Source: a virus. From it: a stretch of DNA of 64,000 bases. The notes below the pieces were generated by a model. That model worked only from the letters and a program-made list of their open reading frames with translations, had not been told where the DNA came from and ran no database searches. This document shows positions 1 through 64,000 of the stretch, piece by piece (the stretch's first letter is position 1; each line of letters begins with the position of its first letter). The DNA is taken from IMG/VR virus record IMGVR_UViG_3300042896_000283, positions 1-64,000 of that record, one strand, 5' to 3'. The position numbers and the translations under genes are program-made.

Positions 1-647
1 TCAATAATAAGTCTTCTTGGCTTTGTACCTGCAATAGCTTCTTCATTATTACCACCATCTAAGTTACGAATAAGGATCTGAGAAAAGGGGATTCTCTCTC
101 CTGCTTTTGTCTTGATCCCTAATGTAACTTGGTTTTTCCAGTTGTCTTCTACTCTCTGCCATCTCCAGGCTTCTGGTAAGAAGTTTAATCCTTTGTCAAT
201 CTTATCTGTGATAAGCTTTATATCGGGAGCATTTAATCCTGCTATAATGTTCTGGGAATTCTCATCAAACGTTGCCCCATGACCTATATAGGAACTCTCA
301 ATTACTGACTTAGCTAAACGACGAATACCTAATATTACTAGGCCTTTCTTTTCGTTATGTGCTCTATCTATTTCATTTGTTATAATCCACTCATTATCAC
401 GTAGATATGGATTAGCATATTTCTGTGATATTCTACCACGTTCATCTATCATATCCACCTCTGTATTCCAGAAGTTTAAATGCCAATATAAGAAAGGATT
501 GATATACACTCCTCCCATTGTACAACCATCAATACATATTTGTTTATGGAAAGCGTAGAATGCTTTATATTCATCTGAGTCTTTTGAGGGAACTCTCTTC
601 TGATTTATAAACCAATCCTTATAATCAATACTTACTAGACCATCCAT
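1..647 (-). CDS. terL: Terminase large subunit, N-terminal ATPase part (runs off window start)
   Basis: Not in ORF track; manual translation MDGLVSIDYKDWF...YWHLNFW...PYLRDNEW...ILGIRRLAKS (deviant Walker A)...RRLIID (Walker B); TAATG overlap with upstream gene. Confidence 0.9.
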   Translation of the reverse strand, partial: MDGLVSIDYKDWFINQKRVPSKDSDEYKAFYAFHKQICIDGCTMGGVYINPFLYWHLNFWNTEVDMIDERGRISQKYANPYLRDNEWIITNEIDRAHNEKKGLVILGIRRLAKSVIESSYIGHGATFDENSQNIIAGLNAPDIKLITDKIDKGLNFLPEAWRWQRVEDNWKNQVTLGIKTKAGERIPFSQILIRNLDGGNNEEAIAGTKPRRLII

Positions 648-979
648 TATTTTCTACCATTTAAGAAATCTTCTGCCATACTACCAAGTTCAACACCACC
701 TCTCACTGGCACTTTTTTAGCTTCTTCTTTCTCACGAAGTTTCTCAACTTGTTCAAGCAGAGCTAAATAGTTCTTCATTGTTTCTTGTACAAACTTTCCT
801 TGAGCTTCAATAGATGCAATCACCATAGGCATAGCACCACCAGCTTTGGTTTCTTTCCATTTGATTCTATCCTCTAATGTATGTAAAGGATTTAAATCAA
901 CGTATTGTTTCCAGCTTGATAATTGTTCTTCAGCCCAATCAAGTTCTGTATTTATGTATGTAGTTTTCTTTATTGCCAT
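647..979 (-). CDS. Helical protein coupled to terL; candidate small terminase subunit
   Basis: 110 aa, stop overlaps terL start; function inferred from position only. Confidence 0.5.
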   Translation of the reverse strand: MAIKKTTYINTELDWAEEQLSSWKQYVDLNPLHTLEDRIKWKETKAGGAMPMVIASIEAQGKFVQETMKNYLALLEQVEKLREKEEAKKVPVRGGVELGSMAEDFLNGRK

Positions 980-989
980 TATGTAGTTT

Positions 990-1262
990 TTAGTCTTCCT
1001 CCTCTTCGAATAATGTTCTCTCCAAATTCATGCCATCTTTTATAATGGCTTCTATTTCTTTATCATCATGATCAACATCCATATCAAGACTTGTCTCGTA
1101 TTTCTTCAATGATAATAAAAGTTCTTTATCAGACACTCCCCATAATTCACTGCCATCAATGGCTGTAGAAATATGTCTTCCCATATTATATGAGGAATGT
1201 GCTTTATGTAATCGTTCTAATGTTTGTATAATTTGACGATAGTAGTTTAGTTGTTTTGTCAT
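990..1262 (-). CDS. Hypothetical protein
   Basis: 90 aa ORF in tightly packed operon. Confidence 0.7.
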   Translation of the reverse strand: MTKQLNYYRQIIQTLERLHKAHSSYNMGRHISTAIDGSELWGVSDKELLLSLKKYETSLDMDVDHDDKEIEAIIKDGMNLERTLFEEEED

Positions 1263-1522
1263 AGTAAATCGTTTATATCATCTTCAGATAGAGGTGATGT
1301 ACTAGATGTGTTATCATCGTTATATTGCTCATCTTCAAAGTCTTCATCATCCCTATTAGTAGACATATAATCAGGTTTGATTGTAATTTTAATTGTGTCT
1401 TTTAAATCATTTCCTTCTGCATTCTCTTCACCTGATATATCTATATAATCAGCACCACTCTCATAGAGATCTTGTAAGATTTGTATAAGAGACTCTAATG
1501 GTATTTTACGTAGACTCAACAT
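1259..1522 (-). CDS. Acidic hypothetical protein
   Basis: 87 aa, Asp/Glu-rich C-terminus, overlaps neighbours. Confidence 0.7.
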   Translation of the reverse strand: MLSLRKIPLESLIQILQDLYESGADYIDISGEENAEGNDLKDTIKITIKPDYMSTNRDDEDFEDEQYNDDNTSSTSPLSEDDINDLL

Positions 1523-1778
1523 CTTCTGTCGGTATTGCTGTGGCTCCCCATTTCTTTAATGGACATTCACATGTTAGACATTTAGTTTTTGCAGAAAGTG
1601 TACATCCACAATTGTGGCAATGTACATCCAGTCTTATTGTTGTATGCTTAGAAGAATGTTCTTCGCATGCTTCACATATAGCAAGTCTTTCATTGCTGAC
1701 ATGTTCTATAAAAGCTTTTGTTCTTTCTTCAGGTAGAAGATGATTCTTCCATCCTTCTATAACTTGGTTTATTTTCAT
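1506..1778 (-). CDS. Cys-rich zinc-finger protein typical of the crAss-like packaging module
   Basis: Start re-called at MKINQVIEGW; RLAICEAC...CHNCGCTLSAKTKC...CPLKKW. Confidence 0.8.
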   Translation of the reverse strand: MKINQVIEGWKNHLLPEERTKAFIEHVSNERLAICEACEEHSSKHTTIRLDVHCHNCGCTLSAKTKCLTCECPLKKWGATAIPTEDVEST

Positions 1779-1782
1779 AATA

Positions 1783-2361
1783 CTATTTATATCTAACATT
1801 AAACTTTTTACTTTTATTAATACCTCTACAATTTGATGATATATTACTTTGAGATACATTTAAAAACTTTGCAGCTTTTAATGATGATTCAAACTCTTGT
1901 ATTATATTATTACCATCATCTAACAAAAGTACAATTTTTTGTTTAGTTAAACCTAATTTTTTATTATGTTCATTACTTCTAATTACAGTTCTTCCTTTTA
2001 ATGAGTTAGCTATTTTTAATCTAGTTTCTTTTTTAACTTCTCTTCCTAAACAATTTCCTGCAACTGGAGTAGCATTATATCCACTGCTATATGAATTATA
2101 TTTATCTATATAATACTGTTCTTGTAAAAGAATGTTATCGTTACTGCATGTTTCTACTATTTCAAAAATAAAACTATCTTCTCCATATTTATTCCAAGCT
2201 CTTTGTAACTTAATTGAATGATGTTTATTCTTTTTAAGATTAGTTATATGACATCTTTTTCGTTTAGTTAATCCATGAATAGATGATCCTATATATACTT
2301 TATCTGTAGATATATTTTTTATCATGTAAATAACTCCCTCATATATCTGTCCTAGGCTCAT
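1783..2361 (-). CDS. GIY-YIG homing endonuclease (free-standing)
   Basis: GVIY...KVYIGSS, LQRAWNKYG, EQYYI, GYN, NUMOD1-like C-terminus. Confidence 0.9.
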   Translation of the reverse strand: MSLGQIYEGVIYMIKNISTDKVYIGSSIHGLTKRKRCHITNLKKNKHHSIKLQRAWNKYGEDSFIFEIVETCSNDNILLQEQYYIDKYNSYSSGYNATPVAGNCLGREVKKETRLKIANSLKGRTVIRSNEHNKKLGLTKQKIVLLLDDGNNIIQEFESSLKAAKFLNVSQSNISSNCRGINKSKKFNVRYK

Positions 2362-2701
2362 TTATTTTTGGTTTTAATATTTTAATATCATTTAATGCTG
2401 TCTGTATTCTCAATTCTGTAGAATGTCTTTTCTTATCTGTAATAGATGAATCAGCCAATGTATTCTCATAAGCTTGTTTCATCTGTAGCAACTTAGTATA
2501 ATGTACATTAGCTTTCTTTGAATTAAATAAGAACTTTCCAAATCCAGAAATCTCTACACTTTCATTTGTATTAAGAGCATCATTGGCAGAATCAAACTGA
2601 TGTGTAACAACAGCATCAATCACCTTCTCAGATATCACCATGTTAATTGACATCCTCTTTATAATCCACTCCTTCACTGACATCGATAATGGCTTCTTCA
2701 T
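2339..2701 (-). CDS. IHF/HU-like DNA-binding protein
   Basis: NESVEISGFGKF resembles the HU/IHF signature. Confidence 0.7.
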   Translation of the reverse strand: MKKPLSMSVKEWIIKRMSINMVISEKVIDAVVTHQFDSANDALNTNESVEISGFGKFLFNSKKANVHYTKLLQMKQAYENTLADSSITDKKRHSTELRIQTALNDIKILKPKINEPRTDI

Positions 2702-3041
2702 GTAATAGTTTTATTTCTAATGTTAAATCCTTTTTGAAATCTATAACGATGATGGGATTCACCTTCACCTTACCATTCTCCTTGATAAATATTCCTATTT
2801 TCTTAAGTTTACTAATGATGTTATTAATAGAAGGAGATGTACTATTGTATGTTCTGCAGAATTCTTCTCTAACATTAGCATATGTAATGTTCCCTTTAAT
2901 AGCTGTAAAGGATATCAACTGTATCTCTCTTTCTGTAAGATGAAGATTGTTTATAGCTGATAGTACACTATAATACTTCTCAGCTAATTGAATGTCTGTA
3001 GAAACATCCTTCTTCAGTTTTTGTATAATCATTGGTTTCAT
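2643..3041 (-). CDS. Winged-helix DNA-binding protein
   Basis: LTEREIQL...SINNIISKLKKIGIF...KVNP pattern. Confidence 0.6.
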   Translation of the reverse strand: MKPMIIQKLKKDVSTDIQLAEKYYSVLSAINNLHLTEREIQLISFTAIKGNITYANVREEFCRTYNSTSPSINNIISKLKKIGIFIKENGKVKVNPIIVIDFKKDLTLEIKLLHEEAIIDVSEGVDYKEDVN

Positions 3042-3174
3042 AATGTAGTTTTATCTAATCATATGACAAAGATATACAATAAATACATACAATGTATATT
3101 TTTTTATTTTGCAATGCTATATTATGAAGTTTTTCTATATAGCGGTATTAGATAACCTCGCCCAACCACCACCC

Positions 3175-3206
3175 CAAATGTACAGAGTATTTACAACATA
3201 CACAAG
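3175..3206 (-). promoter_or_regulatory. Bacteroidota-type promoter
   Basis: CTTG-N20-TACATTTG on minus strand; a further TATCTTTG at 3074-3067. Confidence 0.55.
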
Positions 3207-3796
3207 TACTTTTTATCAATATATTTTCTACATTTTTTAAAGTACTCATTATCAGAAGGTTTATGATAAAATTTATTATTCTTTAAACTGTTCTCTTCTT
3301 TAGTTAATAACTGTAAATTATGTAATGAGCAACTTATACTAATAGGTGTATCTTTTATAAACCATGACAACGGAATACAATGATCTATATCATATCCTTT
3401 AGGTATTATTGGAAACTTATCATTGAATTCTTTCTTAGTAAATCCTAATTCTTTATATAACTCTATAGAATCACTATTATGTAATCTCTTTAAACAGCTT
3501 CTGAAAAATGATCTTGCTCTCTTTTCTGGTGTAGCATTTCTAAGTCTACTCTTTTCTTTTAGACAAAATGTACACATTCCACTTAATCCATCAGAACTTC
3601 TTCCTGTATCTTTTTTAAAAGCATCACTAGTCTTTATAGTTTTACATTTATAACACTTATATAGTTTAGCATCTTCACAAGAAATACATTTCTGTTTATA
3701 CTTATTAAATTCTGATTTTGGTTTTACTACTTCACATACCGCACATGGTCTTTGTATAGCATAATTTTTTTTCTGTTCAGCACTTATGTAACTCAT
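3191..3796 (-). CDS. HNH homing endonuclease with CxxC zinc-binding repeats
   Basis: CAVC, CISC, CYKC, CTFC; YDIDHCIP...NLQLLT..EN..K. Confidence 0.85.
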   Translation of the reverse strand: MSYISAEQKKNYAIQRPCAVCEVVKPKSEFNKYKQKCISCEDAKLYKCYKCKTIKTSDAFKKDTGRSSDGLSGMCTFCLKEKSRLRNATPEKRARSFFRSCLKRLHNSDSIELYKELGFTKKEFNDKFPIIPKGYDIDHCIPLSWFIKDTPISISCSLHNLQLLTKEENSLKNNKFYHKPSDNEYFKKCRKYIDKKYLCML

Positions 3797-3819
3797 AATA
3801 TTTTATATTTTATACACCC

Positions 3820-3852
3820 CAAAGGTATAACATATTTCGCTTAGCCACCAAA
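3820..3852 (-). promoter_or_regulatory. Bacteroidota-type promoter
   Basis: TTTG-N21-TACCTTTG on minus strand. Confidence 0.7.
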
Positions 3853-4100
3853 TTTTTTTTAAATTTTTTTTTCAAAATTTAGATATGGTCTATATGTGTG
3901 CTGATAGAGACCTATCCATATCCAAGACCCCCATAACAATTTGCAAGTTGGGGGTATCCCCCATCAATCTAAGGGTTGTTGCAAGTCCTAAGAAGTTTGC
4001 AACTGGTACCTGTGCTAACCACAGGAAGTGTCAACCAGCTCATTGGGTCAAACAGAGGAAGCCAAAGCTCTGTATTTTTTAATCTTAAAACATAATCATT

Positions 4101-4310
4101 ATGGAATTAATCAACATTAGGTACATCAGAGATACACATGAAGTGATACTCTACTTTAAAGACTATTACATTAGTGCACTTGCAACTTGGCAAACATACA
4201 ATCTCTATTGTGAGTTTCATAACATTGCAATATACCAAGGAGAGTTAATATCAATAGACCTTGATAAAGTGTTAGGTAATACAGACATCAATGAACTAAT
4301 GGCCATTTAA
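4101..4310 (+). CDS. Hypothetical early protein
   Basis: 69 aa, A-rich leader, followed by hairpin and T-run. Confidence 0.6.
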   Translation: MELINIRYIRDTHEVILYFKDYYISALATWQTYNLYCEFHNIAIYQGELISIDLDKVLGNTDINELMAI

Positions 4311-4442
4311 TTGGCTGTTAGTTTTTCTACCTATATATATAGGAGAGAAATCTCATCCATACTCAACATAAGTTCATCCATCCCAAAACCTTTTCAACAG
4401 AGAGAGAATATTCTCAAATATTAATTTTAAAACAGAAACATA

Positions 4443-4844
4443 ATGAAAAATTACGTAATTAACAATGGTGCTTTTACAGCAAACGGAAACTTTAGTGGAT
4501 ACACAGCTCTTGGTGTTAGAGTTCACTTACACAAACGTCAAATGGAATCTTTAGAATGGACAACTAATGCAGACATTAAATTCCCATTCTTTTGCATTGC
4601 AGAGACTAAACAAATTGGTTCTCTTAATGCAGACGGTAGTGCAGTGGTAGACGCTAATGGTGTTGAAATCAAATCAGAGAGATTAACTGCTTTGAGTGCT
4701 TTCAAAACTAAAGCTGAAATTACACAAGCTCATGCTGATAGCTCATTGCTTGACGTGGAAATAGCACAAGCTATCCAAACACAAGCTAAAGCATCAGGCT
4801 TAAGTGAGATTGCATTGAGTGCTCTTGCTAACGCATCATTCTAA
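4443..4844 (+). CDS. Hypothetical early protein
   Basis: 133 aa, followed by terminator. Confidence 0.8.
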   Translation: MKNYVINNGAFTANGNFSGYTALGVRVHLHKRQMESLEWTTNADIKFPFFCIAETKQIGSLNADGSAVVDANGVEIKSERLTALSAFKTKAEITQAHADSSLLDVEIAQAIQTQAKASGLSEIALSALANASF

Positions 4845-4854
4845 AAGACAATAC

Positions 4855-4890
4855 AGAGAGGCTATTCATAACGAATAGCTTCTCTTTATT
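4855..4890 (+). terminator. Intrinsic terminator
   Basis: AGAGAGGCTATTC-ATAAC-GAATAGCTTCTCT then TTATT. Confidence 0.7.
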
Positions 4891-5290
4891 AATAACTCAC
4901 ATTATATATAAGGGTGGGTTTTATAAATAAGGGTGGGCTTGATAAAAACTCTACATATATATAAGAAAAAAGTTTTTTTCTCCCTCGTAAAAAGTTTTTG
5001 TTGAGTGTTAAAACATAGCAGTGGAGACATAGAACATATAATAAAGCATAAATCATAAGACAATAAATCAATAAACATAACCAATATATATAGCATTATG
5101 AACTACTTATGTAAAGATAAAGAAACAGGAAACTTATTTGTTATAACTAAATGGTCTAAAGACTTTAGTAAATATATAGAAAGTAAATCTTGTATATCAT
5201 TAGGAACTAAATCTTTCTATGTATTACAGGAAATAGAAGTTAGATAATAATTATAGGCTCTTCTACGGGCCCTTTTAAATACATTTAATT

Positions 5291-5515
5291 ATGGAAACAA
5301 TTACAATTAGCCTTACGACAGTATTATTTTATATACTGTCTCCTTTAGTTATATACTGTATATTATATTATGGTATCATGACTGATAAACGTGAAAGATA
5401 TGGAGATACAGATGCTGAAATAGTGTTTTCATTAATGATGACTATAATGTTATCTATTGCACTCTTTTTTGTAACTTACCACGTACATCGTTATCATTTT
5501 ATATTTACATTATAA
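5291..5515 (+). CDS. Small membrane protein (2 TM)
   Basis: Two hydrophobic segments. Confidence 0.6.
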   Translation: METITISLTTVLFYILSPLVIYCILYYGIMTDKRERYGDTDAEIVFSLMMTIMLSIALFFVTYHVHRYHFIFTL

Positions 5516-5635
5516 TCATTTACAGTCCTAGAACAGTAGGATGTAGTACATATATACCTTCAAATTACAAATGATGGGTCATTTTCAATGAATAACTACA
5601 AATGATTTATATAATAATTTAATCTCCTTAATAAT

Positions 5636-6001
5636 ATGAAAAAAATACAATTAACAGAACCAGTGTTCAAAGCTATTGTTCTTGTGAATAATCAAGAAGA
5701 ATGTAATGTAGCTAAAGATATATGTCTTAAATATTCTCTTCCTGTTTGGAAAGATATTGAGCAAGGATTTAAGTATATGGAATATTATGATGAGCCTACA
5801 TATTTAAAATATCAAAATGATGGTGATAAAGGTTATATAGGTTTTTATGTTGATTGTCTAGATGAGCCTCAAAGTAATTATAATATTGTATCAATAGAAG
5901 AATTTGAAGCATTAGCTGAAGAGCTAAATCCACAAGACTATAATATAGATGATATATTGTCTAAAATGAAAGAATTAAACAATCTCCTTAATAACAAATA
6001 A
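5636..6001 (+). CDS. Hypothetical protein with shared C-terminal helix
   Basis: 121 aa ending IDDILSKMKELNNLLNNK; AATCTCCTTAATAA repeat at 5621 and 5981. Confidence 0.75.
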   Translation: MKKIQLTEPVFKAIVLVNNQEECNVAKDICLKYSLPVWKDIEQGFKYMEYYDEPTYLKYQNDGDKGYIGFYVDCLDEPQSNYNIVSIEEFEALAEELNPQDYNIDDILSKMKELNNLLNNK

Positions 6002-6002
6002 A

Positions 6003-6194
6003 ATGAAATCAACAAAAATTATGTTAGCTATAATAGCTACGCTTATTGCTACATGGACTCTTATGAGTCTTATTGGATATTTATTATCTGATATGTCATT
6101 AAAAGAATGTTACACAAATGGTGGAACATTAATATGCATGATGATATTTGGTTGGATACCAAGTGTTATTGTAGGATGTGATCTTGACGATTAA
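6003..6194 (+). CDS. Small membrane protein (2 TM)
   Basis: Hydrophobic segments. Confidence 0.65.
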   Translation: MKSTKIMLAIIATLIATWTLMSLIGYLLSDMSLKECYTNGGTLICMMIFGWIPSVIVGCDLDD

Positions 6195-6211
6195 CTTAAC
6201 AACTATTAATC

Positions 6212-6418
6212 ATGAAGAAAACAGTAATATTTCATTTTACATATAAAGGAAATGCAAATCAGGGTAATAAAACTCACAGAAAAACATATAACATGTTTAC
6301 AAGTAAGAACAAGATCATTAATGATTTCTTTGATTGGTTAAATAAAGAAGGTAATGATGTTAATAAAGAATTCAACGAACCATGTGCAATTACAAATATT
6401 AAACTTATAGGATTATGA
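6212..6418 (+). CDS. Hypothetical protein
   Basis: ORF with ATGA overlap to next gene. Confidence 0.6.
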   Translation: MKKTVIFHFTYKGNANQGNKTHRKTYNMFTSKNKIINDFFDWLNKEGNDVNKEFNEPCAITNIKLIGL

Positions 6419-6606
6419 GAACAGAAATCATTGAACAAAGATTACAAACTATCAAGAATGAAATACATGCATTAGATAGTTTAAAAGATGCACATGATGA
6501 TACAAACATACATGTGATTGAAGAGCAACAAGACATATTGTTTCACGAAAGACAACAATTAACAGATTTGTTAGAGAGTTGTTTTGATAATCTTATTGGA
6601 TTATGA
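6415..6606 (+). CDS. Hypothetical coiled-coil protein
   Basis: 63 aa, ATGA overlap. Confidence 0.6.
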   Translation: MRTEIIEQRLQTIKNEIHALDSLKDAHDDTNIHVIEEQQDILFHERQQLTDLLESCFDNLIGL

Positions 6607-6718
6607 TAATGCAACTAGAATCATATTACAAAGGAATATCTTTTGGATTTGAATTAGATTTTAAAGAGAAACGTTTAACAATCGCCTTTTTATTTTGGGG
6701 ATTAAATTTTATTAAATC

Positions 6719-6949
6719 ATGAGAAATTTATTAATAGACAGAATATTAACAATTACATTCACATTAACAATATTATATATTCTAGTGAATATAATTATAA
6801 TTGTCAATAAAGAAATTGATAATAGCAATCAATCAAAACAAGAAAAACCAATATCATATCCAGAAGAAATACAAATCGCTAAAGAAGGAGATACATTAAT
6901 TGTATCTTCTGTTAGTGATAGTATATATATTGGGTTTAAACGCAAGTAA
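6719..6949 (+). CDS. Membrane-anchored hypothetical protein
   Basis: N-terminal TM segment. Confidence 0.6.
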   Translation: MRNLLIDRILTITFTLTILYILVNIIIIVNKEIDNSNQSKQEKPISYPEEIQIAKEGDTLIVSSVSDSIYIGFKRK

Positions 6950-6954
6950 ATATT

Positions 6955-7311
6955 ATGATACACAAAAGCGTAGAAGTTCCTTTATATCATCAACGACTTC
7001 AAATCATAATATGTGATGATGCAGAGAAAGAAATAGATGAAATAAACAAGAAGTATCCTTCAACCATTAGTAGATTTGAGTTTTCAGGTCACGCAGAAGG
7101 ATATGGTAAGTACAATCTAATAGTACTTAACAAGAAATATTTACAAGATGAATCATATGTTATTGGCACAATAGCGCACGAAGCTTTTCATATTACAAGT
7201 TTCATAATGAAACGTGTAGGAATGAATCCTGATGTTAATAACGATGAAGCTCAAGCATACTTACTGTCTTGGATAGTAGAACAAGTTTACAAACAATTTA
7301 AAAACAAATAA
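6955..7311 (+). CDS. HExxH zinc-metallopeptidase-like protein
   Basis: IAHEAFH...DEAQAYLL; paralog of 37711..38091. Confidence 0.7.
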   Translation: MIHKSVEVPLYHQRLQIIICDDAEKEIDEINKKYPSTISRFEFSGHAEGYGKYNLIVLNKKYLQDESYVIGTIAHEAFHITSFIMKRVGMNPDVNNDEAQAYLLSWIVEQVYKQFKNK

Positions 7312-7315
7312 GATT

Positions 7316-7465
7316 ATGGAAAAAGAAACGAGAGAATTTATTTTTTGGCTAATGGATAATTGCCAATTAATTCAAGATGAAAAAACAGAAGAAAACATCC
7401 TTTGGAGATATGAGGGAGAAGATTATTCTGTAGATGGGTTATTTGAGCAATTTAAAAAGAAATAA
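7316..7465 (+). CDS. Small hypothetical protein (49 aa)
   Basis: Manual translation MEKETREFIFWL...EQFKKK. Confidence 0.6.
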   Translation: MEKETREFIFWLMDNCQLIQDEKTEENILWRYEGEDYSVDGLFEQFKKK

Positions 7466-7480
7466 GATTATTAAATAACA

Positions 7481-7513
7481 AGGGTGTCGTGAAACACGAC
7501 ATCCCTATTTTTA
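7481..7513 (+). terminator. Strong hairpin / intrinsic terminator
   Basis: GGGTGTCGTG-AAA-CACGACATCC then ATTTTT. Confidence 0.65.
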
Positions 7514-7534
7514 ATTTAAAAAAAAATAATAATT

Positions 7535-7780
7535 ATGAAACAAACAGCAGTAGAATATTTAGAAGAACAATTATTTCTTAATCATGAACCAACTTTAAAT
7601 CAAAGAATGGTAATTAAAGAAGCTAAAGAAATGGAAAAGCAACAACAAGGTTATAATGAGAAAGTTGTTGAATTAGTTGCTCTTGAAATGGTTACTTGGT
7701 CAATTGATAAGATTGGTAATATTTCAACTCAAAGTGGGAAAAAGTTTGATGAGGTGTTAAGCAAATATAAAAATAAATAA
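7535..7780 (+). CDS. MKQTAVE-family hypothetical protein
   Basis: Shares MKQTAVE and EMEKQQ with next gene. Confidence 0.7.
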   Translation: MKQTAVEYLEEQLFLNHEPTLNQRMVIKEAKEMEKQQQGYNEKVVELVALEMVTWSIDKIGNISTQSGKKFDEVLSKYKNK

Positions 7781-7830
7781 AAAAAACAACAACCAAGAAC
7801 CCGATTGCAAGGTTAAGTGCTACAACAATT

Positions 7831-8085
7831 ATGAAACAAACAGCAGTAGAACAAGTAGGAATTGCATTTAGACAATGGCAAAAAGAATGGGAAAATTTTG
7901 ATAAAATAGGAAAGGATAAACCTATATCATATAATGAGTTTATAGAGCCGTTTTTAGAAATGGAAAAGCAACAGATTATTGATGCTTGTAATCAAGAAGA
8001 GTGTTTTGGTTCATTTGGGTTTGAAGGATATGAAGATATTACAAAAGGAGAAGAATATTATAATATTAACTTTAAAAACAAATAA
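7831..8085 (+). CDS. MKQTAVE-family hypothetical protein
   Basis: Shares MKQTAVE and EMEKQQ with previous gene. Confidence 0.7.
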   Translation: MKQTAVEQVGIAFRQWQKEWENFDKIGKDKPISYNEFIEPFLEMEKQQIIDACNQEECFGSFGFEGYEDITKGEEYYNINFKNK

Positions 8086-8090
8086 AAATT

Positions 8091-8252
8091 ATGATAACAT
8101 TATATATATTCCTATCATACTTAGTTATGATGGGAATGATGTTAGAAGAATATTCTACATTAGACGAAGTTACAAAAAGAGCTTATATAGTATTTATATT
8201 TAGCCCTTTTACAGTACCAATGATAATTGGTATGATGATAGGAAAGAAATAA
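8091..8252 (+). CDS. Small membrane protein (53 aa)
   Basis: Manual translation MITLYIFLSYLVMMGMML...FSPFTVPMIIG. Confidence 0.55.
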   Translation: MITLYIFLSYLVMMGMMLEEYSTLDEVTKRAYIVFIFSPFTVPMIIGMMIGKK

Positions 8253-8275
8253 TTAAACAATCAAATCAAATAACA

Positions 8276-8506
8276 ATGAAAAAAGAAAAAAGTTTAGAAG
8301 ACGCATTAGTATCAATGCATAAATTGATAGATATGCAACAAGATTCATTAAGAACAGCTCATGAGATTATAAAGCTTAAAGATGCAAGATTAGACATAGC
8401 TGATCAATTAATCATTCTCCATAAGAAAGAGATTAAAGTTCTTAGAATATGTTTTTATTCATTAGTAGCGTTGAATATTATCACAACAATTATTAGATTA
8501 TTATGA
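8276..8506 (+). CDS. Coiled-coil protein with C-terminal TM
   Basis: Heptad pattern plus hydrophobic tail. Confidence 0.6.
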   Translation: MKKEKSLEDALVSMHKLIDMQQDSLRTAHEIIKLKDARLDIADQLIILHKKEIKVLRICFYSLVALNIITTIIRLL

Positions 8507-8658
8507 GACCTAGAGTGAACAAAGGCACATTAGTAGGATCAACAGATAGATTCAGAGGAATCAAAGCTAAGAGGTTGATCGTAGAAGTTATATACAGTTT
8601 CAGAAGAGGAATTGTAAGAGAAAGAATAATAGACGTTAGACAAACAATAAACCAGTAA
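8503..8658 (+). CDS. Small Arg-rich protein (51 aa)
   Basis: Manual translation MRPRVNKG...; ATGA overlap. Confidence 0.55.
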   Translation: MRPRVNKGTLVGSTDRFRGIKAKRLIVEVIYSFRRGIVRERIIDVRQTINQ

Positions 8659-8667
8659 TCAATTATC

Positions 8668-8898
8668 ATGGCATATACAGAAACATTTTATGTTGGTACT
8701 TCTGATAATAAGGTTAGAAAAACTACAGAACCATCAATGCAATATTTTATTCCAGATGGTAAAAAAGAAGGTAAAGCAAAGTATATCATTGAAGTATTTG
8801 GATACAATCATAAAGAAATAGCTACTAAAGTTAGAGATATGGTTGATTCAGCACATATGTCAAATGATATATTTGAAATTAGAATAGAAACAAAGTAA
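8668..8898 (+). CDS. Hypothetical protein
   Basis: 76 aa ORF in operon. Confidence 0.65.
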   Translation: MAYTETFYVGTSDNKVRKTTEPSMQYFIPDGKKEGKAKYIIEVFGYNHKEIATKVRDMVDSAHMSNDIFEIRIETK

Positions 8899-8918
8899 TC
8901 AATTAAATCCTTAATAAC

Positions 8919-9407
8919 ATGAGTACACAAACATCAGGTGGAATATTCACCTTTGACCATGGTCAAAAAAAACTTAACAAAGCAATCGGAGTAACAGAAG
9001 ATTACATGGATGATCTACAAAATCAAATTGCAGATACATTGAGAAATTTCATCTTTGATGATAATAAACAACCAAGAGATGATATGTCACCAAGTTTATT
9101 AGTAGAAGTATGTGCTAATGAATTTAGTTATTCTCAATTGGTAGTTATAGCATCATTGTTCTTGCAAGATAAAATAGATCATTTCACAGAAACATTGAAG
9201 GATAAAGTGGATGGTATGAGATCATCAGTTAAATCTATAAAATTAGATAGTGATGATCTTCCACCACACATCAAAGAGTTTCTTGAAAATCTTACAGAAG
9301 GAAAGAGTGAAGGTACAGCAATAGATGGTCACTCTCTTCCAAAAGATATCCAAGACTTTCTTAAGAAGATATCAAGAGAACAAGAAGAAGATGGAGATGA
9401 TGAGTAA
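8919..9407 (+). CDS. Hypothetical protein with two LPxxIxxFL repeats
   Basis: LPPHIKEFL / LPKDIQDFL; acidic tail. Confidence 0.75.
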   Translation: MSTQTSGGIFTFDHGQKKLNKAIGVTEDYMDDLQNQIADTLRNFIFDDNKQPRDDMSPSLLVEVCANEFSYSQLVVIASLFLQDKIDHFTETLKDKVDGMRSSVKSIKLDSDDLPPHIKEFLENLTEGKSEGTAIDGHSLPKDIQDFLKKISREQEEDGDDE

Positions 9408-9663
9408 TCCAACAAGAAGAAATCTATCTGGTGTGTATATATTTGATACTCTACCAGGTGATAAGAGAAGACAGCCTACATGTTTTGAAGATTGTACACA
9501 AGAGAAGCAACAAGAATGGTTAGATAGTCTAACCACAGACGCTCTCAAGAATCTTGCAAAGATGTTAGGTGAAAAGTTAAGAGACTTAGGAGATATGTTT
9601 GATATCATGTCTGGATCAGATGATGATGATGAAGATTATCCTATTGATATTCTTAATGAATAA
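9400..9663 (+). CDS. Hypothetical protein
   Basis: Start re-called at MSNPTRRNLSGVY. Confidence 0.65.
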   Translation: MSNPTRRNLSGVYIFDTLPGDKRRQPTCFEDCTQEKQQEWLDSLTTDALKNLAKMLGEKLRDLGDMFDIMSGSDDDDEDYPIDILNE

Positions 9664-9668
9664 TTAAT

Positions 9669-9694
9669 AAGAGAGCTGTAATGGCTCTCTTTTA
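9669..9694 (+). terminator. Intrinsic terminator
   Basis: AAGAGAGCT-GTAAT-GGCTCTCTTTT. Confidence 0.6.
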
Positions 9695-9704
9695 TATCAA
9701 AGCT

Positions 9705-10130
9705 ATGACAAAATATAGATTCAAGACAAAACAAGAGTTTAAAGATGAGGATCGTTGGGATGATGAATATCAAACGCCAATTGAATGGTGTCAAGATGGT
9801 GATATGAATAAATATATGGGACAAGATGTTCCTGATAAATTCATTAAACAAATTGAAGCAGGTCATACATTCACTGATGGTGATTGGACATTTGAACCAG
9901 AAGATTGCATCATCAACGAAGAAGAAATAATACTACCAATAGAACAAATTTTAGAACAAATTAAATTAAACAATTCCTTAATAACAAAAGAAAAAACAAT
10001 GAAAACAACAGTAAAGAAATCAGTAAAAGCAAATCCAGTAGCAGAGAAGTTCGTATTTATGGACAAAACAGTTAACATTTTAAATGTAGGATATTCTACA
10101 TGTAAGAATGTTGTATTATATGGTCCAGGT
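9705..10130 (+). CDS. MoxR-like AAA+ ATPase, exon 1 (N-terminal extension; alternative start at 9999)
   Basis: Ends NVVLYGPG, the first half of Walker A. Confidence 0.8.
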
Positions 10131-11095
10131 GAATAAATATTCTTTTTAACTTGCAGGGTAATATAATTTGTATTATCTTAGCAGCATGAAAGTAATAATA
10201 TATGCATTAGTAGATCCTATAACTTGCAAGGTGAGATATATAGGAAGAACTTCAGTGAGCATAAATGCTCGATTATCCAAACACATACATGATGCCAAGT
10301 ATCGTAAGAGAAAAACACATAAAGAAGATTGGATAAGAAGTTTACTCAAAATAAACTGTAAACCTTTGATCAGAAGATTAACTGAGATTGAGGGTTGGGA
10401 AGAATCATATGAGTTAGAAGTTAGTCTTATTGAGAAATATAAAGACAGACTAACTAACTATTATGATAGAAGTCCTGGGTATTTAAGACAATGTAGAGAA
10501 GAAGATAGATTAAAAATATCTAATACTCTTAAGTCTAAATATGCTCAAGGAACAATTGATAAACCAGTAGGTAAAACTATATATGTTTATAACAGAGATG
10601 GTTCATTTCACAGTGAATATCCTTCTATACAAGAAACTGTAAATCAGTTAGGAGTTTATAGAAGTACAATAAAAAAACATATAAATGGTAAATTACCTTC
10701 TTTTGATACTCCAACTACAGATGGTAGAAAGAGACATTTAAAGAGTGAATATCAATATAATACAGTTAAGATTGAGAAAATGCATGATTTTACATCATGA
10801 AGAATACGCCGTCTATAGTAGTAATATTATAGATAATTAGTGGGCAAAAACGGGGAAAGCTAAACAGTGATGTATGCCAATCCCGTGCTAAACATAGATA
10901 GTAACATATTTATGTCAGTGTAACGCATAGTGGGTGAAACTAGAAATAGAATATAAACCACCACGAGTGTCCGCCATCCTAACAAGTAATGTTGAGGATG
11001 AAAATATATGCTAAACTGGGTTGGATTGACCAACCGATGAAAATGAGGGAAACCTCCAGAGGTGAAGATAAAAAGCTTCACGTTAATAACTATTG
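10131..11095 (+). mobile_element. Group I intron carrying a GIY-YIG endonuclease
   Basis: 5' exon ends in U, intron ends in G; splicing restores GPGGHGKS; core-like elements AAACGGGGA, AATCCCGTG and P7 GCATA/TATGC in 10800-11095. Confidence 0.9.
10186..10800 (+). CDS. Intron-encoded GIY-YIG homing endonuclease
   Basis: IIYALVDP...RYIGRT...RLSKH; NUMOD1-like C-terminus. Confidence 0.85.
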   Translation: MKVIIYALVDPITCKVRYIGRTSVSINARLSKHIHDAKYRKRKTHKEDWIRSLLKINCKPLIRRLTEIEGWEESYELEVSLIEKYKDRLTNYYDRSPGYLRQCREEDRLKISNTLKSKYAQGTIDKPVGKTIYVYNRDGSFHSEYPSIQETVNQLGVYRSTIKKHINGKLPSFDTPTTDGRKRHLKSEYQYNTVKIEKMHDFTS

Positions 11096-11989
11096 GGCCA
11101 TGGTAAATCAGAAATGACATTAGACTTCTTACAAGCTAAAGGAATCACTCCTTACATCATTACAATGGGTACAGGTATGACAACAGATAGATTGTTTGGT
11201 GGTCTTGATATTCCTACATTTGAGAAAACAGGTAAGATTGAATATCTTGTAGAGAATTCATTTATGAATCATGAATATGTTATATTCGAAGAGATGTTTG
11301 ATGCTCCTGATTTCATCCTAGAGCAATTAAAGGATATATTATCAAGTGGTACATTTAGAAATGGTACACAGATATTTCCTATTGAGACTAAGTTCATCAT
11401 CTGTTGTACAAATAGAACTAGAGATGAGTTCTCAAAGAACATGTCATTGAAAGCATTGATGGAAAGATTTCCTCTTGAATTGAATGTTATCTGGGATAAC
11501 TATACAGAAATCAGCTACAACAAATTACTAGAAAGTAAGTTTGGTGTTGATAATGTAGATCCAGTGATTCCATATTTGTTACAAGAGTATGCTAAGAATG
11601 GTATTACAATTAGTCCACGTGTTGCTGTAACAGCATATCAAGTGTATGACCAATGTGGACCAGAATCATTAAGCTTTATTGCTGAGTTCTCTAAGAAACC
11701 ATCATTGATAGCTGAAGCTATTAAGAAGTTTGAGGCTACAATTAAGTTTAGAGACTTATCTGCATCTCTTACATTCAGTATTGAAACTCTTACACATTTA
11801 CCATTGGTATCAAGAGATGATGAGAAAATGTACAAAGATGCAATTGGTGATCTTAACAAGCAATTGACAGACATCAAAGGATTAGCAGTGAGTGATGATA
11901 TTGCACAAATACATGCACAATTAGTAAAAGCTGCTACACAAGCAAGTGAAAAGTTTACTAAGAACCTTCAAATTGCTTCATTTATATAA
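11096..11989 (+). CDS. MoxR-like AAA+ ATPase, exon 2
   Basis: GHGKS, Walker B VIFEE, sensor CTN, arginine finger ALMERF. Confidence 0.85.
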   Translation, partial: GHGKSEMTLDFLQAKGITPYIITMGTGMTTDRLFGGLDIPTFEKTGKIEYLVENSFMNHEYVIFEEMFDAPDFILEQLKDILSSGTFRNGTQIFPIETKFIICCTNRTRDEFSKNMSLKALMERFPLELNVIWDNYTEISYNKLLESKFGVDNVDPVIPYLLQEYAKNGITISPRVAVTAYQVYDQCGPESLSFIAEFSKKPSLIAEAIKKFEATIKFRDLSASLTFSIETLTHLPLVSRDDEKMYKDAIGDLNKQLTDIKGLAVSDDIAQIHAQLVKAATQASEKFTKNLQIASFI

Positions 11990-13380
11990 TGGCAAGTTTA
12001 TGGGATAATGGGTATGATGATTACTACGGTGATTATTATGCCCCTTCCTATACTCCTACAAAGAGTACTGGAGGCTGGAAAAGTAAATATGGTGGTAGTG
12101 GTTGGTCTAAGAATTCTTGGTCTAATTTCTCATTTGTTGTATCATATGAGGATAATGATGAAGATCTATTTGTTAAGGATCCAGTCAACTATCTAACACC
12201 AAGTGCTAAAGACATCAAAGCTAAGGTGAGAGGTGTTAAGAAGCAATCATCTATTGATTTGATCAAAGAGTTAGCACGTGTGTGTTATTTCAAGATGATT
12301 GATGAAACAGAATATGCAGCTGATAAGTATAAAGATTTAGATAGTTTATCTGATGAAGACAAAGGAGAATATCTAAAGAAGAAACCTTTGTTTGATTCTG
12401 TGTATGAGCAATATGTTCCAGGTTTTACACCTCTTGAGCAAGCTATTGCTATCTATTTGAAGCTTAAAGAATCACCTGGTAAACAAAAAGATGATGATGA
12501 TGATGATGAAGAAACAGATACAAGTAAAGCATTTGATTTTGATAGAAGTCTTTATTCTGATCCAAATATCAATGAACAATTAGATCTAAATGAACTAAGC
12601 AAGGATAAGAAGATGGAGATTATGAACCATATATCTCTTGTTGGTAAGTTTGGTAATGAGTTCAAGGTGGAAAAAGAAATATCTGAGAAGATAGTGGCTA
12701 ATTCTGATCAATACTCAACAATGATCATGAGAGATTATGCTCAAATACATATAATGCCATTGTATCAAAAGATGTTTCCTAATTTCAGAACTAAGTTCTT
12801 AACTAAAGATTTAACAGTGAATGTTCCTGTTGATAGAAAAGAACAAATTCAGAAGATTATCATTTTACTAGATTATTCTGGTAGTATGTGGGAAGAACAG
12901 AAACAAATTTGGGTAAATGCTATATTAATCGACAGGTTTAAGTATGTGATGAGAGGAGAAGCTGAAGTGTTCTTTAGTTATTTTGTACATGATCCAGAAC
13001 AATTAGAGTTCAAACACATAAAGGATAGAGAAGATGTAATTGCATTTTGGCAAACATTCTCTAATGAGCCTAATGGTGGAGGAACAGAAATTGGTGATAT
13101 GGTTAATTATGTAGCTAACGAGATAAATGATCGTAAGCTTCACAATCTTGATATTGATTTATCAGAAGAAAAGCCAGAAATCTTAATCATAAATGATGGT
13201 CAAGATAGTATCAACACAGAGAAGTTTCCTTATAAAGTGAATGCCATATCATTAATGCAATTTAGTGATGAGTTAAGAGATCTTTGTCTTGAGACAGATG
13301 GTAAACAGATTAAGGTGACAGAAGAATTAGAAGTATTCAGCTATGCTAAAGGTATAGGTGAACAACAAATTAAATTATAA
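11989..13380 (+). CDS. VWA-domain protein, partner of the AAA ATPase
   Basis: MIDAS LLDYSGS...GGGT...IINDG; Tyr/Gly/Ser/Trp-rich N-terminus. Confidence 0.85.
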   Translation: MASLWDNGYDDYYGDYYAPSYTPTKSTGGWKSKYGGSGWSKNSWSNFSFVVSYEDNDEDLFVKDPVNYLTPSAKDIKAKVRGVKKQSSIDLIKELARVCYFKMIDETEYAADKYKDLDSLSDEDKGEYLKKKPLFDSVYEQYVPGFTPLEQAIAIYLKLKESPGKQKDDDDDDEETDTSKAFDFDRSLYSDPNINEQLDLNELSKDKKMEIMNHISLVGKFGNEFKVEKEISEKIVANSDQYSTMIMRDYAQIHIMPLYQKMFPNFRTKFLTKDLTVNVPVDRKEQIQKIIILLDYSGSMWEEQKQIWVNAILIDRFKYVMRGEAEVFFSYFVHDPEQLEFKHIKDREDVIAFWQTFSNEPNGGGTEIGDMVNYVANEINDRKLHNLDIDLSEEKPEILIINDGQDSINTEKFPYKVNAISLMQFSDELRDLCLETDGKQIKVTEELEVFSYAKGIGEQQIKL

Positions 13381-13391
13381 GTGATTGATTG

Positions 13392-13429
13392 TTTGTTTTA
13401 TTACTCCCTGTGAATTATATTTGCAGGGA
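13392..13429 (+). promoter_or_regulatory. Promoter of the ncRNA operon, overlapped by a hairpin
   Basis: TTTG-N20-TATATTTG; inverted repeat TCCCTGTGAAT/ATTTGCAGGGA. Confidence 0.7.
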
Positions 13430-13637
13430 TATTGTATAATCACTGGGGACTATAAGCGCCACACATCAGTTTAAATAGTCAATGTATGTTTGCGTATCAT
13501 TGAACTTACCTACATTATACATTTATGTTTTATATCAGTGTAGTCAGTTTTAAACTCACTAGAGTGATATAAAAGATAATGGTTGATCATTGGTCAACAA
13601 CACAACAATTGATACATGCCCTCACATGAGGGAAATT

Positions 13638-14023
13638 GGGGATGACAGGTTTTGACAGGTTAATACATTATTACAATCAGCACAGAGAGATAACTGTATA
13701 AAACTAAGGTGAAATTAAATAAATGACAACAAAGTAATTTCGTTAGATGTTAACCAGGTTAACGCTAACATGAGCAAAGTTTTCTCATTGATTAATTCTA
13801 ATGTTGAAGAGCTAGAAATGGCTGCATAGACATTAAATCTGTCAACACTGGCTAGACATAAAGATTGCCATAGAAGGTTTGTATGATTCCTTAAAAACAT
13901 TCTGGTGGATCTCAACTTCACAGTTGACCCTTCTAACGTAAAGAGTTTAAAGAAACGTAAAGCTGTATAAATTGTAATGATTTAAATTAATTTTGGACGG
14001 GGATTCAATTTCCCCCATCTCCA
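13638..14023 (+). ncRNA. ssrA: tmRNA
   Basis: Acceptor GGGGATG/CATCTCC-A with G3:U70; 5' GACAGGTTTTGAC; T-arm GGGGA-TTCAATT-TCCCC; tag frame 13725-13829 after ATAAAT ending MAA-stop. Confidence 0.92.
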
Positions 14024-14026
14024 CTA

Positions 14027-14170
14027 GATTGAGTGGCGGAATTGGTAGACGCTATAATGTTGGAAACTGATGTAACTGGAGAAGAGAAACTCATTAAAAG
14101 CCAGTAAACAAGCATTATGAAAGTGTGAAGTATAGTATCACTTATACAGGTTCGAATCCTGTCTCAATCA
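14027..14170 (+). ncRNA. tRNA-like RNA (Leu/Ser-type scaffold) with expanded anticodon domain
   Basis: GATTGAG/CTCAATC-A; D-arm GGCGGAATTGGTAGACGC; T-arm ACAGG-TTCGAAT-CCTGT; long variable arm; about 50 nt in place of the 7-nt anticodon loop. Confidence 0.8.
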
Positions 14171-14173
14171 CAA

Positions 14174-14263
14174 GATCTGAAGGTCATTCGAGCTAATGGC
14201 ACCTAATTAAAGGGAGAACCCTCATTGTTTAGGAGATTACAGGTGCAAATCCTGTTCAGATCA
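14174..14263 (+). ncRNA. tRNA-like RNA with 22-nt anticodon loop
   Basis: GATCTGA/TCAGATC-A; 6-bp D stem GTCATT/AATGGC; CCTAA/TTAGG stem; T-arm ACAGG-TGCAAAT-CCTGT. Confidence 0.75.
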
Positions 14264-14402
14264 CAGCGGTTGCTTGATGTCAAATATGTACAGCAACAAA
14301 CATTGGAGAAATTTGGCTTCTCATGAATGTTAAGTCCTATCCACACAGAGAAGGAGTTGAGTACTTTATGGTTTGGGTTCTACTAGTGCCAATCTCAACA
14401 AT

Positions 14403-14430
14403 AAGGCTATCAGAAATGATAGCCTTTTTT
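14403..14430 (+). terminator. Intrinsic terminator ending the ncRNA operon
   Basis: AAGGCTATCA-GAAA-TGATAGCC-TTTTTT. Confidence 0.85.
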
Positions 14431-14462
14431 ATTTTGTATTAATCCTTAATAACTATAAAAAC

Positions 14463-14609
14463 ATGAAAACAATTAAATTATTACCAACTGAGTTCTATCA
14501 GTTCAGAAAGTTAGCATTTGCAATGAGTATTGCATTTGCCTGCACAATTACACAGGGTGTGTATATTGTAGAAGCCAATATAGACCAACTTTCACAGTTG
14601 GGTTATTAA
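14463..14609 (+). CDS. Small hypothetical protein
   Basis: Start re-called at MKTIKLLP; followed by hairpin at about 14621-14646. Confidence 0.6.
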   Translation: MKTIKLLPTEFYQFRKLAFAMSIAFACTITQGVYIVEANIDQLSQLGY

Positions 14610-14674
14610 GGAGGGCAAAAGGGCTCTTGTGTAATAGCAGGAGCCTAATTGTTTAATCATTAACAAAAGAAATT

Positions 14675-15049
14675 ATGAAAAAACTATTATTAGGAGCTCT
14701 ACTAACATTGAGCATAACAACATTTGCACAAGATGCATTTGTTAAGAAATACACTTCTTATATTACTAAAGAGAAAGGTGTATTACAACCATGGGTACAA
14801 TCAGAAATCACTGTTGTGTTTAATGCTGATAATGTAAGAGATATTGTATTCTATTACACTGATGGTAAGATTAAGAGATTACATCAAATCACTGGTGCCA
14901 AAAATGGTAAAACAATAAATGGAGATGGTTATCAAATGATTGAATGTATTGATTCAGAAGGAGCAAGTATAACATTACAACTATTTGATGATGACACATG
15001 TCTTAGACTTATTATTGTTGATGGATATTTAATTGAATTTCATAAATAG
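14675..15049 (+). CDS. Secreted/periplasmic protein
   Basis: Signal peptide MKKLLLGALLTLSITTFA followed by Gln. Confidence 0.75.
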   Translation: MKKLLLGALLTLSITTFAQDAFVKKYTSYITKEKGVLQPWVQSEITVVFNADNVRDIVFYYTDGKIKRLHQITGAKNGKTINGDGYQMIECIDSEGASITLQLFDDDTCLRLIIVDGYLIEFHK

Positions 15050-15050
15050 T

Positions 15051-15362
15051 ATGGAACCAATTTATAAATATAACAACGGAAATGGTGCTATGCTTTGTGT
15101 AAAATGTAGAACTATTATATCTACAGGACCAAAGACTGAAGAGTTATATTGTGAGAAATGTAAACCTAAACAAGAAACACTTTTAGGAAAAACAATATCT
15201 AAAAAAGATGCTGATAAAGATTCATTTGAAGATGTAATCAACTACAAAATAAAAAGAAGTTATAGTGAGGAAGATTTAATCCAAACATTAATAAAATTCA
15301 ATCAAGAAATTCAGGAAGTGGAAGATGTGAGAGAATGGTTTGAAAAATTTAAAAAGAAATAA
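15051..15362 (+). CDS. Zinc-ribbon hypothetical protein
   Basis: CVKC...CEKC; ends FKKK. Confidence 0.65.
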   Translation: MEPIYKYNNGNGAMLCVKCRTIISTGPKTEELYCEKCKPKQETLLGKTISKKDADKDSFEDVINYKIKRSYSEEDLIQTLIKFNQEIQEVEDVREWFEKFKKK

Positions 15363-15367
15363 GAATT

Positions 15368-15583
15368 ATGAGAAAAATAACACAAATACAGAAGTTACAA
15401 GAAGTTTTAGGAAAACTAAATGTAGGAGAGCAAATCAACAAACATGAATATGTAAAAGCTAACTGGCATACATTTGATTATTTCACAAAGAGATCATTTG
15501 ATGTTGTATTATGTAGAGCTAAGAAATTATTTGTTGATAAAGAGTTTGATTCACATTTGAAATACATTATTAGAACTAAATAG
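15368..15583 (+). CDS. Hypothetical protein
   Basis: ORF in operon. Confidence 0.6.
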   Translation: MRKITQIQKLQEVLGKLNVGEQINKHEYVKANWHTFDYFTKRSFDVVLCRAKKLFVDKEFDSHLKYIIRTK

Positions 15584-15585
15584 TT

Positions 15586-15825
15586 ATGAGTAAAGAAATA
15601 GAAGTAGGTCTCACTGTTGGAGGAGTATATCTAACAGTGAGTGGTACATATCATCCAGAAGAACCAAGAGAAATGTATGATGGTAACATGGAAGGTTATC
15701 CAGGAAGTTATGCTGAGTTTGAATTAGAATCAGTACAAGTAGATGGTAATGAAATCATTGATATCATTAGTGAATCAATATTTGATGAAATAGTAGAGAA
15801 AGTTATAGAAAATCAAAAAGACTAA
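15586..15825 (+). CDS. Acidic hypothetical protein
   Basis: ORF in operon, GYPG motif. Confidence 0.65.
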   Translation: MSKEIEVGLTVGGVYLTVSGTYHPEEPREMYDGNMEGYPGSYAEFELESVQVDGNEIIDIISESIFDEIVEKVIENQKD

Positions 15826-15830
15826 AAATT

Positions 15831-16064
15831 ATGAAAATAGAAAATGGAAAGTGGGTAGACCAATATGGTGACCCTGTAACAGTATTTAATTATGATAAGA
15901 TAAAAGAGATTGGAAGCAATCTTGTAAACTTATATGGTGAAGACATCACCTACAGTAGAATCAATTTGATCTCTACAATCAAAACTCTTACACCTAAACA
16001 AGAATCAGATCTTGCTTATGTATTGAGTCAAGAAGGTGCAATATCTAAATTAGCAGGGTATTAA
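15831..16064 (+). CDS. Hypothetical protein
   Basis: ORF in operon. Confidence 0.65.
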   Translation: MKIENGKWVDQYGDPVTVFNYDKIKEIGSNLVNLYGEDITYSRINLISTIKTLTPKQESDLAYVLSQEGAISKLAGY

Positions 16065-16066
16065 TT

Positions 16067-16363
16067 ATGGAAGCTAAAGATATAATCGGTAAAGAAATAG
16101 AATGTTTTGAGTTTAAGAATCAACAACATCTATCATACTCAAGTAATCATAAAAGATCATGTGGTGAAAAGGCTATTGTTCTAAAGATAAATCCTTCTTA
16201 TCCACAATTTGCTCTTTTAGAAATCACTTTACCAATTGGTAAAAAAGACACATTACATTATCCTGTATCAGGCATCATTGAGCAATTAGAAACAAAAGAG
16301 CTTGAGAATTTATCCATTGAAGAGATTCTTAATAATATGAAAACATTAATATCAAAATTATAA
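16067..16363 (+). CDS. SH3/KOW-like small protein with shared C-terminal helix
   Basis: Paralog of next gene (IIGKEIECFEF / LIGKQIKGFKF; LHYP / WNYP). Confidence 0.65.
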   Translation: MEAKDIIGKEIECFEFKNQQHLSYSSNHKRSCGEKAIVLKINPSYPQFALLEITLPIGKKDTLHYPVSGIIEQLETKELENLSIEEILNNMKTLISKL

Positions 16364-16366
16364 ATC

Positions 16367-16636
16367 ATGGAGTCACTTATAGGAAAACAAATTAAAGGTT
16401 TTAAGTTTACAGGTAGACCAACTTATCTACCTGATAACATGGATCGATATAATGGTGTAGTTGGAAAAATAATATATGCTGGTTCTGATGTAGTTCAAGT
16501 AAAGTTTCCTAATAATAGCACTTGGAATTATCCGTATAAAGAAGCATTGAATCATATAGTAGAAGAAGAACCTGAAGAAGAACAAACAATTGAACAAATC
16601 CTTAATAACATTAAAAAATTAACATCAGAATTATGA
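16367..16636 (+). CDS. SH3/KOW-like small protein with shared C-terminal helix
   Basis: YNGVVGKII...VQVKF; ends IEQILNNIKKL. Confidence 0.65.
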   Translation: MESLIGKQIKGFKFTGRPTYLPDNMDRYNGVVGKIIYAGSDVVQVKFPNNSTWNYPYKEALNHIVEEEPEEEQTIEQILNNIKKLTSEL

Positions 16637-16938
16637 ATCCAGAACAACAACAAGAAATAGTCAAAGCAGTGGTTTCTGACTATTTTGACAAATATGCAAT
16701 ACAATATGTTCCTTACACAATGATGAACATTGAAAGAGAACATATAGTAGAGATTGGTACAAGTATATTATGTACTAAATGGGAAGTAGGTTATCCAGGT
16801 GGTAGCTTTGCTCAAGCAGTGGTTGATAATGATCTTGCTGAAGCATTTGGTAGAGCAGATAATATCAATACCCATTGTATCAGATTTTATGTAATGTTAA
16901 TGTATAACGTAGGAGCACCTACAGCTTTATTTCAATAG
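16633..16938 (+). CDS. Hypothetical protein
   Basis: PGGSFAQAVVDNDLAEAFGRAD motif; ATGA overlap. Confidence 0.7.
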   Translation: MNPEQQQEIVKAVVSDYFDKYAIQYVPYTMMNIEREHIVEIGTSILCTKWEVGYPGGSFAQAVVDNDLAEAFGRADNINTHCIRFYVMLMYNVGAPTALFQ

Positions 16939-16940
16939 TT

Positions 16941-17234
16941 ATGTGGTATATATTAGATGAAAACAATAAACCTGTAAAATCAACTATTGTTGAATATGGA
17001 AAATGGATAGAAGAGAATCCAGAGAGAAAAGCAGTGAAACAAGAACATATTGATGATATATTTATATCAACAGTGCTTCTTGGTCTTGATCATGCTTGGG
17101 ATAGTAATATACCAGTATTATGGGAAACTATGATATTTGGAGGAGAACATGACCAATACATGGATAGATATACATCTTATGAAGATGCTCTTGAAGGACA
17201 TCAAACAGCGTTAAACTTAGTAAACAAACAATAA
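16941..17234 (+). CDS. Conserved phage hypothetical protein
   Basis: ISTVLLGLDH...LWETMIFGG...RYTSYEDALEGH. Confidence 0.75.
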   Translation: MWYILDENNKPVKSTIVEYGKWIEENPERKAVKQEHIDDIFISTVLLGLDHAWDSNIPVLWETMIFGGEHDQYMDRYTSYEDALEGHQTALNLVNKQ

Positions 17235-17235
17235 C

Positions 17236-17592
17236 ATGGCAACATTAAACAAAGCAATACAAGAAGTATTGGATAACACAAGTGATGTGTTATATAAAGA
17301 AGAAATCTATATCAATGGTAAACATGAATATGATTATCATAAACTCGAAGCTACAGAAAAAGCTACAGTTCATACATTATACTTCAGTGATGATTTTGAA
17401 TGGAATGAAAATCTTAGAAAGACAGTAGCTATGCAGCTAGTAGACACAGGTACTGGTATAGAAATCATTGGCGTTAACTCAAAAAAAGAAATAAACTATT
17501 TAGAAGCTGAACAACTTCATATTCTATTAAGATTATCTTGCTCACATGGTGTATATCAAATAACACCACCAGTAGTTAAAAAAGATTTCTAA
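17236..17592 (+). CDS. Hypothetical protein
   Basis: ORF in operon. Confidence 0.7.
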   Translation: MATLNKAIQEVLDNTSDVLYKEEIYINGKHEYDYHKLEATEKATVHTLYFSDDFEWNENLRKTVAMQLVDTGTGIEIIGVNSKKEINYLEAEQLHILLRLSCSHGVYQITPPVVKKDF

Positions 17593-18071
17593 TGTGGTAT
17601 ACAGCAGAAATTGCATTAAAAAGCTACCTTCCTTTTGAATTAGAGGAGGGTATGCTCTTTGTCAACAGAATATCTGTAGGTGTAATTGAACCATATGTTG
17701 AACTATGGGAGCTTGAAGAAGTTCCTGAAGATATGGATGAGTTCATGAGTAAGAATGGTGCACCAGTGGAAGTACTAATCATCATTGATAATTATACAAA
17801 ATATCATCCAAAAGTAGTAGTAATAAATCAAGATCAAATTGGTTGGTGGGATGATGGTCCTGATACAGATGAATTAAGAGATATATCATTAGATGATATC
17901 AATTATACATTAAGAGAAGAACAAGGATTCTTATCTATTGATATAGATGATGATGAAGAAGGATTAGAACCAACATTAATTGAAGATAAAGTTATATTAT
18001 CTTTTCTTCAAGAAGATGATGATCTAGAAGATTGGGATGTAACATTAAACGATGGATTAGAAGAAATTTAA
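17592..18071 (+). CDS. Acidic hypothetical protein
   Basis: TAATG overlap; very Asp/Glu-rich. Confidence 0.7.
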   Translation: MWYTAEIALKSYLPFELEEGMLFVNRISVGVIEPYVELWELEEVPEDMDEFMSKNGAPVEVLIIIDNYTKYHPKVVVINQDQIGWWDDGPDTDELRDISLDDINYTLREEQGFLSIDIDDDEEGLEPTLIEDKVILSFLQEDDDLEDWDVTLNDGLEEI

Positions 18072-18073
18072 AT

Positions 18074-18322
18074 ATGGAATTATCAGTAGCAAATAAACAC
18101 ACACACGAGAGAAAAGTAGCAGATTTTATCATTAAGAAGGTGAAATCACAAGCTGAAATAGTAAAATCAGAAAATCCAAGACATAAGAATGGTATTAAAT
18201 ACGCAATCACAATGACTGAGTATGAAAATATTATCAATTATGAATTGGAAGCAAAAAGAATACCACATATTACAAGAATGGTAGTAAGAGAATTTATTAA
18301 TCGTAAACTAAAGAAAGCATGA
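18074..18322 (+). CDS. Hypothetical protein
   Basis: Start re-called at MELSVANK. Confidence 0.6.
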   Translation: MELSVANKHTHERKVADFIIKKVKSQAEIVKSENPRHKNGIKYAITMTEYENIINYELEAKRIPHITRMVVREFINRKLKKA

Positions 18323-18759
18323 GAAGTTACACATTGAAAGAAATTAATAAAATTAAATTGCAAATTAGAACAGGTAAACCTATATCTATTATTGCAGATG
18401 ATTTAGCTAAAGAATGGGGCAGAACAGTTACAGGAGTATATGCTAAAGTTTGGAAGATTTCTAAATCTACAAAAAAGATTAAAGATGATTACAAAGGTCC
18501 ACTAAGAAAACCTACAATGAAGAAACTTAGACCTGGAATTGCTTCACAAATTCCATATATATGGGATATAAATGAAAATGAAGAACTTGTTCTTAAAGAA
18601 ATTTGTGAAGAAATAGTAAATAAAGAAGAAGAATCTGTTATTGATCAAAAACCTGCAGATATAGGTATTGAGGTACCTGTATCATCTATAACTTTTACTG
18701 GTACACCAAGTAAAGTGGTGATTTATAAAGATCATGTTAGATATTATTACAATAACTAA
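18319..18759 (+). CDS. Putative HTH DNA-binding protein
   Basis: YTLKEI...IADDLAKEWGRTVTGV pattern. Confidence 0.5.
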   Translation: MRSYTLKEINKIKLQIRTGKPISIIADDLAKEWGRTVTGVYAKVWKISKSTKKIKDDYKGPLRKPTMKKLRPGIASQIPYIWDINENEELVLKEICEEIVNKEEESVIDQKPADIGIEVPVSSITFTGTPSKVVIYKDHVRYYYNN

Positions 18760-18802
18760 AATTGTTAGAATAATATAACATTTTTAATTATCTTTGTAGA
18801 CT

Positions 18803-19000
18803 ATGAAATTTATAAATTATTTAGTTAGGTGGATATCGAATAATCTTGCAATGCCCTTTTGGGTTGTAGGACATATCCACCTATCTATACATATCTATAA
18901 GGATATATATGAAATTCTTGCCTCATTTGGTATGAACATCATTGTAGGAATAGGATTTTGGTTAGATTGGAAAGATCATAAAAACACAACAAGACAATGA
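18803..19000 (+). CDS. Small membrane protein
   Basis: Two hydrophobic segments; preceded by TATCTTTG at 18789. Confidence 0.65.
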   Translation: MKFINYLVRWISNNLAMPFWVVGHIHLSIHIYKDIYEILASFGMNIIVGIGFWLDWKDHKNTTRQ

Positions 19001-19032
19001 AAGAAGAAGTAATAATATATGACATTTGTTAA
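18997..19032 (+). pseudogene. Stranded original 5' end of the DNA polymerase gene
   Basis: MKEEVIIYDIC-stop aligns with Pol start MNVIITDIET; ATGA-coupled to upstream gene. Confidence 0.65.
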
Positions 19033-19093
19033 TAACTTTATTTGGTAGTTTCAATTATATTGTATACATTTACATCATTAAGATAATATCATT

Positions 19094-19843
19094 ATGATGA
19101 AGAATTCAGGAGTTTACATTGTTCAAAACCTTATAACTAAGAAATGTTATATAGGGGCATCTACAGATCTATATAATAGATTATGTGACCACAAGTCAAA
19201 ATTAAGATCAGGAATACACCATAATACACATTTACAAAGTTCTTTTAATAAATATAAAGAAGAAAACTTTACGTTTGGTGTATTAGTAGAATGTCATCAT
19301 GATCTTATATTTTCAGAAGAAAACTATTGGTGTAATATGTTAGATACACATAATAGAAAACATGGATATAACATTGATCCTACATGCCCTGAAGGAAAGC
19401 GTGCAGTTTCTGATGAAACTAGAGCAAGGATGAGTAATTCTGCACCTAAAAGAAAAGTGATGGTTTATACTATCTATGGAGAGTTCTATCAAAGCTTTAC
19501 TGATTTATATAAGTGTGCTGAACATTTCAATGCTGTAGCTCCTAACATTCATAGAAAGATGAACGTAAAGTTTTTTAAAAAGAACTTAATTGATTCAGAA
19601 TCTAGTAAGTTTATATTTCTTGATGAAGATGAATCAGTAGAAGATGTAAAAGCTTATTGGAATAATATATTTGATCAAATCAAACTAAGCAATGGTAAAT
19701 ATAAAGTTTATGATTGTTTTAATAGATTAATTGGAACAATAAATTCTAGACCTTTGACAGATATATTAAACGTTAACATTGCATCAATTACAACTTCTAT
19801 AGGAAGAAACACATATTTAAGAACATTAAAAATAGAAAAATGA
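19094..19843 (+). CDS. GIY-YIG homing endonuclease
   Basis: SGVY...CYIGAS...LQSSFNKY...GYNI; own promoter TTTG...TACATTTA near 19041-19072. Confidence 0.9.
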   Translation: MMKNSGVYIVQNLITKKCYIGASTDLYNRLCDHKSKLRSGIHHNTHLQSSFNKYKEENFTFGVLVECHHDLIFSEENYWCNMLDTHNRKHGYNIDPTCPEGKRAVSDETRARMSNSAPKRKVMVYTIYGEFYQSFTDLYKCAEHFNAVAPNIHRKMNVKFFKKNLIDSESSKFIFLDEDESVEDVKAYWNNIFDQIKLSNGKYKVYDCFNRLIGTINSRPLTDILNVNIASITTSIGRNTYLRTLKIEK

Positions 19844-21798
19844 ATGTTATAATAACAGATATAGAAACAATGGCAGAATACTTTTTATGTGTTTGTTACG
19901 ATCCACAAACTAACAAGTATCATAAGTTTGAAGTTAGTAGATGGAAGAACACTTTAGATCGTATGGCAAACTTCTTTGAGCAAAAAAACGATCATTATCA
20001 TGTAACTTACAATGGATTAAGGTTTGATAGTCAAGTAATAGAATATATTCTTAGGAATTATGAAAAATGGCATGAGTTATCTGGTCTTGAAATATGTGAA
20101 AAAATTGCTCAAGTTGCTCAAGATACAATACATGATGCAAATTATGAAGTTTTTCCACAATATAGAGAAAGTGATTTAAGTTTTAAAATAATAGACTTAT
20201 TTACTTTAATGCACTACAACAATAAAAATCGAATGGTGAGTCTTAAAAGACTAGAGTTTGAGATGGATCTTGAGAATATAGAAGAAATGCCTATACATCA
20301 TACCAAGACTAATATGACAAAAGAAGAAGTGGAAATGACCATTGACTATTGTTATAATGATGTAGATGCAACTTATGAATTCTATAAGATAACATTAGGT
20401 GATACTGATCATCCATTGTATAAAGGAAATAACCAAATAGGGCTGAGACAAGATATTGAAGCTGAGTTTGGTATTCCTTGTATGAACTATTCAGACTCTA
20501 AGATAGGGGATGAAATGATTAAGAAGTATTATTGTTCAGAGAAAGGAATTACATACAGAGAACTTCCTAAGAAAGGATATTTCAGAAAGAGCATTGATGT
20601 AAAGAATTGCATTGCTAAGTATGTAACATTCGAAACTCCACAACTAAAAGACTTCTTAAAGAAGATTAATAAAATGCAGCTTGGTCTGCAAGATGATTTC
20701 AAAGAGCATATAGATTTCCATGGAAATGTATATTCTTTTATGAAAGGTGGTCTTCATACAGAAAACAAACCTAAAATGTTTGAAGCTGATGAAGATTATG
20801 AGATAATCGATTGGGATGTGTCTAGTTATTATCCTGCTATCATTATCAACAATGGTAAGTTTCCTGCCCATTTAGGTAAGGAATTCCTTCGGGGATACAA
20901 ACAGATGTTTGATAAAAGATTGGAGCTTAAACCCTTTGCAAAGAAGGATAAGAAAATTAAAGGAATTGTTGGAGCACTTAAACTTGCAGTTAACTCTGTA
21001 TATGGTAAGTCATCTGATATGCAGAATTGGATATATGATAGGCAGTTAACTATGTTCACCACAATTACTGGTGAGCTTAGCTTAATGATGCTTATTGAAA
21101 AATATGAAACCAATGGCATACATGTGATCTCTGCTAATACGGATGGTGTAACTATTAAGATTAAGAAAGACATGATTCCTTTGATGCATGAAATCAATGC
21201 ATGGTGGTGTGACATAACTCAATATGAGTTGGAGAGAACAGACTATTCCAAGATTATCTTTAGTACAGTGAATGACTATTTAGCAATTATGACTAATGGA
21301 GAAATTAAAAAGAAAGGTGATTTTCTTACAGATTTTGAACTACATAAGAACAAATCAGCTAGGGTTGTACCTATTGCTCTTGAAAATTATTTTGTACATG
21401 GTACTCCTGTTGAGCATACAATTCGTGCTCATGAGAATCTTTATGATTTCTGTTTAAGACAAAAAGCTAGTAGAAGTTTTCACTATGAAGGGACCAATAG
21501 GTCAACAGGTGAGAAGACAGTGTATGATAAACTCATACGCTATTATGTATCCAACGAAGGAGATAAGATCTTTAAAATCAAAAATCCAGAGTGTCAAACC
21601 AGAGCTGCTGCAATTAGTCAAGTAGAAGCAGGTGAATGGGTATGTAAAGTTTGTAATTACTTACCAAAAGGTAGTAAAGTTGATAATGTCAACTATGATT
21701 ACTATATTGAAAAAGCTAACAGATTAGTCTTAAAGATTAATACTGAAGGCAGAAGAATTAAAACAGTATTTATACCTAATCAATTAAATCTTTTTTAA
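19840..21798 (+). CDS. polB: Family B DNA polymerase (crAss-like)
   Basis: ExoI DIET, ExoII YNGLRFD, motifs DVSSYYP, KLAVNSVYG, ANTDG. Confidence 0.95.
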   Translation: MNVIITDIETMAEYFLCVCYDPQTNKYHKFEVSRWKNTLDRMANFFEQKNDHYHVTYNGLRFDSQVIEYILRNYEKWHELSGLEICEKIAQVAQDTIHDANYEVFPQYRESDLSFKIIDLFTLMHYNNKNRMVSLKRLEFEMDLENIEEMPIHHTKTNMTKEEVEMTIDYCYNDVDATYEFYKITLGDTDHPLYKGNNQIGLRQDIEAEFGIPCMNYSDSKIGDEMIKKYYCSEKGITYRELPKKGYFRKSIDVKNCIAKYVTFETPQLKDFLKKINKMQLGLQDDFKEHIDFHGNVYSFMKGGLHTENKPKMFEADEDYEIIDWDVSSYYPAIIINNGKFPAHLGKEFLRGYKQMFDKRLELKPFAKKDKKIKGIVGALKLAVNSVYGKSSDMQNWIYDRQLTMFTTITGELSLMMLIEKYETNGIHVISANTDGVTIKIKKDMIPLMHEINAWWCDITQYELERTDYSKIIFSTVNDYLAIMTNGEIKKKGDFLTDFELHKNKSARVVPIALENYFVHGTPVEHTIRAHENLYDFCLRQKASRSFHYEGTNRSTGEKTVYDKLIRYYVSNEGDKIFKIKNPECQTRAAAISQVEAGEWVCKVCNYLPKGSKVDNVNYDYYIEKANRLVLKINTEGRRIKTVFIPNQLNLF

Positions 21799-22055
21799 TG
21801 AAAGCTAAAATTAACCGTGAGAACATCTCTAAACATTTAGTTGAGTACCAACTAAACATGGTTGGTAAGACCCTAGAGGACACACTATCTGATGATATGT
21901 GGTTCTTTAACTGGACAATGACTCCAGCTGAGCATGAGGAATTCAAAGCATATGCTATTCCTTTGATGAAAAAAATCTTTAAATTTAACAAATCAAAAGC
22001 AGAACAAACATTTGGGTGGTTTAACCTCCAGTTTGGTCTTCGAATTAAATCTTAA
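21798..22055 (+). CDS. Hypothetical protein
   Basis: TAATG-coupled to pol. Confidence 0.7.
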   Translation: MKAKINRENISKHLVEYQLNMVGKTLEDTLSDDMWFFNWTMTPAEHEEFKAYAIPLMKKIFKFNKSKAEQTFGWFNLQFGLRIKS

Positions 22056-22060
22056 CAATT

Positions 22061-22342
22061 ATGGAATTATTTATTATTATTGGAGCAATTGCTATTATAT
22101 CAATATTATCATTGTATTTTGCATACAAGAATGCACCTGAAATTAAAGAAGAAGAACTTCCTAAATATCAACATGAAGTTAGAAAAGTGACCTATGTTAT
22201 GGGTATAGATCCTTATGAAATAGAGAAACCTAAGAAGAAGAAAAAGAAGTATTATAATAAAAAGAAGAAATCAACTATTGCAGAATCTGCAACACCTGTT
22301 GCTAAAAGACCTGTTGGAAGACCAAGAAAAGTTACTGAGTAA
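22061..22342 (+). CDS. Membrane-anchored basic protein with AT-hook-like tail
   Basis: N-terminal TM, poly-Lys, KRPVGRPRK. Confidence 0.65.
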   Translation: MELFIIIGAIAIISILSLYFAYKNAPEIKEEELPKYQHEVRKVTYVMGIDPYEIEKPKKKKKKYYNKKKKSTIAESATPVAKRPVGRPRKVTE

Positions 22343-22548
22343 TGAATTGGTTTGAAGATTATGAGTATCCCAATGATCATATATATGCTATGGAAAGAGA
22401 AAAAGATATAGTTGATTCATGGCATAAATGGGAAGCAGAACATAAAGCCAAGAGTAGAAAGCCTGCAATAATTAAAGTGGTAAAACCAAAAGATGAAAAT
22501 AAACGTAGAACCTCAACAATTCGAGGAGCTCATCAAGAAAGGTTATAA
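22342..22548 (+). CDS. Hypothetical protein
   Basis: TAATG overlap. Confidence 0.6.
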   Translation: MNWFEDYEYPNDHIYAMEREKDIVDSWHKWEAEHKAKSRKPAIIKVVKPKDENKRRTSTIRGAHQERL

Positions 22549-23122
22549 TCTAGACACTATTTATTTATTAAAACTGATAGACGATCAATTTGATATTTCT
22601 CCATTATGTGAAGGAAGTATGAAGATTGATTCTGTCTATCAGTCTTTAGTTAGAAAAGGACTTATAACAAAAGATGATGAAAAACTCACACTAGTAGGCA
22701 GAGACTTATTAGAATTCATAGATGCAAAGAGCACTGGGAAGATTATTAGAAGAAAACCTGCCACAACAGATTTTGAAGAGTGGTGGAAGACTTATCCAGG
22801 CACTGATTCATTTGAGTATAAGAATAAGAAGTTTACAGGTACCAGAGCTATTAGAAAAGGCAAAGATGAATGCAGACTTAAGTTTGATAAAATCATTCTT
22901 GAAGGAGAATATACAGCTGCACAGCTGATAGCTGCTCTTAATTATGAACTCTTACAGAAGAAAGAAAGTTCTGTTGATACTAACAGTAATAGAATGACAT
23001 TTATGCAAAATAGTGTCACCTATCTGAACCAAAGAGCTTTCGAAGCTTATATTGAACTAATTAATGATGGAGCTGCAGTAGATGTAGCACCACAAAGACC
23101 AACAGGAGGTACTGATATATGA
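22493..23122 (+). CDS. Putative replication initiator/replisome organiser
   Basis: N-terminal wHTH-like region, FEEWWKTYP, TYLNQRAF; upstream of dnaB. Confidence 0.55.
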   Translation: MKINVEPQQFEELIKKGYNLDTIYLLKLIDDQFDISPLCEGSMKIDSVYQSLVRKGLITKDDEKLTLVGRDLLEFIDAKSTGKIIRRKPATTDFEEWWKTYPGTDSFEYKNKKFTGTRAIRKGKDECRLKFDKIILEGEYTAAQLIAALNYELLQKKESSVDTNSNRMTFMQNSVTYLNQRAFEAYIELINDGAAVDVAPQRPTGGTDI

Positions 23123-23316
23123 CACCAGAAAAACAAGCAGAAGATTTAGTAAACGAATATCGTATCATTTTAATGAATGAAGATACTGAATGTGGTAATG
23201 AAATTCTTTGTACTTCAATTGCTAAAAAATTTGCATTAATCTTAGTTGATAAAATGATTGAAGAAACACGTGCTAAATTTTGGTATGATGTTAAACATGA
23301 ATTAGAAAAATTATGA
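23119..23316 (+). CDS. Hypothetical protein
   Basis: ATGA overlap. Confidence 0.6.
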   Translation: MTPEKQAEDLVNEYRIILMNEDTECGNEILCTSIAKKFALILVDKMIEETRAKFWYDVKHELEKL

Positions 23317-23481
23317 AACAAAAGATTGTTGTATTTAATTGCATTCCTGATATTTATCTTTATGAAGAAGGTTGTGGATACAAACCACATCCACCTTATA
23401 AATCATATGATTCTTTGAAAGAAGCAATAAAAGAAAATCCTACATCAAAGGTACATCGTTATCCAAGTAAAAACATAGAAC

Positions 23482-24546
23482 ATGAGTTTTGAATTATTAA
23501 ATGCAGAAGTTAACAAAGGCCTAGGTGATTTCAATAGAGGTATACCAATGGGCTTTGATAGATTAACTAGATATGTAGGTATTCGTAAGGGTATGTATTA
23601 TTTGATAGGTGGTAACACAGGATCAGGTAAGACATCATTTATTGATGATGCATTTGTTCTTAATCCTGTTGATTGGGCTATGTCCAAAGAAGGAATTGCT
23701 TCAGGTATTAAGGTGAAAGTGTGGTATAGGTCCATGGAGAGAAGTAGAACTTATAAGATGGCCAAATGGGTATCTCGTAAAATATTTCTAGACCAGGGTA
23801 TAATTATTCCTGTAGGTAAAATTTTGGGCTGGAATGAGAAGATGACTAAAGATGAGCATGATCTGTTTCTTTATTATAAAGATTATGTAGATCAGCTTAG
23901 TGATATAGTCACCATCATAGATGGTCCAGAGAATCCTGTAGGTATAGCAAAAGAACTAAAAGCTTATGCTGAAGCTAATGGTAAAATAGAACAGTTAGAT
24001 CAATGGAATAAAATATATATTCCTAATGATCCAACACAAATTACCATGGTAGTGATAGATCACATTGGTCTATTAAAAACAACAACAGCTCAACCAACTA
24101 AAAAAGATGCTATTGATAAGATGTCTGATGAACTTAGGTTTGCTAGAGATTTCTATGGATATAGTCCTGTAGTGGTAAGTCAGTTTAACAGAAGCATTTC
24201 TAATCCATCCAGGATAAAGAATGGTGATGTTGAACCTCAGTTAGAAGATTTTGCAGATAGCTCAAGCACACAGAATGATGCTGATGTAGTTATGGCCTTA
24301 TTTGATCCTATGAGATATAAAGTGGCAGATCCTAGTGGATATGACCTAGATAAATTAAAAGATCAATTTGGTGCTAAGTATTTCAGAAGTGTGAGACTAA
24401 TCAAGAATTCATATGGTGCAGACGACTTGCGGATAGGTCTTGCTTTTTTAGGGGAATTAGGATTATTTGCTGAGTTACCTCGTAAAAAAGATATAACAGA
24501 CGCAGATTATGCAAGTGTTATAGATAAAAGCTTTTTTCTAAAATAA
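23482..24546 (+). CDS. dnaB: DnaB-like replicative helicase
   Basis: GGNTGSGKT, SME, VIDHIGL, VSQFNR, DADVV. Confidence 0.92.
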   Translation: MSFELLNAEVNKGLGDFNRGIPMGFDRLTRYVGIRKGMYYLIGGNTGSGKTSFIDDAFVLNPVDWAMSKEGIASGIKVKVWYRSMERSRTYKMAKWVSRKIFLDQGIIIPVGKILGWNEKMTKDEHDLFLYYKDYVDQLSDIVTIIDGPENPVGIAKELKAYAEANGKIEQLDQWNKIYIPNDPTQITMVVIDHIGLLKTTTAQPTKKDAIDKMSDELRFARDFYGYSPVVVSQFNRSISNPSRIKNGDVEPQLEDFADSSSTQNDADVVMALFDPMRYKVADPSGYDLDKLKDQFGAKYFRSVRLIKNSYGADDLRIGLAFLGELGLFAELPRKKDITDADYASVIDKSFFLK

Positions 24547-24604
24547 ATAACAATAATATTTGGTAGTATCAAATCTTTCTTTTATCTTTACAAAAAAATT
24601 TATT

Positions 24605-25279
24605 ATGAAAAAGATTGATGTTACCAATTTTATTGGTACAAAACACAACAGACTTACAATACTAAAAGAAGTAGAACCTATCTTATATAAAAAAGGAGCA
24701 GCTAGAAGAGTATTATGTAAGTGTGACTGTGGTAAACAGAAAGTTATAGATTTCAACTCTATAAGAACAAATAAAAGTAAATCTTGTGGATGCTTGAGTA
24801 AAGAAACATCTACTAAATTACATACTACACATGGTTTAGCAATGTTGTCTGCAGGAGTAAGACATCCTGATTATTCAATTTGGATAAAGATGAAATCAAG
24901 ATGTTTAAACCCTAATGATAAATCTTACAATAATTATGGTGGTAGAGGTATTAAAGTTTGTAAAACTTGGCAAGAATCTTTCGTATCATTTATAGATGAT
25001 ATGGGATGGAGACCAAATAACAAATATTCAATAGAAAGAATAGACTATAACAAAGATTATTGTCCTGACAACTGTAAATGGATTCTTAAATCAGAACAAA
25101 CTAAAAATTGTAGAAGAGTAAAACTTATTGCATATAATGGTAAAGAACATTGTCTAACTGACTTATGTAAACTATTAGGTTTAGTATATTCTACTATGCG
25201 ACATAGAGTTTATGATTTAGGTATTCCATTCGAAGAAGCTGTAAAATATCCTCAACATTACAAATTTAAAAAAGTATGA
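24605..25279 (+). CDS. HNH-type homing endonuclease
   Basis: CKCDCG, SCGC, YGGRGIKVC, SIERID...YCPDNCKW; own promoter TTTG...TATCTTTA; start re-called at MKKIDV. Confidence 0.85.
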   Translation: MKKIDVTNFIGTKHNRLTILKEVEPILYKKGAARRVLCKCDCGKQKVIDFNSIRTNKSKSCGCLSKETSTKLHTTHGLAMLSAGVRHPDYSIWIKMKSRCLNPNDKSYNNYGGRGIKVCKTWQESFVSFIDDMGWRPNNKYSIERIDYNKDYCPDNCKWILKSEQTKNCRRVKLIAYNGKEHCLTDLCKLLGLVYSTMRHRVYDLGIPFEEAVKYPQHYKFKKV

Positions 25280-26364
25280 AAAAAAGTATTAGAGACATTA
25301 GGCAATCAGAATTTGCACAAATGTGGTTAGACAGCGATAGAAGAAAAATTTTGAATTTGTGCCCACGCTTCGGTAAAATAAGAACTAGTATTAATATACT
25401 AGAGCATTTTAAACCTAAACTTAAAAGTGTACTTATTGCTTATCCAGATAATAAGATTAAAGACTCCTGGCAAGCTGATTTTGAAGATAGAGGATATAAT
25501 GATACAAATGTAACATATACTACTCATTTATCATTAAAGAAATATGCTGATAAGAAGTTTGACCTTGTTATTATAGATGAGATACATCTACTGAGTGAAG
25601 CCCAGATAGAAGTATGTAAGGATTTGTTTGATAACAACAAACAGGTTCTTGGTCTCACTGGTACATTAGCCAGTGATACAGAAAGAACTCTTGAAGAAGA
25701 ATTAGATCTTCATGTAATAGCTCATTATCCAATTGAAAAAGCAATTGAAGAAGGAGTTATTGTAGATTATGAGATACATGTTATTAGAGTGCCCTTAGAC
25801 AATCTTGTATATAATGATTACAAAGGAAAACTCAAAACAGAGAAGAAACACTATGATGGATTATCTTGGGTAATCAATAAACTCCAAAATAGTGGATCAG
25901 ACACTATGTTCATGCGTCTTGCAAGAATGAGACTTATTCAATCATCTCTAGCCAAAACTAATGCTACAAAAGCACTTTTGACTAAACATAAAGATGAAAG
26001 AGTGCTAGTATTCTGTGGTACCACTGCTGTAGCAGATAGTCTTGGTATTCCTTCTTTTCATAATAAGTCTAAAGAGAAACAAATCTTTGAAGACTTTGCT
26101 GAAGGAGTGGGTAATCATCTAGCTGTTGTAAAGATTGGTAATACAGGAGTAACATATAAGCCTTTAGATAAAGTGATTATTAACTATTTTGATAGTAATG
26201 CAGAGAACTTAGCTCAAAAGATAATGCGTTGTACAGCTTTTGAATATGATAATGAGAGCAAAAAAGCTCAAATTTATATCATTTCATCAACAGAATCTGT
26301 GGAACTTAAATGGCTATCAAAAGCTTTAGATTTGTTTGATAAAGATAAAATATTTTACTCATGA
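25276..26364 (+). CDS. Superfamily 2 DExH helicase
   Basis: PRFGK, IIDEIH, GLTGT, QKIMR. Confidence 0.88.
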   Translation: MKKSIRDIRQSEFAQMWLDSDRRKILNLCPRFGKIRTSINILEHFKPKLKSVLIAYPDNKIKDSWQADFEDRGYNDTNVTYTTHLSLKKYADKKFDLVIIDEIHLLSEAQIEVCKDLFDNNKQVLGLTGTLASDTERTLEEELDLHVIAHYPIEKAIEEGVIVDYEIHVIRVPLDNLVYNDYKGKLKTEKKHYDGLSWVINKLQNSGSDTMFMRLARMRLIQSSLAKTNATKALLTKHKDERVLVFCGTTAVADSLGIPSFHNKSKEKQIFEDFAEGVGNHLAVVKIGNTGVTYKPLDKVIINYFDSNAENLAQKIMRCTAFEYDNESKKAQIYIISSTESVELKWLSKALDLFDKDKIFYS

Positions 26365-26912
26365 TTTCATGCATCTATACAATAACCAATAAAGTAAATG
26401 GTAAACTTTATATAGGAAAAACTAATAATTTTTTATATAGAATGTCTAAACATAAATATACTTTAAGAAATAATATTCATATAAATGAACATCTTCAACG
26501 TGCTTTTAATAAATATGGAGAAGAATCATTTGATTTTGAAATTCTTGAAGAATGTAATGAAGAGTATTTGTATTCTCAAGAACATTATTGGTGTAATTTG
26601 TTAGATGCATTTAACTATGATAAAGGCTATAATATGAAACCTACACATCCATTAAATAAAAGTGGAAATAGTGCAGAAGCACTTGAAAAAGTTAAAAAAG
26701 CATTAACTGGTAAAAAATTATCTTCAGAACATAAACTAAAGTTATCATTAGCAAAACAAGGTAGAAAATTATCAGATGAAACGAAGTTAAAAATGTCTCA
26801 AGCCAGTAAAGGCAATAAAAAATCTGAAGAACATAAACAAAAAATCTCAGAAGCTAAAAAAGGAGACAAAAATCCTAGATTCGGTAAAATACCTTGGAAT
26901 AAAAAGATATAA
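26361..26912 (+). CDS. GIY-YIG homing endonuclease with NUMOD3 repeats
   Basis: SCIY...LYIGKT; SEEHKQKISEA-type repeats. Confidence 0.9.
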   Translation: MISCIYTITNKVNGKLYIGKTNNFLYRMSKHKYTLRNNIHINEHLQRAFNKYGEESFDFEILEECNEEYLYSQEHYWCNLLDAFNYDKGYNMKPTHPLNKSGNSAEALEKVKKALTGKKLSSEHKLKLSLAKQGRKLSDETKLKMSQASKGNKKSEEHKQKISEAKKGDKNPRFGKIPWNKKI

Positions 26913-26976
26913 CACTTGATTTTATTAAGAATATATCGTATATTTATAGAATAAATTAACTAAATAAATTAAAACA

Positions 26977-27651
26977 ATGGCAAGTAAATTAGTTGGGATT
27001 GTTGGTGCAACTGGTACTGGAAAGAGTACAGCAATTAAGCACCTAAATCCAGAAGAAACGTACATTATCAATGTTGCAAAGAAAGAGCTTCCTTTCAAGG
27101 GAAGTGAGAAGCTTTACAACACTGAAAACAAAAATTACAAGGAAGTAGAAGATGCAAATGAGATTTCTCGTTTATTAAAAACTATTTCAGACAAAGCTCC
27201 TCACATTAAGAACATCATTATTGAAGACTCTAATTACATTATGGGATTCAATATGGTGAACAAAGCTACAGAAACAGGATTTACCAAATTTAGTGTTATG
27301 GCTAAAGACATGGTGGATCTATTTAGAACTGCTAGACAATTGAGAGAAGACATCACTGTGTTCTATCTTACACATCCAGAAGAAGTGATGGATGGTCAAG
27401 ATGTAATAGGATACAAGATCAAAACTGCAGGTAAGCTTATTGATAACCAAGTGTTATTAGAAGGATTACTAACTGTATGTCTTTATACACTTGTAGAAGA
27501 GAACAAAGATGGAACAGCTAACTATCAATTTGTAACTAATCGTTATAGAAAGTATCCAGCTAAGAGTCCTGATGGAATGTTCCAAGAATTAAAAATACCA
27601 AATAATCTACAAATAGTAGCAGAAAGTTTAACAAATTATTATAACGCTTAA
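26977..27651 (+). CDS. Sak4-like (AAA_24) ATPase
   Basis: GATGTGKST, IIIED, YLTH, KTAGKL, AKSP. Confidence 0.8.
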   Translation: MASKLVGIVGATGTGKSTAIKHLNPEETYIINVAKKELPFKGSEKLYNTENKNYKEVEDANEISRLLKTISDKAPHIKNIIIEDSNYIMGFNMVNKATETGFTKFSVMAKDMVDLFRTARQLREDITVFYLTHPEEVMDGQDVIGYKIKTAGKLIDNQVLLEGLLTVCLYTLVEENKDGTANYQFVTNRYRKYPAKSPDGMFQELKIPNNLQIVAESLTNYYNA

Positions 27652-27661
27652 TTAAATTAAA

Positions 27662-27916
27662 ATGGAAGAAGAAGTAAGAGCAGAATTAGCATCAGATCGT
27701 ACAGTAGAATGGAACCCAACAAGACAAGAATGTCTTGTAAACTATAGAGTTGAAATTGAATTCTTATCAATAGGGTGTGTAATTAGAGTGGGATGTAAAT
27801 CCATTCCTTTTTCAACACTCAAAGAAGGAATGAAAGCATTAAATGATTATGTTGCTAATCCATATCCAACTAGAAAGATATGGGAAGAAAGATTTTCAAA
27901 ACAAGAAGAATTATAA
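27662..27916 (+). CDS. Hypothetical protein
   Basis: GCVIRVGCKSIPF motif. Confidence 0.7.
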   Translation: MEEEVRAELASDRTVEWNPTRQECLVNYRVEIEFLSIGCVIRVGCKSIPFSTLKEGMKALNDYVANPYPTRKIWEERFSKQEEL

Positions 27917-27942
27917 ATAACTAACTAAATAAATAAATTACA

Positions 27943-28815
27943 ATGAGTAGTATCGGAGGAAAAAAGAGAGAAAACACAGGAAGTGGTGATTCAGTAAAGA
28001 AAGTAGGATTGTTCGAAGCAAACATTATTGCTATCAATCCAACAATTGAAGAGTATAAAGACAAGCTTGGTATTGAGCTTAAAGAAGACAGTAAAGCTGC
28101 TGAGTATTTAGGTGAGACTAAAGATGGTAATAGTTATGTTCGTTTAGATTTTTGGTTACAAAAAGTTAATACTACAGACAATTACAAAGTGAGCTTTTTC
28201 TTAGAAGATAAAGAACGTGAGAATAAAGATGGAACTAAGAAACAATATATCAATTCTATTGGTATGTGTTCTTGGGCAGGAGATGAAAATGATCTTGCTG
28301 AATGGTTTACTAAAGGAAGAGATTTCAGAGTGGCATATACAGGAGAAGAAGATCTTTATAACTTCATGAGAACATGGTTAGCTGATCTTGATTATCGTGA
28401 TGCAGAAACTGTTCTACAATTAGAATGGAAGAAGTTGATGAGAGGTAATGTAAAAGACATTAAAGACCAAATTGGTGGAGAATGGGCTAAATCTATTATT
28501 GCTCTTGCTACTGTTATTGTTAAAGAAAGGGATGGAGATTCTAAAGAGTATCAAGGTATCTATAATAAAGCCTTCTTAGGTGGATATGCATTGAAACAAT
28601 TTAGACTTGTTGATTATGGAGACAGAAGAGTACAAGATGGTCTTAAAAACAAGAAACCAAAAGATTTGAAAGCACACGAGAAATTCGTAGTAAATGTTAT
28701 AGGTGAATATGGTTGTAAAGACTATTATACACTAAAAGACCTACAGGAGTATAATGCAGATGATAACTTAGTTGCCTCTGATGCATATATTTCTGAAGAT
28801 GGTGATGATTATTAA
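27943..28815 (+). CDS. Putative ssDNA-binding protein
   Basis: IAINPT...RLDFWL; acidic tail EDGDDY; next to Sak4-like ATPase. Confidence 0.55.
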   Translation: MSSIGGKKRENTGSGDSVKKVGLFEANIIAINPTIEEYKDKLGIELKEDSKAAEYLGETKDGNSYVRLDFWLQKVNTTDNYKVSFFLEDKERENKDGTKKQYINSIGMCSWAGDENDLAEWFTKGRDFRVAYTGEEDLYNFMRTWLADLDYRDAETVLQLEWKKLMRGNVKDIKDQIGGEWAKSIIALATVIVKERDGDSKEYQGIYNKAFLGGYALKQFRLVDYGDRRVQDGLKNKKPKDLKAHEKFVVNVIGEYGCKDYYTLKDLQEYNADDNLVASDAYISEDGDDY

Positions 28816-28935
28816 TTCAATTAATTGTTAATAAAGGCCTCTATCAGAAATTGTTAATAAGATAATTAAGATATATTTGTTTATTTCAAAAACTAGCCCT
28901 ACCTTGGTAATAAAATACTAAGTGGGGCTAATTTT

Positions 28936-29394
28936 ATGAAAAATATTATGGAAAATGTTGAAGTTTGGAAACCAATTGAAGGTTTTAAAAATTATGAAGT
29001 ATCGTCTTTTGGAAGAGTACGAAATGTTAAATTTAATAGAGTTATCAATCCTCATTTGAGTAATGGCTATCAAAGAATAGGCATATCAAGTGGGAAAGGA
29101 AAACAAAAAAAGTTTGCAGTAGGAAGACTTGTTGCAAAAGCATTTCTAGAATCTTATAGTGAAGATTTAGAAGTAGATCATATTGATAGAGTTAGAGCAA
29201 ATAATAATGTTAATAACTTAAGATGTGTTAATAGAAAAGAAAATTTGAATAATTTAACTAAAAGTAAAATATTCAAAATGACAAAGTTTATTGAAACATT
29301 AGCTAAAGAAAATTCTTTAGCTACAATTGATGATCTGGTTAATTATTTTACAAATAACAATGCAGACCTAAACAAATTTATGAGAAGATTTTAA
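28936..29394 (+). CDS. NUMOD4-HNH homing endonuclease
   Basis: EVWKPIEGF..YEVSSFGRVR; EVDHIDRVRANNNVNNL. Confidence 0.9.
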   Translation: MKNIMENVEVWKPIEGFKNYEVSSFGRVRNVKFNRVINPHLSNGYQRIGISSGKGKQKKFAVGRLVAKAFLESYSEDLEVDHIDRVRANNNVNNLRCVNRKENLNNLTKSKIFKMTKFIETLAKENSLATIDDLVNYFTNNNADLNKFMRRF

Positions 29395-29429
29395 ACAGAA
29401 ATGGTAGAGGTTTTTTATTTTAAAGCTAT

Positions 29430-30431
29430 ATGATACAAGGGAAAAAAAGAATAAACTTAACACCTGATAGCATACTCAATAAGATATCTGAATATGATGT
29501 CTATAAAATGTATATGCCACATCAGAATTGGAAAATAAATGTTGTTACTTATTCACCCTTCAGAAATGAAAAGAATCCATCATTCATTATAGGATATAGA
29601 GGAGGAGCATTAAGATATCATGATTTTGCAGATTCTACCAGAACAGGTGGCTGCTTTGATTTTGTAATGATGCTATTCCATATATCACTGCGTGAAGCAT
29701 TGTTGATGATTGATAGAGATTTTGATTTAGGGATTGTTAATGCATCCTCTACAAAGAATTATGAGAGGATTATCTCTGATTATGCACAACCAACTTCTAC
29801 ATCTAAACGTGAGTTCTTTATTCAAGTGAAAACAAGAAAATTTACACATGAAGAATTGGCATATTGGAATATGTATTATCAGGACATAGATGATCTTAAA
29901 GCTAATAATGTATATTCTATAGACACTGTATATCTAAATAAAAAGAAGTTTCCTATATTGGATTCAGAACTTAGATTTGGTTATCTATATGAAGGGCATT
30001 GGAAGATTTACAGACCATTTGCAGATAGAAAGAATAAGTGGATGCCTAATAATGTACCAATTACCATGATGGATGGATTAGAAGACATCAAAGATTGTGA
30101 TGTTGCATTTATCAATAAGAGTAAGAAGGATTACATGGTGATGAAAAAAATTTACCCATGTTGCTGTGCAGTTCAGAATGAAGGTATGGGATGTTTCTCT
30201 GAAGAGAACGTTGAATATCTAAAAGAAAATTCTGAGAGACAAATCTTAAGCTTTGATAGTGATGAAGCTGGTGTAAAGAATTCTCAATTGATAACTGATA
30301 AGTTTGATTTTGAGTATTGTAATGTACCAAAGCTCTATCTAGGAGAAGGAATAAAAGATTGGGCTGATCTTGCCAGAATACATGGATTAAAAGTTATAGA
30401 AGAATATTTAACACAAAAAGAAATAATATGA
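29430..30431 (+). CDS. dnaG: DNA primase (crAss-like DnaG/Toprim)
   Basis: SPFRNEKNPSF, KSKKD, SFDSDEAG, KDWAD. Confidence 0.85.
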   Translation: MIQGKKRINLTPDSILNKISEYDVYKMYMPHQNWKINVVTYSPFRNEKNPSFIIGYRGGALRYHDFADSTRTGGCFDFVMMLFHISLREALLMIDRDFDLGIVNASSTKNYERIISDYAQPTSTSKREFFIQVKTRKFTHEELAYWNMYYQDIDDLKANNVYSIDTVYLNKKKFPILDSELRFGYLYEGHWKIYRPFADRKNKWMPNNVPITMMDGLEDIKDCDVAFINKSKKDYMVMKKIYPCCCAVQNEGMGCFSEENVEYLKENSERQILSFDSDEAGVKNSQLITDKFDFEYCNVPKLYLGEGIKDWADLARIHGLKVIEEYLTQKEII

Positions 30432-30655
30432 AAATATCAAACATAGAACAAGAAAAAAATATTTACATTGTAACTTTTATACCAAATATTATTGAAAGAT
30501 TTTTTGGTGTAAAAGAAAAAACAAAAAGATATAAAGATACTTGGGATACCTATTCCTTTGGAGGAGGTCATGTATATATTACTGAAAAAGGTAAGGAATT
30601 GACTAATGGAAATTGGATTGCTAAAAGAATAGATAACTGGAGAAGAAGATTCTAA
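30428..30655 (+). CDS. Hypothetical protein
   Basis: ATGA overlap. Confidence 0.6.
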   Translation: MKISNIEQEKNIYIVTFIPNIIERFFGVKEKTKRYKDTWDTYSFGGGHVYITEKGKELTNGNWIAKRIDNWRRRF

Positions 30656-30665
30656 AGAAAAAATT

Positions 30666-31064
30666 ATGAGTAAATTAACATCAGAAGAACTAAGTGATGT
30701 AGTAATAGAGAGTTTAGCATTAGCTGTAACATTACTAGAGAGATTTGAAACAATGGACCAACATGGTCTTTTTGTACAAAGAGCTAAACAATCTCTTAAA
30801 GGTACAATTCCACATATTGAAGCTTATGTAAGTAAACTAATTACTGTCACTGCAGAAGATGAGGAAGAACATTTTAAGAAGGGAGCTACAGTGATAGCAG
30901 AAATATCAAGTAGATTAGAAACTGCATTAAGTTCTAAAAACATTATAGATATATCTACAAGAAAGAGATGGTTGAAAGATTTCATAGATTCAACAGCATT
31001 ATTTCCAACTCAGAAAGATGAGCTATATGAAGCAATTAGAGATTCAGGAATTTTAAATTATTAA
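30666..31064 (+). CDS. Hypothetical protein
   Basis: 132 aa helical ORF. Confidence 0.7.
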   Translation: MSKLTSEELSDVVIESLALAVTLLERFETMDQHGLFVQRAKQSLKGTIPHIEAYVSKLITVTAEDEEEHFKKGATVIAEISSRLETALSSKNIIDISTRKRWLKDFIDSTALFPTQKDELYEAIRDSGILNY

Positions 31065-31066
31065 TT

Positions 31067-31312
31067 ATGACACTAAAAGAAAAATTTAGAAAAGTATTCA
31101 AAGAACATTTCACAAAAGGAAAAGAAGAAGAATTATTATTAATGGATGTGGATAGTGATTTAGAACAAGTAGCAGATGAATTTGCTATTGAATTTGCGGA
31201 GTGGTTAGATACTTTAATTGATAGATTTGGATTATTGGAATATAAAAGAAACTATATGAATAAGACAAAAAAAGAATTATTAGAAATCTATAAAAAAGAA
31301 AAGGGATTATGA
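31067..31312 (+). CDS. Hypothetical protein
   Basis: ADEFAIEFAEW...KELLEIYKKEKGL. Confidence 0.65.
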   Translation: MTLKEKFRKVFKEHFTKGKEEELLLMDVDSDLEQVADEFAIEFAEWLDTLIDRFGLLEYKRNYMNKTKKELLEIYKKEKGL

Positions 31313-31466
31313 GATGTTCAGACAATGAGCTAGAAATGCTCGAAGAAGAGATTAAAGAGAATATAGAATGGTTGATGGCTGGAAGAAACGATGTAGAATG
31401 CATTAGTGTAGAGAACTTAGAAGGGATTCTAACAAGATTCTTTTATAGAAAAATATCATTATCATT

Positions 31467-32186
31467 ATGAATTTTCAGAATTTTAAACACCAAATGCATC
31501 CAAGTTGGTATTCCAAACTTAGACCATTTATAGAAAGTGAAGAGTGTGATAAGATTTATGCATTTCTAAAAGCAGAGAGTAAGAGAGGTAAAAGAGTTGC
31601 TCCTCTATCTATGCATGTTTGGAGATGTTTCTTTGAGACACCATTAGACAATTTAAAAGCTGTTATGGTAGGACTATGTCCATATCATACACTTAAAGAT
31701 GATGCTCCAGTAGCAGATGGATTACTTATGGGATGTTCTATTACAGGTAAATTACAACCTACATTAGAACAATTCTATACAGGTATAGAGAAAGAATTCT
31801 ATGATGGATTAAACTTAAATTATATACCAGATCCAGAAGTACACTATCTAGCAAACCAAGGTGTGTTAATGTTGAACGCAGCTTTAACAACAGAGATTAA
31901 TAAAGCAGGAAGTCACCTAGAGATATGGGAACCATTTATTAAATATCTGTTTGAAGAAGTAATTAATCATTTAGGTGTTCCTATTATATTCCTAGGTAAA
32001 GATGCAGCTAAGTATAAGAAATACACAGGCATATTTGCACATGTGTTTGAACTTAGTCATCCAGCATCTGCAGCTTATAAAGGAGCAGAATGGGATACAG
32101 AAGGAGTGTTCAGTAAAGTGGATATATTATTAGAAGAAAACAATGGGTTCACAGTGCAATGGTTGCCTGTAGATATGCCCTTTTAA
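31467..32186 (+). CDS. ung: Family-1 uracil-DNA glycosylase-like protein with altered catalytic loop
   Basis: VMVGLCPYH (for GQDPYH), QGVLMLNAALT, AGSH, FLGKDA, SHPAS. Confidence 0.85.
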   Translation: MNFQNFKHQMHPSWYSKLRPFIESEECDKIYAFLKAESKRGKRVAPLSMHVWRCFFETPLDNLKAVMVGLCPYHTLKDDAPVADGLLMGCSITGKLQPTLEQFYTGIEKEFYDGLNLNYIPDPEVHYLANQGVLMLNAALTTEINKAGSHLEIWEPFIKYLFEEVINHLGVPIIFLGKDAAKYKKYTGIFAHVFELSHPASAAYKGAEWDTEGVFSKVDILLEENNGFTVQWLPVDMPF

Positions 32187-32198
32187 ACAATTAAAATT

Positions 32199-32456
32199 AT
32201 GGAAAATCAAATTATTAAAGTTGACAACCTACTTGTAGGTGATGAAGTTATTTATGGATGTGGTAGTGATCTTAGAAGAATAAGAATCATAAGACCTCTT
32301 GTAGTAGCTAAAACTAGAAGTTGGGGTGGACACTATAGTAGTACTAAAGTGGAAGTCCTAAATGCACATGATTTAAATGACAATACAGTAGTAAGAACAA
32401 TATACCTAGATCTTAATTATAGAGGTCTTTGGTTGATAAAAAGAACAGCAATTTAA
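32199..32456 (+). CDS. Hypothetical protein
   Basis: LLVGDEV SH3-like start. Confidence 0.6.
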   Translation: MENQIIKVDNLLVGDEVIYGCGSDLRRIRIIRPLVVAKTRSWGGHYSSTKVEVLNAHDLNDNTVVRTIYLDLNYRGLWLIKRTAI

Positions 32457-32467
32457 AATTATAAAAA

Positions 32468-34765
32468 ATGATATTAGAAAAACAAAAAGAAGCAAATGTC
32501 CTAGAAGAAGGACAATCACAAGAATCAATTGGAATGTCCCTAGACTTAGATTCTGCTCAGATATTGATGCAGATGTTAAGTAAGAATTTATATTCTGATG
32601 ATATAGGCTCTGCTATCAGAGAATGTGCAAGTAATGCATTAGATAGCCATAGAAGAGCTGGAGTGGACACTCCTATAATTGTTTCATTTAAAGCATCTAC
32701 TGCTAATAACTATGAGTTTTGTGTAGAAGATTTTGGTATAGGCTTAGATGCTGATGATGTGAGAAACATTATTAGTAAATATGGTAAATCTACCAAAAGA
32801 AATTCTACAACAGAATTAGGTATGATGGGTCTTGGTTTCAAGGCTCCTCTAGCTTATAGTTCTAGTTTCTACTTTGTATGTAGAAAAGATGGAATGGAAC
32901 GCAAGTACATGATGTATGAAGGAGAAGATACTAACACTATTGATCTTTTATATGAAAAGGAAACAACAGAATCTAATGGTGTAAAAATCATTATTCCTGT
33001 TAAGTATTCTGATAGATGGCAGTTCCAAAAGAAAATCAAAGAGCAACTTTGTTATTTCGAAAGTGTATATTTTGATGTACCAGAAGATTCTAAAATTACT
33101 AATGATTTTGTAATCTCTAGACATCCACACTTTCAATTCTCTGAAATGTCTACAGATACTAATTTACACATATGTTTAGACAATGTGTATTATCCTTTAG
33201 ACTTTGAGAAACTTGGTATTGATAGAATTCAATTTCCTATAGGTCTTAGATTTTCATTAAGTGATGGAATTTATCCAACACCAAATAGAGAATCTTTGAG
33301 ATATACACAAGAAGCTAAGCAGATTATTATGGCTAAGCTTGGTCAAGTGGGAGATTATTTTGTTACTAAGTATAATGATGCTGTCAATGATGGAAGTGAC
33401 ATTAAATCTATGGTTAATCACCTTGAGAAGAATGGACATTATGTTGAAATGGGTGATGGTACTAAATCTAGAATTGATGAGTTTATTAAATTCTCCACTA
33501 TAAAACCTACTGTTCCAGTATTAGAAGGAATAAATCTATTAAACTTTCCTTCTTTGTACAAAACATATAAGCAAAACATTCTTGTAGATCCATTTCCTGT
33601 TAGATATTCATTGAGATATAAAAGAATGTCTGATGCTGATAAAGGTTATGTGTGGGGATATAACTTAGAAAGTGTGTGTAATGGAAATGCTAATGTTTGG
33701 ATATATAATGATAGAATTCCTCAGATCAAGAAAGACTTCCTAAGAGCTACATGTAAAGAAAGTGAATATAACTTTCTTGTTAAAAGAGCTGCACCTATGA
33801 AACTAGGAATTCCTGCTAAATTTGATCTTAAAACTTATTATCACTTATTAAAACTTGATAGATTTCCAAAAGAACAATGGAGAGATGTTATAAAAGAATA
33901 TCAACACATCATGTCTATGGTTGAAGAAAACTTTATAGATCTTGATTCAATTGAGGTTCCACAAGATTTTATTGACAGTAAGAAAAAAGCAAAGATTAGT
34001 AAAGCTGGTATAGCTAGTGCTAAAAGACTAAAGCTGCAGGGAGAAATAGTTTGTAAGAAAGGTGTTGACTTAATGAGATGGAATGATGGAAGAAAGTGTA
34101 AGTTTGATTCTCAAATCTATAAGTTAGAAGATCTTCATAAGGGTAAAGGATTAAAGGTGTATACTCATCATGAGGACTTCTTGAAACTTGATCCTTTATA
34201 TGGAATGATGGGAAAACAAAAGATGGAAGTGATTACATTCTCTAGTAGAGAACTAAAGATTGTAGAACAATTAAACATACACAATTTAATATCTTACGAG
34301 AAATTTATGGAAGGTAAAACAGTACCATTCAAAAGAATGATTACATCAGTATTAATTCATGAGATGATGGCTCTTTATTCAAGTACTTTTAGTAAAATTG
34401 ATACTATAAGATTTGTATCTACTGATTTAGCTGATAAACTAGATAGATTAACTAAATATAAAAGAGATAACTATGTAGAGACAAATCATGAATTAAGAAA
34501 AGCAATGTTAGAAGTGGCTTTAGAGCACAGATTGTTTGATCCACAAATTCATGCAGAGTATTTAGAGATGCTAGACCTATTTGAAAAGCTTACATTCTTG
34601 AATCCTGTATGTGGAAGATTAGGTTACACTAATCCTGAAGATCCAATGATCCAAGTAATGATTGATTTGTTTAAGTATTACAAGCATAGAGTGGATTTAA
34701 AGCACTATAATATCAAAATCAATGATGAAGTGCTTACAGAAGAAACAATAGATCAATTAACATAA
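32468..34765 (+). CDS. rIIA: rIIA-like protein (GHKL ATPase N-domain)
   Basis: NLYSD..SAIRECASNALDSH, EDFGIGL, YGKSTK, GMMGLGFK, PNRESL. Confidence 0.85.
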   Translation: MILEKQKEANVLEEGQSQESIGMSLDLDSAQILMQMLSKNLYSDDIGSAIRECASNALDSHRRAGVDTPIIVSFKASTANNYEFCVEDFGIGLDADDVRNIISKYGKSTKRNSTTELGMMGLGFKAPLAYSSSFYFVCRKDGMERKYMMYEGEDTNTIDLLYEKETTESNGVKIIIPVKYSDRWQFQKKIKEQLCYFESVYFDVPEDSKITNDFVISRHPHFQFSEMSTDTNLHICLDNVYYPLDFEKLGIDRIQFPIGLRFSLSDGIYPTPNRESLRYTQEAKQIIMAKLGQVGDYFVTKYNDAVNDGSDIKSMVNHLEKNGHYVEMGDGTKSRIDEFIKFSTIKPTVPVLEGINLLNFPSLYKTYKQNILVDPFPVRYSLRYKRMSDADKGYVWGYNLESVCNGNANVWIYNDRIPQIKKDFLRATCKESEYNFLVKRAAPMKLGIPAKFDLKTYYHLLKLDRFPKEQWRDVIKEYQHIMSMVEENFIDLDSIEVPQDFIDSKKKAKISKAGIASAKRLKLQGEIVCKKGVDLMRWNDGRKCKFDSQIYKLEDLHKGKGLKVYTHHEDFLKLDPLYGMMGKQKMEVITFSSRELKIVEQLNIHNLISYEKFMEGKTVPFKRMITSVLIHEMMALYSSTFSKIDTIRFVSTDLADKLDRLTKYKRDNYVETNHELRKAMLEVALEHRLFDPQIHAEYLEMLDLFEKLTFLNPVCGRLGYTNPEDPMIQVMIDLFKYYKHRVDLKHYNIKINDEVLTEETIDQLT

Positions 34766-34767
34766 TT

Positions 34768-34797
34768 AACAGAGGGACATTCGTGTCCCTCTGTTTA
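34768..34797 (+). terminator. Perfect 12-bp hairpin between rIIA and rIIB
   Basis: AACAGAGGGACA-TTCG-TGTCCCTCTGTT; short T-run, may be a stabiliser or processing site. Confidence 0.55.
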
Positions 34798-34823
34798 ACA
34801 ATTAACAATTAAATCAAATTAAA

Positions 34824-36356
34824 ATGGAACACAAATTTTTAAGTCTTGACTGGTTCAAGAACAGAGTAGAGAATTCAATTGACAGAGTGATTGCTAATAA
34901 GATAGAAAATCTTATAGAAGAACCAACTGTTAAAGAACAGAAGATATATGAAAAACCATATGTTGCTATCAAATTGGTAAATGACACACTTACAGTGGTG
35001 TTAGCAGATGGATCTATTATCAGTAAGCCTGGTGCTACAGAAGATGATTACTATGCTGTTCAATCAGCAAGAGATATATATGAGATACATGCTGTTATAA
35101 GTTCTAAAGAAGTGAAACAAGATGTAGAAGACATGAGAGCTGAAGCAACAAGAATACACGCTCTTCAACAAGGAATTGGACTACTTGGTAAACTTGATGA
35201 TTTTACTATAGATGGTAATTCTGTATATCTTGCAGGTACATCTAGAAGTATGCCTCAATTATTAGTGGAGAAATTCATTGAAATAGTTGATAGAGTGGGA
35301 GAACAAGTAGTTGATGATAAAACTTTTGAAGAAGCATTAAATGAAGATGATGATTATCTAGCTCATAAGAACTTCTTTATGTGGTGTTGTCTTAATCCTA
35401 GAGCTGAAGTGGCCAATGAGCTATATAGATTCTTAACAGACAATAGTTTCAAAATCACTAAACAAGGATTCTTTGTAGCTTTAAGAAATGTTGTAACTGT
35501 TCATGGATCTCCAGAACTAGTTCACTTCGTAAGTAATGCTTACAACAAGGTAAAAGCTGTATGGAAGAAGAATCCAGATAATTACACTATTTTCTTACAA
35601 GATGGTGAGTACAAACTTGTACATAATTCTGCATTAACAACTACTGAAACTCATACAACTACTACATGTCCAGGATGTCATGGTGATGGTGGATGGTATC
35701 ATGATGAATACATTAAAGATGAAGATGAATTTTATGACTGTGAAACATGTGATGGATCAGGAAAAGTAGAAGAATATAATACTACTGAGGAACAGTCTGT
35801 AGATCATGGAACTAAAATTGGTGGGTTAACAGAACTGTATTTAGATCTTCCTAATAGAGAAGAAAATAGATTCACTGATAACTGGACCAAAACATTTGAT
35901 ATCCGTGTAGGACAAGTGGTTAGTATGCCTAAAGAAGAATGTAACTGGAGTACACAAGATTGTGCTACAGCAGGTCTTCACTTTGCTGGTTATACAGCTC
36001 CTTATGTTCTTTGTGGTGATACCACTGTTATGACTCTTCATAATCCTATGAAAGTGGTTGGTATTGGTAGAGAGAAAGGTAGATGTTGGGAATATCTTCC
36101 ATTCATGTTGACCACTGTTAAAGAAGCAGATCAAATCATGAATGATAGAAGCTTTGATTTCTTACAATTAGATGAGCAATATGCTATCCGTGAATTAGAA
36201 TCTCTTGCAGAGAAAGCTAAAGAAGGATTTTCAGCTGAGTCTAGAAAGTATGAATTCAACATGCCAGGTATATCAGCTTCAGAGATTAACAATATTGTTA
36301 ATAGTCTTAGTGAAATGAAAGCCAAAATAACTAATCGTGTGATTACGATTAAATAA
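34824..36356 (+). CDS. rIIB: rIIB-like protein with inserted DnaJ-type zinc finger
   Basis: LYRFL...ITKQGFFVALRNV, VGQVVSMP, CATAGLH, KGRCWEY; follows rIIA. Confidence 0.8.
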   Translation: MEHKFLSLDWFKNRVENSIDRVIANKIENLIEEPTVKEQKIYEKPYVAIKLVNDTLTVVLADGSIISKPGATEDDYYAVQSARDIYEIHAVISSKEVKQDVEDMRAEATRIHALQQGIGLLGKLDDFTIDGNSVYLAGTSRSMPQLLVEKFIEIVDRVGEQVVDDKTFEEALNEDDDYLAHKNFFMWCCLNPRAEVANELYRFLTDNSFKITKQGFFVALRNVVTVHGSPELVHFVSNAYNKVKAVWKKNPDNYTIFLQDGEYKLVHNSALTTTETHTTTTCPGCHGDGGWYHDEYIKDEDEFYDCETCDGSGKVEEYNTTEEQSVDHGTKIGGLTELYLDLPNREENRFTDNWTKTFDIRVGQVVSMPKEECNWSTQDCATAGLHFAGYTAPYVLCGDTTVMTLHNPMKVVGIGREKGRCWEYLPFMLTTVKEADQIMNDRSFDFLQLDEQYAIRELESLAEKAKEGFSAESRKYEFNMPGISASEINNIVNSLSEMKAKITNRVITIK

Positions 36357-36418
36357 TAATTAATATAGTTATCCCATAAATATTTTATACATTTGTGGGA
36401 TAACTTAATTATAAACGT

Positions 36419-36808
36419 ATGGCAAAGAGAGTGTTAGTCCCAAAGACAAGATGTGCAGGTACCATGAGTGAAGCAGCCTTCTGGAGCTTCATAAGAAGTG
36501 CTTTGAGACAGAAGAGCAGATGGTGGAAACCTATATCAGTGTGTAAGTTAAATGCACGTAGAGATTACAAAGGAATTAGTAAAAGACAAAAATACGAATA
36601 CCAATGTAAGAAGTGCAAAACTTGGACTACTGAAAAGAATATTAACGTGGACCATATAATTGGTGCAGGAGCATTAAATTGTGCACAAGATCTTCCAGGA
36701 TTTGTAGAACGTTTGTTCTGTGAACAAGATAATCTGCAGGTGCTTTGTGTGAGCTGCCACGATAAGAAAACCTTAAAAGAGAAACAAGCTAAAAAGAAAA
36801 CATTATGA
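36419..36808 (+). CDS. HNH endonuclease
   Basis: CKKC...VDHII...NLQVLCVSCHDKKT. Confidence 0.85.
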   Translation: MAKRVLVPKTRCAGTMSEAAFWSFIRSALRQKSRWWKPISVCKLNARRDYKGISKRQKYEYQCKKCKTWTTEKNINVDHIIGAGALNCAQDLPGFVERLFCEQDNLQVLCVSCHDKKTLKEKQAKKKTL

Positions 36809-36959
36809 TAAAAGAACTTATAAGTAGACTCACTATGGTGAAAACAGATAAAGTGGGTACATATGACTTAATCAGTGGTAAAAGGCTTAGTTATTATCAA
36901 GACTATTATTTCCAAATATTCTTAGCAGAATCAAGATGGGGATACAGAATGAGAATCAA

Positions 36960-37121
36960 ATGAGCAGGACTATCAAGAAAAAGAAAACTGGAGCTAAAGC
37001 TATTAGCCATAGCTGCAGAAACAATGGACCATGTGGTTGGTGCTTTGGTAATAGAATGTATAAACATTTAAAAAGAATGATCAATGGAAATACAAATAAT
37101 ACTGAACAGGATTCAGTGTAA
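36960..37121 (+). CDS. Small basic Cys-containing protein
   Basis: MSRTIKKKKTG...SCRNNGPCGWC. Confidence 0.6.
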   Translation: MSRTIKKKKTGAKAISHSCRNNGPCGWCFGNRMYKHLKRMINGNTNNTEQDSV

Positions 37122-37491
37122 AAACTGTGGAGATGTACTTACATCATATAATAGACATGATTATAAAACATGTGGATGTGAGAATGAAACAATGGTAGAT
37201 GGTGGTACAGACTATCAACGCTATGGAGGAAAAGATCTTTCATTAGTAGATACAAGATCCACTGTATATCTATCAGATAATCATGAACTGAATAGAATTG
37301 CTGCACATTGGGGCAATAGAGGTAAAGATGGTAGAAGTCCTCTATCATATAAATCTATAGCTGATATGTCAAATACTCACATTATTAATATTCTTTTAGA
37401 CATGGGAGGTAAAATAATTCCTTGGATGGAAGATATTATGACTGAAGAATTATTATATCGTAAAACTAATAATATAACAATAGATGACTAA
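37084..37491 (+). CDS. Zinc-binding hypothetical protein
   Basis: CKNCGD...HDYKTCGC...VDGG. Confidence 0.75.
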   Translation: MEIQIILNRIQCKNCGDVLTSYNRHDYKTCGCENETMVDGGTDYQRYGGKDLSLVDTRSTVYLSDNHELNRIAAHWGNRGKDGRSPLSYKSIADMSNTHIINILLDMGGKIIPWMEDIMTEELLYRKTNNITIDD

Positions 37492-37714
37492 CGCAATAAC
37501 AATCAATAAGACACCTGCATTTAATGAGGTGTGGCATGAAGGACACATAGAGCATGAAGGTAAATACCACTATTTCTGGTTAATACATCCTCAAGGATTA
37601 GATAATGGAGGAGAAGAATATGAACTAGAGGTGAGATGGTTCTTTGCTAGAGTACCAAGGGAGATACGAGCTTTGTATCCACAAATTATAGAAGCATTTA
37701 AACAAACGTTATGA
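37484..37714 (+). CDS. Hypothetical protein
   Basis: ORF in operon. Confidence 0.65.
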   Translation: MTNAITINKTPAFNEVWHEGHIEHEGKYHYFWLIHPQGLDNGGEEYELEVRWFFARVPREIRALYPQIIEAFKQTL

Positions 37715-38091
37715 ACATATTCAAAGTGATACCAATAGATGTGTATGGACATGATGTAGTTGTGTCTATAGGACAATCAGATGAAGATATATATGAACAT
37801 ATCAAAGAGAACATATCTAAGAAGAAGTTTGATAAGAAAATGACTAATCAAAAAAGTATAGCCACTACATTTAAACTAAAAACTGGATGTATTCTTATAA
37901 GATTTAAAGATGATATAGATAACCCAGGGATTGTAGCTCATGAAGCCTTTCATGCCATTGTATATCTATTTGAAAAGATAGGTATAGAGTTTGCATATGA
38001 ATCAGAAGAAGCTTATGCTTATTCATTAGAATATTTAACTAATCAAATTTTAAAAATCAAAGAAGATGCAAACATGGATATGGGAGAATGA
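37711..38091 (+). CDS. HExxH zinc-metallopeptidase-like protein
   Basis: VAHEAFH...EEAYAY; paralog of 6955..7311. Confidence 0.7.
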   Translation: MNIFKVIPIDVYGHDVVVSIGQSDEDIYEHIKENISKKKFDKKMTNQKSIATTFKLKTGCILIRFKDDIDNPGIVAHEAFHAIVYLFEKIGIEFAYESEEAYAYSLEYLTNQILKIKEDANMDMGE

Positions 38092-38383
38092 AAATCTCTT
38101 TATTATAAATAGAGAGTTACAACAATTAATAGATGATAAGATAGTGAAGACTGTTGTATCAATGTCTTTAGTACATGTACCTCATCCAAAAGAGATGTAC
38201 AAACATAGTGCAATATTAATATATAAGTAATATGATAAAATCACAATCTAAACCTGTAAAGTTTGTACCTTGTGATGAGAATTCACAAGTATATAGTTGG
38301 CAAAAGACCAATAAGAAATCTATGATGGTTCCTAAAAAGGAATTCCAAAGACAATTAAAACAATTTAAAATAAAAACATTCAG

Positions 38384-39436
38384 ATGATAAAAGGAACAGC
38401 AAAAACAGAAGCTCAATATAGAGCAGTGCTTATGGATTCATCCAGTAGCCTAAAAGATTTCTCTCAAGACAGAAAGAAGTATTATAAGAAGTATTTCCTT
38501 GGAGAGAAAGTAGAAGATAAAGATAGCTCAGCAGCTAATATGGGACGCATTGTTGAAACCCTACTTATGGAACCACATCTATTTGATGATAAGTTCTATA
38601 TGTCATCTTGTATATCTACACCAACAGGACTTATGTTAGATTTTGTTGAAGCATTATATAGAGTGACAAGAGATGCTACAGATGAGAAAGGTAAGATTAC
38701 CAGAAACTTTTCAGATATATCATTAGAAGCTTATGAGAAATCAGGATTTAAGATTAAATATGAAGCTGTAATAGGTAAGTTTCAAGGAAGTGATGCAGAA
38801 CTATATTATAATGAAATTAGAATGGTTAGAAGTAAGAATCTAACTGTTGTGAATACATTAGAAATAACTATTGCTGAAAAGATTGTAGAACAACTTAAGA
38901 CTAATAGTGCAACAGCTCCAATTGTTAATCTTGTAAATAGCTCTAGATATGAAATCATAGATCAAATGCAAGTAGAAGGATATACAATTGATGGACATTT
39001 GTTCAAAAGTATGCTTGACAAAGTGATTATTGATCATGAGAAGAAGACTATCCAATCATATGATTTGAAATGTACATGGTCTGTAGAGAACTTCTATGAA
39101 GAGTATTACTTGTACAGAAGAGCGTACATCCAAGCGTACTTATATTATCATGCGATGCTACATCTAACTCTAGATCCAGAGAGTCCATATCATGAATATA
39201 AAGTGGAATATTTGAAGTTTATTGTATGTGACAGCACAAACTATTATCAACCTCTTATATATACATTAGATGTAGATGATATGTATTCTGCAAACAATGG
39301 ATTTGTACACAAAGGAAGAACTTATCCTGGTGTAAAAGAACTGATAGAAGCATTGAAATGGTGTAGAGAAACAAACACGTGGAACATAAGCCACAAAAAC
39401 TATTTATCTAATGGAATTGTAAATATCAAGGGATAA
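38384..39436 (+). CDS. PD-(D/E)xK exonuclease (RecE/Cas4-like)
   Basis: SSSSLK, KSMLD, YDLK, YIQAYLY. Confidence 0.8.
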   Translation: MIKGTAKTEAQYRAVLMDSSSSLKDFSQDRKKYYKKYFLGEKVEDKDSSAANMGRIVETLLMEPHLFDDKFYMSSCISTPTGLMLDFVEALYRVTRDATDEKGKITRNFSDISLEAYEKSGFKIKYEAVIGKFQGSDAELYYNEIRMVRSKNLTVVNTLEITIAEKIVEQLKTNSATAPIVNLVNSSRYEIIDQMQVEGYTIDGHLFKSMLDKVIIDHEKKTIQSYDLKCTWSVENFYEEYYLYRRAYIQAYLYYHAMLHLTLDPESPYHEYKVEYLKFIVCDSTNYYQPLIYTLDVDDMYSANNGFVHKGRTYPGVKELIEALKWCRETNTWNISHKNYLSNGIVNIKG

Positions 39437-39438
39437 CA

Positions 39439-40005
39439 ATGGCAGTAAAGAAAACAATAACCAGCATCTTTATGGTGCCAACATTAAAATTTCCTAAAGA
39501 TTCTTTAAAGAATAATGGATTTATTAATGGATATATAAAAGATGATAGAAAAGATTCACAGTATGAAAATGCTGTGTATATTCTATTCAAACCTGATGAT
39601 CTAGATAAGTTCAGAGAGTTTTTAGATAATGAATATGAACGAACCAAAAACATAATAGAAGATTATGATTATGAAGATGGTTATGTTGTAGTGGTCTATA
39701 AACTTAATGAGAAATTCAAAAAAGATTATGAACTTGTTAGAGATGGTAAATATTCTCAGACATCAAAAATATTTCAAAATGAATTTCCAAAATCTGTTAA
39801 GATTATAAAATCAGGACTCAGTAAAGATGAATTAAGCTTACAAAGCAGAGTGTTTGCAAAGAGTAAAGATCTTATAGAATTCTGGGAAGAGAAGCTTGGG
39901 ATTACATTTCAAGATGATTATGAAGTGTGGGAAGGATTCGATGAATCAAAAGAAATTTTAGAACTTGATAAAATAAAAGAAATATGTGTAACAGAGAAAT
40001 CTTAG
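39439..40005 (+). CDS. Conserved crAss-like hypothetical protein
   Basis: GFINGY...DYELVRDGKYS. Confidence 0.7.
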   Translation: MAVKKTITSIFMVPTLKFPKDSLKNNGFINGYIKDDRKDSQYENAVYILFKPDDLDKFREFLDNEYERTKNIIEDYDYEDGYVVVVYKLNEKFKKDYELVRDGKYSQTSKIFQNEFPKSVKIIKSGLSKDELSLQSRVFAKSKDLIEFWEEKLGITFQDDYEVWEGFDESKEILELDKIKEICVTEKS

Positions 40006-40187
40006 AAGCAATTATAGAAGAAGTAGGAACAGACAAAGCTGCAGAGTTTTGTCACTTAACTAGTTTAATGTATGATATTAAATATCAAGCATGTAAACAA
40101 AAAGAACCACTAACAGAATATGATTTTGAAAGAATCTGGTGGTTAGACGCAGGAATAGCATTAACTAAACAATTAACAATAGACTAA
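39984..40187 (+). CDS. Hypothetical protein
   Basis: ORF in operon. Confidence 0.6.
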   Translation: MCNREILEAIIEEVGTDKAAEFCHLTSLMYDIKYQACKQKEPLTEYDFERIWWLDAGIALTKQLTID

Positions 40188-40188
40188 T

Positions 40189-40569
40189 ATGAAAGGATTA
40201 GAACTAATAGAAAAATATCCTCTAGCAGGTAAAGTAGTAAAAGAATGGTTCTTTAAATCAATGCTTGATTCATTTAAAGATGAAACAGTGCCAGATGAGT
40301 TTAAAGAATTCATGCTTGAGCAAGGAATAGAAGATGATAAGATAGGAATCTTAATAGATGTTAATCCTAGAATGTTATTTGATGTATTTGATGAAAATGA
40401 AATCTATTTAAACATATCTAGAATTGAAAATATATTTATGTGGTCATTAGCTCCAAATAAATTTTTAGATCCTAGAATATTTAACAGTAGAAAAGAAGCA
40501 GAATTAGCTTCTATAGGATCTGCATTTGAAATCTTAGAGAATAAACTCTCTGCAAAAGTAGAAGAATAA
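40189..40569 (+). CDS. Hypothetical protein
   Basis: ORF in operon. Confidence 0.7.
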   Translation: MKGLELIEKYPLAGKVVKEWFFKSMLDSFKDETVPDEFKEFMLEQGIEDDKIGILIDVNPRMLFDVFDENEIYLNISRIENIFMWSLAPNKFLDPRIFNSRKEAELASIGSAFEILENKLSAKVEE

Positions 40570-40623
40570 TTAGGAATAACCAGGGAGATGATGTATATTT
40601 GTCTCCCTTAATTTAAAAAACAC

Positions 40624-40962
40624 ATGAGAACAAATAGAGAATTTAATGACAAGTATAAAGATTATTTAGAAGAAGGATATTATGGAATGGACATTAGTGA
40701 ACCTTCTGTAATTATATATGTAGATCAAATCTTTAATGATCTTACACAGATTCCTGGATTCAAATATGAGCAAATCAAAACTAAATATGGATTAGCTAAA
40801 GTGTATACAAATTTAGAAGAACTTCTTCCATTTGTAGGTAGAATTATAAACCAAGAACTTGAAGAGAAAATCAATTTTATTCTTAAAGTGGAATATGAGA
40901 TAGAGAACAGATTAAAAAGTTTAAACCTAGATAAAGATGGAAAAAATATTCAACCAGTATAA
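40624..40962 (+). CDS. Hypothetical protein
   Basis: EQIKTKYGLAKVY motif. Confidence 0.7.
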   Translation: MRTNREFNDKYKDYLEEGYYGMDISEPSVIIYVDQIFNDLTQIPGFKYEQIKTKYGLAKVYTNLEELLPFVGRIINQELEEKINFILKVEYEIENRLKSLNLDKDGKNIQPV

Positions 40963-41176
40963 GAATATGTTAATCGTACATCCTAATTATCAAGGATATG
41001 TTTGCGGATATAATGACTCTCATATAATTTTAGCAATAGAAACTGATAGTAAGAATTTCTTTAGAAAACTACAGAATCCATACATTATGGAAGAATATAA
41101 AGATATTAAATATAGATATTCTTTTGAAGATGAAAGAGAACTTGTAAAACAATCTGCAAATGGAGATAGCAAATAA
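40937..41176 (+). CDS. Hypothetical protein
   Basis: GYVCGYN motif. Confidence 0.6.
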   Translation: MEKIFNQYKNMLIVHPNYQGYVCGYNDSHIILAIETDSKNFFRKLQNPYIMEEYKDIKYRYSFEDERELVKQSANGDSK

Positions 41177-41432
41177 AACTAAATATTATACCATTGAAGA
41201 AATATCAATCAAGTTAGGTATAAGTGATAAATCTACAATCAATAAAATATCAAAATTAGGTCTTAGGAAACATAGAACTATTGGTCCAAGAGGGAATGCT
41301 TTATATACAAAAGAACAATTTGATGTGATATGTGGGAATAGACAAATTCCTGATCTATTACATAATTATAATGAGGAACCGATAATAATTACTTATTATA
41401 TATATGAATCTAAAATGAATAGAGATGAATGA
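41160..41432 (+). CDS. Small HTH DNA-binding protein
   Basis: YYTIEEISIKLGISDKST...LYT. Confidence 0.6.
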   Translation: MEIANKTKYYTIEEISIKLGISDKSTINKISKLGLRKHRTIGPRGNALYTKEQFDVICGNRQIPDLLHNYNEEPIIITYYIYESKMNRDE

Positions 41433-41601
41433 AAAAGAATTTATTCAAGGAGTAGATTACTACTTAGAAGATGGAAGAATTCATTTCACTAAAGAGTATC
41501 TATTAAAGACTAAGAAACAATGCTGTGGAAATGTTTGTAGACATTGTTGCTACACAGAAAGAGTTAAAGGTAATACAGAATTAAGAAAAGATGCATCATA
41601 A
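41425..41601 (+). CDS. Cys-rich small protein (DUF5522-like)
   Basis: Manual translation ...DYYLEDGRIHFTKEYLL...CCGNVCRHCCY. Confidence 0.75.
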   Translation: MNEKEFIQGVDYYLEDGRIHFTKEYLLKTKKQCCGNVCRHCCYTERVKGNTELRKDAS

Positions 41602-42187
41602 TAGTAAAGATTTAACAAATAAAACATTCAGTGATTTAACTGCACTATATGTTGTAGATAAACCTTCTACAGTAAACACTAAAAATAGAGGTGTTTGGTG
41701 GATGTGTAAATGCACATGCGGTAAAGAAAAAATTGTTTGTTCTACAGAATTAACTAGAAAAGATACAAAATCTTGTGGATGCATGAAAAAGTATTATAAT
41801 AACAAACTTTACAAAGGCGTTGGATTATTACCACAATCTGTATATAGTCATATTCAATGGGGAGCTAAAAAAAGAAATATAGAATTTAATGTAAGTAAAG
41901 AATATCTTTGGGAAAAATATGAAAGTCAAAAAGGTAAATGCTACTACACAGATCTTGATATAGATTTAAATACTAGAAATAATAAAAAGACAGCTTCTAT
42001 TGATAGAGTAGACTCTTCAAAAGGATATATCGAAGGAAATATTGTATGGGTACATAAAAATATAAATATAATGAAAAATGTTTTTTCTGAAAAAGAGTTT
42101 ATAAATTATTGTAAACTAATAGTAGATAAACATTGTCCTTATGATAAGAATGAAAAAGGAAATACATCACTTAGAACAAGTGAATAA
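41591..42187 (+). CDS. HNH-type homing endonuclease
   Basis: WMCKCTCG, SCGC, QKGKCYYT, ASIDRVDSSKGY..GNIVWVH...N. Confidence 0.85.
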   Translation: MHHNSKDLTNKTFSDLTALYVVDKPSTVNTKNRGVWWMCKCTCGKEKIVCSTELTRKDTKSCGCMKKYYNNKLYKGVGLLPQSVYSHIQWGAKKRNIEFNVSKEYLWEKYESQKGKCYYTDLDIDLNTRNNKKTASIDRVDSSKGYIEGNIVWVHKNINIMKNVFSEKEFINYCKLIVDKHCPYDKNEKGNTSLRTSE

Positions 42188-42218
42188 AAAGTTCTGTTCT
42201 GTTTTTTAATTGTTGAGA

Positions 42219-42246
42219 GAGCCCTGAAGAAATTTGGGGCTTTTTT
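42219..42246 (+). terminator. Intrinsic terminator
   Basis: GAGCCCTGAA-GAAA-TTTGGGGC-TTTTTT. Confidence 0.75.
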
Positions 42247-42356
42247 ATCCTCAATTAACTAACATTTTAGTTAGGTAAATGATGGAAGAAACCTGACATT
42301 TTACTTGGAAAAAACACAAAAAATCACTAACTTTAAACAATTAAAACAATTAAATA

Positions 42357-43451
42357 ATGGCAAAAAAAGCAGTAAGCAAAGAAACTAATAACAAGTTTCA
42401 AGAAGCAATGGACAAATTGAACAAGACTTATGGTGTTGGTTCAATATTAGCATTAGATTCTAAAGCAGGAGGAGATTATGATGTAATCAGTACAGGAAGT
42501 ATTGGTTTTGATCACATCACTCTTGGTGTAGGAGGATTTGTAAAGGGGAAACTCTATGAACTTATGGGCTGGGAGGGCACAGGTAAATCTACAATTTGTG
42601 GACATGCTGCAGCTGAATGTCAAAAAGCAGGTGGAACTGTTCTATATATAGATGGTGAGCATGCTGTTGATAAGAGCTATTTCAAGAAATTAGGTGTAGA
42701 TACAACTAAGATGTTGATTTCTCAACCATCATGTGGTGAGGAAGGTTTTAACATTGCAATGGAGATGATCAACACTGGAGAGATTGATCTTGTAATCATA
42801 GATAGTGATAGTTCACTTATACCTAAAAAGATGCTTGATGGTGATGTAGGAGACTCTACAATCGGTAGAAAAGCTTTATTGAATAGTAATGCTTATCCAA
42901 AGCTAAAAGGAGCTCTATCACAACATAATGTATGTGTAATAGTGATTAGTCAGTACAGAGAGAAGATTGGTGTTATGTTTGGTAATCCTACTACTACACA
43001 AGGTGGCCATGCTTTGAAATTCTACAGTGATGTAAGAATAGAAGTATCTAGAAGTTTAGCTAAAGATGGTGATGTAACTTATGGTAATATCACTAAGTTA
43101 AAAGCTATCAAGAATAAAATGTCTCCTCCATATAGAAAATCTGAATTTGAGATTGTTTATGGTAAAGGTATTGATAAACTTGATGAGATGATGGCTCTTC
43201 TTAATGAGTTTGAATTAGGACGTAAGTATGGTAAAACTATGACTGTAGATGGAGTTAAGTATGACTTAGAAGAATTCAAACAGTTGGTAGTTGATAATCC
43301 AGAGTTCTATGATGAACTAAGAGAAAAGATTATTGCCAAAATTAATGAAGCTGATCTTCCTATAGAAGAAGTAGAAGTTGAAGAAGACGTTGTTCTTCCT
43401 ACAGCTCCATGTTCTAATCATGGTTTATTTGATAATGATGAAGAGTTATGA
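42357..43451 (+). CDS. recA: RecA recombinase
   Basis: ISTGS..D, GWEGTGKST, IDGEHA, QYREKIGVMFGNPTTTQGGHALKFYS, KNK. Confidence 0.95.
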   Translation: MAKKAVSKETNNKFQEAMDKLNKTYGVGSILALDSKAGGDYDVISTGSIGFDHITLGVGGFVKGKLYELMGWEGTGKSTICGHAAAECQKAGGTVLYIDGEHAVDKSYFKKLGVDTTKMLISQPSCGEEGFNIAMEMINTGEIDLVIIDSDSSLIPKKMLDGDVGDSTIGRKALLNSNAYPKLKGALSQHNVCVIVISQYREKIGVMFGNPTTTQGGHALKFYSDVRIEVSRSLAKDGDVTYGNITKLKAIKNKMSPPYRKSEFEIVYGKGIDKLDEMMALLNEFELGRKYGKTMTVDGVKYDLEEFKQLVVDNPEFYDELREKIIAKINEADLPIEEVEVEEDVVLPTAPCSNHGLFDNDEEL

Positions 43452-43521
43452 TAAAATAATTTAGTTTTAATTTGCATTTTTAAATTTTTATATTTATCTT
43501 TGAAACTTAAATATAAATATT

Positions 43522-44055
43522 ATGAAAGAAGAATGGAAAGACATAACTGGATATGAAGGATTATATCAAGTGTCTAGTTTAGGTAGAGTAAAAAGATTAA
43601 AAGGTAAATGTTTAGCAAAAGCGGGTAAGTATAGAAATATTTCTGAAAATATACTTACCGCTTTTCCTAATAAAACTAGGTATAATTATCTTTATATTAA
43701 TCTAAATAATAATGGTATAAAACAATTTAGAGTACATAGGTTAGTTGCTTTAGCTTTTATACCTAATTCTAATAATTTACCAGAAGTAAACCACATTGAT
43801 GGTAATAAAGAAAATAATTGTATAACAAATTTAGAATGGTGCACTAATCTAGAAAATATAAAACATTCTTATAAAATAGGAACTCATATAGTAAGAAAAA
43901 ATGATGATGCACCAAATACTAAATTAAATAGTAAACAAGTAATGGAAATAAGAAAAAAATTAAAAGAAGGTTCTTCAGGTAGAAGTTTATCTAAAGAATA
44001 TAACATGAGTGAAGGAATGATTTCATTAATAAAAAATAATAAATACTGGATATGA
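43522..44055 (+). CDS. NUMOD4-HNH homing endonuclease
   Basis: EEWKDITGYEGLYQVSSLGRV; VHRLVA; VNHIDGNKENN; own promoter TTTG...TATCTTTG. Confidence 0.9.
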   Translation: MKEEWKDITGYEGLYQVSSLGRVKRLKGKCLAKAGKYRNISENILTAFPNKTRYNYLYINLNNNGIKQFRVHRLVALAFIPNSNNLPEVNHIDGNKENNCITNLEWCTNLENIKHSYKIGTHIVRKNDDAPNTKLNSKQVMEIRKKLKEGSSGRSLSKEYNMSEGMISLIKNNKYWI

Positions 44056-44711
44056 TAATAGGGGTAGGAGGAAAAATGGGTTCGGGTAAAAATACTGTAT
44101 GTGAGATCATACAAGGATTGTGTGCAACTAACAATGGGCCAGCATTTGAACAAAAAGCTTTTGCAGGGAAGCTAAAAGAAACAGCTTCCCTTCTTACTGG
44201 GATTCCTGTAGAGAAGTTTGAAGATCAAGAATTTAAGAAAACTAGTTTAGGTTCTGAGTGGAATAGACTTCTTTATGCGACATTAGATGATGAAAACCCT
44301 TTACTTTCTGTAATGTCTGTTAGAGAACTTCTACAAAAACTTGGTACAGAAGCAATGCGTGATGGATTACATGTAAATGTATGGATTAATGCTTTGTTTG
44401 CTGATTATAAACCAACAGATTCTAATTGGAATGACAGTTTGTTAAAACATAAACCAGAAAACATGTTGTATCCAAACTGGATTATTACAGACATGAGATT
44501 TCCTAATGAGATGGAAGCTGTTGTAGAAAAAGGTGGGCTTACTATTAAAGTAACAAGACCAGTTGAAAAAAGAAAAACAACTGCTAGATTACACCCTTCA
44601 GAAACAGCTCTGGATGATGCTAAGTTTGATTATGAAATTATCAATGATGGAACTATTGAAGATCTTGTAGAAAAAGTAAGAGAGATTTTAACTAAAGAAG
44701 CAATCATATGA
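44052..44711 (+). CDS. Deoxynucleoside monophosphate kinase
   Basis: GKMGSGKNT, FAGKLK, RELLQKLGTE, ITDMRFPNE, HPSE. Confidence 0.9.
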   Translation: MIIGVGGKMGSGKNTVCEIIQGLCATNNGPAFEQKAFAGKLKETASLLTGIPVEKFEDQEFKKTSLGSEWNRLLYATLDDENPLLSVMSVRELLQKLGTEAMRDGLHVNVWINALFADYKPTDSNWNDSLLKHKPENMLYPNWIITDMRFPNEMEAVVEKGGLTIKVTRPVEKRKTTARLHPSETALDDAKFDYEIINDGTIEDLVEKVREILTKEAII

Positions 44712-45082
44712 ATCCAAGATTTGAACCAAAACATATATTAGCAATTGATTTTGATCTAACTATATGTATGAGTGATTATCCAGCCCTTGGTCCCATTAGA
44801 GATGGGGCTAAGGAGGCTATCACAAAACTATATGAAAAAGGATTTGGTATTGTTATCAATACATGTAGAGAAGGACATGCTTTATCTTATGCTATGCATT
44901 GGTTAAAAGAGAATCAAATTCCTTATCATTATGTTAATTGTAACTTTCCACATCTAATTGAATATTACAAAGCTGATTGTCGTAAGATTTCTGCAGACAT
45001 GTACATTGATGATAAAGGAGTTGAACCTCTTCCATCATGGAATAAAATTTATAAAATAATAAACAACAAATTTAAATTATGA
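44708..45082 (+). CDS. HAD-superfamily phosphatase
   Basis: AIDFDLTI, TCR, RKISADMYIDDK. Confidence 0.85.
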   Translation: MNPRFEPKHILAIDFDLTICMSDYPALGPIRDGAKEAITKLYEKGFGIVINTCREGHALSYAMHWLKENQIPYHYVNCNFPHLIEYYKADCRKISADMYIDDKGVEPLPSWNKIYKIINNKFKL

Positions 45083-45387
45083 AAAGTTACAATGAATTAG
45101 AAGCTCTTGTTATAGCATGGGCAGAACAAAAAGGTATTCTACAAAATGGAACACCAAGAGCACAAGCAATGAAAACCTGGGAAGAAACAGATGAGTTAAT
45201 CACAGCTATCGAAAATGATGATAGAGAAGAAGTAATTGATGCTCTGGGTGATATACTAGTTACAATCATTATACAAGCAGAGATGCAAGGATTAAGCCTT
45301 ACAGAATGTTTGAATAGTGCTTACAATGTAATCTCTAAGCGTACAGGTAAGATGGTAGATGGTCAATTTGTAAAAGATGCAAAATAA
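45079..45387 (+). CDS. MazG-like nucleotide pyrophosphohydrolase
   Basis: KTWEETDEL, DALGD, AYNVISKRTGKMVDGQFVK. Confidence 0.88.
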   Translation: MKSYNELEALVIAWAEQKGILQNGTPRAQAMKTWEETDELITAIENDDREEVIDALGDILVTIIIQAEMQGLSLTECLNSAYNVISKRTGKMVDGQFVKDAK

Positions 45388-45571
45388 GCTATTCTTTACA
45401 TCAATAAATGATATATGTAAGAAATGTGGGGGGTATAAATTTGCCCCCTATAATTTTAATACATCAGCCACAATAAGACTATGTCATTGTACAAAGATCA
45501 CAAATTCTGAATTTACTGAATCACAAAAAAAGATTTTAGATGAAATGCAAAACATGCGGAAAAAATTGTGA
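45377..45571 (+). CDS. Small Cys-containing hypothetical protein
   Basis: CKKCGG...CHC; overlaps neighbours. Confidence 0.5.
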   Translation: MQNKLFFTSINDICKKCGGYKFAPYNFNTSATIRLCHCTKITNSEFTESQKKILDEMQNMRKKL

Positions 45572-45935
45572 TGGAGAATATTGCTTTCAACATAAACAAA
45601 GAAAACCTTTAGCTCAAAGTAGGATGAAATCAACATTAACTCCTAAAAAAGGGATTAATGAACGAGTTATCATACAAAGAGAATTCTTTTTATCTATATG
45701 GAAGAAAAGAAAGCATTATTCAGAAGTAAGTGGTGACTATCTTGGATCTGAACCTATGAGTACATATTTTCATCATATACTAGCTAAAGAAAAATATCCT
45801 GAAGCTTGTTTAGATGAAGAAAATATTATACTTTTGACACTTGAAGAGCATTCTAATGTTGAAAATGATATGTATAGATATGACGAAGTTAATAAAAGAC
45901 GTGATAGTCTCAAAAATAAGTATTCTATACTTTGA
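45540..45935 (+). CDS. NinG/HNH-like nuclease
   Basis: CKTCG..CFQH; FHHILAK..YP...ENIILLTLEEH. Confidence 0.7.
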   Translation: MKCKTCGKNCDGEYCFQHKQRKPLAQSRMKSTLTPKKGINERVIIQREFFLSIWKKRKHYSEVSGDYLGSEPMSTYFHHILAKEKYPEACLDEENIILLTLEEHSNVENDMYRYDEVNKRRDSLKNKYSIL

Positions 45936-46021
45936 TGTACTTAATGGAGTTATAGAACAAAGTGTAAAAAATAATAGAAAAAATGCAATTAATAATGCAA
46001 CTAAAGTAAAATATAATAAAA

Positions 46022-46282
46022 ATGAAAGTAGAAGTGCTTAAATTTAGTGCCTCATGGTGTGGGCCTTGTAGAGTGTTAGCTCAAACACTAAAAGATGTTG
46101 ATGGAATAACCAACATTGACATAGAGAAAGATCAAGAAACAGCTAGAAAGTATGGAATCAGAAGTGTTCCAACTATGGTGTTTCTAAAGAATGGTAAAGA
46201 GGTACATAGACAATCTGGTAATATGCCATTGAAGATGTATGAAGATATTCTAAATGATCTAAAGTTCTCAAAAGAAATTTAA
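46022..46282 (+). CDS. trxA: Thioredoxin
   Basis: FSASWCGPC, IRSVPT. Confidence 0.92.
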   Translation: MKVEVLKFSASWCGPCRVLAQTLKDVDGITNIDIEKDQETARKYGIRSVPTMVFLKNGKEVHRQSGNMPLKMYEDILNDLKFSKEI

Positions 46283-46300
46283 TAATTAAAACCAACAAAT

Positions 46301-46576
46301 ATGAACAATCAATTTATTTACACAGCTACAATAGCTGACAAGGAGTTTAAAGCTTCTTTAAATGTTAACAAGGTTATTAGAACCTTAGCTAATGAAGATG
46401 GATCTCTAATTGTCATTCTAGATGATTTCAATGAGAGAGTAACACAACAACCAGATATCGACATCAAGACTAACAAGATGAAGGGATTTAAGAGTGTTAG
46501 AGAAACAGTTCAATCAGAAATCCTATTGAATGTATCAGATGCAGAAAGATTTTTTAACTTAATAGAATACAAATAA
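46301..46576 (+). CDS. Hypothetical protein
   Basis: ORF in operon. Confidence 0.7.
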   Translation: MNNQFIYTATIADKEFKASLNVNKVIRTLANEDGSLIVILDDFNERVTQQPDIDIKTNKMKGFKSVRETVQSEILLNVSDAERFFNLIEYK

Positions 46577-46580
46577 AACC

Positions 46581-46871
46581 ATGGCAACATTATTAGGAAA
46601 TCGCGTTTATTTAGAAATGCCCAAAAAAGAAGAAAGCAAACTTGTAGTAGATGATAACACAAAAGAAGCTTTACAAAAAGAACTACTTAAAAAAATGAGT
46701 AGATTGAAAATTCACTCTGTAGGAGATGCAATCATGAATCCTAACTTAGTAGTAGGAGCTGAAGTGTTGGTGGATCCATCTGCACTTAGAGATAAAACTC
46801 TAATCATTCCTTTATCAGATGTAGAAGATGTATTGTTAGTTTCTCCATTTGATATTATTCAAGTCTGGTAG
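46581..46871 (+). CDS. GroES-like co-chaperonin
   Basis: LLGNRVYL, SVGD, VGAEVLV, DIIQVW; 96 aa. Confidence 0.7.
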   Translation: MATLLGNRVYLEMPKKEESKLVVDDNTKEALQKELLKKMSRLKIHSVGDAIMNPNLVVGAEVLVDPSALRDKTLIIPLSDVEDVLLVSPFDIIQVW

Positions 46872-47549
46872 ATGATATCAGTTCTTACCATAACTTACAA
46901 AAGACATCACCTTCTAGAAGAAGCTATTCAATCATTTTTGAATCAATCTTTTCTTTCAGAAGGTGAAATGGTAATTATTAATGATAACCCTGATGTAGAT
47001 TATATATATGATCACCCCAGGGTTAGAATTATTAATCATAAGGAAAGATTTCCATCTATAGCTGCTAAGCTTGAGTGGGGATATAGACAATGTAAATATG
47101 ATTACATCTATAGACTAGATGATGATGATCTTCTTACACCTTGGGCTCTTAATAATGCAAAGGCAGATATATTAGCTAATCCTGGATTTGAAATTTATAG
47201 AAGTGAAGGAATGTATTTCTTTATGAATAATAAGTTCGAGAAAGAAAGCTCTAATATAAACAATGGAAACATATATACCAAAGCTTATTTAGGTAGAATT
47301 ACATGGCCAGATAAGAGTGGTAATGAAGATGATGACATTACATTCCACCATGGTGGTACAATATATGAATCAAAGTTAAAACATACAATGATTTATAGAT
47401 GGGGAATGGGAACATTCCATATATCAGGATTAGGAATACAATCTAATCAAGTTATATTAGATCATGCAGATAAAGTGTTAGATGATACAAAAGGAGAAAT
47501 TATTCTTCATCCACATTTTAAACATGATTATTATAGTCAAATCAAATAA
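46872..47549 (+). CDS. GT2-family glycosyltransferase
   Basis: ISVLTITYKR, IIND, YRLDDDD. Confidence 0.85.
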   Translation: MISVLTITYKRHHLLEEAIQSFLNQSFLSEGEMVIINDNPDVDYIYDHPRVRIINHKERFPSIAAKLEWGYRQCKYDYIYRLDDDDLLTPWALNNAKADILANPGFEIYRSEGMYFFMNNKFEKESSNINNGNIYTKAYLGRITWPDKSGNEDDDITFHHGGTIYESKLKHTMIYRWGMGTFHISGLGIQSNQVILDHADKVLDDTKGEIILHPHFKHDYYSQIK

Positions 47550-47606
47550 ATATTGTATATTTGCAATGTGAAAAACAAATAAATGTTTGGTTAATATTGT
47601 TACAAT

Positions 47607-47639
47607 AAAAAAGCCCCTCTTAATAGAAGGGCTTTTTTT
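47607..47639. terminator. Bidirectional terminator at strand convergence
   Basis: A6-GCCC...GGGC-T7. Confidence 0.8.
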
Positions 47640-47796
47640 ATTTTGATAATTTCTTAGCTTTCATTGGTTGCTGAGCACTTTTTCTATTTCTAATCAGGTC
47701 AGCTTCTTTCATGTAGTTCCCACTAATAGGTTTAGGAGGAGCCACCTTTGGAGCCTTTCTTGGTGCTCCAGATTTCTTAGCTTTACCAGCTGTCAT
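47638..47796 (-). CDS. Small Lys/Pro-rich protein (52 aa)
   Basis: Manual translation MTAGKAKKSGAPRKAPK... Confidence 0.65.
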   Translation of the reverse strand: MTAGKAKKSGAPRKAPKVAPPKPISGNYMKEADLIRNRKSAQQPMKAKKLSK

Positions 47797-47800
47797 AGAT

Positions 47801-48163
47801 TTACTTGCAGCCATACTTGCATTTCTTTACAGAAGTTCCTGATTTAGCTTTCATTGCACCACCATTTTTCTTATATCCCATTTTATTTCTAACAGGTGTA
47901 GATAATTTTCCAAGACCAACTTTATCAGAAGGAACAGATTTTAAAGAAACACCAGTTTTAGCTTTTTTTACAGGACCACCATTTTTTCTAGTTAGATATT
48001 TAAAATCTTCAGGATGTTTTTTCTCATCTTCTTTTGAGATGACTACACCTACAGCTTTACCTTTGTTAGCTTTTGCATCTTTTATATCTGTAGGAGTTTT
48101 TTTAAAACTAGTTGATGTAGTTTTCTTAGCAGTAATTCCTGCTTGTGCTTTTTTAATTGCCAT
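47801..48163 (-). CDS. Lys-rich protein with KxGG repeats
   Basis: RKNGG, KKNGG. Confidence 0.7.
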   Translation of the reverse strand: MAIKKAQAGITAKKTTSTSFKKTPTDIKDAKANKGKAVGVVISKEDEKKHPEDFKYLTRKNGGPVKKAKTGVSLKSVPSDKVGLGKLSTPVRNKMGYKKNGGAMKAKSGTSVKKCKYGCK

Positions 48164-48230
48164 GATTACATTAATATATTGTTAGTATTAGTTGTTGGTA
48201 AATAACCAAAGAAGTTATTCAGTTTTTTTC

Positions 48231-48509
48231 TTAACAGTTCCATTTTCTCAAAGATTTATTGATTCTTGAATTAGGATCTTTTGCTGTCTTAGCACTTGTA
48301 AGCTTCTTCTTCATACCTGACATTCTACTACAAAATGACTTACGTCTTCCTGCAGCTTTACTTCCAGCTTTAAGTTTAGAAGGCTTAGTAGTTACAGCTG
48401 TCTTAAGTTTGCTTCCAGGATGTTGCTTTCTATATGAAGCCACTCCCTTAGCATTTAGACCACCAGAAGAATTCTTTCCTTCTTTCTTTTGCCATGCTGC
48501 TGTTGCCAT
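48231..48509 (-). CDS. Basic protein (DUF6321-like)
   Basis: GGLNAKG...RRKSFCSRM...SLRKWNC. Confidence 0.75.
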   Translation of the reverse strand: MATAAWQKKEGKNSSGGLNAKGVASYRKQHPGSKLKTAVTTKPSKLKAGSKAAGRRKSFCSRMSGMKKKLTSAKTAKDPNSRINKSLRKWNC

Positions 48510-48790
48510 TATTTCTTAGATTTAGCTTTAATCTTTTTCTCTTGAACTAACATTTGTTTAGTAGGTTTCTTTCCAGATCCTTTATTAGCTCTTATGTTAT
48601 CCCATAATCCACGTTTAGATGTACTACCATCTGCACGTTTAATCATACCACCAGATTTTAATGTGCTTCCTTTAAAGGGGCCTTTCTTCTTGATTAAAGG
48701 ACCATTAGGAACAGGTGTTATCTTACCACCTTTACGTAATACACCAGGGCCTACATAAGCTGTAGCATTCTGAGGATTAAGCTTAGACAT
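48509..48790 (-). CDS. Lys-rich protein with KxGG repeats
   Basis: RKGG, KSGG, RGLWDNIRA. Confidence 0.7.
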   Translation of the reverse strand: MSKLNPQNATAYVGPGVLRKGGKITPVPNGPLIKKKGPFKGSTLKSGGMIKRADGSTSKRGLWDNIRANKGSGKKPTKQMLVQEKKIKAKSKK

Positions 48791-49110
48791 TATTTCTTCT
48801 TAGCTATTTTACGAAGTGTGTGAGCAAGAGCTTTTCTTCGAGGAGTACAAGTTGCTTTAGTTTCAGGTGTACAATATCCTTTATGAGCAGGATTTATTGC
48901 TCCTTGAATCCAGTTTTTTTTTACTTTACCACCAGCTTTCATCTTTGTAGCACCAAGTTGTTTATCTTTTACAAGATGAGCTTTACCTTTTGCACCAGCT
49001 AATGTTTTCTTTTGTACTTTTGTGAATGCTCCATTAGGATCTACAGGACCCACTCGTTTGTTTGATGCTTTAAGTCCAGTTAGACTTCCACCTTTTGTTT
49101 TAGTTGCCAT
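48790..49110 (-). CDS. Lys-rich protein with KxGG repeats
   Basis: TKGG, KAGG, NWIQGA...CTP...CTP. Confidence 0.7.
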   Translation of the reverse strand: MATKTKGGSLTGLKASNKRVGPVDPNGAFTKVQKKTLAGAKGKAHLVKDKQLGATKMKAGGKVKKNWIQGAINPAHKGYCTPETKATCTPRRKALAHTLRKIAKKK

Positions 49111-49300
49111 AGCGTTTAAATGTTATATTAGGTTTAATAATAAGATCCTTATGGGTATATTGCCATAATTCTCCTGTTTGATTAATTATTATTGTATAGA
49201 TGGTGTCTGTCTCATGACCATAATCAGTCACTAACCAAACAATCCCATCTCCCTTGGGTGTTATAACATCTATTCTATTCTTTGGTTCATATATTCTCAT
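49100..49300 (-). CDS. Hypothetical protein
   Basis: TPKGDG...DYG...TGELW. Confidence 0.7.
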   Translation of the reverse strand: MRIYEPKNRIDVITPKGDGIVWLVTDYGHETDTIYTIIINQTGELWQYTHKDLIIKPNITFKRYGN

Positions 49301-49356
49301 AGAGAAGTGCTTTTGTTCGAGAACACCTGTTTTTCGTCACCCAACAGGTATGTTAC

Positions 49357-49587
49357 TTATTCTGCTACTGGAGCTTCAACTTCTTTGATGATATCAGCTT
49401 CTACACCAGCTATCATTAATTTCTCAATCACTTCATTAGCTTTCATCATTAATTGGAAACGTGCTGCTTCTTCTGATGATAAATAAGCTCTAACTGTGTT
49501 AAGAATTAGACCAAAGTCTTGTCCTGAAATTTCAAATGTGTCTTCAGGAGTCCATGTGTACCTTTTAGCAGGATCATACTGTGCCAT
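49357..49587 (-). CDS. Hypothetical protein
   Basis: 76 aa ORF with promoter-like site upstream. Confidence 0.7.
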   Translation of the reverse strand: MAQYDPAKRYTWTPEDTFEISGQDFGLILNTVRAYLSSEEAARFQLMMKANEVIEKLMIAGVEADIIKEVEAPVAE

Positions 49588-49633
49588 AATTTAATTGGTT
49601 TTATTGTTTATAATCAGTAAAAGTAAATAATGT

Positions 49634-49924
49634 TTATGAATTATCCAAATTTATTTCAAATGTTATTACTGAACTTGTTTTAATTGATTTACTCATATCA
49701 ACTCTTATTTTAAACATATTACAAAACTTAAGTATTTCTTCTATAACCATATTATTATACTTAGGAAGACTACAAGCTATTCTGAATCTATATGATTCTA
49801 AAGTTTTAGTTATCTCTAAGCTACATAATTCATCAACAGAAGATATAATACCCTCCAAATGAGCAAGAAATGTTTCATCATTATCTTGCATCAATTTTGG
49901 AAAGTATTTTCTGTTTATTTCCAT
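49634..49924 (-). CDS. Hypothetical protein
   Basis: TAATG-coupled. Confidence 0.65.
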   Translation of the reverse strand: MEINRKYFPKLMQDNDETFLAHLEGIISSVDELCSLEITKTLESYRFRIACSLPKYNNMVIEEILKFCNMFKIRVDMSKSIKTSSVITFEINLDNS

Positions 49925-50349
49925 TATGACAATGTTAATCTGTATAATGTTTGAGCAGCTTCTCCACTTAGAGATTGCGCAATATTTTCAATGTCTGGCA
50001 TATTGTTAGCTTCTCCATATTCTTCAAGATCACTAGCAAATGTTACTAACTCTCTTACCACTTGATTAGGCATACCTGTAGAATAATCTTTTAAAGCATC
50101 AATTTTATATGCTCTAACTCTTTTTCCTGTATATCCCATAATCTTTTCTACAATCTCATCTTGTAAGTCTGCCACTTTATCATAAATGGTTCCTAAAGCT
50201 GAATGTTCAGCAAATGATGTAGTTTGAAAATGTAATAAGTGTAATTCTTCATGGAAGTATGAAAGCTTACCAGCTATTGTTTCTAATGTTAAACTAGAAC
50301 TTCCTTTTGATTCCATCATTTCTTCTGGAAATAGGGATTTTAATGCCAT
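49924..50349 (-). CDS. Dps/ferritin-like protein (DUF5856-like)
   Basis: HLLHFQTTSFAEHSALG..YD...DEIVE..MG; YRLTL. Confidence 0.8.
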   Translation of the reverse strand: MALKSLFPEEMMESKGSSSLTLETIAGKLSYFHEELHLLHFQTTSFAEHSALGTIYDKVADLQDEIVEKIMGYTGKRVRAYKIDALKDYSTGMPNQVVRELVTFASDLEEYGEANNMPDIENIAQSLSGEAAQTLYRLTLS

Positions 50350-50365
50350 GTTTTTAGTTTTTAAA

Positions 50366-50548
50366 TTAAGGAGCTACTGTAGTAGTAGTGGTAGTTGTAT
50401 AATTACAACATTCTTTAGCATCTATTTCTTTCCAATTTCCAACCTTCGGTTTAAATGCTTGTACAATTAAACTACTTGATACTATACGCCCTGAACCATC
50501 AAAACGTACATAAGCTTTAAGCTTATTATTATTATTACTTCTAGCCAT
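50366..50548 (-). CDS. Small protein with C-terminal Thr7 tail
   Basis: LKAYVRFDGSGRIV...ECCNYTTTTTTTVAP. Confidence 0.85.
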   Translation of the reverse strand: MARSNNNNKLKAYVRFDGSGRIVSSSLIVQAFKPKVGNWKEIDAKECCNYTTTTTTTVAP

Positions 50549-50550
50549 GA

Positions 50551-50736
50551 TTATACAGGTAATGTAGTAGTGGTTGTAGTAGTAGGAACGTAGTTACAGC
50601 ATTCATATGCTAAAATCTCACGCCATTTACCAACTTTTGGCTTATTTTTTCTAAGGATTAAGCTTCCTGCAACTATTCGGCCAGATCCATCGAATCTGAC
50701 AAAAGCCTTTAAAGGTCTTGAATCAATGCTTCCCAT
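50551..50736 (-). CDS. Paralogous small protein with C-terminal Thr7 tail
   Basis: LKAFVRFDGSGRIV...ECCNYVPTTTTTTTLPV. Confidence 0.85.
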   Translation of the reverse strand: MGSIDSRPLKAFVRFDGSGRIVAGSLILRKNKPKVGKWREILAYECCNYVPTTTTTTTLPV

Positions 50737-50753
50737 TTGTTTTAAATTTAGGG

Positions 50754-51770
50754 TTAATAGTTTAGGTTATATTTTTGTTTTAGTTCATTAAGTTTAGTTG
50801 CATAGAACCAGGTGCAATATTTTTTTGATCTTTCATCATTAAGAATAACATTTAAGTTAGCATCTTTTGTTGGATCAGTTCCCATATGATATTTACCTTT
50901 GTAAAAGGCTGGGTAACCATTTCCTGTCTCAGAAACTATTCCTGCATTATGAAAGATTGTATGTGTATCTAATTTGATAATAGGATCTGTAGCCCAAGCA
51001 AATGCTAATTCAGGCACCACTCTTGTTTCTTGTTCTCTAAACCATAGGTTCCATAAAACTGCCCACATATCTGCACACCAACTTTGATATCCAGAATTCT
51101 CATCTTTAAAGAACTCTCTATTTATTTTTTGTAAATATGTTCTTATAAGGATACAATCATTCATCACCTTACTCCAGAAGTTTGCATCTACATTCTTTAA
51201 TAAATATTGTGCTCCTCCTGAATGATCATTATTAGCTTCAGCTATTTCTCTACTTATTCCTATAATACTAGCAAGTTCTCCAAGGATATCTCTACTCTTG
51301 TATTCTTCTAGCTTCTCTGGAATCACTTGATGTATCTTACTATCAAAATACTTAGCATTGATATAGCTATTTGTATCTGATAAGTAGTTAATATCATCCT
51401 CTAAGAATTTATCTAGATTGAAATCCTTCATAAATAGAATATCACTATCACAATAGAAGATAGCTTTTTCATTCAGTTCTGGATGTTTTTTAAAATGTTT
51501 CCAAAGAACATATGGTCTTAGTACAGGAATATAGATTCCTAATAACTGATTTAGATTATCTTCATCTGCATAGTAATGAAACTCTGCTTCTGGATATAGA
51601 TCTTCTATCTGTTTCCACTTATCTCTATTCTCTCTTCCTTTAGGAGTGAATATAACAGATATTGCTTTATCAGAATGTCCTATTTCCTTTAAGCTCTCAA
51701 GCCAAAGATTTACTTGCCATGTATAGTAAATATCACTAGGACACGCTTGTAAAAATTTTAAATCTTTCAT
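50754..51770 (-). CDS. GT-A glycosyltransferase resembling plant peptide O-glycosyltransferases (HPAT/GT95, SERGT1/GT96)
   Basis: YYTWQ, YIPVLRPYVL, YCDSDILF (DxD), WCADMWAV, IFHNA. Confidence 0.7.
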   Translation of the reverse strand: MKDLKFLQACPSDIYYTWQVNLWLESLKEIGHSDKAISVIFTPKGRENRDKWKQIEDLYPEAEFHYYADEDNLNQLLGIYIPVLRPYVLWKHFKKHPELNEKAIFYCDSDILFMKDFNLDKFLEDDINYLSDTNSYINAKYFDSKIHQVIPEKLEEYKSRDILGELASIIGISREIAEANNDHSGGAQYLLKNVDANFWSKVMNDCILIRTYLQKINREFFKDENSGYQSWCADMWAVLWNLWFREQETRVVPELAFAWATDPIIKLDTHTIFHNAGIVSETGNGYPAFYKGKYHMGTDPTKDANLNVILNDERSKKYCTWFYATKLNELKQKYNLNY

Positions 51771-51798
51771 AATGTAGTTGGTTTTTTGTTTTTATTCT

Positions 51799-51936
51799 TT
51801 ATATAGGTGCAACTGTTGTAGTTGTAGTTGTCGTACATTTAGCTGTTACACATATTAATTTTTCTAATTCTTTAGATATTGTCCATAGGAGATTACTTTG
51901 TGTACTCCAACCTATTTGTCTTGATGGTATAGCCAT
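51799..51936 (-). CDS. 45-aa protein: fibre-type anchor plus Thr7 tail
   Basis: Not in ORF track; MAIPSRQIGWSTQSNLLWTISKELEKLICVTAKCTTTTTTTVAPI. Confidence 0.85.
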   Translation of the reverse strand: MAIPSRQIGWSTQSNLLWTISKELEKLICVTAKCTTTTTTTVAPI

Positions 51937-51948
51937 TTTTTATTTTTA

Positions 51949-53424
51949 TTAAACTATTGTTAATATTCCTAAATTTTTCCAAACAGCACCAGTTGGTAAA
52001 CCAGCTGGACTTGTTGGAATATTCATAATTGATAAGTTGTTTACAAATGTAGTGCCACCCATATTAGCAGTTATATTACTACCAACAATAAAAGTATTAG
52101 CATAACTACTTGATATAGTATTATATCCACCACCTAAAATTGCTGAAACATATCCAGAATTATTATTATTTTTACCTCCTCCAACAAATGTATAAAAACC
52201 AGCTGAAACATTATTAAATCCTCCACTTACTGTTCCGTAATTTCCAGAAGCAGTATTGGTACTACCTCCACTAACTGACGAAACCGCTCCAGAAGCAATA
52301 TTATTTTTACCGCCACTTACTACTGAACTATAATTTGAACTGGAATTTGCTTGTCCTCCACCAATAGAAGACCAACCGCCAGATGACACATTTCCAACTC
52401 CACCACTCACTGTGGCAAATCCAGCACTTACAGTATTAGATTTACCACCTCCAACAATAGAATATCCACTATAAGCGTGATTACCAACGCCTCCACCAAC
52501 TGTTGATCCAAAACCCGATGATAAATTACTTCTACCTCCACCAATTGTTCCAAAACTATAAGAAGCAGAGTTGCTACATCCACCTCCAATTGTAGATTTA
52601 TCTCCAGAAGAAGTGTTTCCATATCCACCACCTACTGTTGAAGCATAAGAAGAAGCTAAATTGTGATAACCTCCACCTACTGTTGAAAATGTACAAGAAG
52701 AAGTATTATTTTGACCACCCCCTATCATAGAATAATAACCAGAAGCATTATTAGAACTACCTCCAGAAATTACTGAACGAGTACCAGAAGCAATATTTGA
52801 AGCACCTCCACCAATAAAAGATTGATTACCAGAAGCAGTATTGAAAATACCACCACCAATTGTTGAATAATTATAAGAAGCAGTATTATTTTTACCTCCA
52901 GATATTGTTGAAAGAATACCAGAAGCAATATTGTATAAACCACCTCCTAAAAAAGAACCATACGCACTTGATAAATTTGCTCTCCCTCCTACAATTGTAG
53001 AAAGATAGCCAGTTGATTGATTGTTAGTTCCTCCAGAAATTATAGTTCCATAATTATAAGCAAGATTATTAAAACCACCACCTATTGTTGTACCCTGACT
53101 ACAAGCAATATTACCAGCACCCCCGCCAATTGTAGCATAATAATTAGAAGATATATTATTTTTACCTCCTCCAATTACTGAAAAATTTGAAGTAGCATTA
53201 TTATACGAACCTCCTCCAATAGTAGCATTTAACCCACTCGCATCATTAGTACCCAATACTGGTTGAATACCAGTAGCATTAGCATTATATTCAAATGGAC
53301 CTGATCCACCAGGAGTAGGAACAACAGAAGCTGTTACCTTTGTTAAATATTCTATTTGTTTAGCAATTTGCCATAATAGGTTTGATTCTGTTCCCCAACC
53401 TATTTGTTTACTTGGTATAGCCAT
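51949..53424 (-). CDS. Gly/Ser/Asn-rich beta-solenoid fibre protein
   Basis: Many 14-aa repeats like SGNYSTIGGGxxNTA; N-terminal MAIPSKQIGW module. Confidence 0.8.
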   Translation of the reverse strand: MAIPSKQIGWGTESNLLWQIAKQIEYLTKVTASVVPTPGGSGPFEYNANATGIQPVLGTNDASGLNATIGGGSYNNATSNFSVIGGGKNNISSNYYATIGGGAGNIACSQGTTIGGGFNNLAYNYGTIISGGTNNQSTGYLSTIVGGRANLSSAYGSFLGGGLYNIASGILSTISGGKNNTASYNYSTIGGGIFNTASGNQSFIGGGASNIASGTRSVISGGSSNNASGYYSMIGGGQNNTSSCTFSTVGGGYHNLASSYASTVGGGYGNTSSGDKSTIGGGCSNSASYSFGTIGGGRSNLSSGFGSTVGGGVGNHAYSGYSIVGGGKSNTVSAGFATVSGGVGNVSSGGWSSIGGGQANSSSNYSSVVSGGKNNIASGAVSSVSGGSTNTASGNYGTVSGGFNNVSAGFYTFVGGGKNNNNSGYVSAILGGGYNTISSSYANTFIVGSNITANMGGTTFVNNLSIMNIPTSPAGLPTGAVWKNLGILTIV

Positions 53425-53438
53425 TATATATGTTTTTA

Positions 53439-54479
53439 TTAATAAATTTTTGTTAATGTAAAGTTTCTTGAAAATATTGAATTACCAGCAACATTTGTAT
53501 CCCATTCTGCTGTAATTAAAAGTGTATTACTAACAGTTGTGTCAAATGTTGTAGTATTGATATTAGTTAATACATATCCTTCAAATTGAGTTCCTCCATT
53601 TCTTATATAAGAAAATAATCCTCCTGATGAAATTGATGCCACTGTAGGTCCTCCTGTTGTTCTAATTGTAAAATACAAATTCATTATCCAAGACTTACTA
53701 GTTGCAGCAGCCATATCAATTAATCCTGTATCAGCTAAAAGAATACCAGCCAATGTTCTCACTCTAATACGTAAGTTCGCAGAAGATCCACAAGTAACTA
53801 ATCCATCTAATGCACATATAAAACTATCTCCACTAGTAAAAGAATTTGCAGGAACAGTTAATGAACCTACACCTGTTCCTATTATTGTTGTTTCTACTGC
53901 TGTACCTGTTACAGGTGCTCCATCAGCTGTTTGAGCATATAAACCTGGTAATCCTGCAGGACCTTGAGCACCTGTATCACCTTTAACTCCTTGTATTCCC
54001 TGTGGACCTTGTTCTCCTTGAATACCTTGAGGACCAGCAGGTCCTTGATCTCCTTGAGGTCCTTTTATATCTCCAGCATCAAACCAGTTTGTTCCATTCC
54101 AACTCATTAATGATCCATCAGATAAAAGAATCCATGCATCACCAACATTAGCTCCAGGCATACTTCCTGCACCAGCTAAGAAAGCTGCATAATCTGCGTA
54201 GCTTCCTAATATAGTTACAGAGTTACCAGCAGTTCCTTGAGGACCCTGATCACCCTGTGTTCCTTGTATTCCTTGTATTCCTTGGTCTCCTTGCATACCT
54301 TGCATACCTTGCTCACCCTGAATTCCTTGTGGACCTTCAGGACCTATTGGACCCTGTGGACCAGGAACACCTGGACCAGCAATATCTGATATAAGTTTAT
54401 CAAGATTAAGCCACCCTTTGTATCCTGTACAAGGTTTGCAAAGTTGTTCCCAAAATCCTGCTTTAATAAATGTTGCCAT
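53439..54479 (-). CDS. Collagen-repeat fibre protein
   Basis: Two Gly-X-Y tracts; start re-called at MATFIKAGFWE; TACCTTTG at 54505-54498. Confidence 0.85.
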   Translation of the reverse strand: MATFIKAGFWEQLCKPCTGYKGWLNLDKLISDIAGPGVPGPQGPIGPEGPQGIQGEQGMQGMQGDQGIQGIQGTQGDQGPQGTAGNSVTILGSYADYAAFLAGAGSMPGANVGDAWILLSDGSLMSWNGTNWFDAGDIKGPQGDQGPAGPQGIQGEQGPQGIQGVKGDTGAQGPAGLPGLYAQTADGAPVTGTAVETTIIGTGVGSLTVPANSFTSGDSFICALDGLVTCGSSANLRIRVRTLAGILLADTGLIDMAAATSKSWIMNLYFTIRTTGGPTVASISSGGLFSYIRNGGTQFEGYVLTNINTTTFDTTVSNTLLITAEWDTNVAGNSIFSRNFTLTKIY

Positions 54480-54559
54480 GATTAATGTTGTAAGTATCAA
54501 AGGTATAAGTTTTATACTTACATACAATGACTGTTGTTAAATTAAAATAACTAAAAAAA

Positions 54560-54784
54560 TTATCTTACATAATGTAAAATAATTGAAGGAGTTATTGTTG
54601 CTATTATATCTTTATAATCAAATCCTTTGTAATCTATTTGATCTTTAATTTCTTTACCTAAAGCAACTAGAAATACAATTCCTATGCTATATAAATCATT
54701 TAGAAAACATTGACTAATAATGAATATTACAAATCCATATATAAAATGGTTTGCTTTATCTAATGGTATCAAAGGTATTTTCAT
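54560..54784 (-). CDS. Small membrane protein (DKxxH, VanZ/YfiM-like)
   Basis: DKANHFIYG...GKEIKD...DIIAT. Confidence 0.65.
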   Translation of the reverse strand: MKIPLIPLDKANHFIYGFVIFIISQCFLNDLYSIGIVFLVALGKEIKDQIDYKGFDYKDIIATITPSIILHYVR

Positions 54785-54918
54785 TATCCTTGTCCATTAT
54801 AAATCTTCTTGTATTTCTTAGAAGATTTAAGTTTTGATGTTTGAGATTTAGCGTGCACACCTGGTCTGCTCACTTTAATCTTTACTGCTTTTTCTGATGT
54901 GTTGGTTGCTTTTGCCAT
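54784..54918 (-). CDS. Small basic protein (44 aa)
   Basis: Manual translation MAKATN...RPGVHAK...YKKIYNGQG. Confidence 0.65.
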   Translation of the reverse strand: MAKATNTSEKAVKIKVSRPGVHAKSQTSKLKSSKKYKKIYNGQG

Positions 54919-54919
54919 G

Positions 54920-55399
54920 TTAAAATAAATTATATTCTAAAACTATACCATATCCACTAGGATTGTTTGGTTGTACGTAATAATTAATACCTGTACTAAA
55001 CTTAGTAAACTCAATCATTAAGTTTGTATATATAACAGGTTCTTTTAATGTAAATTTTATAGATTGTATACCAGCATATCCATGTATCTCAAATGATTTC
55101 TTGCTTTTGATAATCTCTTTATTGATATCAATTACACTTTTTTGATAGAATATGATTGAATCTTTTATACCTAATTGATTCTTAAACTCAATTTCTTTAT
55201 TCTGATAATTTTTGATTCTTACTTCTTGTTCCTTGATGATGTTCTTAGCAAAATCATAACGTACAAGATCAGTAGCAACCTTCCTAGCAACATTTTCACT
55301 AAGGGTGACAATAGAATCATTTTTCTGGGTATTTTGTCCAAATATACTATTTGTTAGTAACAATATAGTAATTACTATTATTAAATTTTTAAGATACAT
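54920..55399 (-). CDS. Secreted coiled-coil protein, spanin-like
   Basis: Signal peptide, coiled coil, C-terminal beta strands ending YNLF; in lysis cluster. Confidence 0.5.
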   Translation of the reverse strand: MYLKNLIIVITILLLTNSIFGQNTQKNDSIVTLSENVARKVATDLVRYDFAKNIIKEQEVRIKNYQNKEIEFKNQLGIKDSIIFYQKSVIDINKEIIKSKKSFEIHGYAGIQSIKFTLKEPVIYTNLMIEFTKFSTGINYYVQPNNPSGYGIVLEYNLF

Positions 55400-55905
55400 C
55401 TTGCTTCTGTTATATTACGATTACCACTTATTTCTTTTAACTTAGAAGAAACACCTCCATTAGAAAGTTTATATTTTCTTTTTAAATAAATAATACTCTT
55501 ATTACTTAATACATCTAATCTAAATTCATTTAAATCAATAACCTTGTATGTAGGATTTAAATTTCCTTTTTTAGAATTTGCTATTTTTAATAATGCATAT
55601 TCAGTATGTTTATATCCAGTTGTATCAGGACCTCTGTTACCACCAATAGATACATTATAGTTATCTTTTTTAGATATCCATTTTTTATCAACTATAAATG
55701 ATTCTTCTTCATAAGCTTCTTTTAAAGAATCAAAAAAACAAAGTATTTCAATTTTAAAATTTAACTTTCCATATTTTAAAATAGCTTTTTTTAATTTATC
55801 TCCAGATCCTAAATATCCATCATTCAAGTTTTTAGTAGAATGTACTCCTATATAAGTTTTATCATTTACTAAATTTTTAGTTTGATATGTAAAATGATGA
55901 ATCAT
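55381..55905 (-). CDS. GIY-YIG (Seg-like) homing endonuclease
   Basis: YQTKNLVNDKTYIGVHST...GYLGSG...KYG..NF...YNVSIGG. Confidence 0.9.
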   Translation of the reverse strand: MIHHFTYQTKNLVNDKTYIGVHSTKNLNDGYLGSGDKLKKAILKYGKLNFKIEILCFFDSLKEAYEEESFIVDKKWISKKDNYNVSIGGNRGPDTTGYKHTEYALLKIANSKKGNLNPTYKVIDLNEFRLDVLSNKSIIYLKRKYKLSNGGVSSKLKEISGNRNITEARCILKI

Positions 55906-56222
55906 TGTGAATATCTATCTGTGAAGTACTTTTGAAGCCCACTAACAGGCAAGCTATCAATAATCCTAATTTGTACATATTCTTTTTGTTTAATGATTTT
56001 GATTCTATTAACAATCACTGTATCCACTTTTGATAAACTATCAATAATCTTACTAGATTCATGATCTTTCTCTTCAAGAATAAGAATTTTATTCTCTAGC
56101 TTTTTAGTTTGTTCTATTAGAATAGTATTTTTATCTTGGTTATATAGTGTAAAGAATATCCATATAATGATAATAATCACTGCCAAGTACTGATCTTTTA
56201 AATAATCTAATACCTTATTCAT
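55902..56222 (-). CDS. Inner-membrane spanin-like protein
   Basis: N-terminal TM plus coiled coil, next to lysin. Confidence 0.55.
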   Translation of the reverse strand: MNKVLDYLKDQYLAVIIIIIWIFFTLYNQDKNTILIEQTKKLENKILILEEKDHESSKIIDSLSKVDTVIVNRIKIIKQKEYVQIRIIDSLPVSGLQKYFTDRYSQ

Positions 56223-56617
56223 TAGTTAGTAATGTTTATAAAGATCTTTTCTATCTTTGATGTTGCTTTTAATTTTGTAAACAATGTTTTATATGTAGCT
56301 CTAGAGTTACCAATAAAGTTTAATGATTTACTACTACCTACAAGAATACATCCTTCTGTGTCAGTTGATTTGTTTCCACTGTGGATTCTTACGCCTTCAT
56401 ATCCAGGTACTGAAAGTAACAAAGGCATATATTGCTGAAAGTGATTAGAGAATGTAATTGCTATCTCATATTTTCCATAAGGAATAGCTGTAACATTTTG
56501 AATCTTCTTATCTCTAACTTTATCCTCTAACGTATAACACACAAATTTCCCATCAATAGAAAGTTCTCCTATTGTAGAATCATCTGTAAATATCTTTCTT
56601 TTAAGTTCTAGTATCAT
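56222..56617 (-). CDS. DUF5675-family protein, candidate endolysin
   Basis: STIGEL...YTLED...IPYGKY...IHSGN..DTEGCILVG. Confidence 0.75.
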   Translation of the reverse strand: MILELKRKIFTDDSTIGELSIDGKFVCYTLEDKVRDKKIQNVTAIPYGKYEIAITFSNHFQQYMPLLLSVPGYEGVRIHSGNKSTDTEGCILVGSSKSLNFIGNSRATYKTLFTKLKATSKIEKIFINITN

Positions 56618-56625
56618 AGTTTATA

Positions 56626-56799
56626 TTAATTACCTGTTACATCATGATCTTTGGCAAAGTATCCAAATATTGCAATAGCGATAGCTAAACCAAATTTAGG
56701 CCAATCTTTTTTTAAATCTATTTCATCTGAAGCCAATGGTTGTACAGCTAACATACATGCTAGTATAATACCCATTGAGGTTGTTTTCCAGTTTTTCAT
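56626..56799 (-). CDS. Holin-like protein (57 aa)
   Basis: Not in ORF track; MKNWKTT...two TM...AKDHDVTGN; directly upstream of lysin. Confidence 0.7.
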   Translation of the reverse strand: MKNWKTTSMGIILACMLAVQPLASDEIDLKKDWPKFGLAIAIAIFGYFAKDHDVTGN

Positions 56800-57119
56800 T
56801 ATGGTTTAAGATTTTTATATACAATAGACAAATATTGAATAAGTGCACCAAGAGATAATACAATTGCTATTGTCCAAGTGAACCTTTTCTTAAATTCTTC
56901 TTGTTTCTGTATCTTATCTTCTAATTGTTTAATTTTTTCTTTAAGGTCATGTATATCAGCAACAAATCCCCCTGTTTTTGTTAATGCATTTCCTAATATT
57001 GCGTCTACAACTTGTGTTAATTTTGTATCTATAGAAGTCATTTTCTCCTCTAGATCGTACAGGCGAGTATCCATGCTTTTAAGTTCTTTTTCTACGTGTT
57101 TTTCAAATGCGTTTTCCAT
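56799..57119 (-). CDS. Coiled-coil protein with C-terminal TM (XhlA/holin-like)
   Basis: Heptads plus terminal TM; first gene of lysis cassette. Confidence 0.6.
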   Translation of the reverse strand: MENAFEKHVEKELKSMDTRLYDLEEKMTSIDTKLTQVVDAILGNALTKTGGFVADIHDLKEKIKQLEDKIQKQEEFKKRFTWTIAIVLSLGALIQYLSIVYKNLKP

Positions 57120-57282
57120 AAGGGGAGAGAGTGGGTGTTATTATAACATATATACGATTTATGAGTGTGTTCGTAATATTGCAATGATTGTACCAATTTA
57201 TATACAACAAATATAAATCTTAATTCTCATATAATAAAATGGTTATGCTATATATTCTGCATAATATAGCATAACCTAAAAC

Positions 57283-57489
57283 TTATTTTAATCCATATTT
57301 AATCCACCTATACCAAACTCTTTCATGGATGTAGTATTGTATAGGTTTGTAAAGTAATTCTGCTATTCCAAATGCTGCTCCTATCTTAACAGATCCTGTT
57401 ATAACCAGCATTATTGTAAAGCCAATTAGTGTACTTAGAAGTCTATAACTAATTGTTTTTGCTATGTGTCTTTTCTTTTCAACATTCAT
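57283..57489 (-). CDS. DUF2061-like membrane protein
   Basis: AKTISYR...YYIHERVW. Confidence 0.8.
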   Translation of the reverse strand: MNVEKKRHIAKTISYRLLSTLIGFTIMLVITGSVKIGAAFGIAELLYKPIQYYIHERVWYRWIKYGLK

Positions 57490-57722
57490 TAGTCTAAGAT
57501 TACAACATCACCTTTCCAACTAATCTTATTTGGGTTACATGTTAAGTGATGTTTATTTACAAGTTCTTGTCTTGAGCTATCCCATACATCATCTCTTGTT
57601 GTATGAGTTGGAACATTAATAACTATATTAGCACATATATGTTCTACACCATCAATTAATATTCTCCAGAATGTATGATTATCATCACACAATGTATTAT
57701 ATCTAATTTGTACTAAACTCAT
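57489..57722 (-). CDS. Hypothetical protein
   Basis: Translationally coupled within sulfation operon. Confidence 0.7.
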   Translation of the reverse strand: MSLVQIRYNTLCDDNHTFWRILIDGVEHICANIVINVPTHTTRDDVWDSSRQELVNKHHLTCNPNKISWKGDVVILD

Positions 57723-58120
57723 AGCTTTCCATCTTTACGCATTTGTTCTCTGATCTTTGTAGCAGATATATCTCCTATCTCTGTAGGTGGAATATGTTCT
57801 ATAATATCATAACCAACACCTCTTCCAAACTCTACAGAACATATATCTGGAACTATCATGATTTTGATTCTTCCTTCTTCTATAAGAGAATGATAATGTG
57901 CATTTATGTTATCATATACTTCTTCTGCTGTAAAAGGATTCTTTTCATTCACTTGTCCATCACGAATGCATATAAGCACATTCTTTCCTTCATCTAGAGC
58001 TCCTTTAAACAAAGCTTGGTGCCCAAGGTGCAATGGTTGCCATCTTCCAATAAACATTGCAAACTGTCCTTCTTTAGAAGGAATTGATGATTCTACGTGT
58101 ATCTTTTTAGTCCAACTCAT
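57719..58120 (-). CDS. HxGH nucleotidyltransferase, candidate minimal ATP sulfurylase
   Basis: GRWQPLHLGH, NPF, GRGVGY, ISATKIR. Confidence 0.75.
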   Translation of the reverse strand: MSWTKKIHVESSIPSKEGQFAMFIGRWQPLHLGHQALFKGALDEGKNVLICIRDGQVNEKNPFTAEEVYDNINAHYHSLIEEGRIKIMIVPDICSVEFGRGVGYDIIEHIPPTEIGDISATKIREQMRKDGKL

Positions 58121-58560
58121 TTTATTAGTTTTAAAATTTTAGCAATTGATTCTTCTGGTGTATCATCTGTAGTATCTACATCAATAAAGTTCTCTAATGG
58201 AGCTTCATAATTTGCTACTCTGAAATGATCTCTTTCTCTAGGTGAGTCTGTATGAACATATAGTTCTATAAGATCTGCACCAAGCATAGATTTAAGTTCT
58301 TCTCTTTGCCATCTGTAAGGAGCAATAAGAGAAACCACCACTGTGTAATCTTGGTTATATAAATAGTGTGCTATCTTCTGTGCACCTTTAACATTATCTA
58401 TTCTTCCTTGTTCAGAGAAATCTACATTTAATGTAAGGGCTCTTAGATCATCACCATCTATATGAAATACTTTTCCATATTTTTCTAGTTCTTCTTTTAG
58501 TAATTTAGCCAACACTGTTTTACCATGTGAAGGCTGTCCTGTAAACCAATATACTGCCAT
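58117..58560 (-). CDS. cysC: Adenylylsulfate (APS) kinase
   Basis: WFTGQPSHGKT, IDGDDLR, FSEQGRIDN, SLIAPY, YEAP. Confidence 0.88.
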   Translation of the reverse strand: MAVYWFTGQPSHGKTVLAKLLKEELEKYGKVFHIDGDDLRALTLNVDFSEQGRIDNVKGAQKIAHYLYNQDYTVVVSLIAPYRWQREELKSMLGADLIELYVHTDSPRERDHFRVANYEAPLENFIDVDTTDDTPEESIAKILKLIK

Positions 58561-59429
58561 TATTTCAATGCTTTAATTATATCCTCACTATTAAATATAT
58601 TTCCTAGCTCTGTGTATGGACATCTAGAGATATCTTCGAATAATGGAAGTTTCTGTAAATATGCATTATCAAAGTTTAATTCTTTATCTGGAGTGTTAGC
58701 ATCTAAATTAGCATGCATATCATAACCAAACACTTTAGAACTTGTTCCTATCCAACATACAAGACTTGGTAATCCTAGAGCTGCAGCAATATGCATAGCA
58801 GATGAATCAATAAGAAGTCTTCTTTGTGCTAATGATAATAAAACAGCTATACTTCTGAATGAATCAAGAGCTCCTACTGTATCTGCATACATTGGTTGAT
58901 CCTCACGTTTGATATGTACAATTGTATAATCTTTTTTGTAATGTTGTATTACATCATTAATTACTGGAGCTGGAATATCTCTAACCCAACTATAGTTCAA
59001 TGGTTGATCTATTGGCCCACCATTAGGCTGTATAGCCATAATAGGTTTTTCTAATTGGTAGAATGGAGCAAAGTATTCCACTTCTGCTTTAGAGATAAAC
59101 AATTCAGGTAGTTCATTATTATATGGTACCTCACATAACTTACACCAGATTTCAATTAAATGTTTTGATTCTGTTAAGTAGTCTGATGTTGTATAAGGAT
59201 CTGTAATAAATACCTTTGCATCCTTACCTCCTATGTAATCTTTATATAATCCTAATGTAGTTCCATGAACTATCACCTTATTTACATTTGGATTACCAAT
59301 AAATACATCTGGGTAAGATGTAAGAACAATTACATTTGCTTTAGGGTGTTCAGTTCTAATAGCTTTTAATACAGCTGTAGATAAGATATTCTTACCTAAG
59401 CCTCCTGATATATCAAATATTATATTCAT
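58560..59429 (-). CDS. GT9-like (GT-B) glycosyltransferase
   Basis: Start re-called at MNIIFDISGGLGKNI; DSSAMHIAAALG. Confidence 0.8.
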   Translation of the reverse strand: MNIIFDISGGLGKNILSTAVLKAIRTEHPKANVIVLTSYPDVFIGNPNVNKVIVHGTTLGLYKDYIGGKDAKVFITDPYTTSDYLTESKHLIEIWCKLCEVPYNNELPELFISKAEVEYFAPFYQLEKPIMAIQPNGGPIDQPLNYSWVRDIPAPVINDVIQHYKKDYTIVHIKREDQPMYADTVGALDSFRSIAVLLSLAQRRLLIDSSAMHIAAALGLPSLVCWIGTSSKVFGYDMHANLDANTPDKELNFDNAYLQKLPLFEDISRCPYTELGNIFNSEDIIKALK

Positions 59430-59439
59430 AGTTGTTGGT

Positions 59440-60261
59440 TTATACGTATCCAAATTTCTTAAAGAACCAAGGATATGTGTTTTTAATTGATTGACAGTTT
59501 TCATATCCTAAGATTTCTTCAAAATCATCAGGCTTTCTTTCAAACTTAGATCTTAGTTTATGATCTCCATAGATACCATGTATAGCATCATTCTCATGTG
59601 TATGCTGTGTAACAGTTTCAAAATTGTGACCTTCATAATATGGAAGTTCCATATACTCATAAAAACGTCTCATTTCTTGTTCAGGGAAATCCATTAAGTC
59701 TTCATAACGAATAAATAATACATTCTTATCTATTCCTTGATCAAACATATCTTTTAGTCTATCCATAGATATACCAACTGGTGGTCCATCTGCCCATAGA
59801 TTAATTCTTTTTTGAAGAGTGGTACCTACTAATTGATTAGCATTTTGAATATGATTTTCTTGTGTAGGATTTTTACGAAAGTTTTTCTCCATAGAAGCAT
59901 AGACAGCACGTACATCTCTAATCATACATACCACTTTAGGAGCTATCATAAACTCACTAGCAAGATTAAAATGTATTCCCCATCCTCTATTCTTATCTAA
60001 TACATAAGGTTTATCTGTAAGGGCATTAAAATATCCATGCATTGCATTATGACAAAATCCTATAAATGCATTTTTCATTAGTTCAGCATCTTGTGCTTTA
60101 ACTTCTGATGAATGGTTATAGTTTGCTTTTGCTCCTAGAAGTAAATCTAAGAAACCTGATGTAGGTGTACAATGGAAATCTGGATTATCTGCTACAATAT
60201 TTTGCAGAAGAGTAGATCCTGCTCTAGGAAGAGAGGAGTTAAAAAAGATTCTTTTCTTCAT
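59440..60261 (-). CDS. PAPS-dependent sulfotransferase
   Basis: 5'-PSB SLPRAGSTLL; 3'-PB IRDVRAVYAS; IRYEDL. Confidence 0.9.
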   Translation of the reverse strand: MKKRIFFNSSLPRAGSTLLQNIVADNPDFHCTPTSGFLDLLLGAKANYNHSSEVKAQDAELMKNAFIGFCHNAMHGYFNALTDKPYVLDKNRGWGIHFNLASEFMIAPKVVCMIRDVRAVYASMEKNFRKNPTQENHIQNANQLVGTTLQKRINLWADGPPVGISMDRLKDMFDQGIDKNVLFIRYEDLMDFPEQEMRRFYEYMELPYYEGHNFETVTQHTHENDAIHGIYGDHKLRSKFERKPDDFEEILGYENCQSIKNTYPWFFKKFGYV

Positions 60262-60280
60262 AATTAATTGATTTTAGTTA

Positions 60281-60328
60281 CAAAGATAAATAAAAAAAGG
60301 ATAAGATTACTTAAAACCTTATCCTTTT
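60281..60328 (-). terminator. Terminator followed by promoter of the sulfation operon
   Basis: AAAAGGATAAG...CTTATCC-T7, then TATCTTTG at 60288-60281. Confidence 0.65.
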
Positions 60329-60350
60329 AATAAATTTATTGAAAAAATAC

Positions 60351-60674
60351 TTATGCTACAGTAGTTGTAGTAGTTGTAGTATCTTTTGCAATTTGCAATT
60401 CAGCAATCAAAGCATCAATAAGAGGTTTTAAAGCTTCATCATCTTTTACAGTGAATGAATCTTTATTTACCCATCTTACATCCTTATAACCAAAAAGGTT
60501 AATAGCATGAAAAGGAGAAATTAATGCAGGATTTTCTGCAGGTTTTTTAGCAAAGATTGCCTCTACTAAAGGAGTAACAGTAGTTAATGTATCTGTAGAT
60601 ACTTTTACTGATAACTCTTTTGAATTGATTTGGGTTTCGCCATATCCAAAGATATGAATTGTGAAATTTTCCAT
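60351..60674 (-). CDS. Protein with C-terminal Thr7 tail
   Basis: Ends KDTTTTTTTVA. Confidence 0.8.
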   Translation of the reverse strand: MENFTIHIFGYGETQINSKELSVKVSTDTLTTVTPLVEAIFAKKPAENPALISPFHAINLFGYKDVRWVNKDSFTVKDDEALKPLIDALIAELQIAKDTTTTTTTVA

Positions 60675-60716
60675 TGTTATAAATATTTATTGAAGTTAAA
60701 AAAAAAATTATTATTA

Positions 60717-61952
60717 TTAAGGAACTATTGTTAATGTAGTTCCATTTCTCCAAACTGAACCAGAGGGTAAACCAGCACTTGATGTTGGAATGTTTTTAAT
60801 TGATAGATTATTTACAAATGTAGCACAATGTCTATCGGCAGTTATATAAGAACCAGAAATTACAACAAGTTCAAAAGAAGAAGTAGAATTATTACGACCT
60901 CCTACAATAGATGAATGACTTGTAGAAACAGAGTTGTAATAACCTCCCCCAATAAATGAGCATTGACCAGAAGCGATATTACATTGACCACCTCCTACTG
61001 TTGCGTGATATGTAGAAGCAATGTTAGATTGACCACCTCCTACTGTTGTTGCAGTACAAGAAGCAGTATTAAGAAAACCACCCCCAACTGTTGAAAATTG
61101 ATAAGAAGAAATATTATCAGAACCGCCACCTACTGTTGATTTGTTTCCAGAAGCAGTATTATATACACCGCCACTAATTGTTGCTCTACTATAACTTGCA
61201 CTGTTATAACCACCGCCCCCAACTGTTGAAGAACTATCACAAGTAGTATTTTTATAACCACCACTAATTGTTGAGAATTTACCAGAAGCAAAATTTTGAC
61301 TTCCACCACCTACTGTTGATAAATTAGAAGAAGCAGTATTTAGACAACCTCCAGATACTGTTGATAAACAACCAAGTGAAGTGTTAGATTGACCACCGCC
61401 TACCGTAGATAGACAACCAAATGTAGCGTTATTTTGACCACCACCTACTATAGAAGCATATCCAGAAGCTGTATTGCTTCCACCGCCACCTACAAAAGCT
61501 ATTCTATTAGATGCAGTATTACCTTCTCCTCCAACAATTGCCGAGTTAATACCAGAAGCTGTATTACCAACACCTCCACTTACAGTTGAAGCTTCATTAG
61601 AAGCAATATTAAAAATTCCACCTCCAATTGTTCCATAATTACCAGAACTTTCATTACAACAACCTCCTCCAATTACTGAATTAAGACCACAAGAAGTATT
61701 GCAACTTCCACCACCAATTGTAGAATAGTTACCATTTGCTTCATTAATAATACCACCACTAATTACAGCATTTAATCCACTTGCGTCATTACCACCTAAT
61801 ACAGGTTCTATACCTGTACCATTAGCATTATATTTTAATGGACTAGATGCAGCTGGAGGAGATAATGATGTTATTAATTCATCAAGATTTAACCAATGAT
61901 CATATCCTTTTTGTTTCTTTTCCCAGAATCCTGGTTTAATAAATGTAGGCAT
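60717..61952 (-). CDS. Gly/Ser/Asn-rich beta-solenoid fibre protein, paralog of 51949..53424
   Basis: 14-aa repeats; start re-called at MPTFIKPGFWE; TAACTTTG at 61999-61992. Confidence 0.8.
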   Translation of the reverse strand: MPTFIKPGFWEKKQKGYDHWLNLDELITSLSPPAASSPLKYNANGTGIEPVLGGNDASGLNAVISGGIINEANGNYSTIGGGSCNTSCGLNSVIGGGCCNESSGNYGTIGGGIFNIASNEASTVSGGVGNTASGINSAIVGGEGNTASNRIAFVGGGGSNTASGYASIVGGGQNNATFGCLSTVGGGQSNTSLGCLSTVSGGCLNTASSNLSTVGGGSQNFASGKFSTISGGYKNTTCDSSSTVGGGGYNSASYSRATISGGVYNTASGNKSTVGGGSDNISSYQFSTVGGGFLNTASCTATTVGGGQSNIASTYHATVGGGQCNIASGQCSFIGGGYYNSVSTSHSSIVGGRNNSTSSFELVVISGSYITADRHCATFVNNLSIKNIPTSSAGLPSGSVWRNGTTLTIVP

Positions 61953-62060
61953 AATGTTTATATTTTTATTGAATAGCTTAACTAATGTAAGCAAAGTTAA
62001 TTATTAATTATTTAGTATGAAAGCATGTATATTAAATATCTGGTATAATATAGCTATTGA

Positions 62061-64000
62061 CTATCTTAGCCCATAATTAGATTGAACCTTTATACCAAGA
62101 TCTTTAGCAAGTGCTGGATAGAACATTGGTAAATATCCTTGCATTTGATTTGTAAAAGGAAATGTTTTCATTAGATATTTGATAACATGTGTTTTCTCAG
62201 CAGCTTCATCATCTCCTGTAAGCAATGCCCAATTCTCTTTACGGAAGTTATCCATTAATCTAGCAAAATTAGTTATTAATGCAGCCGATGGAAAGAACCC
62301 CTGAGATATAAGATCTAATCCACTAGTAGGATCATAGAAGTACATAAGCTCTCCTTTAAATTTATCTGTGGCTTTCATCATAAACTTATATTGATTTATA
62401 ACAAGTGGGTCTTCATCTTTATCTGGTGCAGCAGCTTTTAATGCAGCAATTGCTGTAAATACTATTGCTAAGAATACAACATCTACTAATTGAGATTTAA
62501 TATTTTGTCTAGCAAGATCTATGAATTCAGATTCTGTCATTTCAAGTGTCTTACCTGTTTCATTTTCATATTCATTTCTTTTCTTTTCAAACATATCTTT
62601 CATATATTCTACTCCCTTCTCATTACCAGTTAATGAATTATATAGTTTACCTAACCCTGATACAGGATTTGTAAGACTAAATTCATCTGTTAGCACTTTC
62701 ATCACCATTCTAGTTCTTCCCCATTCATAAGCATCAGAAGCAGAGTTGAATTTTAAACCACCTAAACGTACATCTACAAGTCTAGGAATCCAGTTCTTGA
62801 ACACCATGAATGATTTTCCAACTACACTCATGTTAATCATTCTAAGATCATCTTCAGATAGATTACCTAATGCATCTTTAGATACTTGTTGTACCTTTCT
62901 TCTAAGTTCTATTACAGAATCAGATTTTTGATCTATACCAGGAATAACAAACTTGTTATCAATAATCTCTCCAAGTTTTAACACTCCTTTTTCTTCAATA
63001 AGTCTTTTTACTTCTGCATCAAATTTTTCTTCATAAGCTTTTCTATCTGCTACAGATCCTTTATATTTATCTTGATACTCAGGTTGAGTTCTTAAATAAT
63101 CTCTAACATTTATTACTTTACCATCTTCTACAATTGAATTATTAAGAAAGGCATAGAAGTTTGATGTCTGTACATTTAAATCTGTTTGCTTCATTAATAT
63201 CAATAAGAAATCTTGTATACCTTCTTGTGATAGTGTATTCAAAGATAACTTTTTAGCAATTTCTCTATTATAGTTTTCTGTTAATGGTAAGAAATATTCT
63301 AATGCACCAAGCATTTTCTTTTGATCTGTACCACCAAACTTATTTGAGAAAATCATCATTTCTGCAGCTAGATAATCTTTCTTAGTAAAATATTTACCAG
63401 AGTTGATTAATGATTGAGCATTACCTCCAAAGAAGTTAGAAGAAGCAGAAAGAACATTAAATCCTAATGTTGTAATTTGAAATGTATTATTTAATTGATT
63501 AATTAATTTATTTACACTTAATTGTCTATTAGATATATCTTTTGGAAATACATCTACACCAAGTTTATTGTTTAGTGTTTCTCCCCATGTTCCCATTTTA
63601 GATAAAAGTTGATCAAATGCTTGACTATCTACAAACTTCTGTCCATAGATAATTGCTTTCATCATATCCTCTACAAGTTGAGAGTTTGCTCCTTTAGTTT
63701 CAGTATATTGTACTACACCATCTTTAATGTCAGTTTTACCAAACATAGATGTAGCTATAGACTTTTTATTTTTTTCAACAGCAACAATAGCCATCACTTG
63801 ATCTTCTATTTCACTTAAGTATTTATATCTAAGTGCAGCTTCATTATAAAATGCCATAGTTCTAAATAAATCAGTAGAAGTTTCTTGCTCTAAAGGTCTA
63901 GTAAAATATTTAGGTATCTTGTTTACAGGTTTTCCTGTATTAGGATCAATTTGTCCATATCCTATATCACCTTCATCTACAGATATATCAGTAAAGAATT
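62061..64000 (-). CDS. C-terminal part of a large virion (internal cargo-type) protein; runs off window end
   Basis: Frame stays open from 63857 to 64000; long helical protein typical of crAss-like late region. Confidence 0.7.
   Translation of the reverse strand, partial: FFTDISVDEGDIGYGQIDPNTGKPVNKIPKYFTRPLEQETSTDLFRTMAFYNEAALRYKYLSEIEDQVMAIVAVEKNKKSIATSMFGKTDIKDGVVQYTETKGANSQLVEDMMKAIIYGQKFVDSQAFDQLLSKMGTWGETLNNKLGVDVFPKDISNRQLSVNKLINQLNNTFQITTLGFNVLSASSNFFGGNAQSLINSGKYFTKKDYLAAEMMIFSNKFGGTDQKKMLGALEYFLPLTENYNREIAKKLSLNTLSQEGIQDFLLILMKQTDLNVQTSNFYAFLNNSIVEDGKVINVRDYLRTQPEYQDKYKGSVADRKAYEEKFDAEVKRLIEEKGVLKLGEIIDNKFVIPGIDQKSDSVIELRRKVQQVSKDALGNLSEDDLRMINMSVVGKSFMVFKNWIPRLVDVRLGGLKFNSASDAYEWGRTRMVMKVLTDEFSLTNPVSGLGKLYNSLTGNEKGVEYMKDMFEKKRNEYENETGKTLEMTESEFIDLARQNIKSQLVDVVFLAIVFTAIAALKAAAPDKDEDPLVINQYKFMMKATDKFKGELMYFYDPTSGLDLISQGFFPSAALITNFARLMDNFRKENWALLTGDDEAAEKTHVIKYLMKTFPFTNQMQGYLPMFYPALAKDLGIKVQSNYGLR

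What the first reader, a model, noticed from the sequence alone, without database searches (positions are those of the whole stretch)
14174..14263. tRNA-shaped RNA 2: 6-bp D stem and 22-nt anticodon loop with an internal hairpin
It has a perfect acceptor stem and the same ACAGG/CCTGT T-stem as RNA 1, but no D-loop GG. Its loop TTAAAGGGAGAACCCTCATTGT contains AGGG/CCCT. Both RNAs carry a GAGAA..CTCATT element in the expanded loop, and GAGAA...CTCATG recurs near 14307-14326. Two differently built anticodon-less tRNAs in tandem argue for function rather than decay.
Basis: partly seen in the sequence, partly recalled or inferred. Interest (0 to 1): 0.72.

Follow-up and report, generated by a model that had tools for sequence, protein, structure and literature searches.

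The report
Anticodon-less tRNA-shaped phage RNA
A 90-base gene in the tmRNA operon of an uncultured phage (probably of Flavobacteria) encodes an RNA that folds like a tRNA but has a long hairpin where the anticodon should be. It is real and conserved, it belongs to the long-known but unexplained phage 'tRNA-like stable RNAs', and its function is still unknown.

Summary
Window 14174-14263 folds into a clean four-arm cloverleaf: a 7-bp acceptor stem, a 6-bp D stem without GG, and a 5-bp stem closing a 22-nt loop that zips into a roughly 12-bp arm. It also has a normal T arm and discriminator A (z = -3.1). It is not a decoding tRNA: Rfam scores it 22.9 bits against a cut-off of 29, and ARAGORN does not call it even with introns allowed. 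It lies in one operon: tmRNA, 3 nt, RNA1, 3 nt, RNA2, 3 nt, a conserved two-hairpin element, then a terminator. I found one homolog, in a second phage, 87/90 identical with the whole expanded arm unchanged, while flanking DNA is 72-75% identical. No ordinary-tRNA relative was found. Related phages carry 0-2 anticodon-less tRNA-shaped modules at this spot, with covarying T and D stems and bodies swapped between position-specific acceptor stems. These modules and true host and phage tRNA genes share the same 3' context (A, C, no CCA). The most likely reading is a tRNA-processed, stable, non-decoding RNA whose extended arm is the selected part. Its closest known relatives in kind are T5 RNA1/RNA2 and T4 rnaC/rnaD. 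This scan has found the same kind of RNA before on other DNA. The shared GGAGAA..CTCAT motif is only partly supported.

The parts
13638..14026 (+). Phage tmRNA. The discriminator A is at 14023, followed by the 3-nt trailer CTA. It is the first gene of the RNA operon.
   Evidence: Rfam RF00023 at 68.9 bits; ARAGORN tmRNA call.
14027..14170 (+). RNA1: a tRNA-Leu-framed module with a ~55-nt insert in the anticodon position. It starts 3 nt after the tmRNA discriminator.
   Evidence: Rfam tRNA at 37 bits with a 61-nt insertion. Its D arm is identical to that of Bacteroidota tRNA-Leu(CAA).
14171..14173 (+). 3-nt spacer CAA (C74 plus 2 nt) between RNA1 and RNA2.
   Evidence: True tRNA genes of host and phage have the same A-C-nn context.
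14174..14263 (+). RNA2, the finding: a 90-nt cloverleaf ending in discriminator A.
   Evidence: Fold. Homolog L031:6415-6504 is 87/90 identical. Model R1 scores 116 bits on both copies.
14183..14200 (+). D arm: 6-bp stem and 6-nt loop without GG. Two of the three differences from the homolog lie in this loop.
14202..14233 (+). Extended arm in the anticodon position: 5 bp, a U/U mismatch, 3 bp, a CA bulge, 4 bp and an AGAA loop. It is 100% identical in the second phage.
14239..14255 (+). T arm: ACAGG/CCUGU stem and UGCAAAU loop. In the homolog the first stem pair A-U becomes G-U.
14264..14372 (+). Conserved downstream element: CAG followed by two hairpins (14269-14297 and about 14299-14331). 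In relatives it follows the last tRNA-like module, or the tmRNA directly.
   Evidence: blastn. RNAalifold finds 5 pairs with compensatory changes.
14403..14433 (+). Intrinsic terminator that closes the RNA operon.

Best explanation
RNA2 is a non-decoding, tRNA-shaped small RNA gene.

Proposed mechanism:
1. It is co-transcribed with the phage tmRNA and RNA1.
2. It is cut out by the host tRNA-maturation machinery. RNase P cuts at its 5' end, which also sets the 3' end of the RNA upstream. The 3' end is then trimmed and the CCA completed after the encoded A73-C74.
3. It accumulates as a stable L-shaped RNA.
4. The tRNA top half provides processing and stability. The ~12-bp extended arm capped by AGAA, which replaces the anticodon arm, is the part under selection. 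It most likely binds a protein or RNA partner that is not yet identified.

Shown here: the fold, the operon layout, the tRNA-gene-like 3' context, the conservation pattern and the cassette-like presence or absence.
Inferred: the processing, the stability and partner binding.
For: - Fold: the minimum-free-energy structure is a cloverleaf, z = -3.1.
- Layout: exact 3-nt spacing tmRNA/RNA1/RNA2/next element. In the second phage RNA2 starts 3 nt after the tmRNA discriminator.
- 3' context: true tRNA genes of Bacteroidota and the phage's own tRNA-Met end the same way, with discriminator, C, and no CCA.
- Host dependence: the phage has no SmpB, RtcB or CCA-adding enzyme, so host enzymes must act.
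- Conservation: the homolog is 87/90 identical and the 32-nt arm is invariant. Adjacent DNA is 72-75% identical and the genome mean is 79%. RNA2 lies in the top ~1% of 90-nt windows.
- Sister modules: T and D stems covary and acceptor stems are invariant. Bodies are 93% identical inside completely different acceptor stems. There are 0, 1 or 2 modules at the same site in close relatives.
- Precedent: T5 RNA1/RNA2 and T4 rnaC/rnaD are annotated stable RNAs. The T5 pair (annotated 'tRNA-like') and T4 rnaC fold with a tRNA-type T arm and an expanded middle; rnaD shows no such fold.
Against: - There are no expression or end-mapping data.
- Only two copies exist, so RNA2 itself has almost no covariation. 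The single informative change is A-U to G-U in the T stem.
- No partner is identified. No antisense target beyond chance was found in the phage genome, and the loop has no look-alike in bacterial genomes.
- The lack of D-loop GG and the G at T-loop position 55 mean the standard elbow contacts cannot form as in a normal tRNA. RNase P recognition is therefore assumed, not shown.
- High identity between the two phages could reflect a recent transfer and not selection.
Confidence: 0.55

Rival explanations
1. RNA2 is only a processing signal, like a t-element or tRNA punctuation. It exists so that RNase P and 3' trimming enzymes release the tmRNA, RNA1 and the downstream hairpin RNA. The excised RNA2 has no function of its own.
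For: - In three independent layouts a tRNA-like module starts exactly 3 nt after the tmRNA discriminator: the window, L002 and L031.
- Across sister modules the acceptor, T and D arms are conserved while the middle is hypervariable. This matches what RNase P needs.
- Plant mitochondrial t-elements are a precedent (PMC1920247, found).
Against: - In RNA2 the arm that RNase P does not need is the best conserved part: 32/32 nt identical, while the D loop changed at 2 positions.
- L013 and L055 have no module, and 69 of 96 related tmRNA loci had none under the strict scan, so tmRNA maturation does not require one.
- Two modules in tandem are redundant for punctuation.
- Bodies are conserved when moved between acceptor sockets.
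Confidence: 0.2
2. RNA2 is an acceptor-end mimic. After CCA addition it is recognised by an enzyme that reads the acceptor stem and A73. This could be an aminoacyl-tRNA synthetase, or a host tRNA-targeting defence toxin that modifies or cuts the 3' end. RNA2 would then act as a decoy, sponge or amino-acid carrier outside decoding.
For: - Acceptor sequences are invariant within each module class, although the T stems covary. This suggests sequence-specific reading of the acceptor.
- All modules have A73.
- The RNA2 acceptor stem plus A73 is identical to that of tRNA-Lys(UUU) in 3 of 251 Bacteroidota genomes sampled.
- Acceptor-selective anti-phage toxins exist, for example FaRel2 (PMC11559606, found).
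Against: - The tRNA-Lys match is to a minority acceptor variant and may be chance, since thousands of tRNAs were compared.
- This reading gives no reason for the extended arm to be invariant.
- No defence or counter-defence gene is linked to the locus.
- Nothing was tested biochemically.
Confidence: 0.12
3. RNA2 is a decaying tRNA gene, a relic of a former phage tRNA cluster, with an accidental insertion in the anticodon loop.
For: - Related phages such as L038 carry large arrays of true tRNAs at the same region.
- RNA2 is absent from most relatives.
- Its D and T loops are degenerate.
Against: - All 30 base pairs are intact.
- The second copy is 96.7% identical with the insert unchanged, in a genome that is 79% identical overall.
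- No insert-free version was found.
Confidence: 0.05
4. RNA2 is a true tRNA with a 15-nt intron after position 37. The loop begins UU-AAA-G, like a tRNA with anticodon AAA. The intron would be removed by an unknown splicing route.
For: - The first 6 nt of the loop fit the pattern Y-U-NNN-R.
Against: - Fifteen nt is far too short for a group I intron.
- Bacteria lack the bulge-helix-bulge endonuclease, and the phage has no RtcB.
- ARAGORN with introns allowed does not call it, and the Rfam tRNA score is below threshold.
- Sister modules of one acceptor class show no shared anticodon stem or loop.
Confidence: 0.03

Closest known systems
Phage T5 RNA1 and RNA2 (NC_005859 30501-30644 and 32959-33083, annotated 'tRNA-like stable RNA with unknown functions')
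   Same: They are encoded among the tRNA and stable-RNA genes of a virulent phage. They have an acceptor stem, D arm and normal T arm, with a much enlarged arm where the anticodon arm should be. No function is known.
   Different: There is no detectable sequence similarity to RNA2. T5 RNA1 uses a tRNA-Leu frame with a variable arm, like window RNA1 and unlike RNA2. The T5 RNAs are 125-144 nt. They are not next to a tmRNA. Their stability was shown experimentally; RNA2's has not been.
Phage T4 rnaC and rnaD (species 1 and species 2 RNA; NC_000866 70908-71046 and 71053-71171)
   Same: They are small stable RNAs at the end of the phage tRNA cluster. rnaC carries a canonical T arm next to its 3' end. 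Their function has been unknown for decades (my own knowledge).
   Different: They are not cloverleaf-shaped overall, are longer, show no homology and have no tmRNA context.
The tRNA-Leu-framed anticodon-less modules flanking tmRNA in the same phage group (window RNA1 and relatives; acceptor classes GATTGAG, AGTCAGG and TCCAGAG)
   Same: Same slot in the tmRNA operon, same T stem, A73 followed by C, a 7-bp acceptor stem, no usable anticodon loop, and cassette-like presence or absence.
   Different: RNA2 has a different acceptor stem, AG instead of UG at positions 8-9, a 6-bp D stem without the Leu-type GG loop, a short variable region and a T loop with G at position 55. The RNA2 model scores these modules at 31.6 bits or less, against 116 bits for itself.
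tRNA-like processing elements: plant mitochondrial t-elements (PMC1920247) and mascRNA at the MALAT1 3' end (PMC8457004)
   Same: These are tRNA-shaped, non-decoding structures embedded in longer transcripts. RNase P or RNase Z cutting at them defines the ends of neighbouring RNAs. The proposed processing of RNA2 works the same way.
   Different: They come from eukaryotic organelle or nuclear systems, are unrelated in sequence, and have no enlarged conserved anticodon-position arm.
Bacterial Y RNA YrlA (tRNA-mimicking module bound by Ro60/Rsr; PMC4201824)
   Same: It is a tRNA-like T/D/acceptor module joined to a long helix that binds a protein. It is also found in phages.
   Different: The topology is permuted: YrlA's ends lie in the long helix and its acceptor stem is closed. 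There was no Rfam match. No TROVE/Ro60 gene is nearby, and the adjacent 463-aa protein has no Pfam hit.

Membership tests
Canonical tRNA (Rfam RF00005) | Score at or above the curated gathering threshold of 29 bits | tested here: not met
   22.9 bits, and only when the 108-nt stretch is searched alone, with the 5' half misaligned. Not reported in the whole-window or 1-kb searches.
Canonical tRNA (Rfam RF00005) | 7-nt anticodon loop on a 5-bp stem | tested here: not met
   The loop is 22 nt and zips into an extended helix. ARAGORN makes no call.
Canonical tRNA (Rfam RF00005) | D-loop G18-G19 and T-loop T-Psi-C for the elbow contacts | tested here: not met
   The D loop (14189-14194) has no GG, and the T loop has G at position 55.
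Canonical tRNA (Rfam RF00005) | 7-bp acceptor stem, discriminator base, 5-bp T stem with a 7-nt loop | tested here: met
Intron-containing tRNA | A recognisable intron type (group I core or bulge-helix-bulge) and intron-less homologs | tested here: not met
   The surplus is only 15 nt. ARAGORN with introns allowed does not call it. There are no homologs with a 7-nt loop in IMG/VR. The phage has no RtcB.
Phage tRNA-like stable RNAs (T5 RNA1/RNA2, T4 rnaC/rnaD) | Encoded in the tRNA/stable-RNA cluster of a phage, with a tRNA-type acceptor stem and T arm and a non-decoding enlarged middle | tested here: met
   Annotations and folds of the T5/T4 RNAs compared with RNA2 and its operon. rnaD itself shows no tRNA-type fold.
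Phage tRNA-like stable RNAs (T5 RNA1/RNA2, T4 rnaC/rnaD) | Accumulates as a stable processed RNA during infection | not testable with these tools
   No transcript data are available for this uncultured phage.
Phage tRNA-like stable RNAs (T5 RNA1/RNA2, T4 rnaC/rnaD) | Sequence homology to the T4/T5 RNAs | tested here: not met
   blastn of 13600-14450 against 50,697 GenBank phage records matched only the tmRNA part, and only in Flavobacterium and Cellulophaga phages. The class is defined by architecture, not by descent.
Leu-framed anticodon-less modules of this phage group | tRNA-Leu-type D arm (GG-containing loop, 3-4-bp stem) | tested here: not met
   tabulates the D arms; RNA2 differs. Model R1 scores these modules at 31.6 bits or less.
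Leu-framed anticodon-less modules of this phage group | Position in the tmRNA operon, A73 followed by C, and a canonical T stem | tested here: met
tmRNA (standard, two-piece or permuted) | tRNA-like domain plus a tag reading frame and pseudoknots | tested here: not met
   There is no tmRNA-family Rfam hit on RNA2, and a 90-nt cloverleaf has no room for a tag frame.

The most novel reading that the evidence does not exclude
Phages of this group may run a cassette system of tRNA-scaffolded small RNAs around their tmRNA gene. Position-specific acceptor stems would act as 'sockets' for processing. Interchangeable RNA bodies would be the functional cargo, for example binders or decoys aimed at host factors or defences, exchanged between phages by recombination in the conserved D and T arms. 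RNA2, with its invariant extended arm, would be one such body. That would make these RNAs a natural counterpart of the engineered tRNA scaffold and a new class of phage effector RNAs.
Probability: 0.2. Interest if true: 0.8.

Novelty: new member of a known kind. Interest (0 to 1): 0.5.

Why it matters
Phage 'tRNA-like stable RNAs' have been known from T4 and T5 for about forty years, and no function has been assigned. RNA2 and its neighbours show three things:
- Such RNAs are common next to phage tmRNA genes.
- They are gained, lost and recombined as cassettes.
- In at least this case, the non-tRNA arm is the part selection preserves.

This gives a concrete experimental handle: a 32-nt invariant arm on a small scaffold that can probably be purified. 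It may help answer what these RNAs do, whether that is ordinary transcript punctuation or a host-directed effector role.

Tried and rejected
1. **More RNA2 homologs.** Exact and degenerate pattern scans of IMG/VR found only L031. One scan of JGI metagenomes found only two unrelated true tRNAs that share the T arm and acceptor stem. blastn against GenBank phages found none. blastn and a covariance model over 147 related tmRNA loci found only generic tRNA-likeness at 31.6 bits or less.
2. **Host look-alike of the loop** (a mimic of a host RNA or CRISPR repeat). The 19-mer scan of 185,579 genomes gave two chance hits inside coding regions. blastn of RNA1+RNA2 against 401 Bacteroidota genomes matched only the RNA1 D arm (tRNA-Leu) and T arm (tRNA-Arg). 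It matched none of the RNA2 body apart from one weak hit. A remembered Cas13b repeat could not be verified in the literature, so I dropped that lead.
3. **Antisense target in the phage genome.** The longest complementary match is 10 nt, below the shuffled median of 11.
4. **Intron reading.** Rejected, as set out in the membership test.
5. **Link to the upstream MoxR-like ATPase and 463-aa protein, as a Ro60/Y-RNA-type pair.** The 463-aa protein has no Pfam hit, including TROVE, and there are no Y-RNA Rfam hits.
6. **Calibration against the phage's true tRNA-Met.** Not possible, because that gene is absent from the second phage.
7. **The first complementarity script timed out** and was rewritten.

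Genome G182, flagged as unpublished, supports no claim in this report.

Full report
**Setting**

The window is the first 64 kb of a 113,094-bp IMG/VR virus record with direct terminal repeats and 31% G+C. The closest GenBank matches are Flavobacterium and Cellulophaga phages, and they match only the tmRNA part. The RNA1 D arm is identical to that of Bacteroidota tRNA-Leu(CAA). The host is therefore probably a member of the Flavobacteriia; this is an inference. The whole genome has one canonical tRNA (tRNA-Met, complement of 105668-105742) and one tmRNA.

**The observation**

One search gives the sequence. One search shows that window 14174-14263 folds, without any constraint, into a four-arm cloverleaf. 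Its energy is -28.2 kcal/mol, against -18.8 +/- 3.0 for shuffles (z = -3.1). The arms are:
- Acceptor stem: 7 bp (14174-14180 with 14256-14262), with discriminator A at 14263.
- D stem: 6 bp including one G-U, with a 6-nt loop lacking GG.
- Anticodon-position stem: 5 bp, closing a 22-nt loop.
- Variable region: 5 nt.
- T arm: the same ACAGG/CCUGU stem as RNA1, but a T loop with G at position 55.

The 22-nt loop is not open. It continues the stem through a U/U mismatch, 3 bp, a CA bulge and 4 bp to an AGAA loop. The whole arm (14202-14233) is a helix of about 12 bp.

**Not a decoding tRNA**

- ARAGORN does not call it, with or without introns allowed.
- Rfam's tRNA model does not report it in the window or 1-kb searches. 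It reaches 22.9 bits (cut-off 29) only when the stretch is searched alone, and then with a misaligned 5' half.
- No other Rfam family matches meaningfully.

**Operon context**

The order is: tmRNA (13638 to discriminator 14023), CTA, RNA1 (14027-14170), CAA, RNA2, CAG, a conserved element (14264-14372) and an intrinsic terminator (14403-14426 plus a T run).

The 3-nt spacers are not a peculiarity of this locus. True tRNA genes of sampled Bacteroidota and the phage's own tRNA-Met also end with discriminator, C, then non-CA bases. RNA2 therefore has the 3' context of a genuine tRNA gene of this system, in which CCA is completed after transcription. The phage encodes no SmpB, RtcB or CCA-adding enzyme, so processing must use host enzymes. 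That step is inferred.

**Homologs of RNA2**

Only one was found. In IMG/VR contig 3300032291_001296 (L031, genome G001), RNA2 sits directly after a different subtype of tmRNA, again after CAA, and is followed at once by a terminator.

The two copies are 87/90 identical. Two differences lie in the D loop, and one turns the first T-stem pair from A-U into G-U. The 32-nt extended arm is identical.

The surrounding DNA is much less conserved:
- Coding DNA of the two phages near the locus is 72-75% identical.
- The genome-wide length-weighted mean over 51 kb of alignment is 79%.
- The RNA2 window lies in the top ~1% of all 90-nt windows. It is not unique; a few windows elsewhere reach 98-100%.

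Other searches found no further copies:
- Further IMG/VR patterns, JGI metagenomes, GTDB genomes, 401 Bacteroidota genomes and GenBank phages.
- A search for the RNA2 anticodon-position stem with any loop of 7-30 nt. It returned only chance hits, mostly inside genes, plus one unrelated tRNA.

It is not met.

**The wider family**

Using the neighbouring 463-aa protein and a tmRNA motif, I collected 147 related loci. A structural scan looked for a 7-bp acceptor stem, a T arm with a T-loop consensus, and any middle. It found many tRNA-shaped modules without a usable anticodon loop, 68-147 nt long.

- *Frame.* Most are built on a tRNA-Leu-type D arm.
- *Acceptor classes.* They fall into acceptor classes tied to position: AGTCAGG upstream of the tmRNA, GATTGAG downstream, and TCCAGAG several kb upstream.
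- *Conservation.* Within a class the acceptor stem is invariant. All modules have A73 followed by C. T and D stems show compensatory changes, which argues for selection on the tRNA-like fold.
- *Middles.* They are hypervariable. Even so, the same body occurs at 93% identity inside two completely different acceptor stems (50/54 and 76/82 nt). Bodies are therefore exchanged as units.
- *Number per site.* Close relatives have none (L013 and L055, where the tmRNA is followed directly by CAG plus the downstream element), one (L003, L002/L004, L037, L127) or two (this window).
- *Frequency.* With my strict criteria, 27 of 96 tmRNA loci with enough flank carry at least one module. This is a lower bound, and some contigs are counted twice.

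RNA2 occupies the same slot but is a class of its own. It has a different acceptor stem, D arm and T loop, and the RNA2 model scores the others at 31.6 bits or less.

**The motif claim**

GGAGAA-N(1-12)-CTCAT is enriched in this window: 4 matches against 0.40 expected, with three of them in the operon. However:
- The copy at 14305-14324 is the interior of the second hairpin of the downstream element. In relatives this helix covaries and reads differently.
- Only 4 of 36 distinct modules have the motif.
- In a class II tRNA frame, the same letters form the variable-arm hairpin in module L014.

I read it as a recurrent small GAG/CUC hairpin, not as a demonstrated shared functional site.

**Mechanism**

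The best-supported reading is a tRNA-processed, stable, non-decoding RNA.
- RNase P cutting at 14173/14174 would free RNA2 and also set the 3' end of RNA1. In L031 it would set the 3' end of the tmRNA.
- The top half gives processing and stability.
- The invariant extended arm is the selected, presumably partner-binding part.

Pure punctuation explains the general conservation pattern of the sister modules. It does not explain the invariance of the RNA2 arm, the tandem arrangement, or the dispensability of modules in relatives. An acceptor-end decoy or charged-carrier role is possible. Acceptor stems are invariant, and the RNA2 acceptor stem equals that of a tRNA-Lys(UUU) variant in 3 of 251 genomes, which may be chance. 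I consider decay and intron readings unlikely. No antisense target or host look-alike was found, so the partner remains unknown.

**Comparison with the known**

- T5 RNA1 and RNA2 are annotated 'tRNA-like stable RNA with unknown functions'.
- T4 rnaC and rnaD are annotated 'small, stable RNA'.
- The T5 RNAs fold with an acceptor stem, D arm, canonical T arm and a much enlarged anticodon-position arm. T5 RNA1 even uses the Leu-type D arm. rnaC carries a canonical T arm near its 3' end; rnaD shows no tRNA-type fold.

RNA2 is thus a new, sequence-unrelated member of a known but unexplained kind. Earlier notes of this scan describe the same kind in many other phage genomes, and one describes what appears to be the L031 copy. 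I used them as leads and checked the T4/T5 lead and the L031 copy myself. The literature searches turned up no description of these tmRNA-associated modules.

**Verdict**

RNA2 is real, conserved and functional-looking, and it is not a tRNA. Its function is unknown. The finding is moderately interesting in itself. The cassette behaviour of the surrounding family is the more novel aspect.

Noticed in passing
L002:6334-7050 (relative; also L108): The tmRNA gene of two related phages is interrupted in its T loop by a group I intron (Rfam Intron_gpI, 94.8 bits). The intron carries a 162-aa ORF on the opposite strand. The window's own tmRNA is uninterrupted.
   Followed up: partly
window 14264-14372: A conserved ~105-nt element with two hairpins lies after the last tRNA-like module. 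Five pairs show compensatory changes across 10 relatives. In phages without modules it follows the tmRNA directly. It may be a further small RNA or a processing or stability element. Rfam has no match for it.
   Followed up: partly
L002:7067-7135 vs L018:4305-4373; L025:7579-7674 vs L023:1235-1331: The same module body (93% identical) sits inside two entirely different 7-bp acceptor stems. One position is upstream and one downstream of the tmRNA. Bodies are therefore exchanged between position-specific acceptor stems.
   Followed up: partly
G000 105668-105742 (outside the window) vs G001:85830-86049: The phage's only canonical tRNA (tRNA-Met) is missing from the otherwise collinear second phage. 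The flanks there are adjacent and 81-83% identical, so this tRNA is itself an insertion or deletion.
   Followed up: no
L257-L265 (Bacteroidota genomes) and G000 105668: True tRNA genes of the sampled hosts and of the phage encode the discriminator plus C74 but not CCA. This is the same 3' context as the tmRNA, RNA1 and RNA2.
   Followed up: partly
G016:C1:909829-909901, G073:C90:19117-19189, G216:C164:4252-4324: tRNA-Lys(UUU) of three of 251 sampled Bacteroidota genomes has exactly the acceptor stem and discriminator of RNA2. The rest of the molecule is unrelated. This may be chance.
   Followed up: no
window 14464-14609: A small ORF (about 48 aa from the ATG at 14464) immediately follows the RNA operon. 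It is conserved at the same place in many related loci, whether or not tRNA-like modules are present. The 78-aa frame 14373-14609 that contains it gave no Pfam or PHROG match.
   Followed up: no
L062:2804-2888 and 9 further loci: Another anticodon-less tRNA-shaped class (acceptor AATCGGT, 83-85 nt, discriminator C) lies just upstream of the tmRNA in a different subgroup of these phages.
   Followed up: no

Follow-up and report, generated by a model that had tools for sequence, protein, structure and literature searches.

A 113-kb crAss-like phage probably carries two separate kits for decorating its own tail parts

The window analysed here is a stretch of 64,000 nucleotides from the genome of a crAss-like phage of 113 kb. 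The genes and features considered are listed below, with the main match of each.

46872-47549, plus strand: GT2-family glycosyltransferase (PF00535, 3.1e-12)
50366-50548, minus strand: 60-aa protein, 'headless' member of a modular family, ending CCNY-T7-VAP
50551-50736, minus strand: 61-aa paralogue of the 60-aa protein (66% identity), ending CCNYVP-T7-LPV
50754-51770, minus strand: glycosyltransferase (GT), GT-A fold, GT8-like (phrog_4417, 1.8e-55; AF2 pLDDT 97)
51799-51936, minus strand: 45-aa protein, fibre N-terminal anchor module (MAIPS.QIGW...) plus Thr7 and VAPI, ending KC-T7-VAPI
51949-53424, minus strand: fibre 1, N-terminal anchor module plus 15-residue repeats (PDB 3pr7, E 1e-20, residues 159-409)
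53439-54527, minus strand: collagen-like fibre protein (Pfam Collagen, 5.4e-16; tail-fibre PHROGs)
57283-57489, minus strand: DUF2061 small membrane protein of the sulfation cassette (PF09834, 4.1e-16)
57489-57722, minus strand: 77-aa protein inside the cassette (in 22 of 80 cassette loci)
57719-58120, minus strand: HxGH nucleotidyltransferase, NMNAT-like, 133 aa (PF01467, 1.1e-6; NMNAT, E 7e-6)
58117-58560, minus strand: APS kinase, which makes PAPS (PF01583, 1e-18; TIGR00455, 2.4e-19)
58560-59429, minus strand: GT9-fold (heptosyltransferase-like) GT-B enzyme, 289 aa from M26 (AF2 pLDDT 94)
59440-60261, minus strand: PAPS-dependent sulfotransferase, Sulfotransfer_3 (Pfam PF13469, 1.2e-14)
60295-60328, minus strand: terminator-like hairpin, 14 pairs plus T run
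60351-60674, minus strand: 107-aa protein of the fibre/sulfation module, here Thr7-tailed, ending KD-T7-VA
60717-61994, minus strand: fibre 2, about 20 UspA1-head-like 15-residue repeats (43% identical to fibre 1)

The 60-aa protein consists of a conserved N-terminal module of 50 residues (KAYVRFDGSGR...KPKVGNW...ECCNY) followed by seven threonines (Thr7) and VAP, and has a homologue within the 6-kb flanks in 77 of 80 GT-carrying related loci. Residues 1-32 of the 45-aa protein match residues 1-32 of fibre 1 (69% identity, E 1e-13), in agreement with the earlier claim that a Thr7 protein shares a fibre's N-terminal module; in relatives, this anchor module and Thr7 are followed by variable domains. 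The original prediction of four Thr7 genes, three of them flanking the GT, was accurate, and all genes for which it gave coordinates lie there, on the minus strand, but the Thr7 set is much larger. Across the whole genome, 11 ORFs carry a total of 16 Thr runs, every one on the late strand; 13 of the runs are exactly seven residues long. ACA, ACT, ACC and ACG codons are mixed within each of the four runs, all four genes end in TAA, and the coding strand has 29 copies of (ACN)6, whereas the reversed control pattern gives 1 and 1. These mixed codons, the excess over the control and the uniform length of most runs indicate that they are neither the product of chance nor a DNA repeat.

Proteins bearing Thr runs include the crAss muzzle protein (PF25731, 3.9e-33); with this protein and the fibre-anchor modules among them, at least some of the tagged proteins are tail parts. 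Because the tags occur on tail and appendage proteins, the coat over the whole virion that had been proposed is not indicated. Across 80 related loci there are 314 Thr runs, of which 219 are exactly T7, and their density falls from 1.08 per kb at 1.5 kb or less from the GT to 0.02 per kb more than 3 kb away. In relatives, Thr7 lies at the exact joint of exchangeable modules, with one C-terminal domain found behind two different N-terminal modules; the fibre and repeat domains have no Thr7 of their own.

The residues D108-x-D110 and H274 of the GT are invariant, and the enzyme matches glycogenin (E 2e-7) and reaches Z 14.0 to both LgtC and glycogenin. Searches of Pfam and NCBIfam gave no match, yet the modelled fold is confidently that of a glycosyltransferase, as had been read from the DxD motif; this shows the enzyme class and nothing beyond. 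The model is soluble and globular, suggesting a cytoplasmic enzyme. Co-occurrence of the GT and the Thr tags was a test put forward with the original prediction, and the distribution of the GT does follow that of the tags: (ACN)6 is found 12-52 times in each of 15 GT-bearing genomes, including jumbo phages in which the GT is merely 32-39% identical, and 0, 0, 0 and 3 times in four complete phages that lack it. As many of the genomes counted in this study are close relatives, raw counts overstate the independent events, which are far fewer. In Enterococcus phages, the same GT family adjoins major capsid and major tail proteins with T6/T7 tails, and in phages of Chryseobacterium, Staphylococcus, Clostridium and Lactobacillus it adjoins Thr-run proteins.

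From the gene identities, predicted folds and co-distributions presented here, we infer acceptors, donors and chemical steps for two modules. In Module A, comprising the GT-A, GT8-like enzyme and the Thr7 tags, the GT would O-glycosylate Thr7 tracts of fixed length, often with V/A/I-A-P after them, inside the infected cell and with host NDP-sugars as donors. Counting against the overall reading, genes for sugar-nucleotide synthesis were not detected in the phage. The GT2-family enzyme may assist, and is a possible second enzyme of this module: of 22 relatives with the GT, 18 have this GT2 family, against 0 of 4 complete GT-less phages, counts that are not phylogenetically independent. The tracts would link the modules of appendage proteins or form their C-terminal tails. 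Such proteins would be built from an N-terminal virion-anchor module, then Thr7, then one of three endings: none at all (as in the window's four small genes), T7-x-A-P units in tandem, or a distal domain that can be exchanged. Relatives show this modular build around Thr7 directly.

The second group of genes surrounds the sulfotransferase. In profile searches against the PDB, its N-terminal half alone matches TPST1 (4.7e-9) and TPST2 (2.9e-6), and there is a weak match (2.8e-5; NCBIfam: nodulation protein) to NoeE, the Nod-factor sulfotransferase; by these matches, its nearest solved relatives are protein-tyrosine sulfotransferases. The neighbouring enzyme, whose start is most likely M26 in keeping with homologues of ~291 aa, had been called GT9-like, a call now supported at the level of fold (VIA-align Z 22.7 to 3tov, 20.6 to WaaF and 20.1 to WaaC, with the next fold at Z 10.6). 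The HxGH nucleotidyltransferase may work together with the APS kinase, either as a mini ATP sulfurylase or in some other partner role. Both proteins match phrog_10255, the kinase at positions 2-84 and the nucleotidyltransferase at positions 119-229, which therefore points to a fused form in other phages. The DUF2061 membrane protein hints at an envelope-linked step, and family searches with the 77-aa protein gave no match. Pfam matches bear out the sulfotransferase, APS kinase and HxGH nucleotidyltransferase, whose operon lies beside the fourth Thr7 gene. That gene does lie directly upstream, as described, but the hairpin, a strong one, separates it from the operon.

The cassette travels as one unit among phages of 45-385 kb: in 80 cassette loci on contigs of this size, the GT9-fold enzyme is present in 71, the fibre in 69, the APS kinase in 62, DUF2061 in 52 and the nucleotidyltransferase in 49. 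Co-occurrence of the GT with Thr tags had been expected to extend to the sulfation genes, and here the expectation failed: of 18 complete relatives with the GT, only 6 have the cassette and 12 lack it. Conversely, the GT is missing from 4 of 10 complete cassette-bearing phages, in which Thr runs are near-absent too ((ACN)6 = 0, 0, 0, 3). Since each occurs without the other in complete phages, the two modules are separable. The 107-aa protein illustrates this point. In 31 of 80 loci, the gene that immediately precedes the sulfotransferase encodes a homologue, and among 22 close relatives the protein is found in 5/6 genomes with the sulfotransferase and in 0/16 without it. Its Thr7 tail is present in 5/6 homologues where the GT is present, as against 0/25 from cassette loci with no GT found within 10 kb; the tail tracks Module A rather than sulfation.

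What the cassette does follow is the repeat fibre. In fibre 1, a strict 15-residue unit (S-T-[IV]-G-G-G-x-x-N-x-A-S-G-x-x) recurs about 25 times; these repeats are homologous to the UspA1 head known from trimeric autotransporter adhesins. Among the 22 close relatives, a UspA1/YadA-head-like repeat domain is present in 6/6 genomes with the sulfotransferase and in 0/16 without it. Of 17 cellular loci that encode a homologue of the sulfotransferase, 5 have an autotransporter adhesin next to it: a YadA-head/anchor adhesin in Synechococcus, a 2107-aa autotransporter in Methylacidiphilales, a YadA-head protein in Spartobacteria and, in two further Synechococcus loci, tblastn matches to the Synechococcus adhesin. 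In the other 12 loci, the scanned neighbouring ORFs are solely housekeeping or unannotated. By eye only, the N-terminal module of the collagen-like fibre protein (ATFIK.GFWE...WLNLD.LI) resembles that of fibre 2.

In Module B, the fibre, the 107-aa protein, the sulfotransferase, the GT9-fold enzyme, the genes for PAPS supply (APS kinase and mini nucleotidyltransferase) and DUF2061 would move between phages together, the cassette supplying its own PAPS. The acceptor would be the UspA1/YadA-head-like beta-roll repeats of the fibre, which the GT9-fold enzyme may glycosylate as TibC or Aah do; the sulfotransferase would then sulfate the added sugar, or Ser/Tyr directly. With moderate confidence, we read the region as two separable phage-encoded systems that modify the phage's own tail appendages.

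That fibre and cassette are inherited together fits modification of the fibre and of the host receptor equally well. The sulfotransferase and GT9-fold enzyme could target the LPS core or capsule of the host envelope rather than the virion, masking the receptor of the co-inherited fibre. GT9 enzymes are classically LPS-core heptosyltransferases, and the Z scores of about 20 to WaaC and WaaF, the weak NoeE match and the membrane protein in the cassette are all in keeping with such a role. Against it, the adhesins beside cellular homologues of the sulfotransferase link it to this class of protein rather than to LPS genes, the nearest solved relatives of that enzyme sulfate protein tyrosines, and the adhesin-adjacent GT9-fold enzymes TibC and Aah glycosylate the adhesin itself (PMC4358343). 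We regard a host-envelope target as unlikely, whether it would block superinfection or keep progeny from sticking to debris.

The original prediction joined all of these enzymes in a single pathway, in which the GT primes Thr7, extension of the glycan falls to the GT9-fold and GT2 enzymes and the sulfotransferase adds the cap, giving a sulfated, mucin-like coat. The enzymes are indeed all encoded in 14 kb of the same late strand, the 107-aa protein beside the sulfotransferase is Thr7-tailed in this phage, and the GT2 family accompanies the GT in most relatives. However, the absence of cassette or GT from complete phages, the 25 tailless 107-aa homologues, the dividing hairpin and the perfect co-variation of the cassette with the repeat fibre instead of Thr7 speak against such a chain, which we consider distinctly improbable. 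The comparative data split it into two modules and support it only partly: the link between GT and Thr tags and the presence of tags on some tail parts stand, and the succession from GT to GT9-fold enzyme to sulfotransferase does not. Slighter still is the chance that the tracts are unmodified flexible linkers or recombination joints, with DNA, a host polysaccharide or a small molecule as GT target, which would suit their position between exchangeable modules but gives no reason for Thr runs and one GT family to come and go jointly across unrelated phage lineages, and leaves terminal tails with nothing to link unexplained.

Parts of the two proposed systems have known counterparts. In the papers searched, virion glycosylation has been shown for mycobacteriophages only, and our literature search found no paper on phage virion sulfation; the earlier statement that nothing similar is described in a tailed phage is outdated for glycosylation. 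As reported in papers citing the original study, the capsid and tail-tube tails of mycobacteriophages (Che8, Corndog, Myrna) are O-glycosylated (Freeman et al., 2023, Cell Host Microbe, cited in PMC12619734, PMC11600133 and PMC11652166). From those accounts, the systems would be alike in their phage-encoded GTs near structural genes, in C-terminal tails of virion proteins as acceptors and in modification before lysis. They differ in GT family, with no mycobacteriophage among the 77 phage records matching the GT of Module A, and in tags that are here of fixed T7 length and often V-A-P suffixed. The tags also reside here on tail-appendage and modular small proteins, with none of the tagged ORFs assigned to the major capsid or tail-tube proteins, and the host is probably a member of the Bacteroidota, as guessed from relatives.

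The GT resembles retaining GT-A enzymes of the GT8 clan (glycogenin, Skp1 alpha-galactosyltransferase, GlyE and LgtC) at Z 12.6-14.0 over about 220-240 residues, and shares the DxD motif and, as modelled, a soluble and presumably cytoplasmic form; these enzymes act on proteins or protein-bound glycans, in the case of GlyE on serine-rich-repeat adhesins. In contrast, identity is merely 8-12%, Pfam Glyco_transf_8 gives no match and the phage GT has about 80 extra residues. The sulfotransferase shares the PAPS-binding N-terminal half of TPST1/2 and of NoeE-type Sulfotransfer_3 enzymes, and by eye its PAPS-binding motifs are similar (LPRAGST near residue 11 and R115-D116-x-R118...S123, most residues of which are invariant in the family alignment). 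However, residues 6-124 alone align with TPST and the acceptor-binding half is unrelated; moreover, TPST sites are acidic, whereas the fibre repeats have no acidic residues near Tyr (only 5 Asp+Glu in 491 aa).

Finally, the GT9-fold enzyme lacks the N-terminal beta-barrel (residues 1-97) and four-Cys iron finger of TibC, its candidate acceptor is a fibre resembling a trimeric autotransporter head rather than an AIDA-type beta-helix, and it is coupled to a sulfotransferase and PAPS supply, an arrangement not described in PMC4358343. Nevertheless, its fold matches the TibC catalytic domain (residues 97-384) at Z 19.5 over 255 residues, and as in the TibC-TibA and Aah-AIDA-I pairs (PMC4358343), a GT9-fold enzyme adjoins a repetitive, Ser-rich, beta-structured protein of adhesin type.

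The phage most likely carries two separable self-decoration modules, one made up of a GT8-like glycosyltransferase (GT) and proteins tagged with runs of seven threonines (Thr7 or T7; Module A), the other of a tail fibre, a 107-aa protein and a sulfotransferase cassette (Module B); a glycan or a sulfate on any of its proteins is a prediction. The 113,094-bp genome, of which the window is the first 64 kb, has direct terminal repeats, and its crAss-like affiliation is indicated by a 2006-aa protein outside the window with similarity to the Crassvirus muzzle protein (PF25731, 3.9e-33). By megablast, the region has no match among 50,697 phage records. All genes named in the original prediction are present on the minus strand; the identities of the sulfotransferase (ST), APS kinase and HxGH nucleotidyltransferase are borne out by Pfam, and that of the GT9-like enzyme by its fold.

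Main features of the two modules and a further Thr-tailed protein (whole-genome coordinates)
50366-50548, minus strand: Thr7 ORF (60 aa), C-terminus CCNY-T7-VAP
50551-50736, minus strand: Thr7 ORF (61 aa), C-terminus CCNYVP-T7-LPV
50754-51770, minus strand: GT
51799-51936, minus strand: Thr7 ORF (45 aa), C-terminus KC-T7-VAPI
51949-53424, minus strand: fibre 1
57719-58120, minus strand: HxGH nucleotidyltransferase (133 aa)
58117-58560, minus strand: APS kinase (147 aa)
58560-59429, minus strand: GT9-fold enzyme, probable extent
59440-60261, minus strand: ST
60351-60674, minus strand: Thr7 ORF (107 aa), C-terminus KD-T7-VA
60717-61994, minus strand: fibre 2
102679-103878 (16680-17879 of locus L243), minus strand: 399-aa protein, C-terminus T6-SSAPAS-T5-STLIP

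The Thr7 set exceeds the four genes first reported. Across the whole genome, 11 minus-strand ORFs hold 16 Thr runs of at least five residues, 13 of them exactly T7; searched as (ACN)6, the coding strand gives 29 matches, versus 1 and 1 for a reversed control pattern. The runs are very often exactly seven residues long, with V-A-P after them and often Cys residues before. Among the bearers, the muzzle protein has three runs, one of which is a C-terminal T8-P, and a 629-aa protein has four; several small proteins also end in T7. In the 2006-aa muzzle homologue (87403-93423; 1404-7424 of L243, minus strand) the three runs lie within the C-terminal 420 residues and separate Cys-rich domains, and a part of the 629-aa Thr7 protein (98487-100376) is similar to muzzle residues 1767-1976. 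The 399-aa Thr-tailed protein has no match in PDB, Pfam or PHROG; a weak Atlas language-model lead (0.86) to the crAss001 auxiliary capsid protein raises the possibility that a head protein may be tagged too.

The GT has no Pfam match even at E<=10, Glyco_transf_8 included, no NCBIfam match and no PDB sequence match; its sole family match is phrog_4417 (1.8e-55), labelled 'unknown function'. A search of 1.84 billion representative proteins yielded 771 homologues, 85 of which entered the alignment for AlphaFold (86 rows in all). The resulting AF2 model has a pLDDT of 97.2, and D108 and D110 (DxD) and H274 are invariant in this alignment (30-48% identity). Foldseek matched the model to glycogenin (E 2.3e-7), and VIA-align gave Z scores of 14.0 for LgtC (rmsd 3.8, 239 aligned) and for glycogenin, 13.8 for the Skp1 alpha-galactosyltransferase, 13.6 for UGGT, 12.6 for GlyE and 11.0 for the PBCV-1 capsid-glycosylating A64R. 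As modelled, the GT is a GT-A fold nearest to GT8-type enzymes. No entry for the plant GT95 and GT96 enzymes (HPAT, SERGT1) is among its PDB matches, and no Epimerase, NTP_transferase (sugar-nucleotide synthesis) or GT1-family gene was found in the phage.

Co-distribution of the GT with Thr tails, proposed earlier as a test of the idea, is seen both in 80 related IMG/VR loci (66-95% GT identity) and in complete genomes. The 80 loci contain 314 Thr runs, 219 of them exactly T7, and many form decapeptide repeats of the type T7-[VAI]-[AT]-P; one 688-aa protein (in L058) has fourteen Thr runs, mostly in such repeats. Run density is 1.08/kb within 1.5 kb of the GT versus 0.02/kb more than 3 kb away. 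Complete GT-bearing genomes have 12-52 (ACN)6 matches in 15 of 15 cases, including jumbo phages with a GT only 32-39% identical, against 0, 0, 0 and 3 in four complete phages lacking the GT.

The link extends to unrelated phage lineages. In Enterococcus phages of the phiFL1A type, the GT homologue adjoins both a 319-401-aa protein (major head protein in the phiFL1A annotation) and a protein of ~200 aa (annotated as major tail protein), and both neighbours end in T6-KP-T7 or similar tails in most loci. Directly upstream of the GT in Chryseobacterium phage MA9V-3 are two ORFs with long Thr/Ser linkers ending in T6-LAPP and T6-AAPT, and GT and Thr runs also adjoin in Staphylococcus phage DH5, Clostridium phage phiCTP1 (T5-VAP-T4), Enterococcus phage nattely and Lactobacillus phage SAC12B (TTVAP repeats). 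Across the Enterococcus phage and prophage loci (L083-L162), the capsid and tail protein mostly carry near-identical T6-KP-T7-Q-A/G tails, with seven Thr again in a Firmicutes lineage.

The small Thr7 proteins are built from exchangeable parts. Those of 60 and 61 aa are paralogous to each other (66% identity), and the 45-aa protein has its N-terminal 32 residues in common with fibre 1 (module MAIPS.QIGW, by BLAST). In relatives, both N-modules are followed by T7 and then by nothing, by tandem T7-VAP repeats or by variable Cys-rich domains of 80-450 aa, and one C-terminal domain occurs behind both. This arrangement marks Thr7 as a joint of modular appendage proteins, of which the four Thr7 genes of the window are anchor-plus-tag forms lacking a distal domain; in these, the putative glycan itself would be the distal part. 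A collagen-like fibre (53439-54527) and fibre 2 were seen by eye to have a common N-terminal module, ATFIK.GFWE...WLNLD.LI. Anchors come in two types, and each is combined with several alternative distal parts.

Other genes lie close by. Directly downstream of the Thr7 genes, a 141-aa protein (49924-50349, minus strand) matches phrog_858 (3.7e-15, 'starvation-inducible transcriptional regulator') and might, at a guess from that name, be Dps/ferritin-like. Five tandem small ORFs of 58-120 aa (47638-49110, minus strand), extremely rich in Lys, Gly and Ala and with no family match, may encode internal or DNA-associated virion proteins. A GIY-YIG (SegE-like) homing endonuclease gene (55381-55905, minus strand) lies as an insertion among late genes, with the fibre block on one side and lysis-like genes on the other. 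The stretch 56222-57119 (minus strand), placed between the two decoration modules, has the look of a lysis cassette: its products are a DUF5675 protein (2.9e-34), a hydrophobic protein of 57 aa and a coiled-coil protein of 106 aa with a hydrophobic C-terminal stretch that matches phrog_937 ('hemolysin').

In Module B, residues 159-409 of fibre 1 match the head of UspA1, a trimeric autotransporter adhesin (3pr7, E 1e-20), and fibres 1 and 2 contain ~25 and ~20 strict 15-residue repeats, respectively (S-T-[IV]-G-G-G-x-x-N-x-A-S-G-x-x); with this homology but no YadA anchor, fibre 1 is a phage fibre with an adhesin-head-like domain rather than an autotransporter. The ST scores 55.5 bits against PF13469 (Sulfotransfer_3; cut-off 27), and its PAPS-binding motif residues P12, R13, G15, S16, R115, D116, R118 and S123 are invariant in 35 homologues. 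Its nearest solved relatives by profile are the protein-tyrosine sulfotransferases TPST1/2 (TPST1 4.7e-9), over residues 6-124, the PAPS-binding half only; NoeE is matched weakly. The short APS kinase (P-loop GQPSHGKT) scores 68.2 bits against PF01583 (cut-off 21.1), and its match to TIGR00455 (2.4e-19) lies under the equivalog cut-off. The 133-aa nucleotidyltransferase matches NMNAT-type HxGH transferases only and has no Sat or CysD homology. A 230-aa phage family, phrog_10255, has one half that matches this enzyme and another that matches the APS kinase; the fusion mirrors bifunctional PAPS synthases and, together with the adjacency of the two genes, suggests by analogy a miniature ATP sulfurylase. 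The GT9-fold gene probably starts at M26, like its ~291-aa homologues. Pfam Glyco_transf_9 is matched weakly (E 0.017, under cut-off), and the fold gives Z scores of 22.7 (3tov), 20.6 (WaaF), 20.1 (WaaC) and 19.5 (TibC) before a drop to 10.6. A plant PSI-NDH supercomplex subunit (7f9o chain 6, 9grx chain 1, 7wff chain a) also has the GT9 fold (Z ~17.7).

At least 167 ST relatives occur in IMG/VR, on contigs of 45-385 kb. Within 10 kb of the ST in 80 loci are the GT9-fold enzyme (71), the fibre repeat family (69), APS kinase (62), DUF2061 (52), the nucleotidyltransferase (49), the 107-aa protein (31) and the phrog_4417 GT (only 6). The ST is present in 6 of 22 close GT-bearing relatives (6/18 counting those at least 90% complete), and the fibre G-rich repeat domain is found in exactly these six, the remaining genomes matching the N-terminal anchor only. 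The 107-aa protein follows a similar course (5/6 ST-bearing versus 0/16 other close relatives). In the other direction, 4 of 10 complete phages with the cassette lack the GT. A Thr tail is present on 107-aa protein homologues in 5/6 loci with the GT versus 0/25 with none found within 10 kb, where the tail reads KDNLPA, KDNEPAPAP and similar. These distributions show that the Thr7 tail goes with the GT, and the cassette with the fibre. The original prediction had drawn a single pathway, with the GT priming Thr tails, GT9/GT2 enzymes extending them and the ST capping them; its link between GT and Thr tags stands, and its chaining of the sulfation cassette to those tags is wrong on present evidence.

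The 107-aa gene is separated from the ST operon by a 14-pair terminator-like hairpin, and its product matched nothing in Pfam, PHROGs or the ESM Atlas and in NCBIfam only an aspartate kinase at chance level (E 0.0075). The main rival to self-decoration by Module B is that the cassette modifies a host receptor recognised by the fibre, which builds on the same co-inheritance of fibre and cassette; self-decoration, the preferred reading, draws on the adhesin-head-like repeats and the TPST-like ST. Complex prediction with three copies of the C-terminal third of fibre 2 and the 107-aa protein scored 0.00, which carries no weight either way.

Cellular ST homologues were surveyed on 23 genome contigs. 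Six of these, of Bacteroidota type, have a phage-like cassette, and an adhesin-type neighbour is present on 5 of the 17 others (ST 41-50% identity). On the chromosome of Synechococcus sp. MIT S9507 (L266), an adhesin with YadA_head and YadA_anchor lies 2 kb from the ST homologue; two more Synechococcus contigs contain sequences matching the Synechococcus YadA adhesin (tblastn), an autotransporter of 2107 aa adjoins the ST homologue on a Methylacidiphilales contig, and on a Spartobacteria contig a YadA_head protein lies directly downstream of it. In the remaining 12, the scanned neighbour ORFs are housekeeping genes or match no Pfam family. As adhesins of this type are rare genes, 5/17 looks above chance by informal judgement, and the neighbours at L266, L255 and L256 hint at a so far unrecognised sulfation of bacterial adhesins.

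Host modification of the Thr tails seems less likely, and two other origins for the runs were rejected, recoding or readthrough as far as the sequence shows. General O-glycosylation in Bacteroidota hosts is periplasmic and uses the motif D-S/T-A/I/L/V/M/T, which only the 107-aa tail (KD-T-T) fits, and the tagged proteins look cytoplasmic. The mix of ACA, ACT, ACC and ACG differs in each of the four Thr7 runs and all four genes stop at TAA, which argues for selection at the protein level and against slipped repeats or recoding sites. Slippage is also at odds with the sole TRF array (9-nt, 2.4-copy, 60360-60381), and readthrough past the tails with the short intergenic gaps after the four TAA ends; TAA is not known to be reassigned in crAss-like phages.

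A fuller joint reading, which we hold tentatively and consider rather improbable as a whole, would have a sulfated tail fibre whose UspA1-head-like repeats are modified by a TibC-like GT9-fold enzyme and a TPST-like ST, with phage-made PAPS that involves a new 133-aa ATP sulfurylase; the same ST family would sulfate autotransporter adhesins in Cyanobacteria and Verrucomicrobia; and, independently, the GT8-like enzyme would read a fixed Thr7-V-A-P as a portable glycosylation signal used by phages from Bacteroidota to Bacillota. If Thr7 is the portable acceptor of one unannotated enzyme family, virion self-glycosylation would be widespread among phages of the gut and the environment, spanning crAss-like, jumbo, Enterococcus and Staphylococcus phages, and no longer a mycobacteriophage curiosity. 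It would bear on adsorption, mucus binding, antibody recognition in phage therapy and the design of glyco-tagged particles, and the fixed length of seven with the T7-x-A-P repeat provides a testable recognition rule. The fibre-linked cassette would, if confirmed, be the first case of a bacterial virus sulfating its own particle and would point to unrecognised sulfation of autotransporter adhesins in bacteria, with the 133-aa nucleotidyltransferase as a candidate minimal ATP sulfurylase. Literature searches on phage sulfotransferases, sulfated virions, poly-threonine phage proteins and DUF2061 found no relevant description.

Two known systems invite comparison. TibC and Aah, both with the GT9 fold, add heptose to serines of TibA and AIDA-I, which are adhesins (PMC4358343). 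The 289-aa phage enzyme aligns to TibC residues 97-384 only and thus lacks the N-terminal beta-barrel (TibC residues 1-97; PMC4358343), and in place of the four-Cys iron finger its family has one near-invariant Cys, C96 (46 homologues). Without these two defining features it is not one of the bacterial autotransporter heptosyltransferases (BAHT), although by analogy it may act in their manner. Among the papers searched, mycobacteriophages are the only phages with established virion glycosylation (PMC12619734, PMC11600133, PMC11652166). None is among the 77 phage records matching the GT, so by sequence similarity the GT family differs from that of the sole experimentally shown case; the characteristic feature of the mycobacteriophage type, a phage GT genetically tied to Ser/Thr-rich tails of virion proteins, is present here at the level of the genes.

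Follow-up and report, generated by a model that had tools for sequence, protein, structure and literature searches.

A candidate poly-Thr O-glycosyltransferase of the GT-A fold encoded in the fibre module of a complete phage genome

The question raised by this locus is which acceptor would be served by a soluble glycosyltransferase (GT) of 338 aa, encoded on the minus strand at 50754..51770 of the analysed DNA. The window, i.e., the whole stretch of 64,000 nucleotides under study, is a part of the virus record IMGVR_UViG_3300042896_000283 from IMG/VR, which comprises 113,094 bp and is complete, with terminal repeats. The closest contigs in the genome collection are binned with Cytophagales, Saprospiraceae, and Sediminibacterium and, for this reason, the phage host belongs probably to the aquatic Bacteroidota. 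The reading preferred here, to which a probability of about 0.7 is given, is that the GT would be a cytoplasmic metal-dependent GT-A enzyme putting the first sugar on the poly-Thr tags of the phage's own small and fibre-like proteins, whereby the Thr acceptor and the initiating (not extending) role are suggested by association, and the retaining mechanism by the fold.

The open reading frame (50754-51770, minus strand) runs from ATG through the stop codon and encodes, in this order, the motifs YYTWQ (residues 15-19), YIPVLRP (80-86), DSDILF (108-113), and WCADMWA (231-237). The four motifs had been pointed out, in the same order, by the original prediction, which was made from the letters of the DNA, and they do lie on conserved columns of the family. 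Thus, the residues Y80, D108, D110, H274, and K291 are invariant in the alignment of 69 homologs with 31-87% identity, where R85 and D234 are conserved at a level of at least 90%; Y15, W18, W231, M235, and W236 are also invariant in an alignment of 10 sequences, and the DxD pair (D108, D110) is invariant in three further alignments of the family. The motifs coincide with the most conserved family columns and are not chance strings. The protein is assigned to phrog_4417 (PHROG 4417 in the PHROGs collection, function unknown) with E = 2e-55, while it has no Pfam match up to E = 10 and no NCBIfam model, and the PDB sequence searches, both by protein and by profile, returned nothing significant. 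The clustered protein collection yielded over 2,600 homologs (E <= 0.001) and 771 representative clusters at 50% identity, and the homologs among the matches listed are unnamed or designated as 'hypothetical'. The searches of the protein database from such distant members as a protein of a Myxococcales MAG and gp51 of phiFL1A gave matches that are all unnamed and without a Pfam entry. The GT is a member of a large unnamed family of phages and bacteria.

The AlphaFold model of the protein, built on the 69 homologs, reached a pLDDT of 96.8 and a pTM of 0.93, and in this model the fold is that of a GT-A glycosyltransferase, with a single Rossmann-like domain superposable on solved members. Together with the conserved DxD, the model bears out the assignment to glycosyltransferases that had been made beforehand. 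The matches among the solved structures were glycogenin (GT8, match value 14.3), LgtC (GT8, 14.0), the Skp1 galactosyltransferase AgtA (GT77, 13.9), the catalytic domain of UGGT (GT24, 13.8), WbbM (no GT family assigned here, 13.3), GlyE (GT8, 12.4), and LARGE1 (GT8-type domain, 12.4); they span nearly the whole model, and the Foldseek results were concordant. The top structural matches are retaining enzymes, and, because the fold is GT8-like and the nearest folds all belong to such enzymes, we infer a retaining mechanism for the modelled GT. The order D108-x-D110, H274, K291 is the order of the metal and diphosphate ligands in GT8, and, by this analogy, the same residues are the putative metal and diphosphate ligands of the phage enzyme. 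As there is no hydrophobic segment (Kyte-Doolittle means over 19 residues reach 0.77 at most) and the opening strand of the modelled fold starts as early as residue 4, the GT is a soluble cytoplasmic enzyme. It differs from the GT8 group (glycogenin, LgtC, GlyE; also GT77 AgtA and GT24 UGGT) by an identity of 8-13% only and by the lack of a Pfam GT8 match, while its model is by about 80-100 residues longer than the glycogenin chains; the acceptors of that group are Tyr or glycan, whereas the acceptor implied by the context of the phage gene is a poly-Thr tag.

The same structural matches give ground to the main rival explanation, according to which the GT is a glycan extender supplying the second sugar or a later one, after a host or phage enzyme has primed the Thr tags or another acceptor. 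The best matches include such extenders as LgtC, Skp1 AgtA, and GlyE, which belongs to the pathway of the serine-rich-repeat adhesins, and the phage also encodes a GT2-family glycosyltransferase (46872..47549, plus strand) as well as a 314-aa protein without a family match in the sulfation cassette described below. However, the top match, glycogenin, glycosylates a protein hydroxyl directly, and two further comparisons, with isolated phages and with multi-domain relatives, also weigh against extension, which we consider unlikely.

The acceptor is suggested by the surroundings of the gene. The six-frame translation of the whole phage genome contains 17 Thr runs of at least five residues, mostly exactly T7, versus 0.02 in the shuffled sequence, and all 17 are located in minus-strand ORFs, at 50-60 kb and at 84-103 kb. 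The Thr7 acceptors that the original prediction had in view are present as four ORFs of the window, all on the minus strand and ending with T7 followed by 2-4 residues. The first of them, of 45 aa (51799..51936), is situated 28 nt upstream of the GT and is kept in this place in the relatives; it has an N-terminus like that of a 491-aa fibre protein, directly followed by KC-T7-VAPI. The second, a 61-aa protein (50551..50736) located 17 nt downstream of the GT, consists of a small conserved domain ending with CC and of the tail P-T7-LPV, and its relatives possess the tag in 1-4 copies or use it for linking to larger C-terminal domains, while the third is a 60-aa paralogue of the second (50366..50548) that ends with T7-VAP. 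No more than 30 nt separate these three tagged ORFs from the GT or from one another. The fourth, of 107 aa (60351..60674), is encoded directly upstream of a sulfotransferase gene and ends with D-T7-VA. The 491-aa protein itself, Gly/Ser-rich, with repeats, and fibre-like, is encoded at 51949..53424 on the minus strand, and, since it shares a similar N-terminus with the 45-aa T7 peptide, the GT is placed inside the fibre module. Outside the window, very large minus-strand ORFs at 84-103 kb of the genome carry several T7 runs as inter-domain linkers, often beside Cys pairs. When the GT and the 61-aa T7 protein were modelled as a complex, the score was 0.01, which weighs neither way. The poly-Thr could be a plain flexible linker.

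Several other genes of this region deserve mention on their own. A collagen-repeat tail-fibre protein, with matches to PF01391 and many tail-fibre PHROGs, is encoded just upstream of the GT (53439-54527, minus strand), and several shorter ORFs ending in T7 occur at 84-103 kb of the genome. Five consecutive small ORFs of 58-120 aa at 47638-49110 (minus strand) show an extreme content of Lys, Gly, Ala, and Thr and belong to no assigned family; their products might be basic internal or DNA-binding proteins. The GIY-YIG (SegE-like) endonuclease at 55381-55905 (minus strand) and the HNH/NUMOD4 endonuclease at 43522-44055 (plus strand) are probably homing endonucleases inserted among the phage genes.

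The conservation of the tag was followed in 80 loci of IMG/VR, whose GTs are 62-95% identical to that of the window. Thr runs were found near the GT in 78 of the 80 loci, all the 315 runs being on the strand of the GT and 205 of them being exactly seven residues long, and the typical tag is composed of Pro, then T7, and then V/A/I-A-P. The small ORFs flanking the GT are conserved in these relatives, with 1-4 repeats of T7-xAP or, past the tag, with a C-terminal domain that may reach about 450 aa. As the length, the context and the flanking ORFs are kept across the relatives, the T7 tag, judged by comparison of sequences, is a conserved and length-constrained module rather than a slippage artefact. 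As a separate observation, the domain 'KAFVRFDGSGR...CC' of both the 60-aa proteins recurs at the N-terminus of larger proteins (140-510 aa), where it serves as a module joined via the T7 linker (for example L121:11260-12789, L101:11251-12015, and L109:11040-11914), and a Chitinophaga locus (L006:5037-5321) contains two copies of this domain with no Thr run.

The association of the GT with poly-Thr extends to unrelated isolated phages. Homologs with 28-35% identity were detected by tblastn (E <= 1e-5) in 77 isolated phage records, the hosts of which include Lactobacillus, Enterococcus, Staphylococcus, Lactococcus, Clostridium, Chryseobacterium, and others. In Enterococcus phage phiFL1A, the homolog follows directly the major tail protein and precedes the tail chaperones; the major tail protein has a C-terminal Thr/Ser tail of 27 residues, and gp45, a protein of 331 aa encoded after the scaffold gene and unnamed in the record, which is probably the major capsid protein, has T7 at its end. 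A matched pair is formed by the tail protein of phiFL1A and gp17.1 (40% identity) of SPP1, a phage having neither the Thr tail nor the GT. Poly-Thr tails or tracts, chiefly encoded immediately upstream of the GT, were found also in Staphylococcus phage DH5, Enterococcus phage nattely, Clostridium phage phiCTP1, Lactobacillus phage Semele, and Chryseobacterium phage MA9V-3, while in Levilactobacillus phage ENFP1 the sole Thr run is located at about 80 kb from the GT. The scans of whole records revealed (ACN)6 in all these seven GT-bearing isolates and in none of eight phages devoid of the GT (TP901-1, phiEf11, SPP1, 80alpha, 11b, A118, T4, and A2). With the window genome counted in, poly-Thr is distributed as 8/8 with the GT versus 0/8 without it (Fisher p = 1.6e-4), the controls being few and hand-picked.

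Five of the isolated phages with both the GT and the tags contain no gene of GT2 or GT1/GT4, while the same searches gave matches in 14 out of 14 control genomes. The GT is, as far as the sequences tell, the sole one of these common kinds encoded in the five carriers, and, since these tagged carriers encode no GT2 or GT1/GT4, the initiating role is favoured over the extension of a glycan that another enzyme has begun.

The location in structural operons bears also on a different explanation, namely that the GT modifies a polymer of the host envelope (LPS, teichoic acid, or capsule), and the poly-Thr are unglycosylated linkers sharing the structural module. Many phage glycosyltransferases alter the host surface, and lipo-oligosaccharide is the substrate of such GT8 enzymes as LgtC. 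However, the GT is found inside late structural operons, as in phiFL1A, where the major tail protein and the tail chaperones flank it, it occurs in large virulent-type phages, it tracks the presence of poly-Thr across phyla, its bacterial homologs are placed in exported-peptide clusters next to the precursor genes, and it has no membrane segment. The host-surface converting enzyme was rejected on account of the structural operons, the tracking of poly-Thr and the lack of a membrane segment, and there is only a small chance that the GT is of this kind.

The bacterial homologs provide a setting of another type for the proposed glycosylation of poly-Thr. In the genome collection, 73 loci with a GT homolog were found, mostly in Chitinophagaceae and Sphingobacteriaceae, and 70 of the 73 (L006-L075) were analysed. 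The domain is usually N-terminal in a protein of 500-600 aa, where it is followed by another GT domain, either GT2 or GT7C, and the fusions of the family include GT2, GT6, GT7C, GT29, O-FucT, and methyltransferase domains. These fused relatives would fit a pattern of 'first enzyme plus extenders', and the fact that the GT-family domain is constant in the multi-domain relatives, while the second GT domains vary, speaks against the extending role for the family itself. A LanC-like neighbour (Pfam PF05147, down to E = 1e-40) is present in 47 of the 70 loci, a C39-peptidase ABC exporter in 33, and short precursors with Gly-Gly leaders in 30; about 23 of the 70 have no LanC-like neighbour, and many bacterial loci are without a strict Thr run within 4 kb. 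The leaders of the precursors show the pattern LxLxKx5L...GG, which has been described for the class I lanthipeptides of Bacteroidetes (Walker et al. 2020, 10.1101/2020.03.13.990614), and two precursors are above the cut-off of the pinensin lanthipeptide leader model NF038180. The cores are rich in Ser and Thr right past the GG, in some cases with T6-T7, and then rich in Cys; the examples of such clusters are L043:3602-7678, L031:3609-5575, and L057:2245-6796. All the 36 Thr runs in the bacterial loci are on the strand of the GT, nearly all of them upstream of it and mostly in the adjacent gene.

A quick maximum-likelihood tree placed the 47 GTs that have a LanC-like neighbour all in one supported clade of 54 rows (aLRT 99). 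The window GT groups with L003-L006, and the sequences of isolated phages make up a clade of their own (aLRT 89); as the tree has no root, no direction of transfer is claimed. The lanthipeptide-type clusters, as read from their predicted genes, are an independent setting that pairs the family with Thr-rich ribosomal peptides. The peptide hydroxy-amino acid acceptor supposed at the outset is well supported by the comparative context, which ties the family strongly to poly-Thr in products of ribosomal synthesis, while the Thr as the very residue modified is presumed.

The glycosylation of modified DNA bases, as by the glycosyltransferases of T4-type and other phages, would be a further role for a phage enzyme of this fold, since DNA-base glycosyltransferases of the GT-A and Fringe-like kinds are known from phages (PMC7968844). 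The plus-strand (early) block ends with a group of genes at 42357-45387 that encode RecA, a dNMP kinase and a MazG-like pyrophosphohydrolase. The dNMP kinase invites the question whether nucleotides are modified, and this kinase and the MazG-like enzyme could be counted in favour of such a role. However, the GT is on the late structural strand, away from the nucleotide-metabolism genes, its homologs in the 38-kb temperate Enterococcus phages and in the lanthipeptide clusters are ill-suited to DNA modification, and T4 has no homolog. A DNA glycosyltransferase was rejected by the late structural location, the homologs in lanthipeptide clusters and their absence from T4, and its probability is very low.

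According to the preferred reading, i.e., the transfer of the first sugar to poly-Thr, the GT would use a nucleotide sugar as a donor in the metal-dependent reaction in the cytoplasm, and the sugar would be passed to the Thr hydroxyls of the (P)T7-(V/A/I)AP tags before or during the assembly. The tags would serve as C-terminal tails or inter-domain linkers on small and fibre-like phage proteins and, when glycosylated, would surround the particle with a sugar coat resembling mucin. Candidates for a possible extension or decoration of the glycan are the above GT2 protein, which is on the strand opposite to the GT, and a cassette at 57.7-60.3 kb. This sulfation cassette (57719..60261, minus strand) lies in the late region directly after the T7-tailed 107-aa protein and includes a sulfotransferase (PF13469/PF00685, 59440-60261), the 314-aa protein already mentioned (within 57719-60261), an APS kinase (58117-58560), and a cytidylyltransferase-like nucleotidyltransferase (57719-58120), all encoded on the minus strand. 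By its position, the cassette could be linked to the glycan, and the virion glycans could be sulfated.

The kinship with the plant extensin-modifying enzymes, HPAT (hydroxyproline O-arabinosyltransferases of plants and algae, GT95, PF23452) and SERGT1 (peptidyl-serine alpha-galactosyltransferase, GT96), as a viral member of whose family the GT had been proposed, was not borne out by the profile searches. The window protein and the sets of 69, 53, 76, and 30 homologs were compared with Pfam by hmmscan, and PF23452 gave no match among about 220 family members from phages, Bacteroidota, Firmicutes, and Proteobacteria, lenient E-values included. No match to PF23452 was found in the phage genome, nor in five homolog-holding genomes and 401 Bacteroidota, 401 Pseudomonadota, and 301 Myxococcota genomes, where the control genomes were likewise matchless, so that this result says little; PF23741 (DUF7164) was absent from 401 Pseudomonadota genomes. 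A full-text search of the literature yielded no paper naming PF23452, DUF7164, or phrog_4417. The sole pointer to HPAT is given by the ESM Atlas, in which PF23452 occurs among the members of 22 of the 30 nearest Pfam-named clusters, reaching 58% of the members in a bacterial cluster, and six of the nearest Pfam-named clusters carry DUF7164; these neighbours are leads and not alignments.

The structural comparison that had been proposed as a check of the plant affinity was carried out with Foldseek and the solved structures, and its best matches are from GT8, GT77, and GT24, which is the outcome that was to speak against this affinity; however, it is not fairly applicable here because there was no HPAT or SERGT1 structure among the PDB matches. 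The plant HPATs were reportedly described by Ogawa-Ohnishi and co-authors in 2013 as structurally similar to GT8, and, if this is so, the GT8 enzymes as the top matches are not an argument against the HPAT idea. GT95 and GT96 are described as mutually related (PMC8012813). The plant enzymes, like the GT of the window as proposed, put the first sugar on hydroxy-amino acids of repetitive peptide stretches; however, they have a type II membrane anchor and are lumenal, with Hyp or Ser as acceptors, whereas the phage enzyme is soluble and anchorless, with Thr as the implied acceptor. By analogy, the GT plausibly works like the HPAT and SERGT1 enzymes.

Among the bacterial systems, the glycocin and class I lanthipeptide clusters are the closest in setting, as the bacterial homologs are likewise found beside the GG-leader precursors, C39-ABC exporters, and LanC-like proteins, that is, in the setting of peptide tailoring. 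The glycosyltransferases of glycocins (SunS/GccA type) belong to GT2, whereas the domain of the present family is not GT2, though GT2 or GT7C is often fused behind it in bacteria. Such RiPP clusters are bacterial, while the window gene is phage-borne and lies outside any RiPP cluster. For the class I clusters, no glycosyltransferases were reported by Walker et al. (2020, 10.1101/2020.03.13.990614).

The glycosylation of virions is, in itself, a known phenomenon. It is known that in mycobacteriophages this modification shields the virions from antibodies, and measured glycosylation is not known from phages other than the mycobacteriophages. Such phages as Che8 and Rita encode GTs by which glycans are placed on the major capsid proteins, forming a glycan shield, as related in a later article (Freeman et al. 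2023, cited through PMC11256854). The present phage is similar in combining a phage-encoded GT with Ser/Thr-rich stretches on capsid-region, tail, and fibre proteins, which are here the candidate acceptor tags. However, the enzymes of mycobacteriophages belong to a different family, and no Mycobacterium phage was present among the 77 homolog-bearing records (tblastn, E <= 1e-5); a fixed T7-xAP tag is not stated for the mycobacteriophages in PMC11256854, and the review PMC9863714 contains nothing on virion glycosylation. The glycosylation was measured in the mycobacteriophages, while in the window phage it is presumed from the genes. Although virion glycosylation is known, the window GT represents a different and unnamed family, with a distinctive tag.

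In a wider sense, the family might be the initiator of a widespread and unrecognised O-glycosylation that reads short poly-Thr tags (P-T7-xAP) and is common to the virions of many unrelated phages, which it would give a mucin-like coat, here perhaps sulfated, and to a large clade of lanthipeptide-type peptides of Bacteroidota, being at the same time a prokaryotic and viral sister of the plant GT95/GT96; as a whole, this is a tentative proposal that we regard as rather doubtful. The presence of the GT in the lanthipeptide clusters of Bacteroidota predicts a class of glycosylated peptides missed by genome mining, because the GT domain has no Pfam model. The short portable tag P-T7-xAP, together with a single soluble enzyme, would be a simple tool for protein glycosylation in bacteria, and the Enterococcus phages phiFL1A and VPE25 are cultivable carriers. 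If the proposed modification of poly-Thr is true, sugar-coated virions would occur in the phages of Enterococcus, Staphylococcus, Lactobacillus, Clostridium, and many aquatic Bacteroidota, with a bearing on phage therapy, mucus adhesion, and host recognition.
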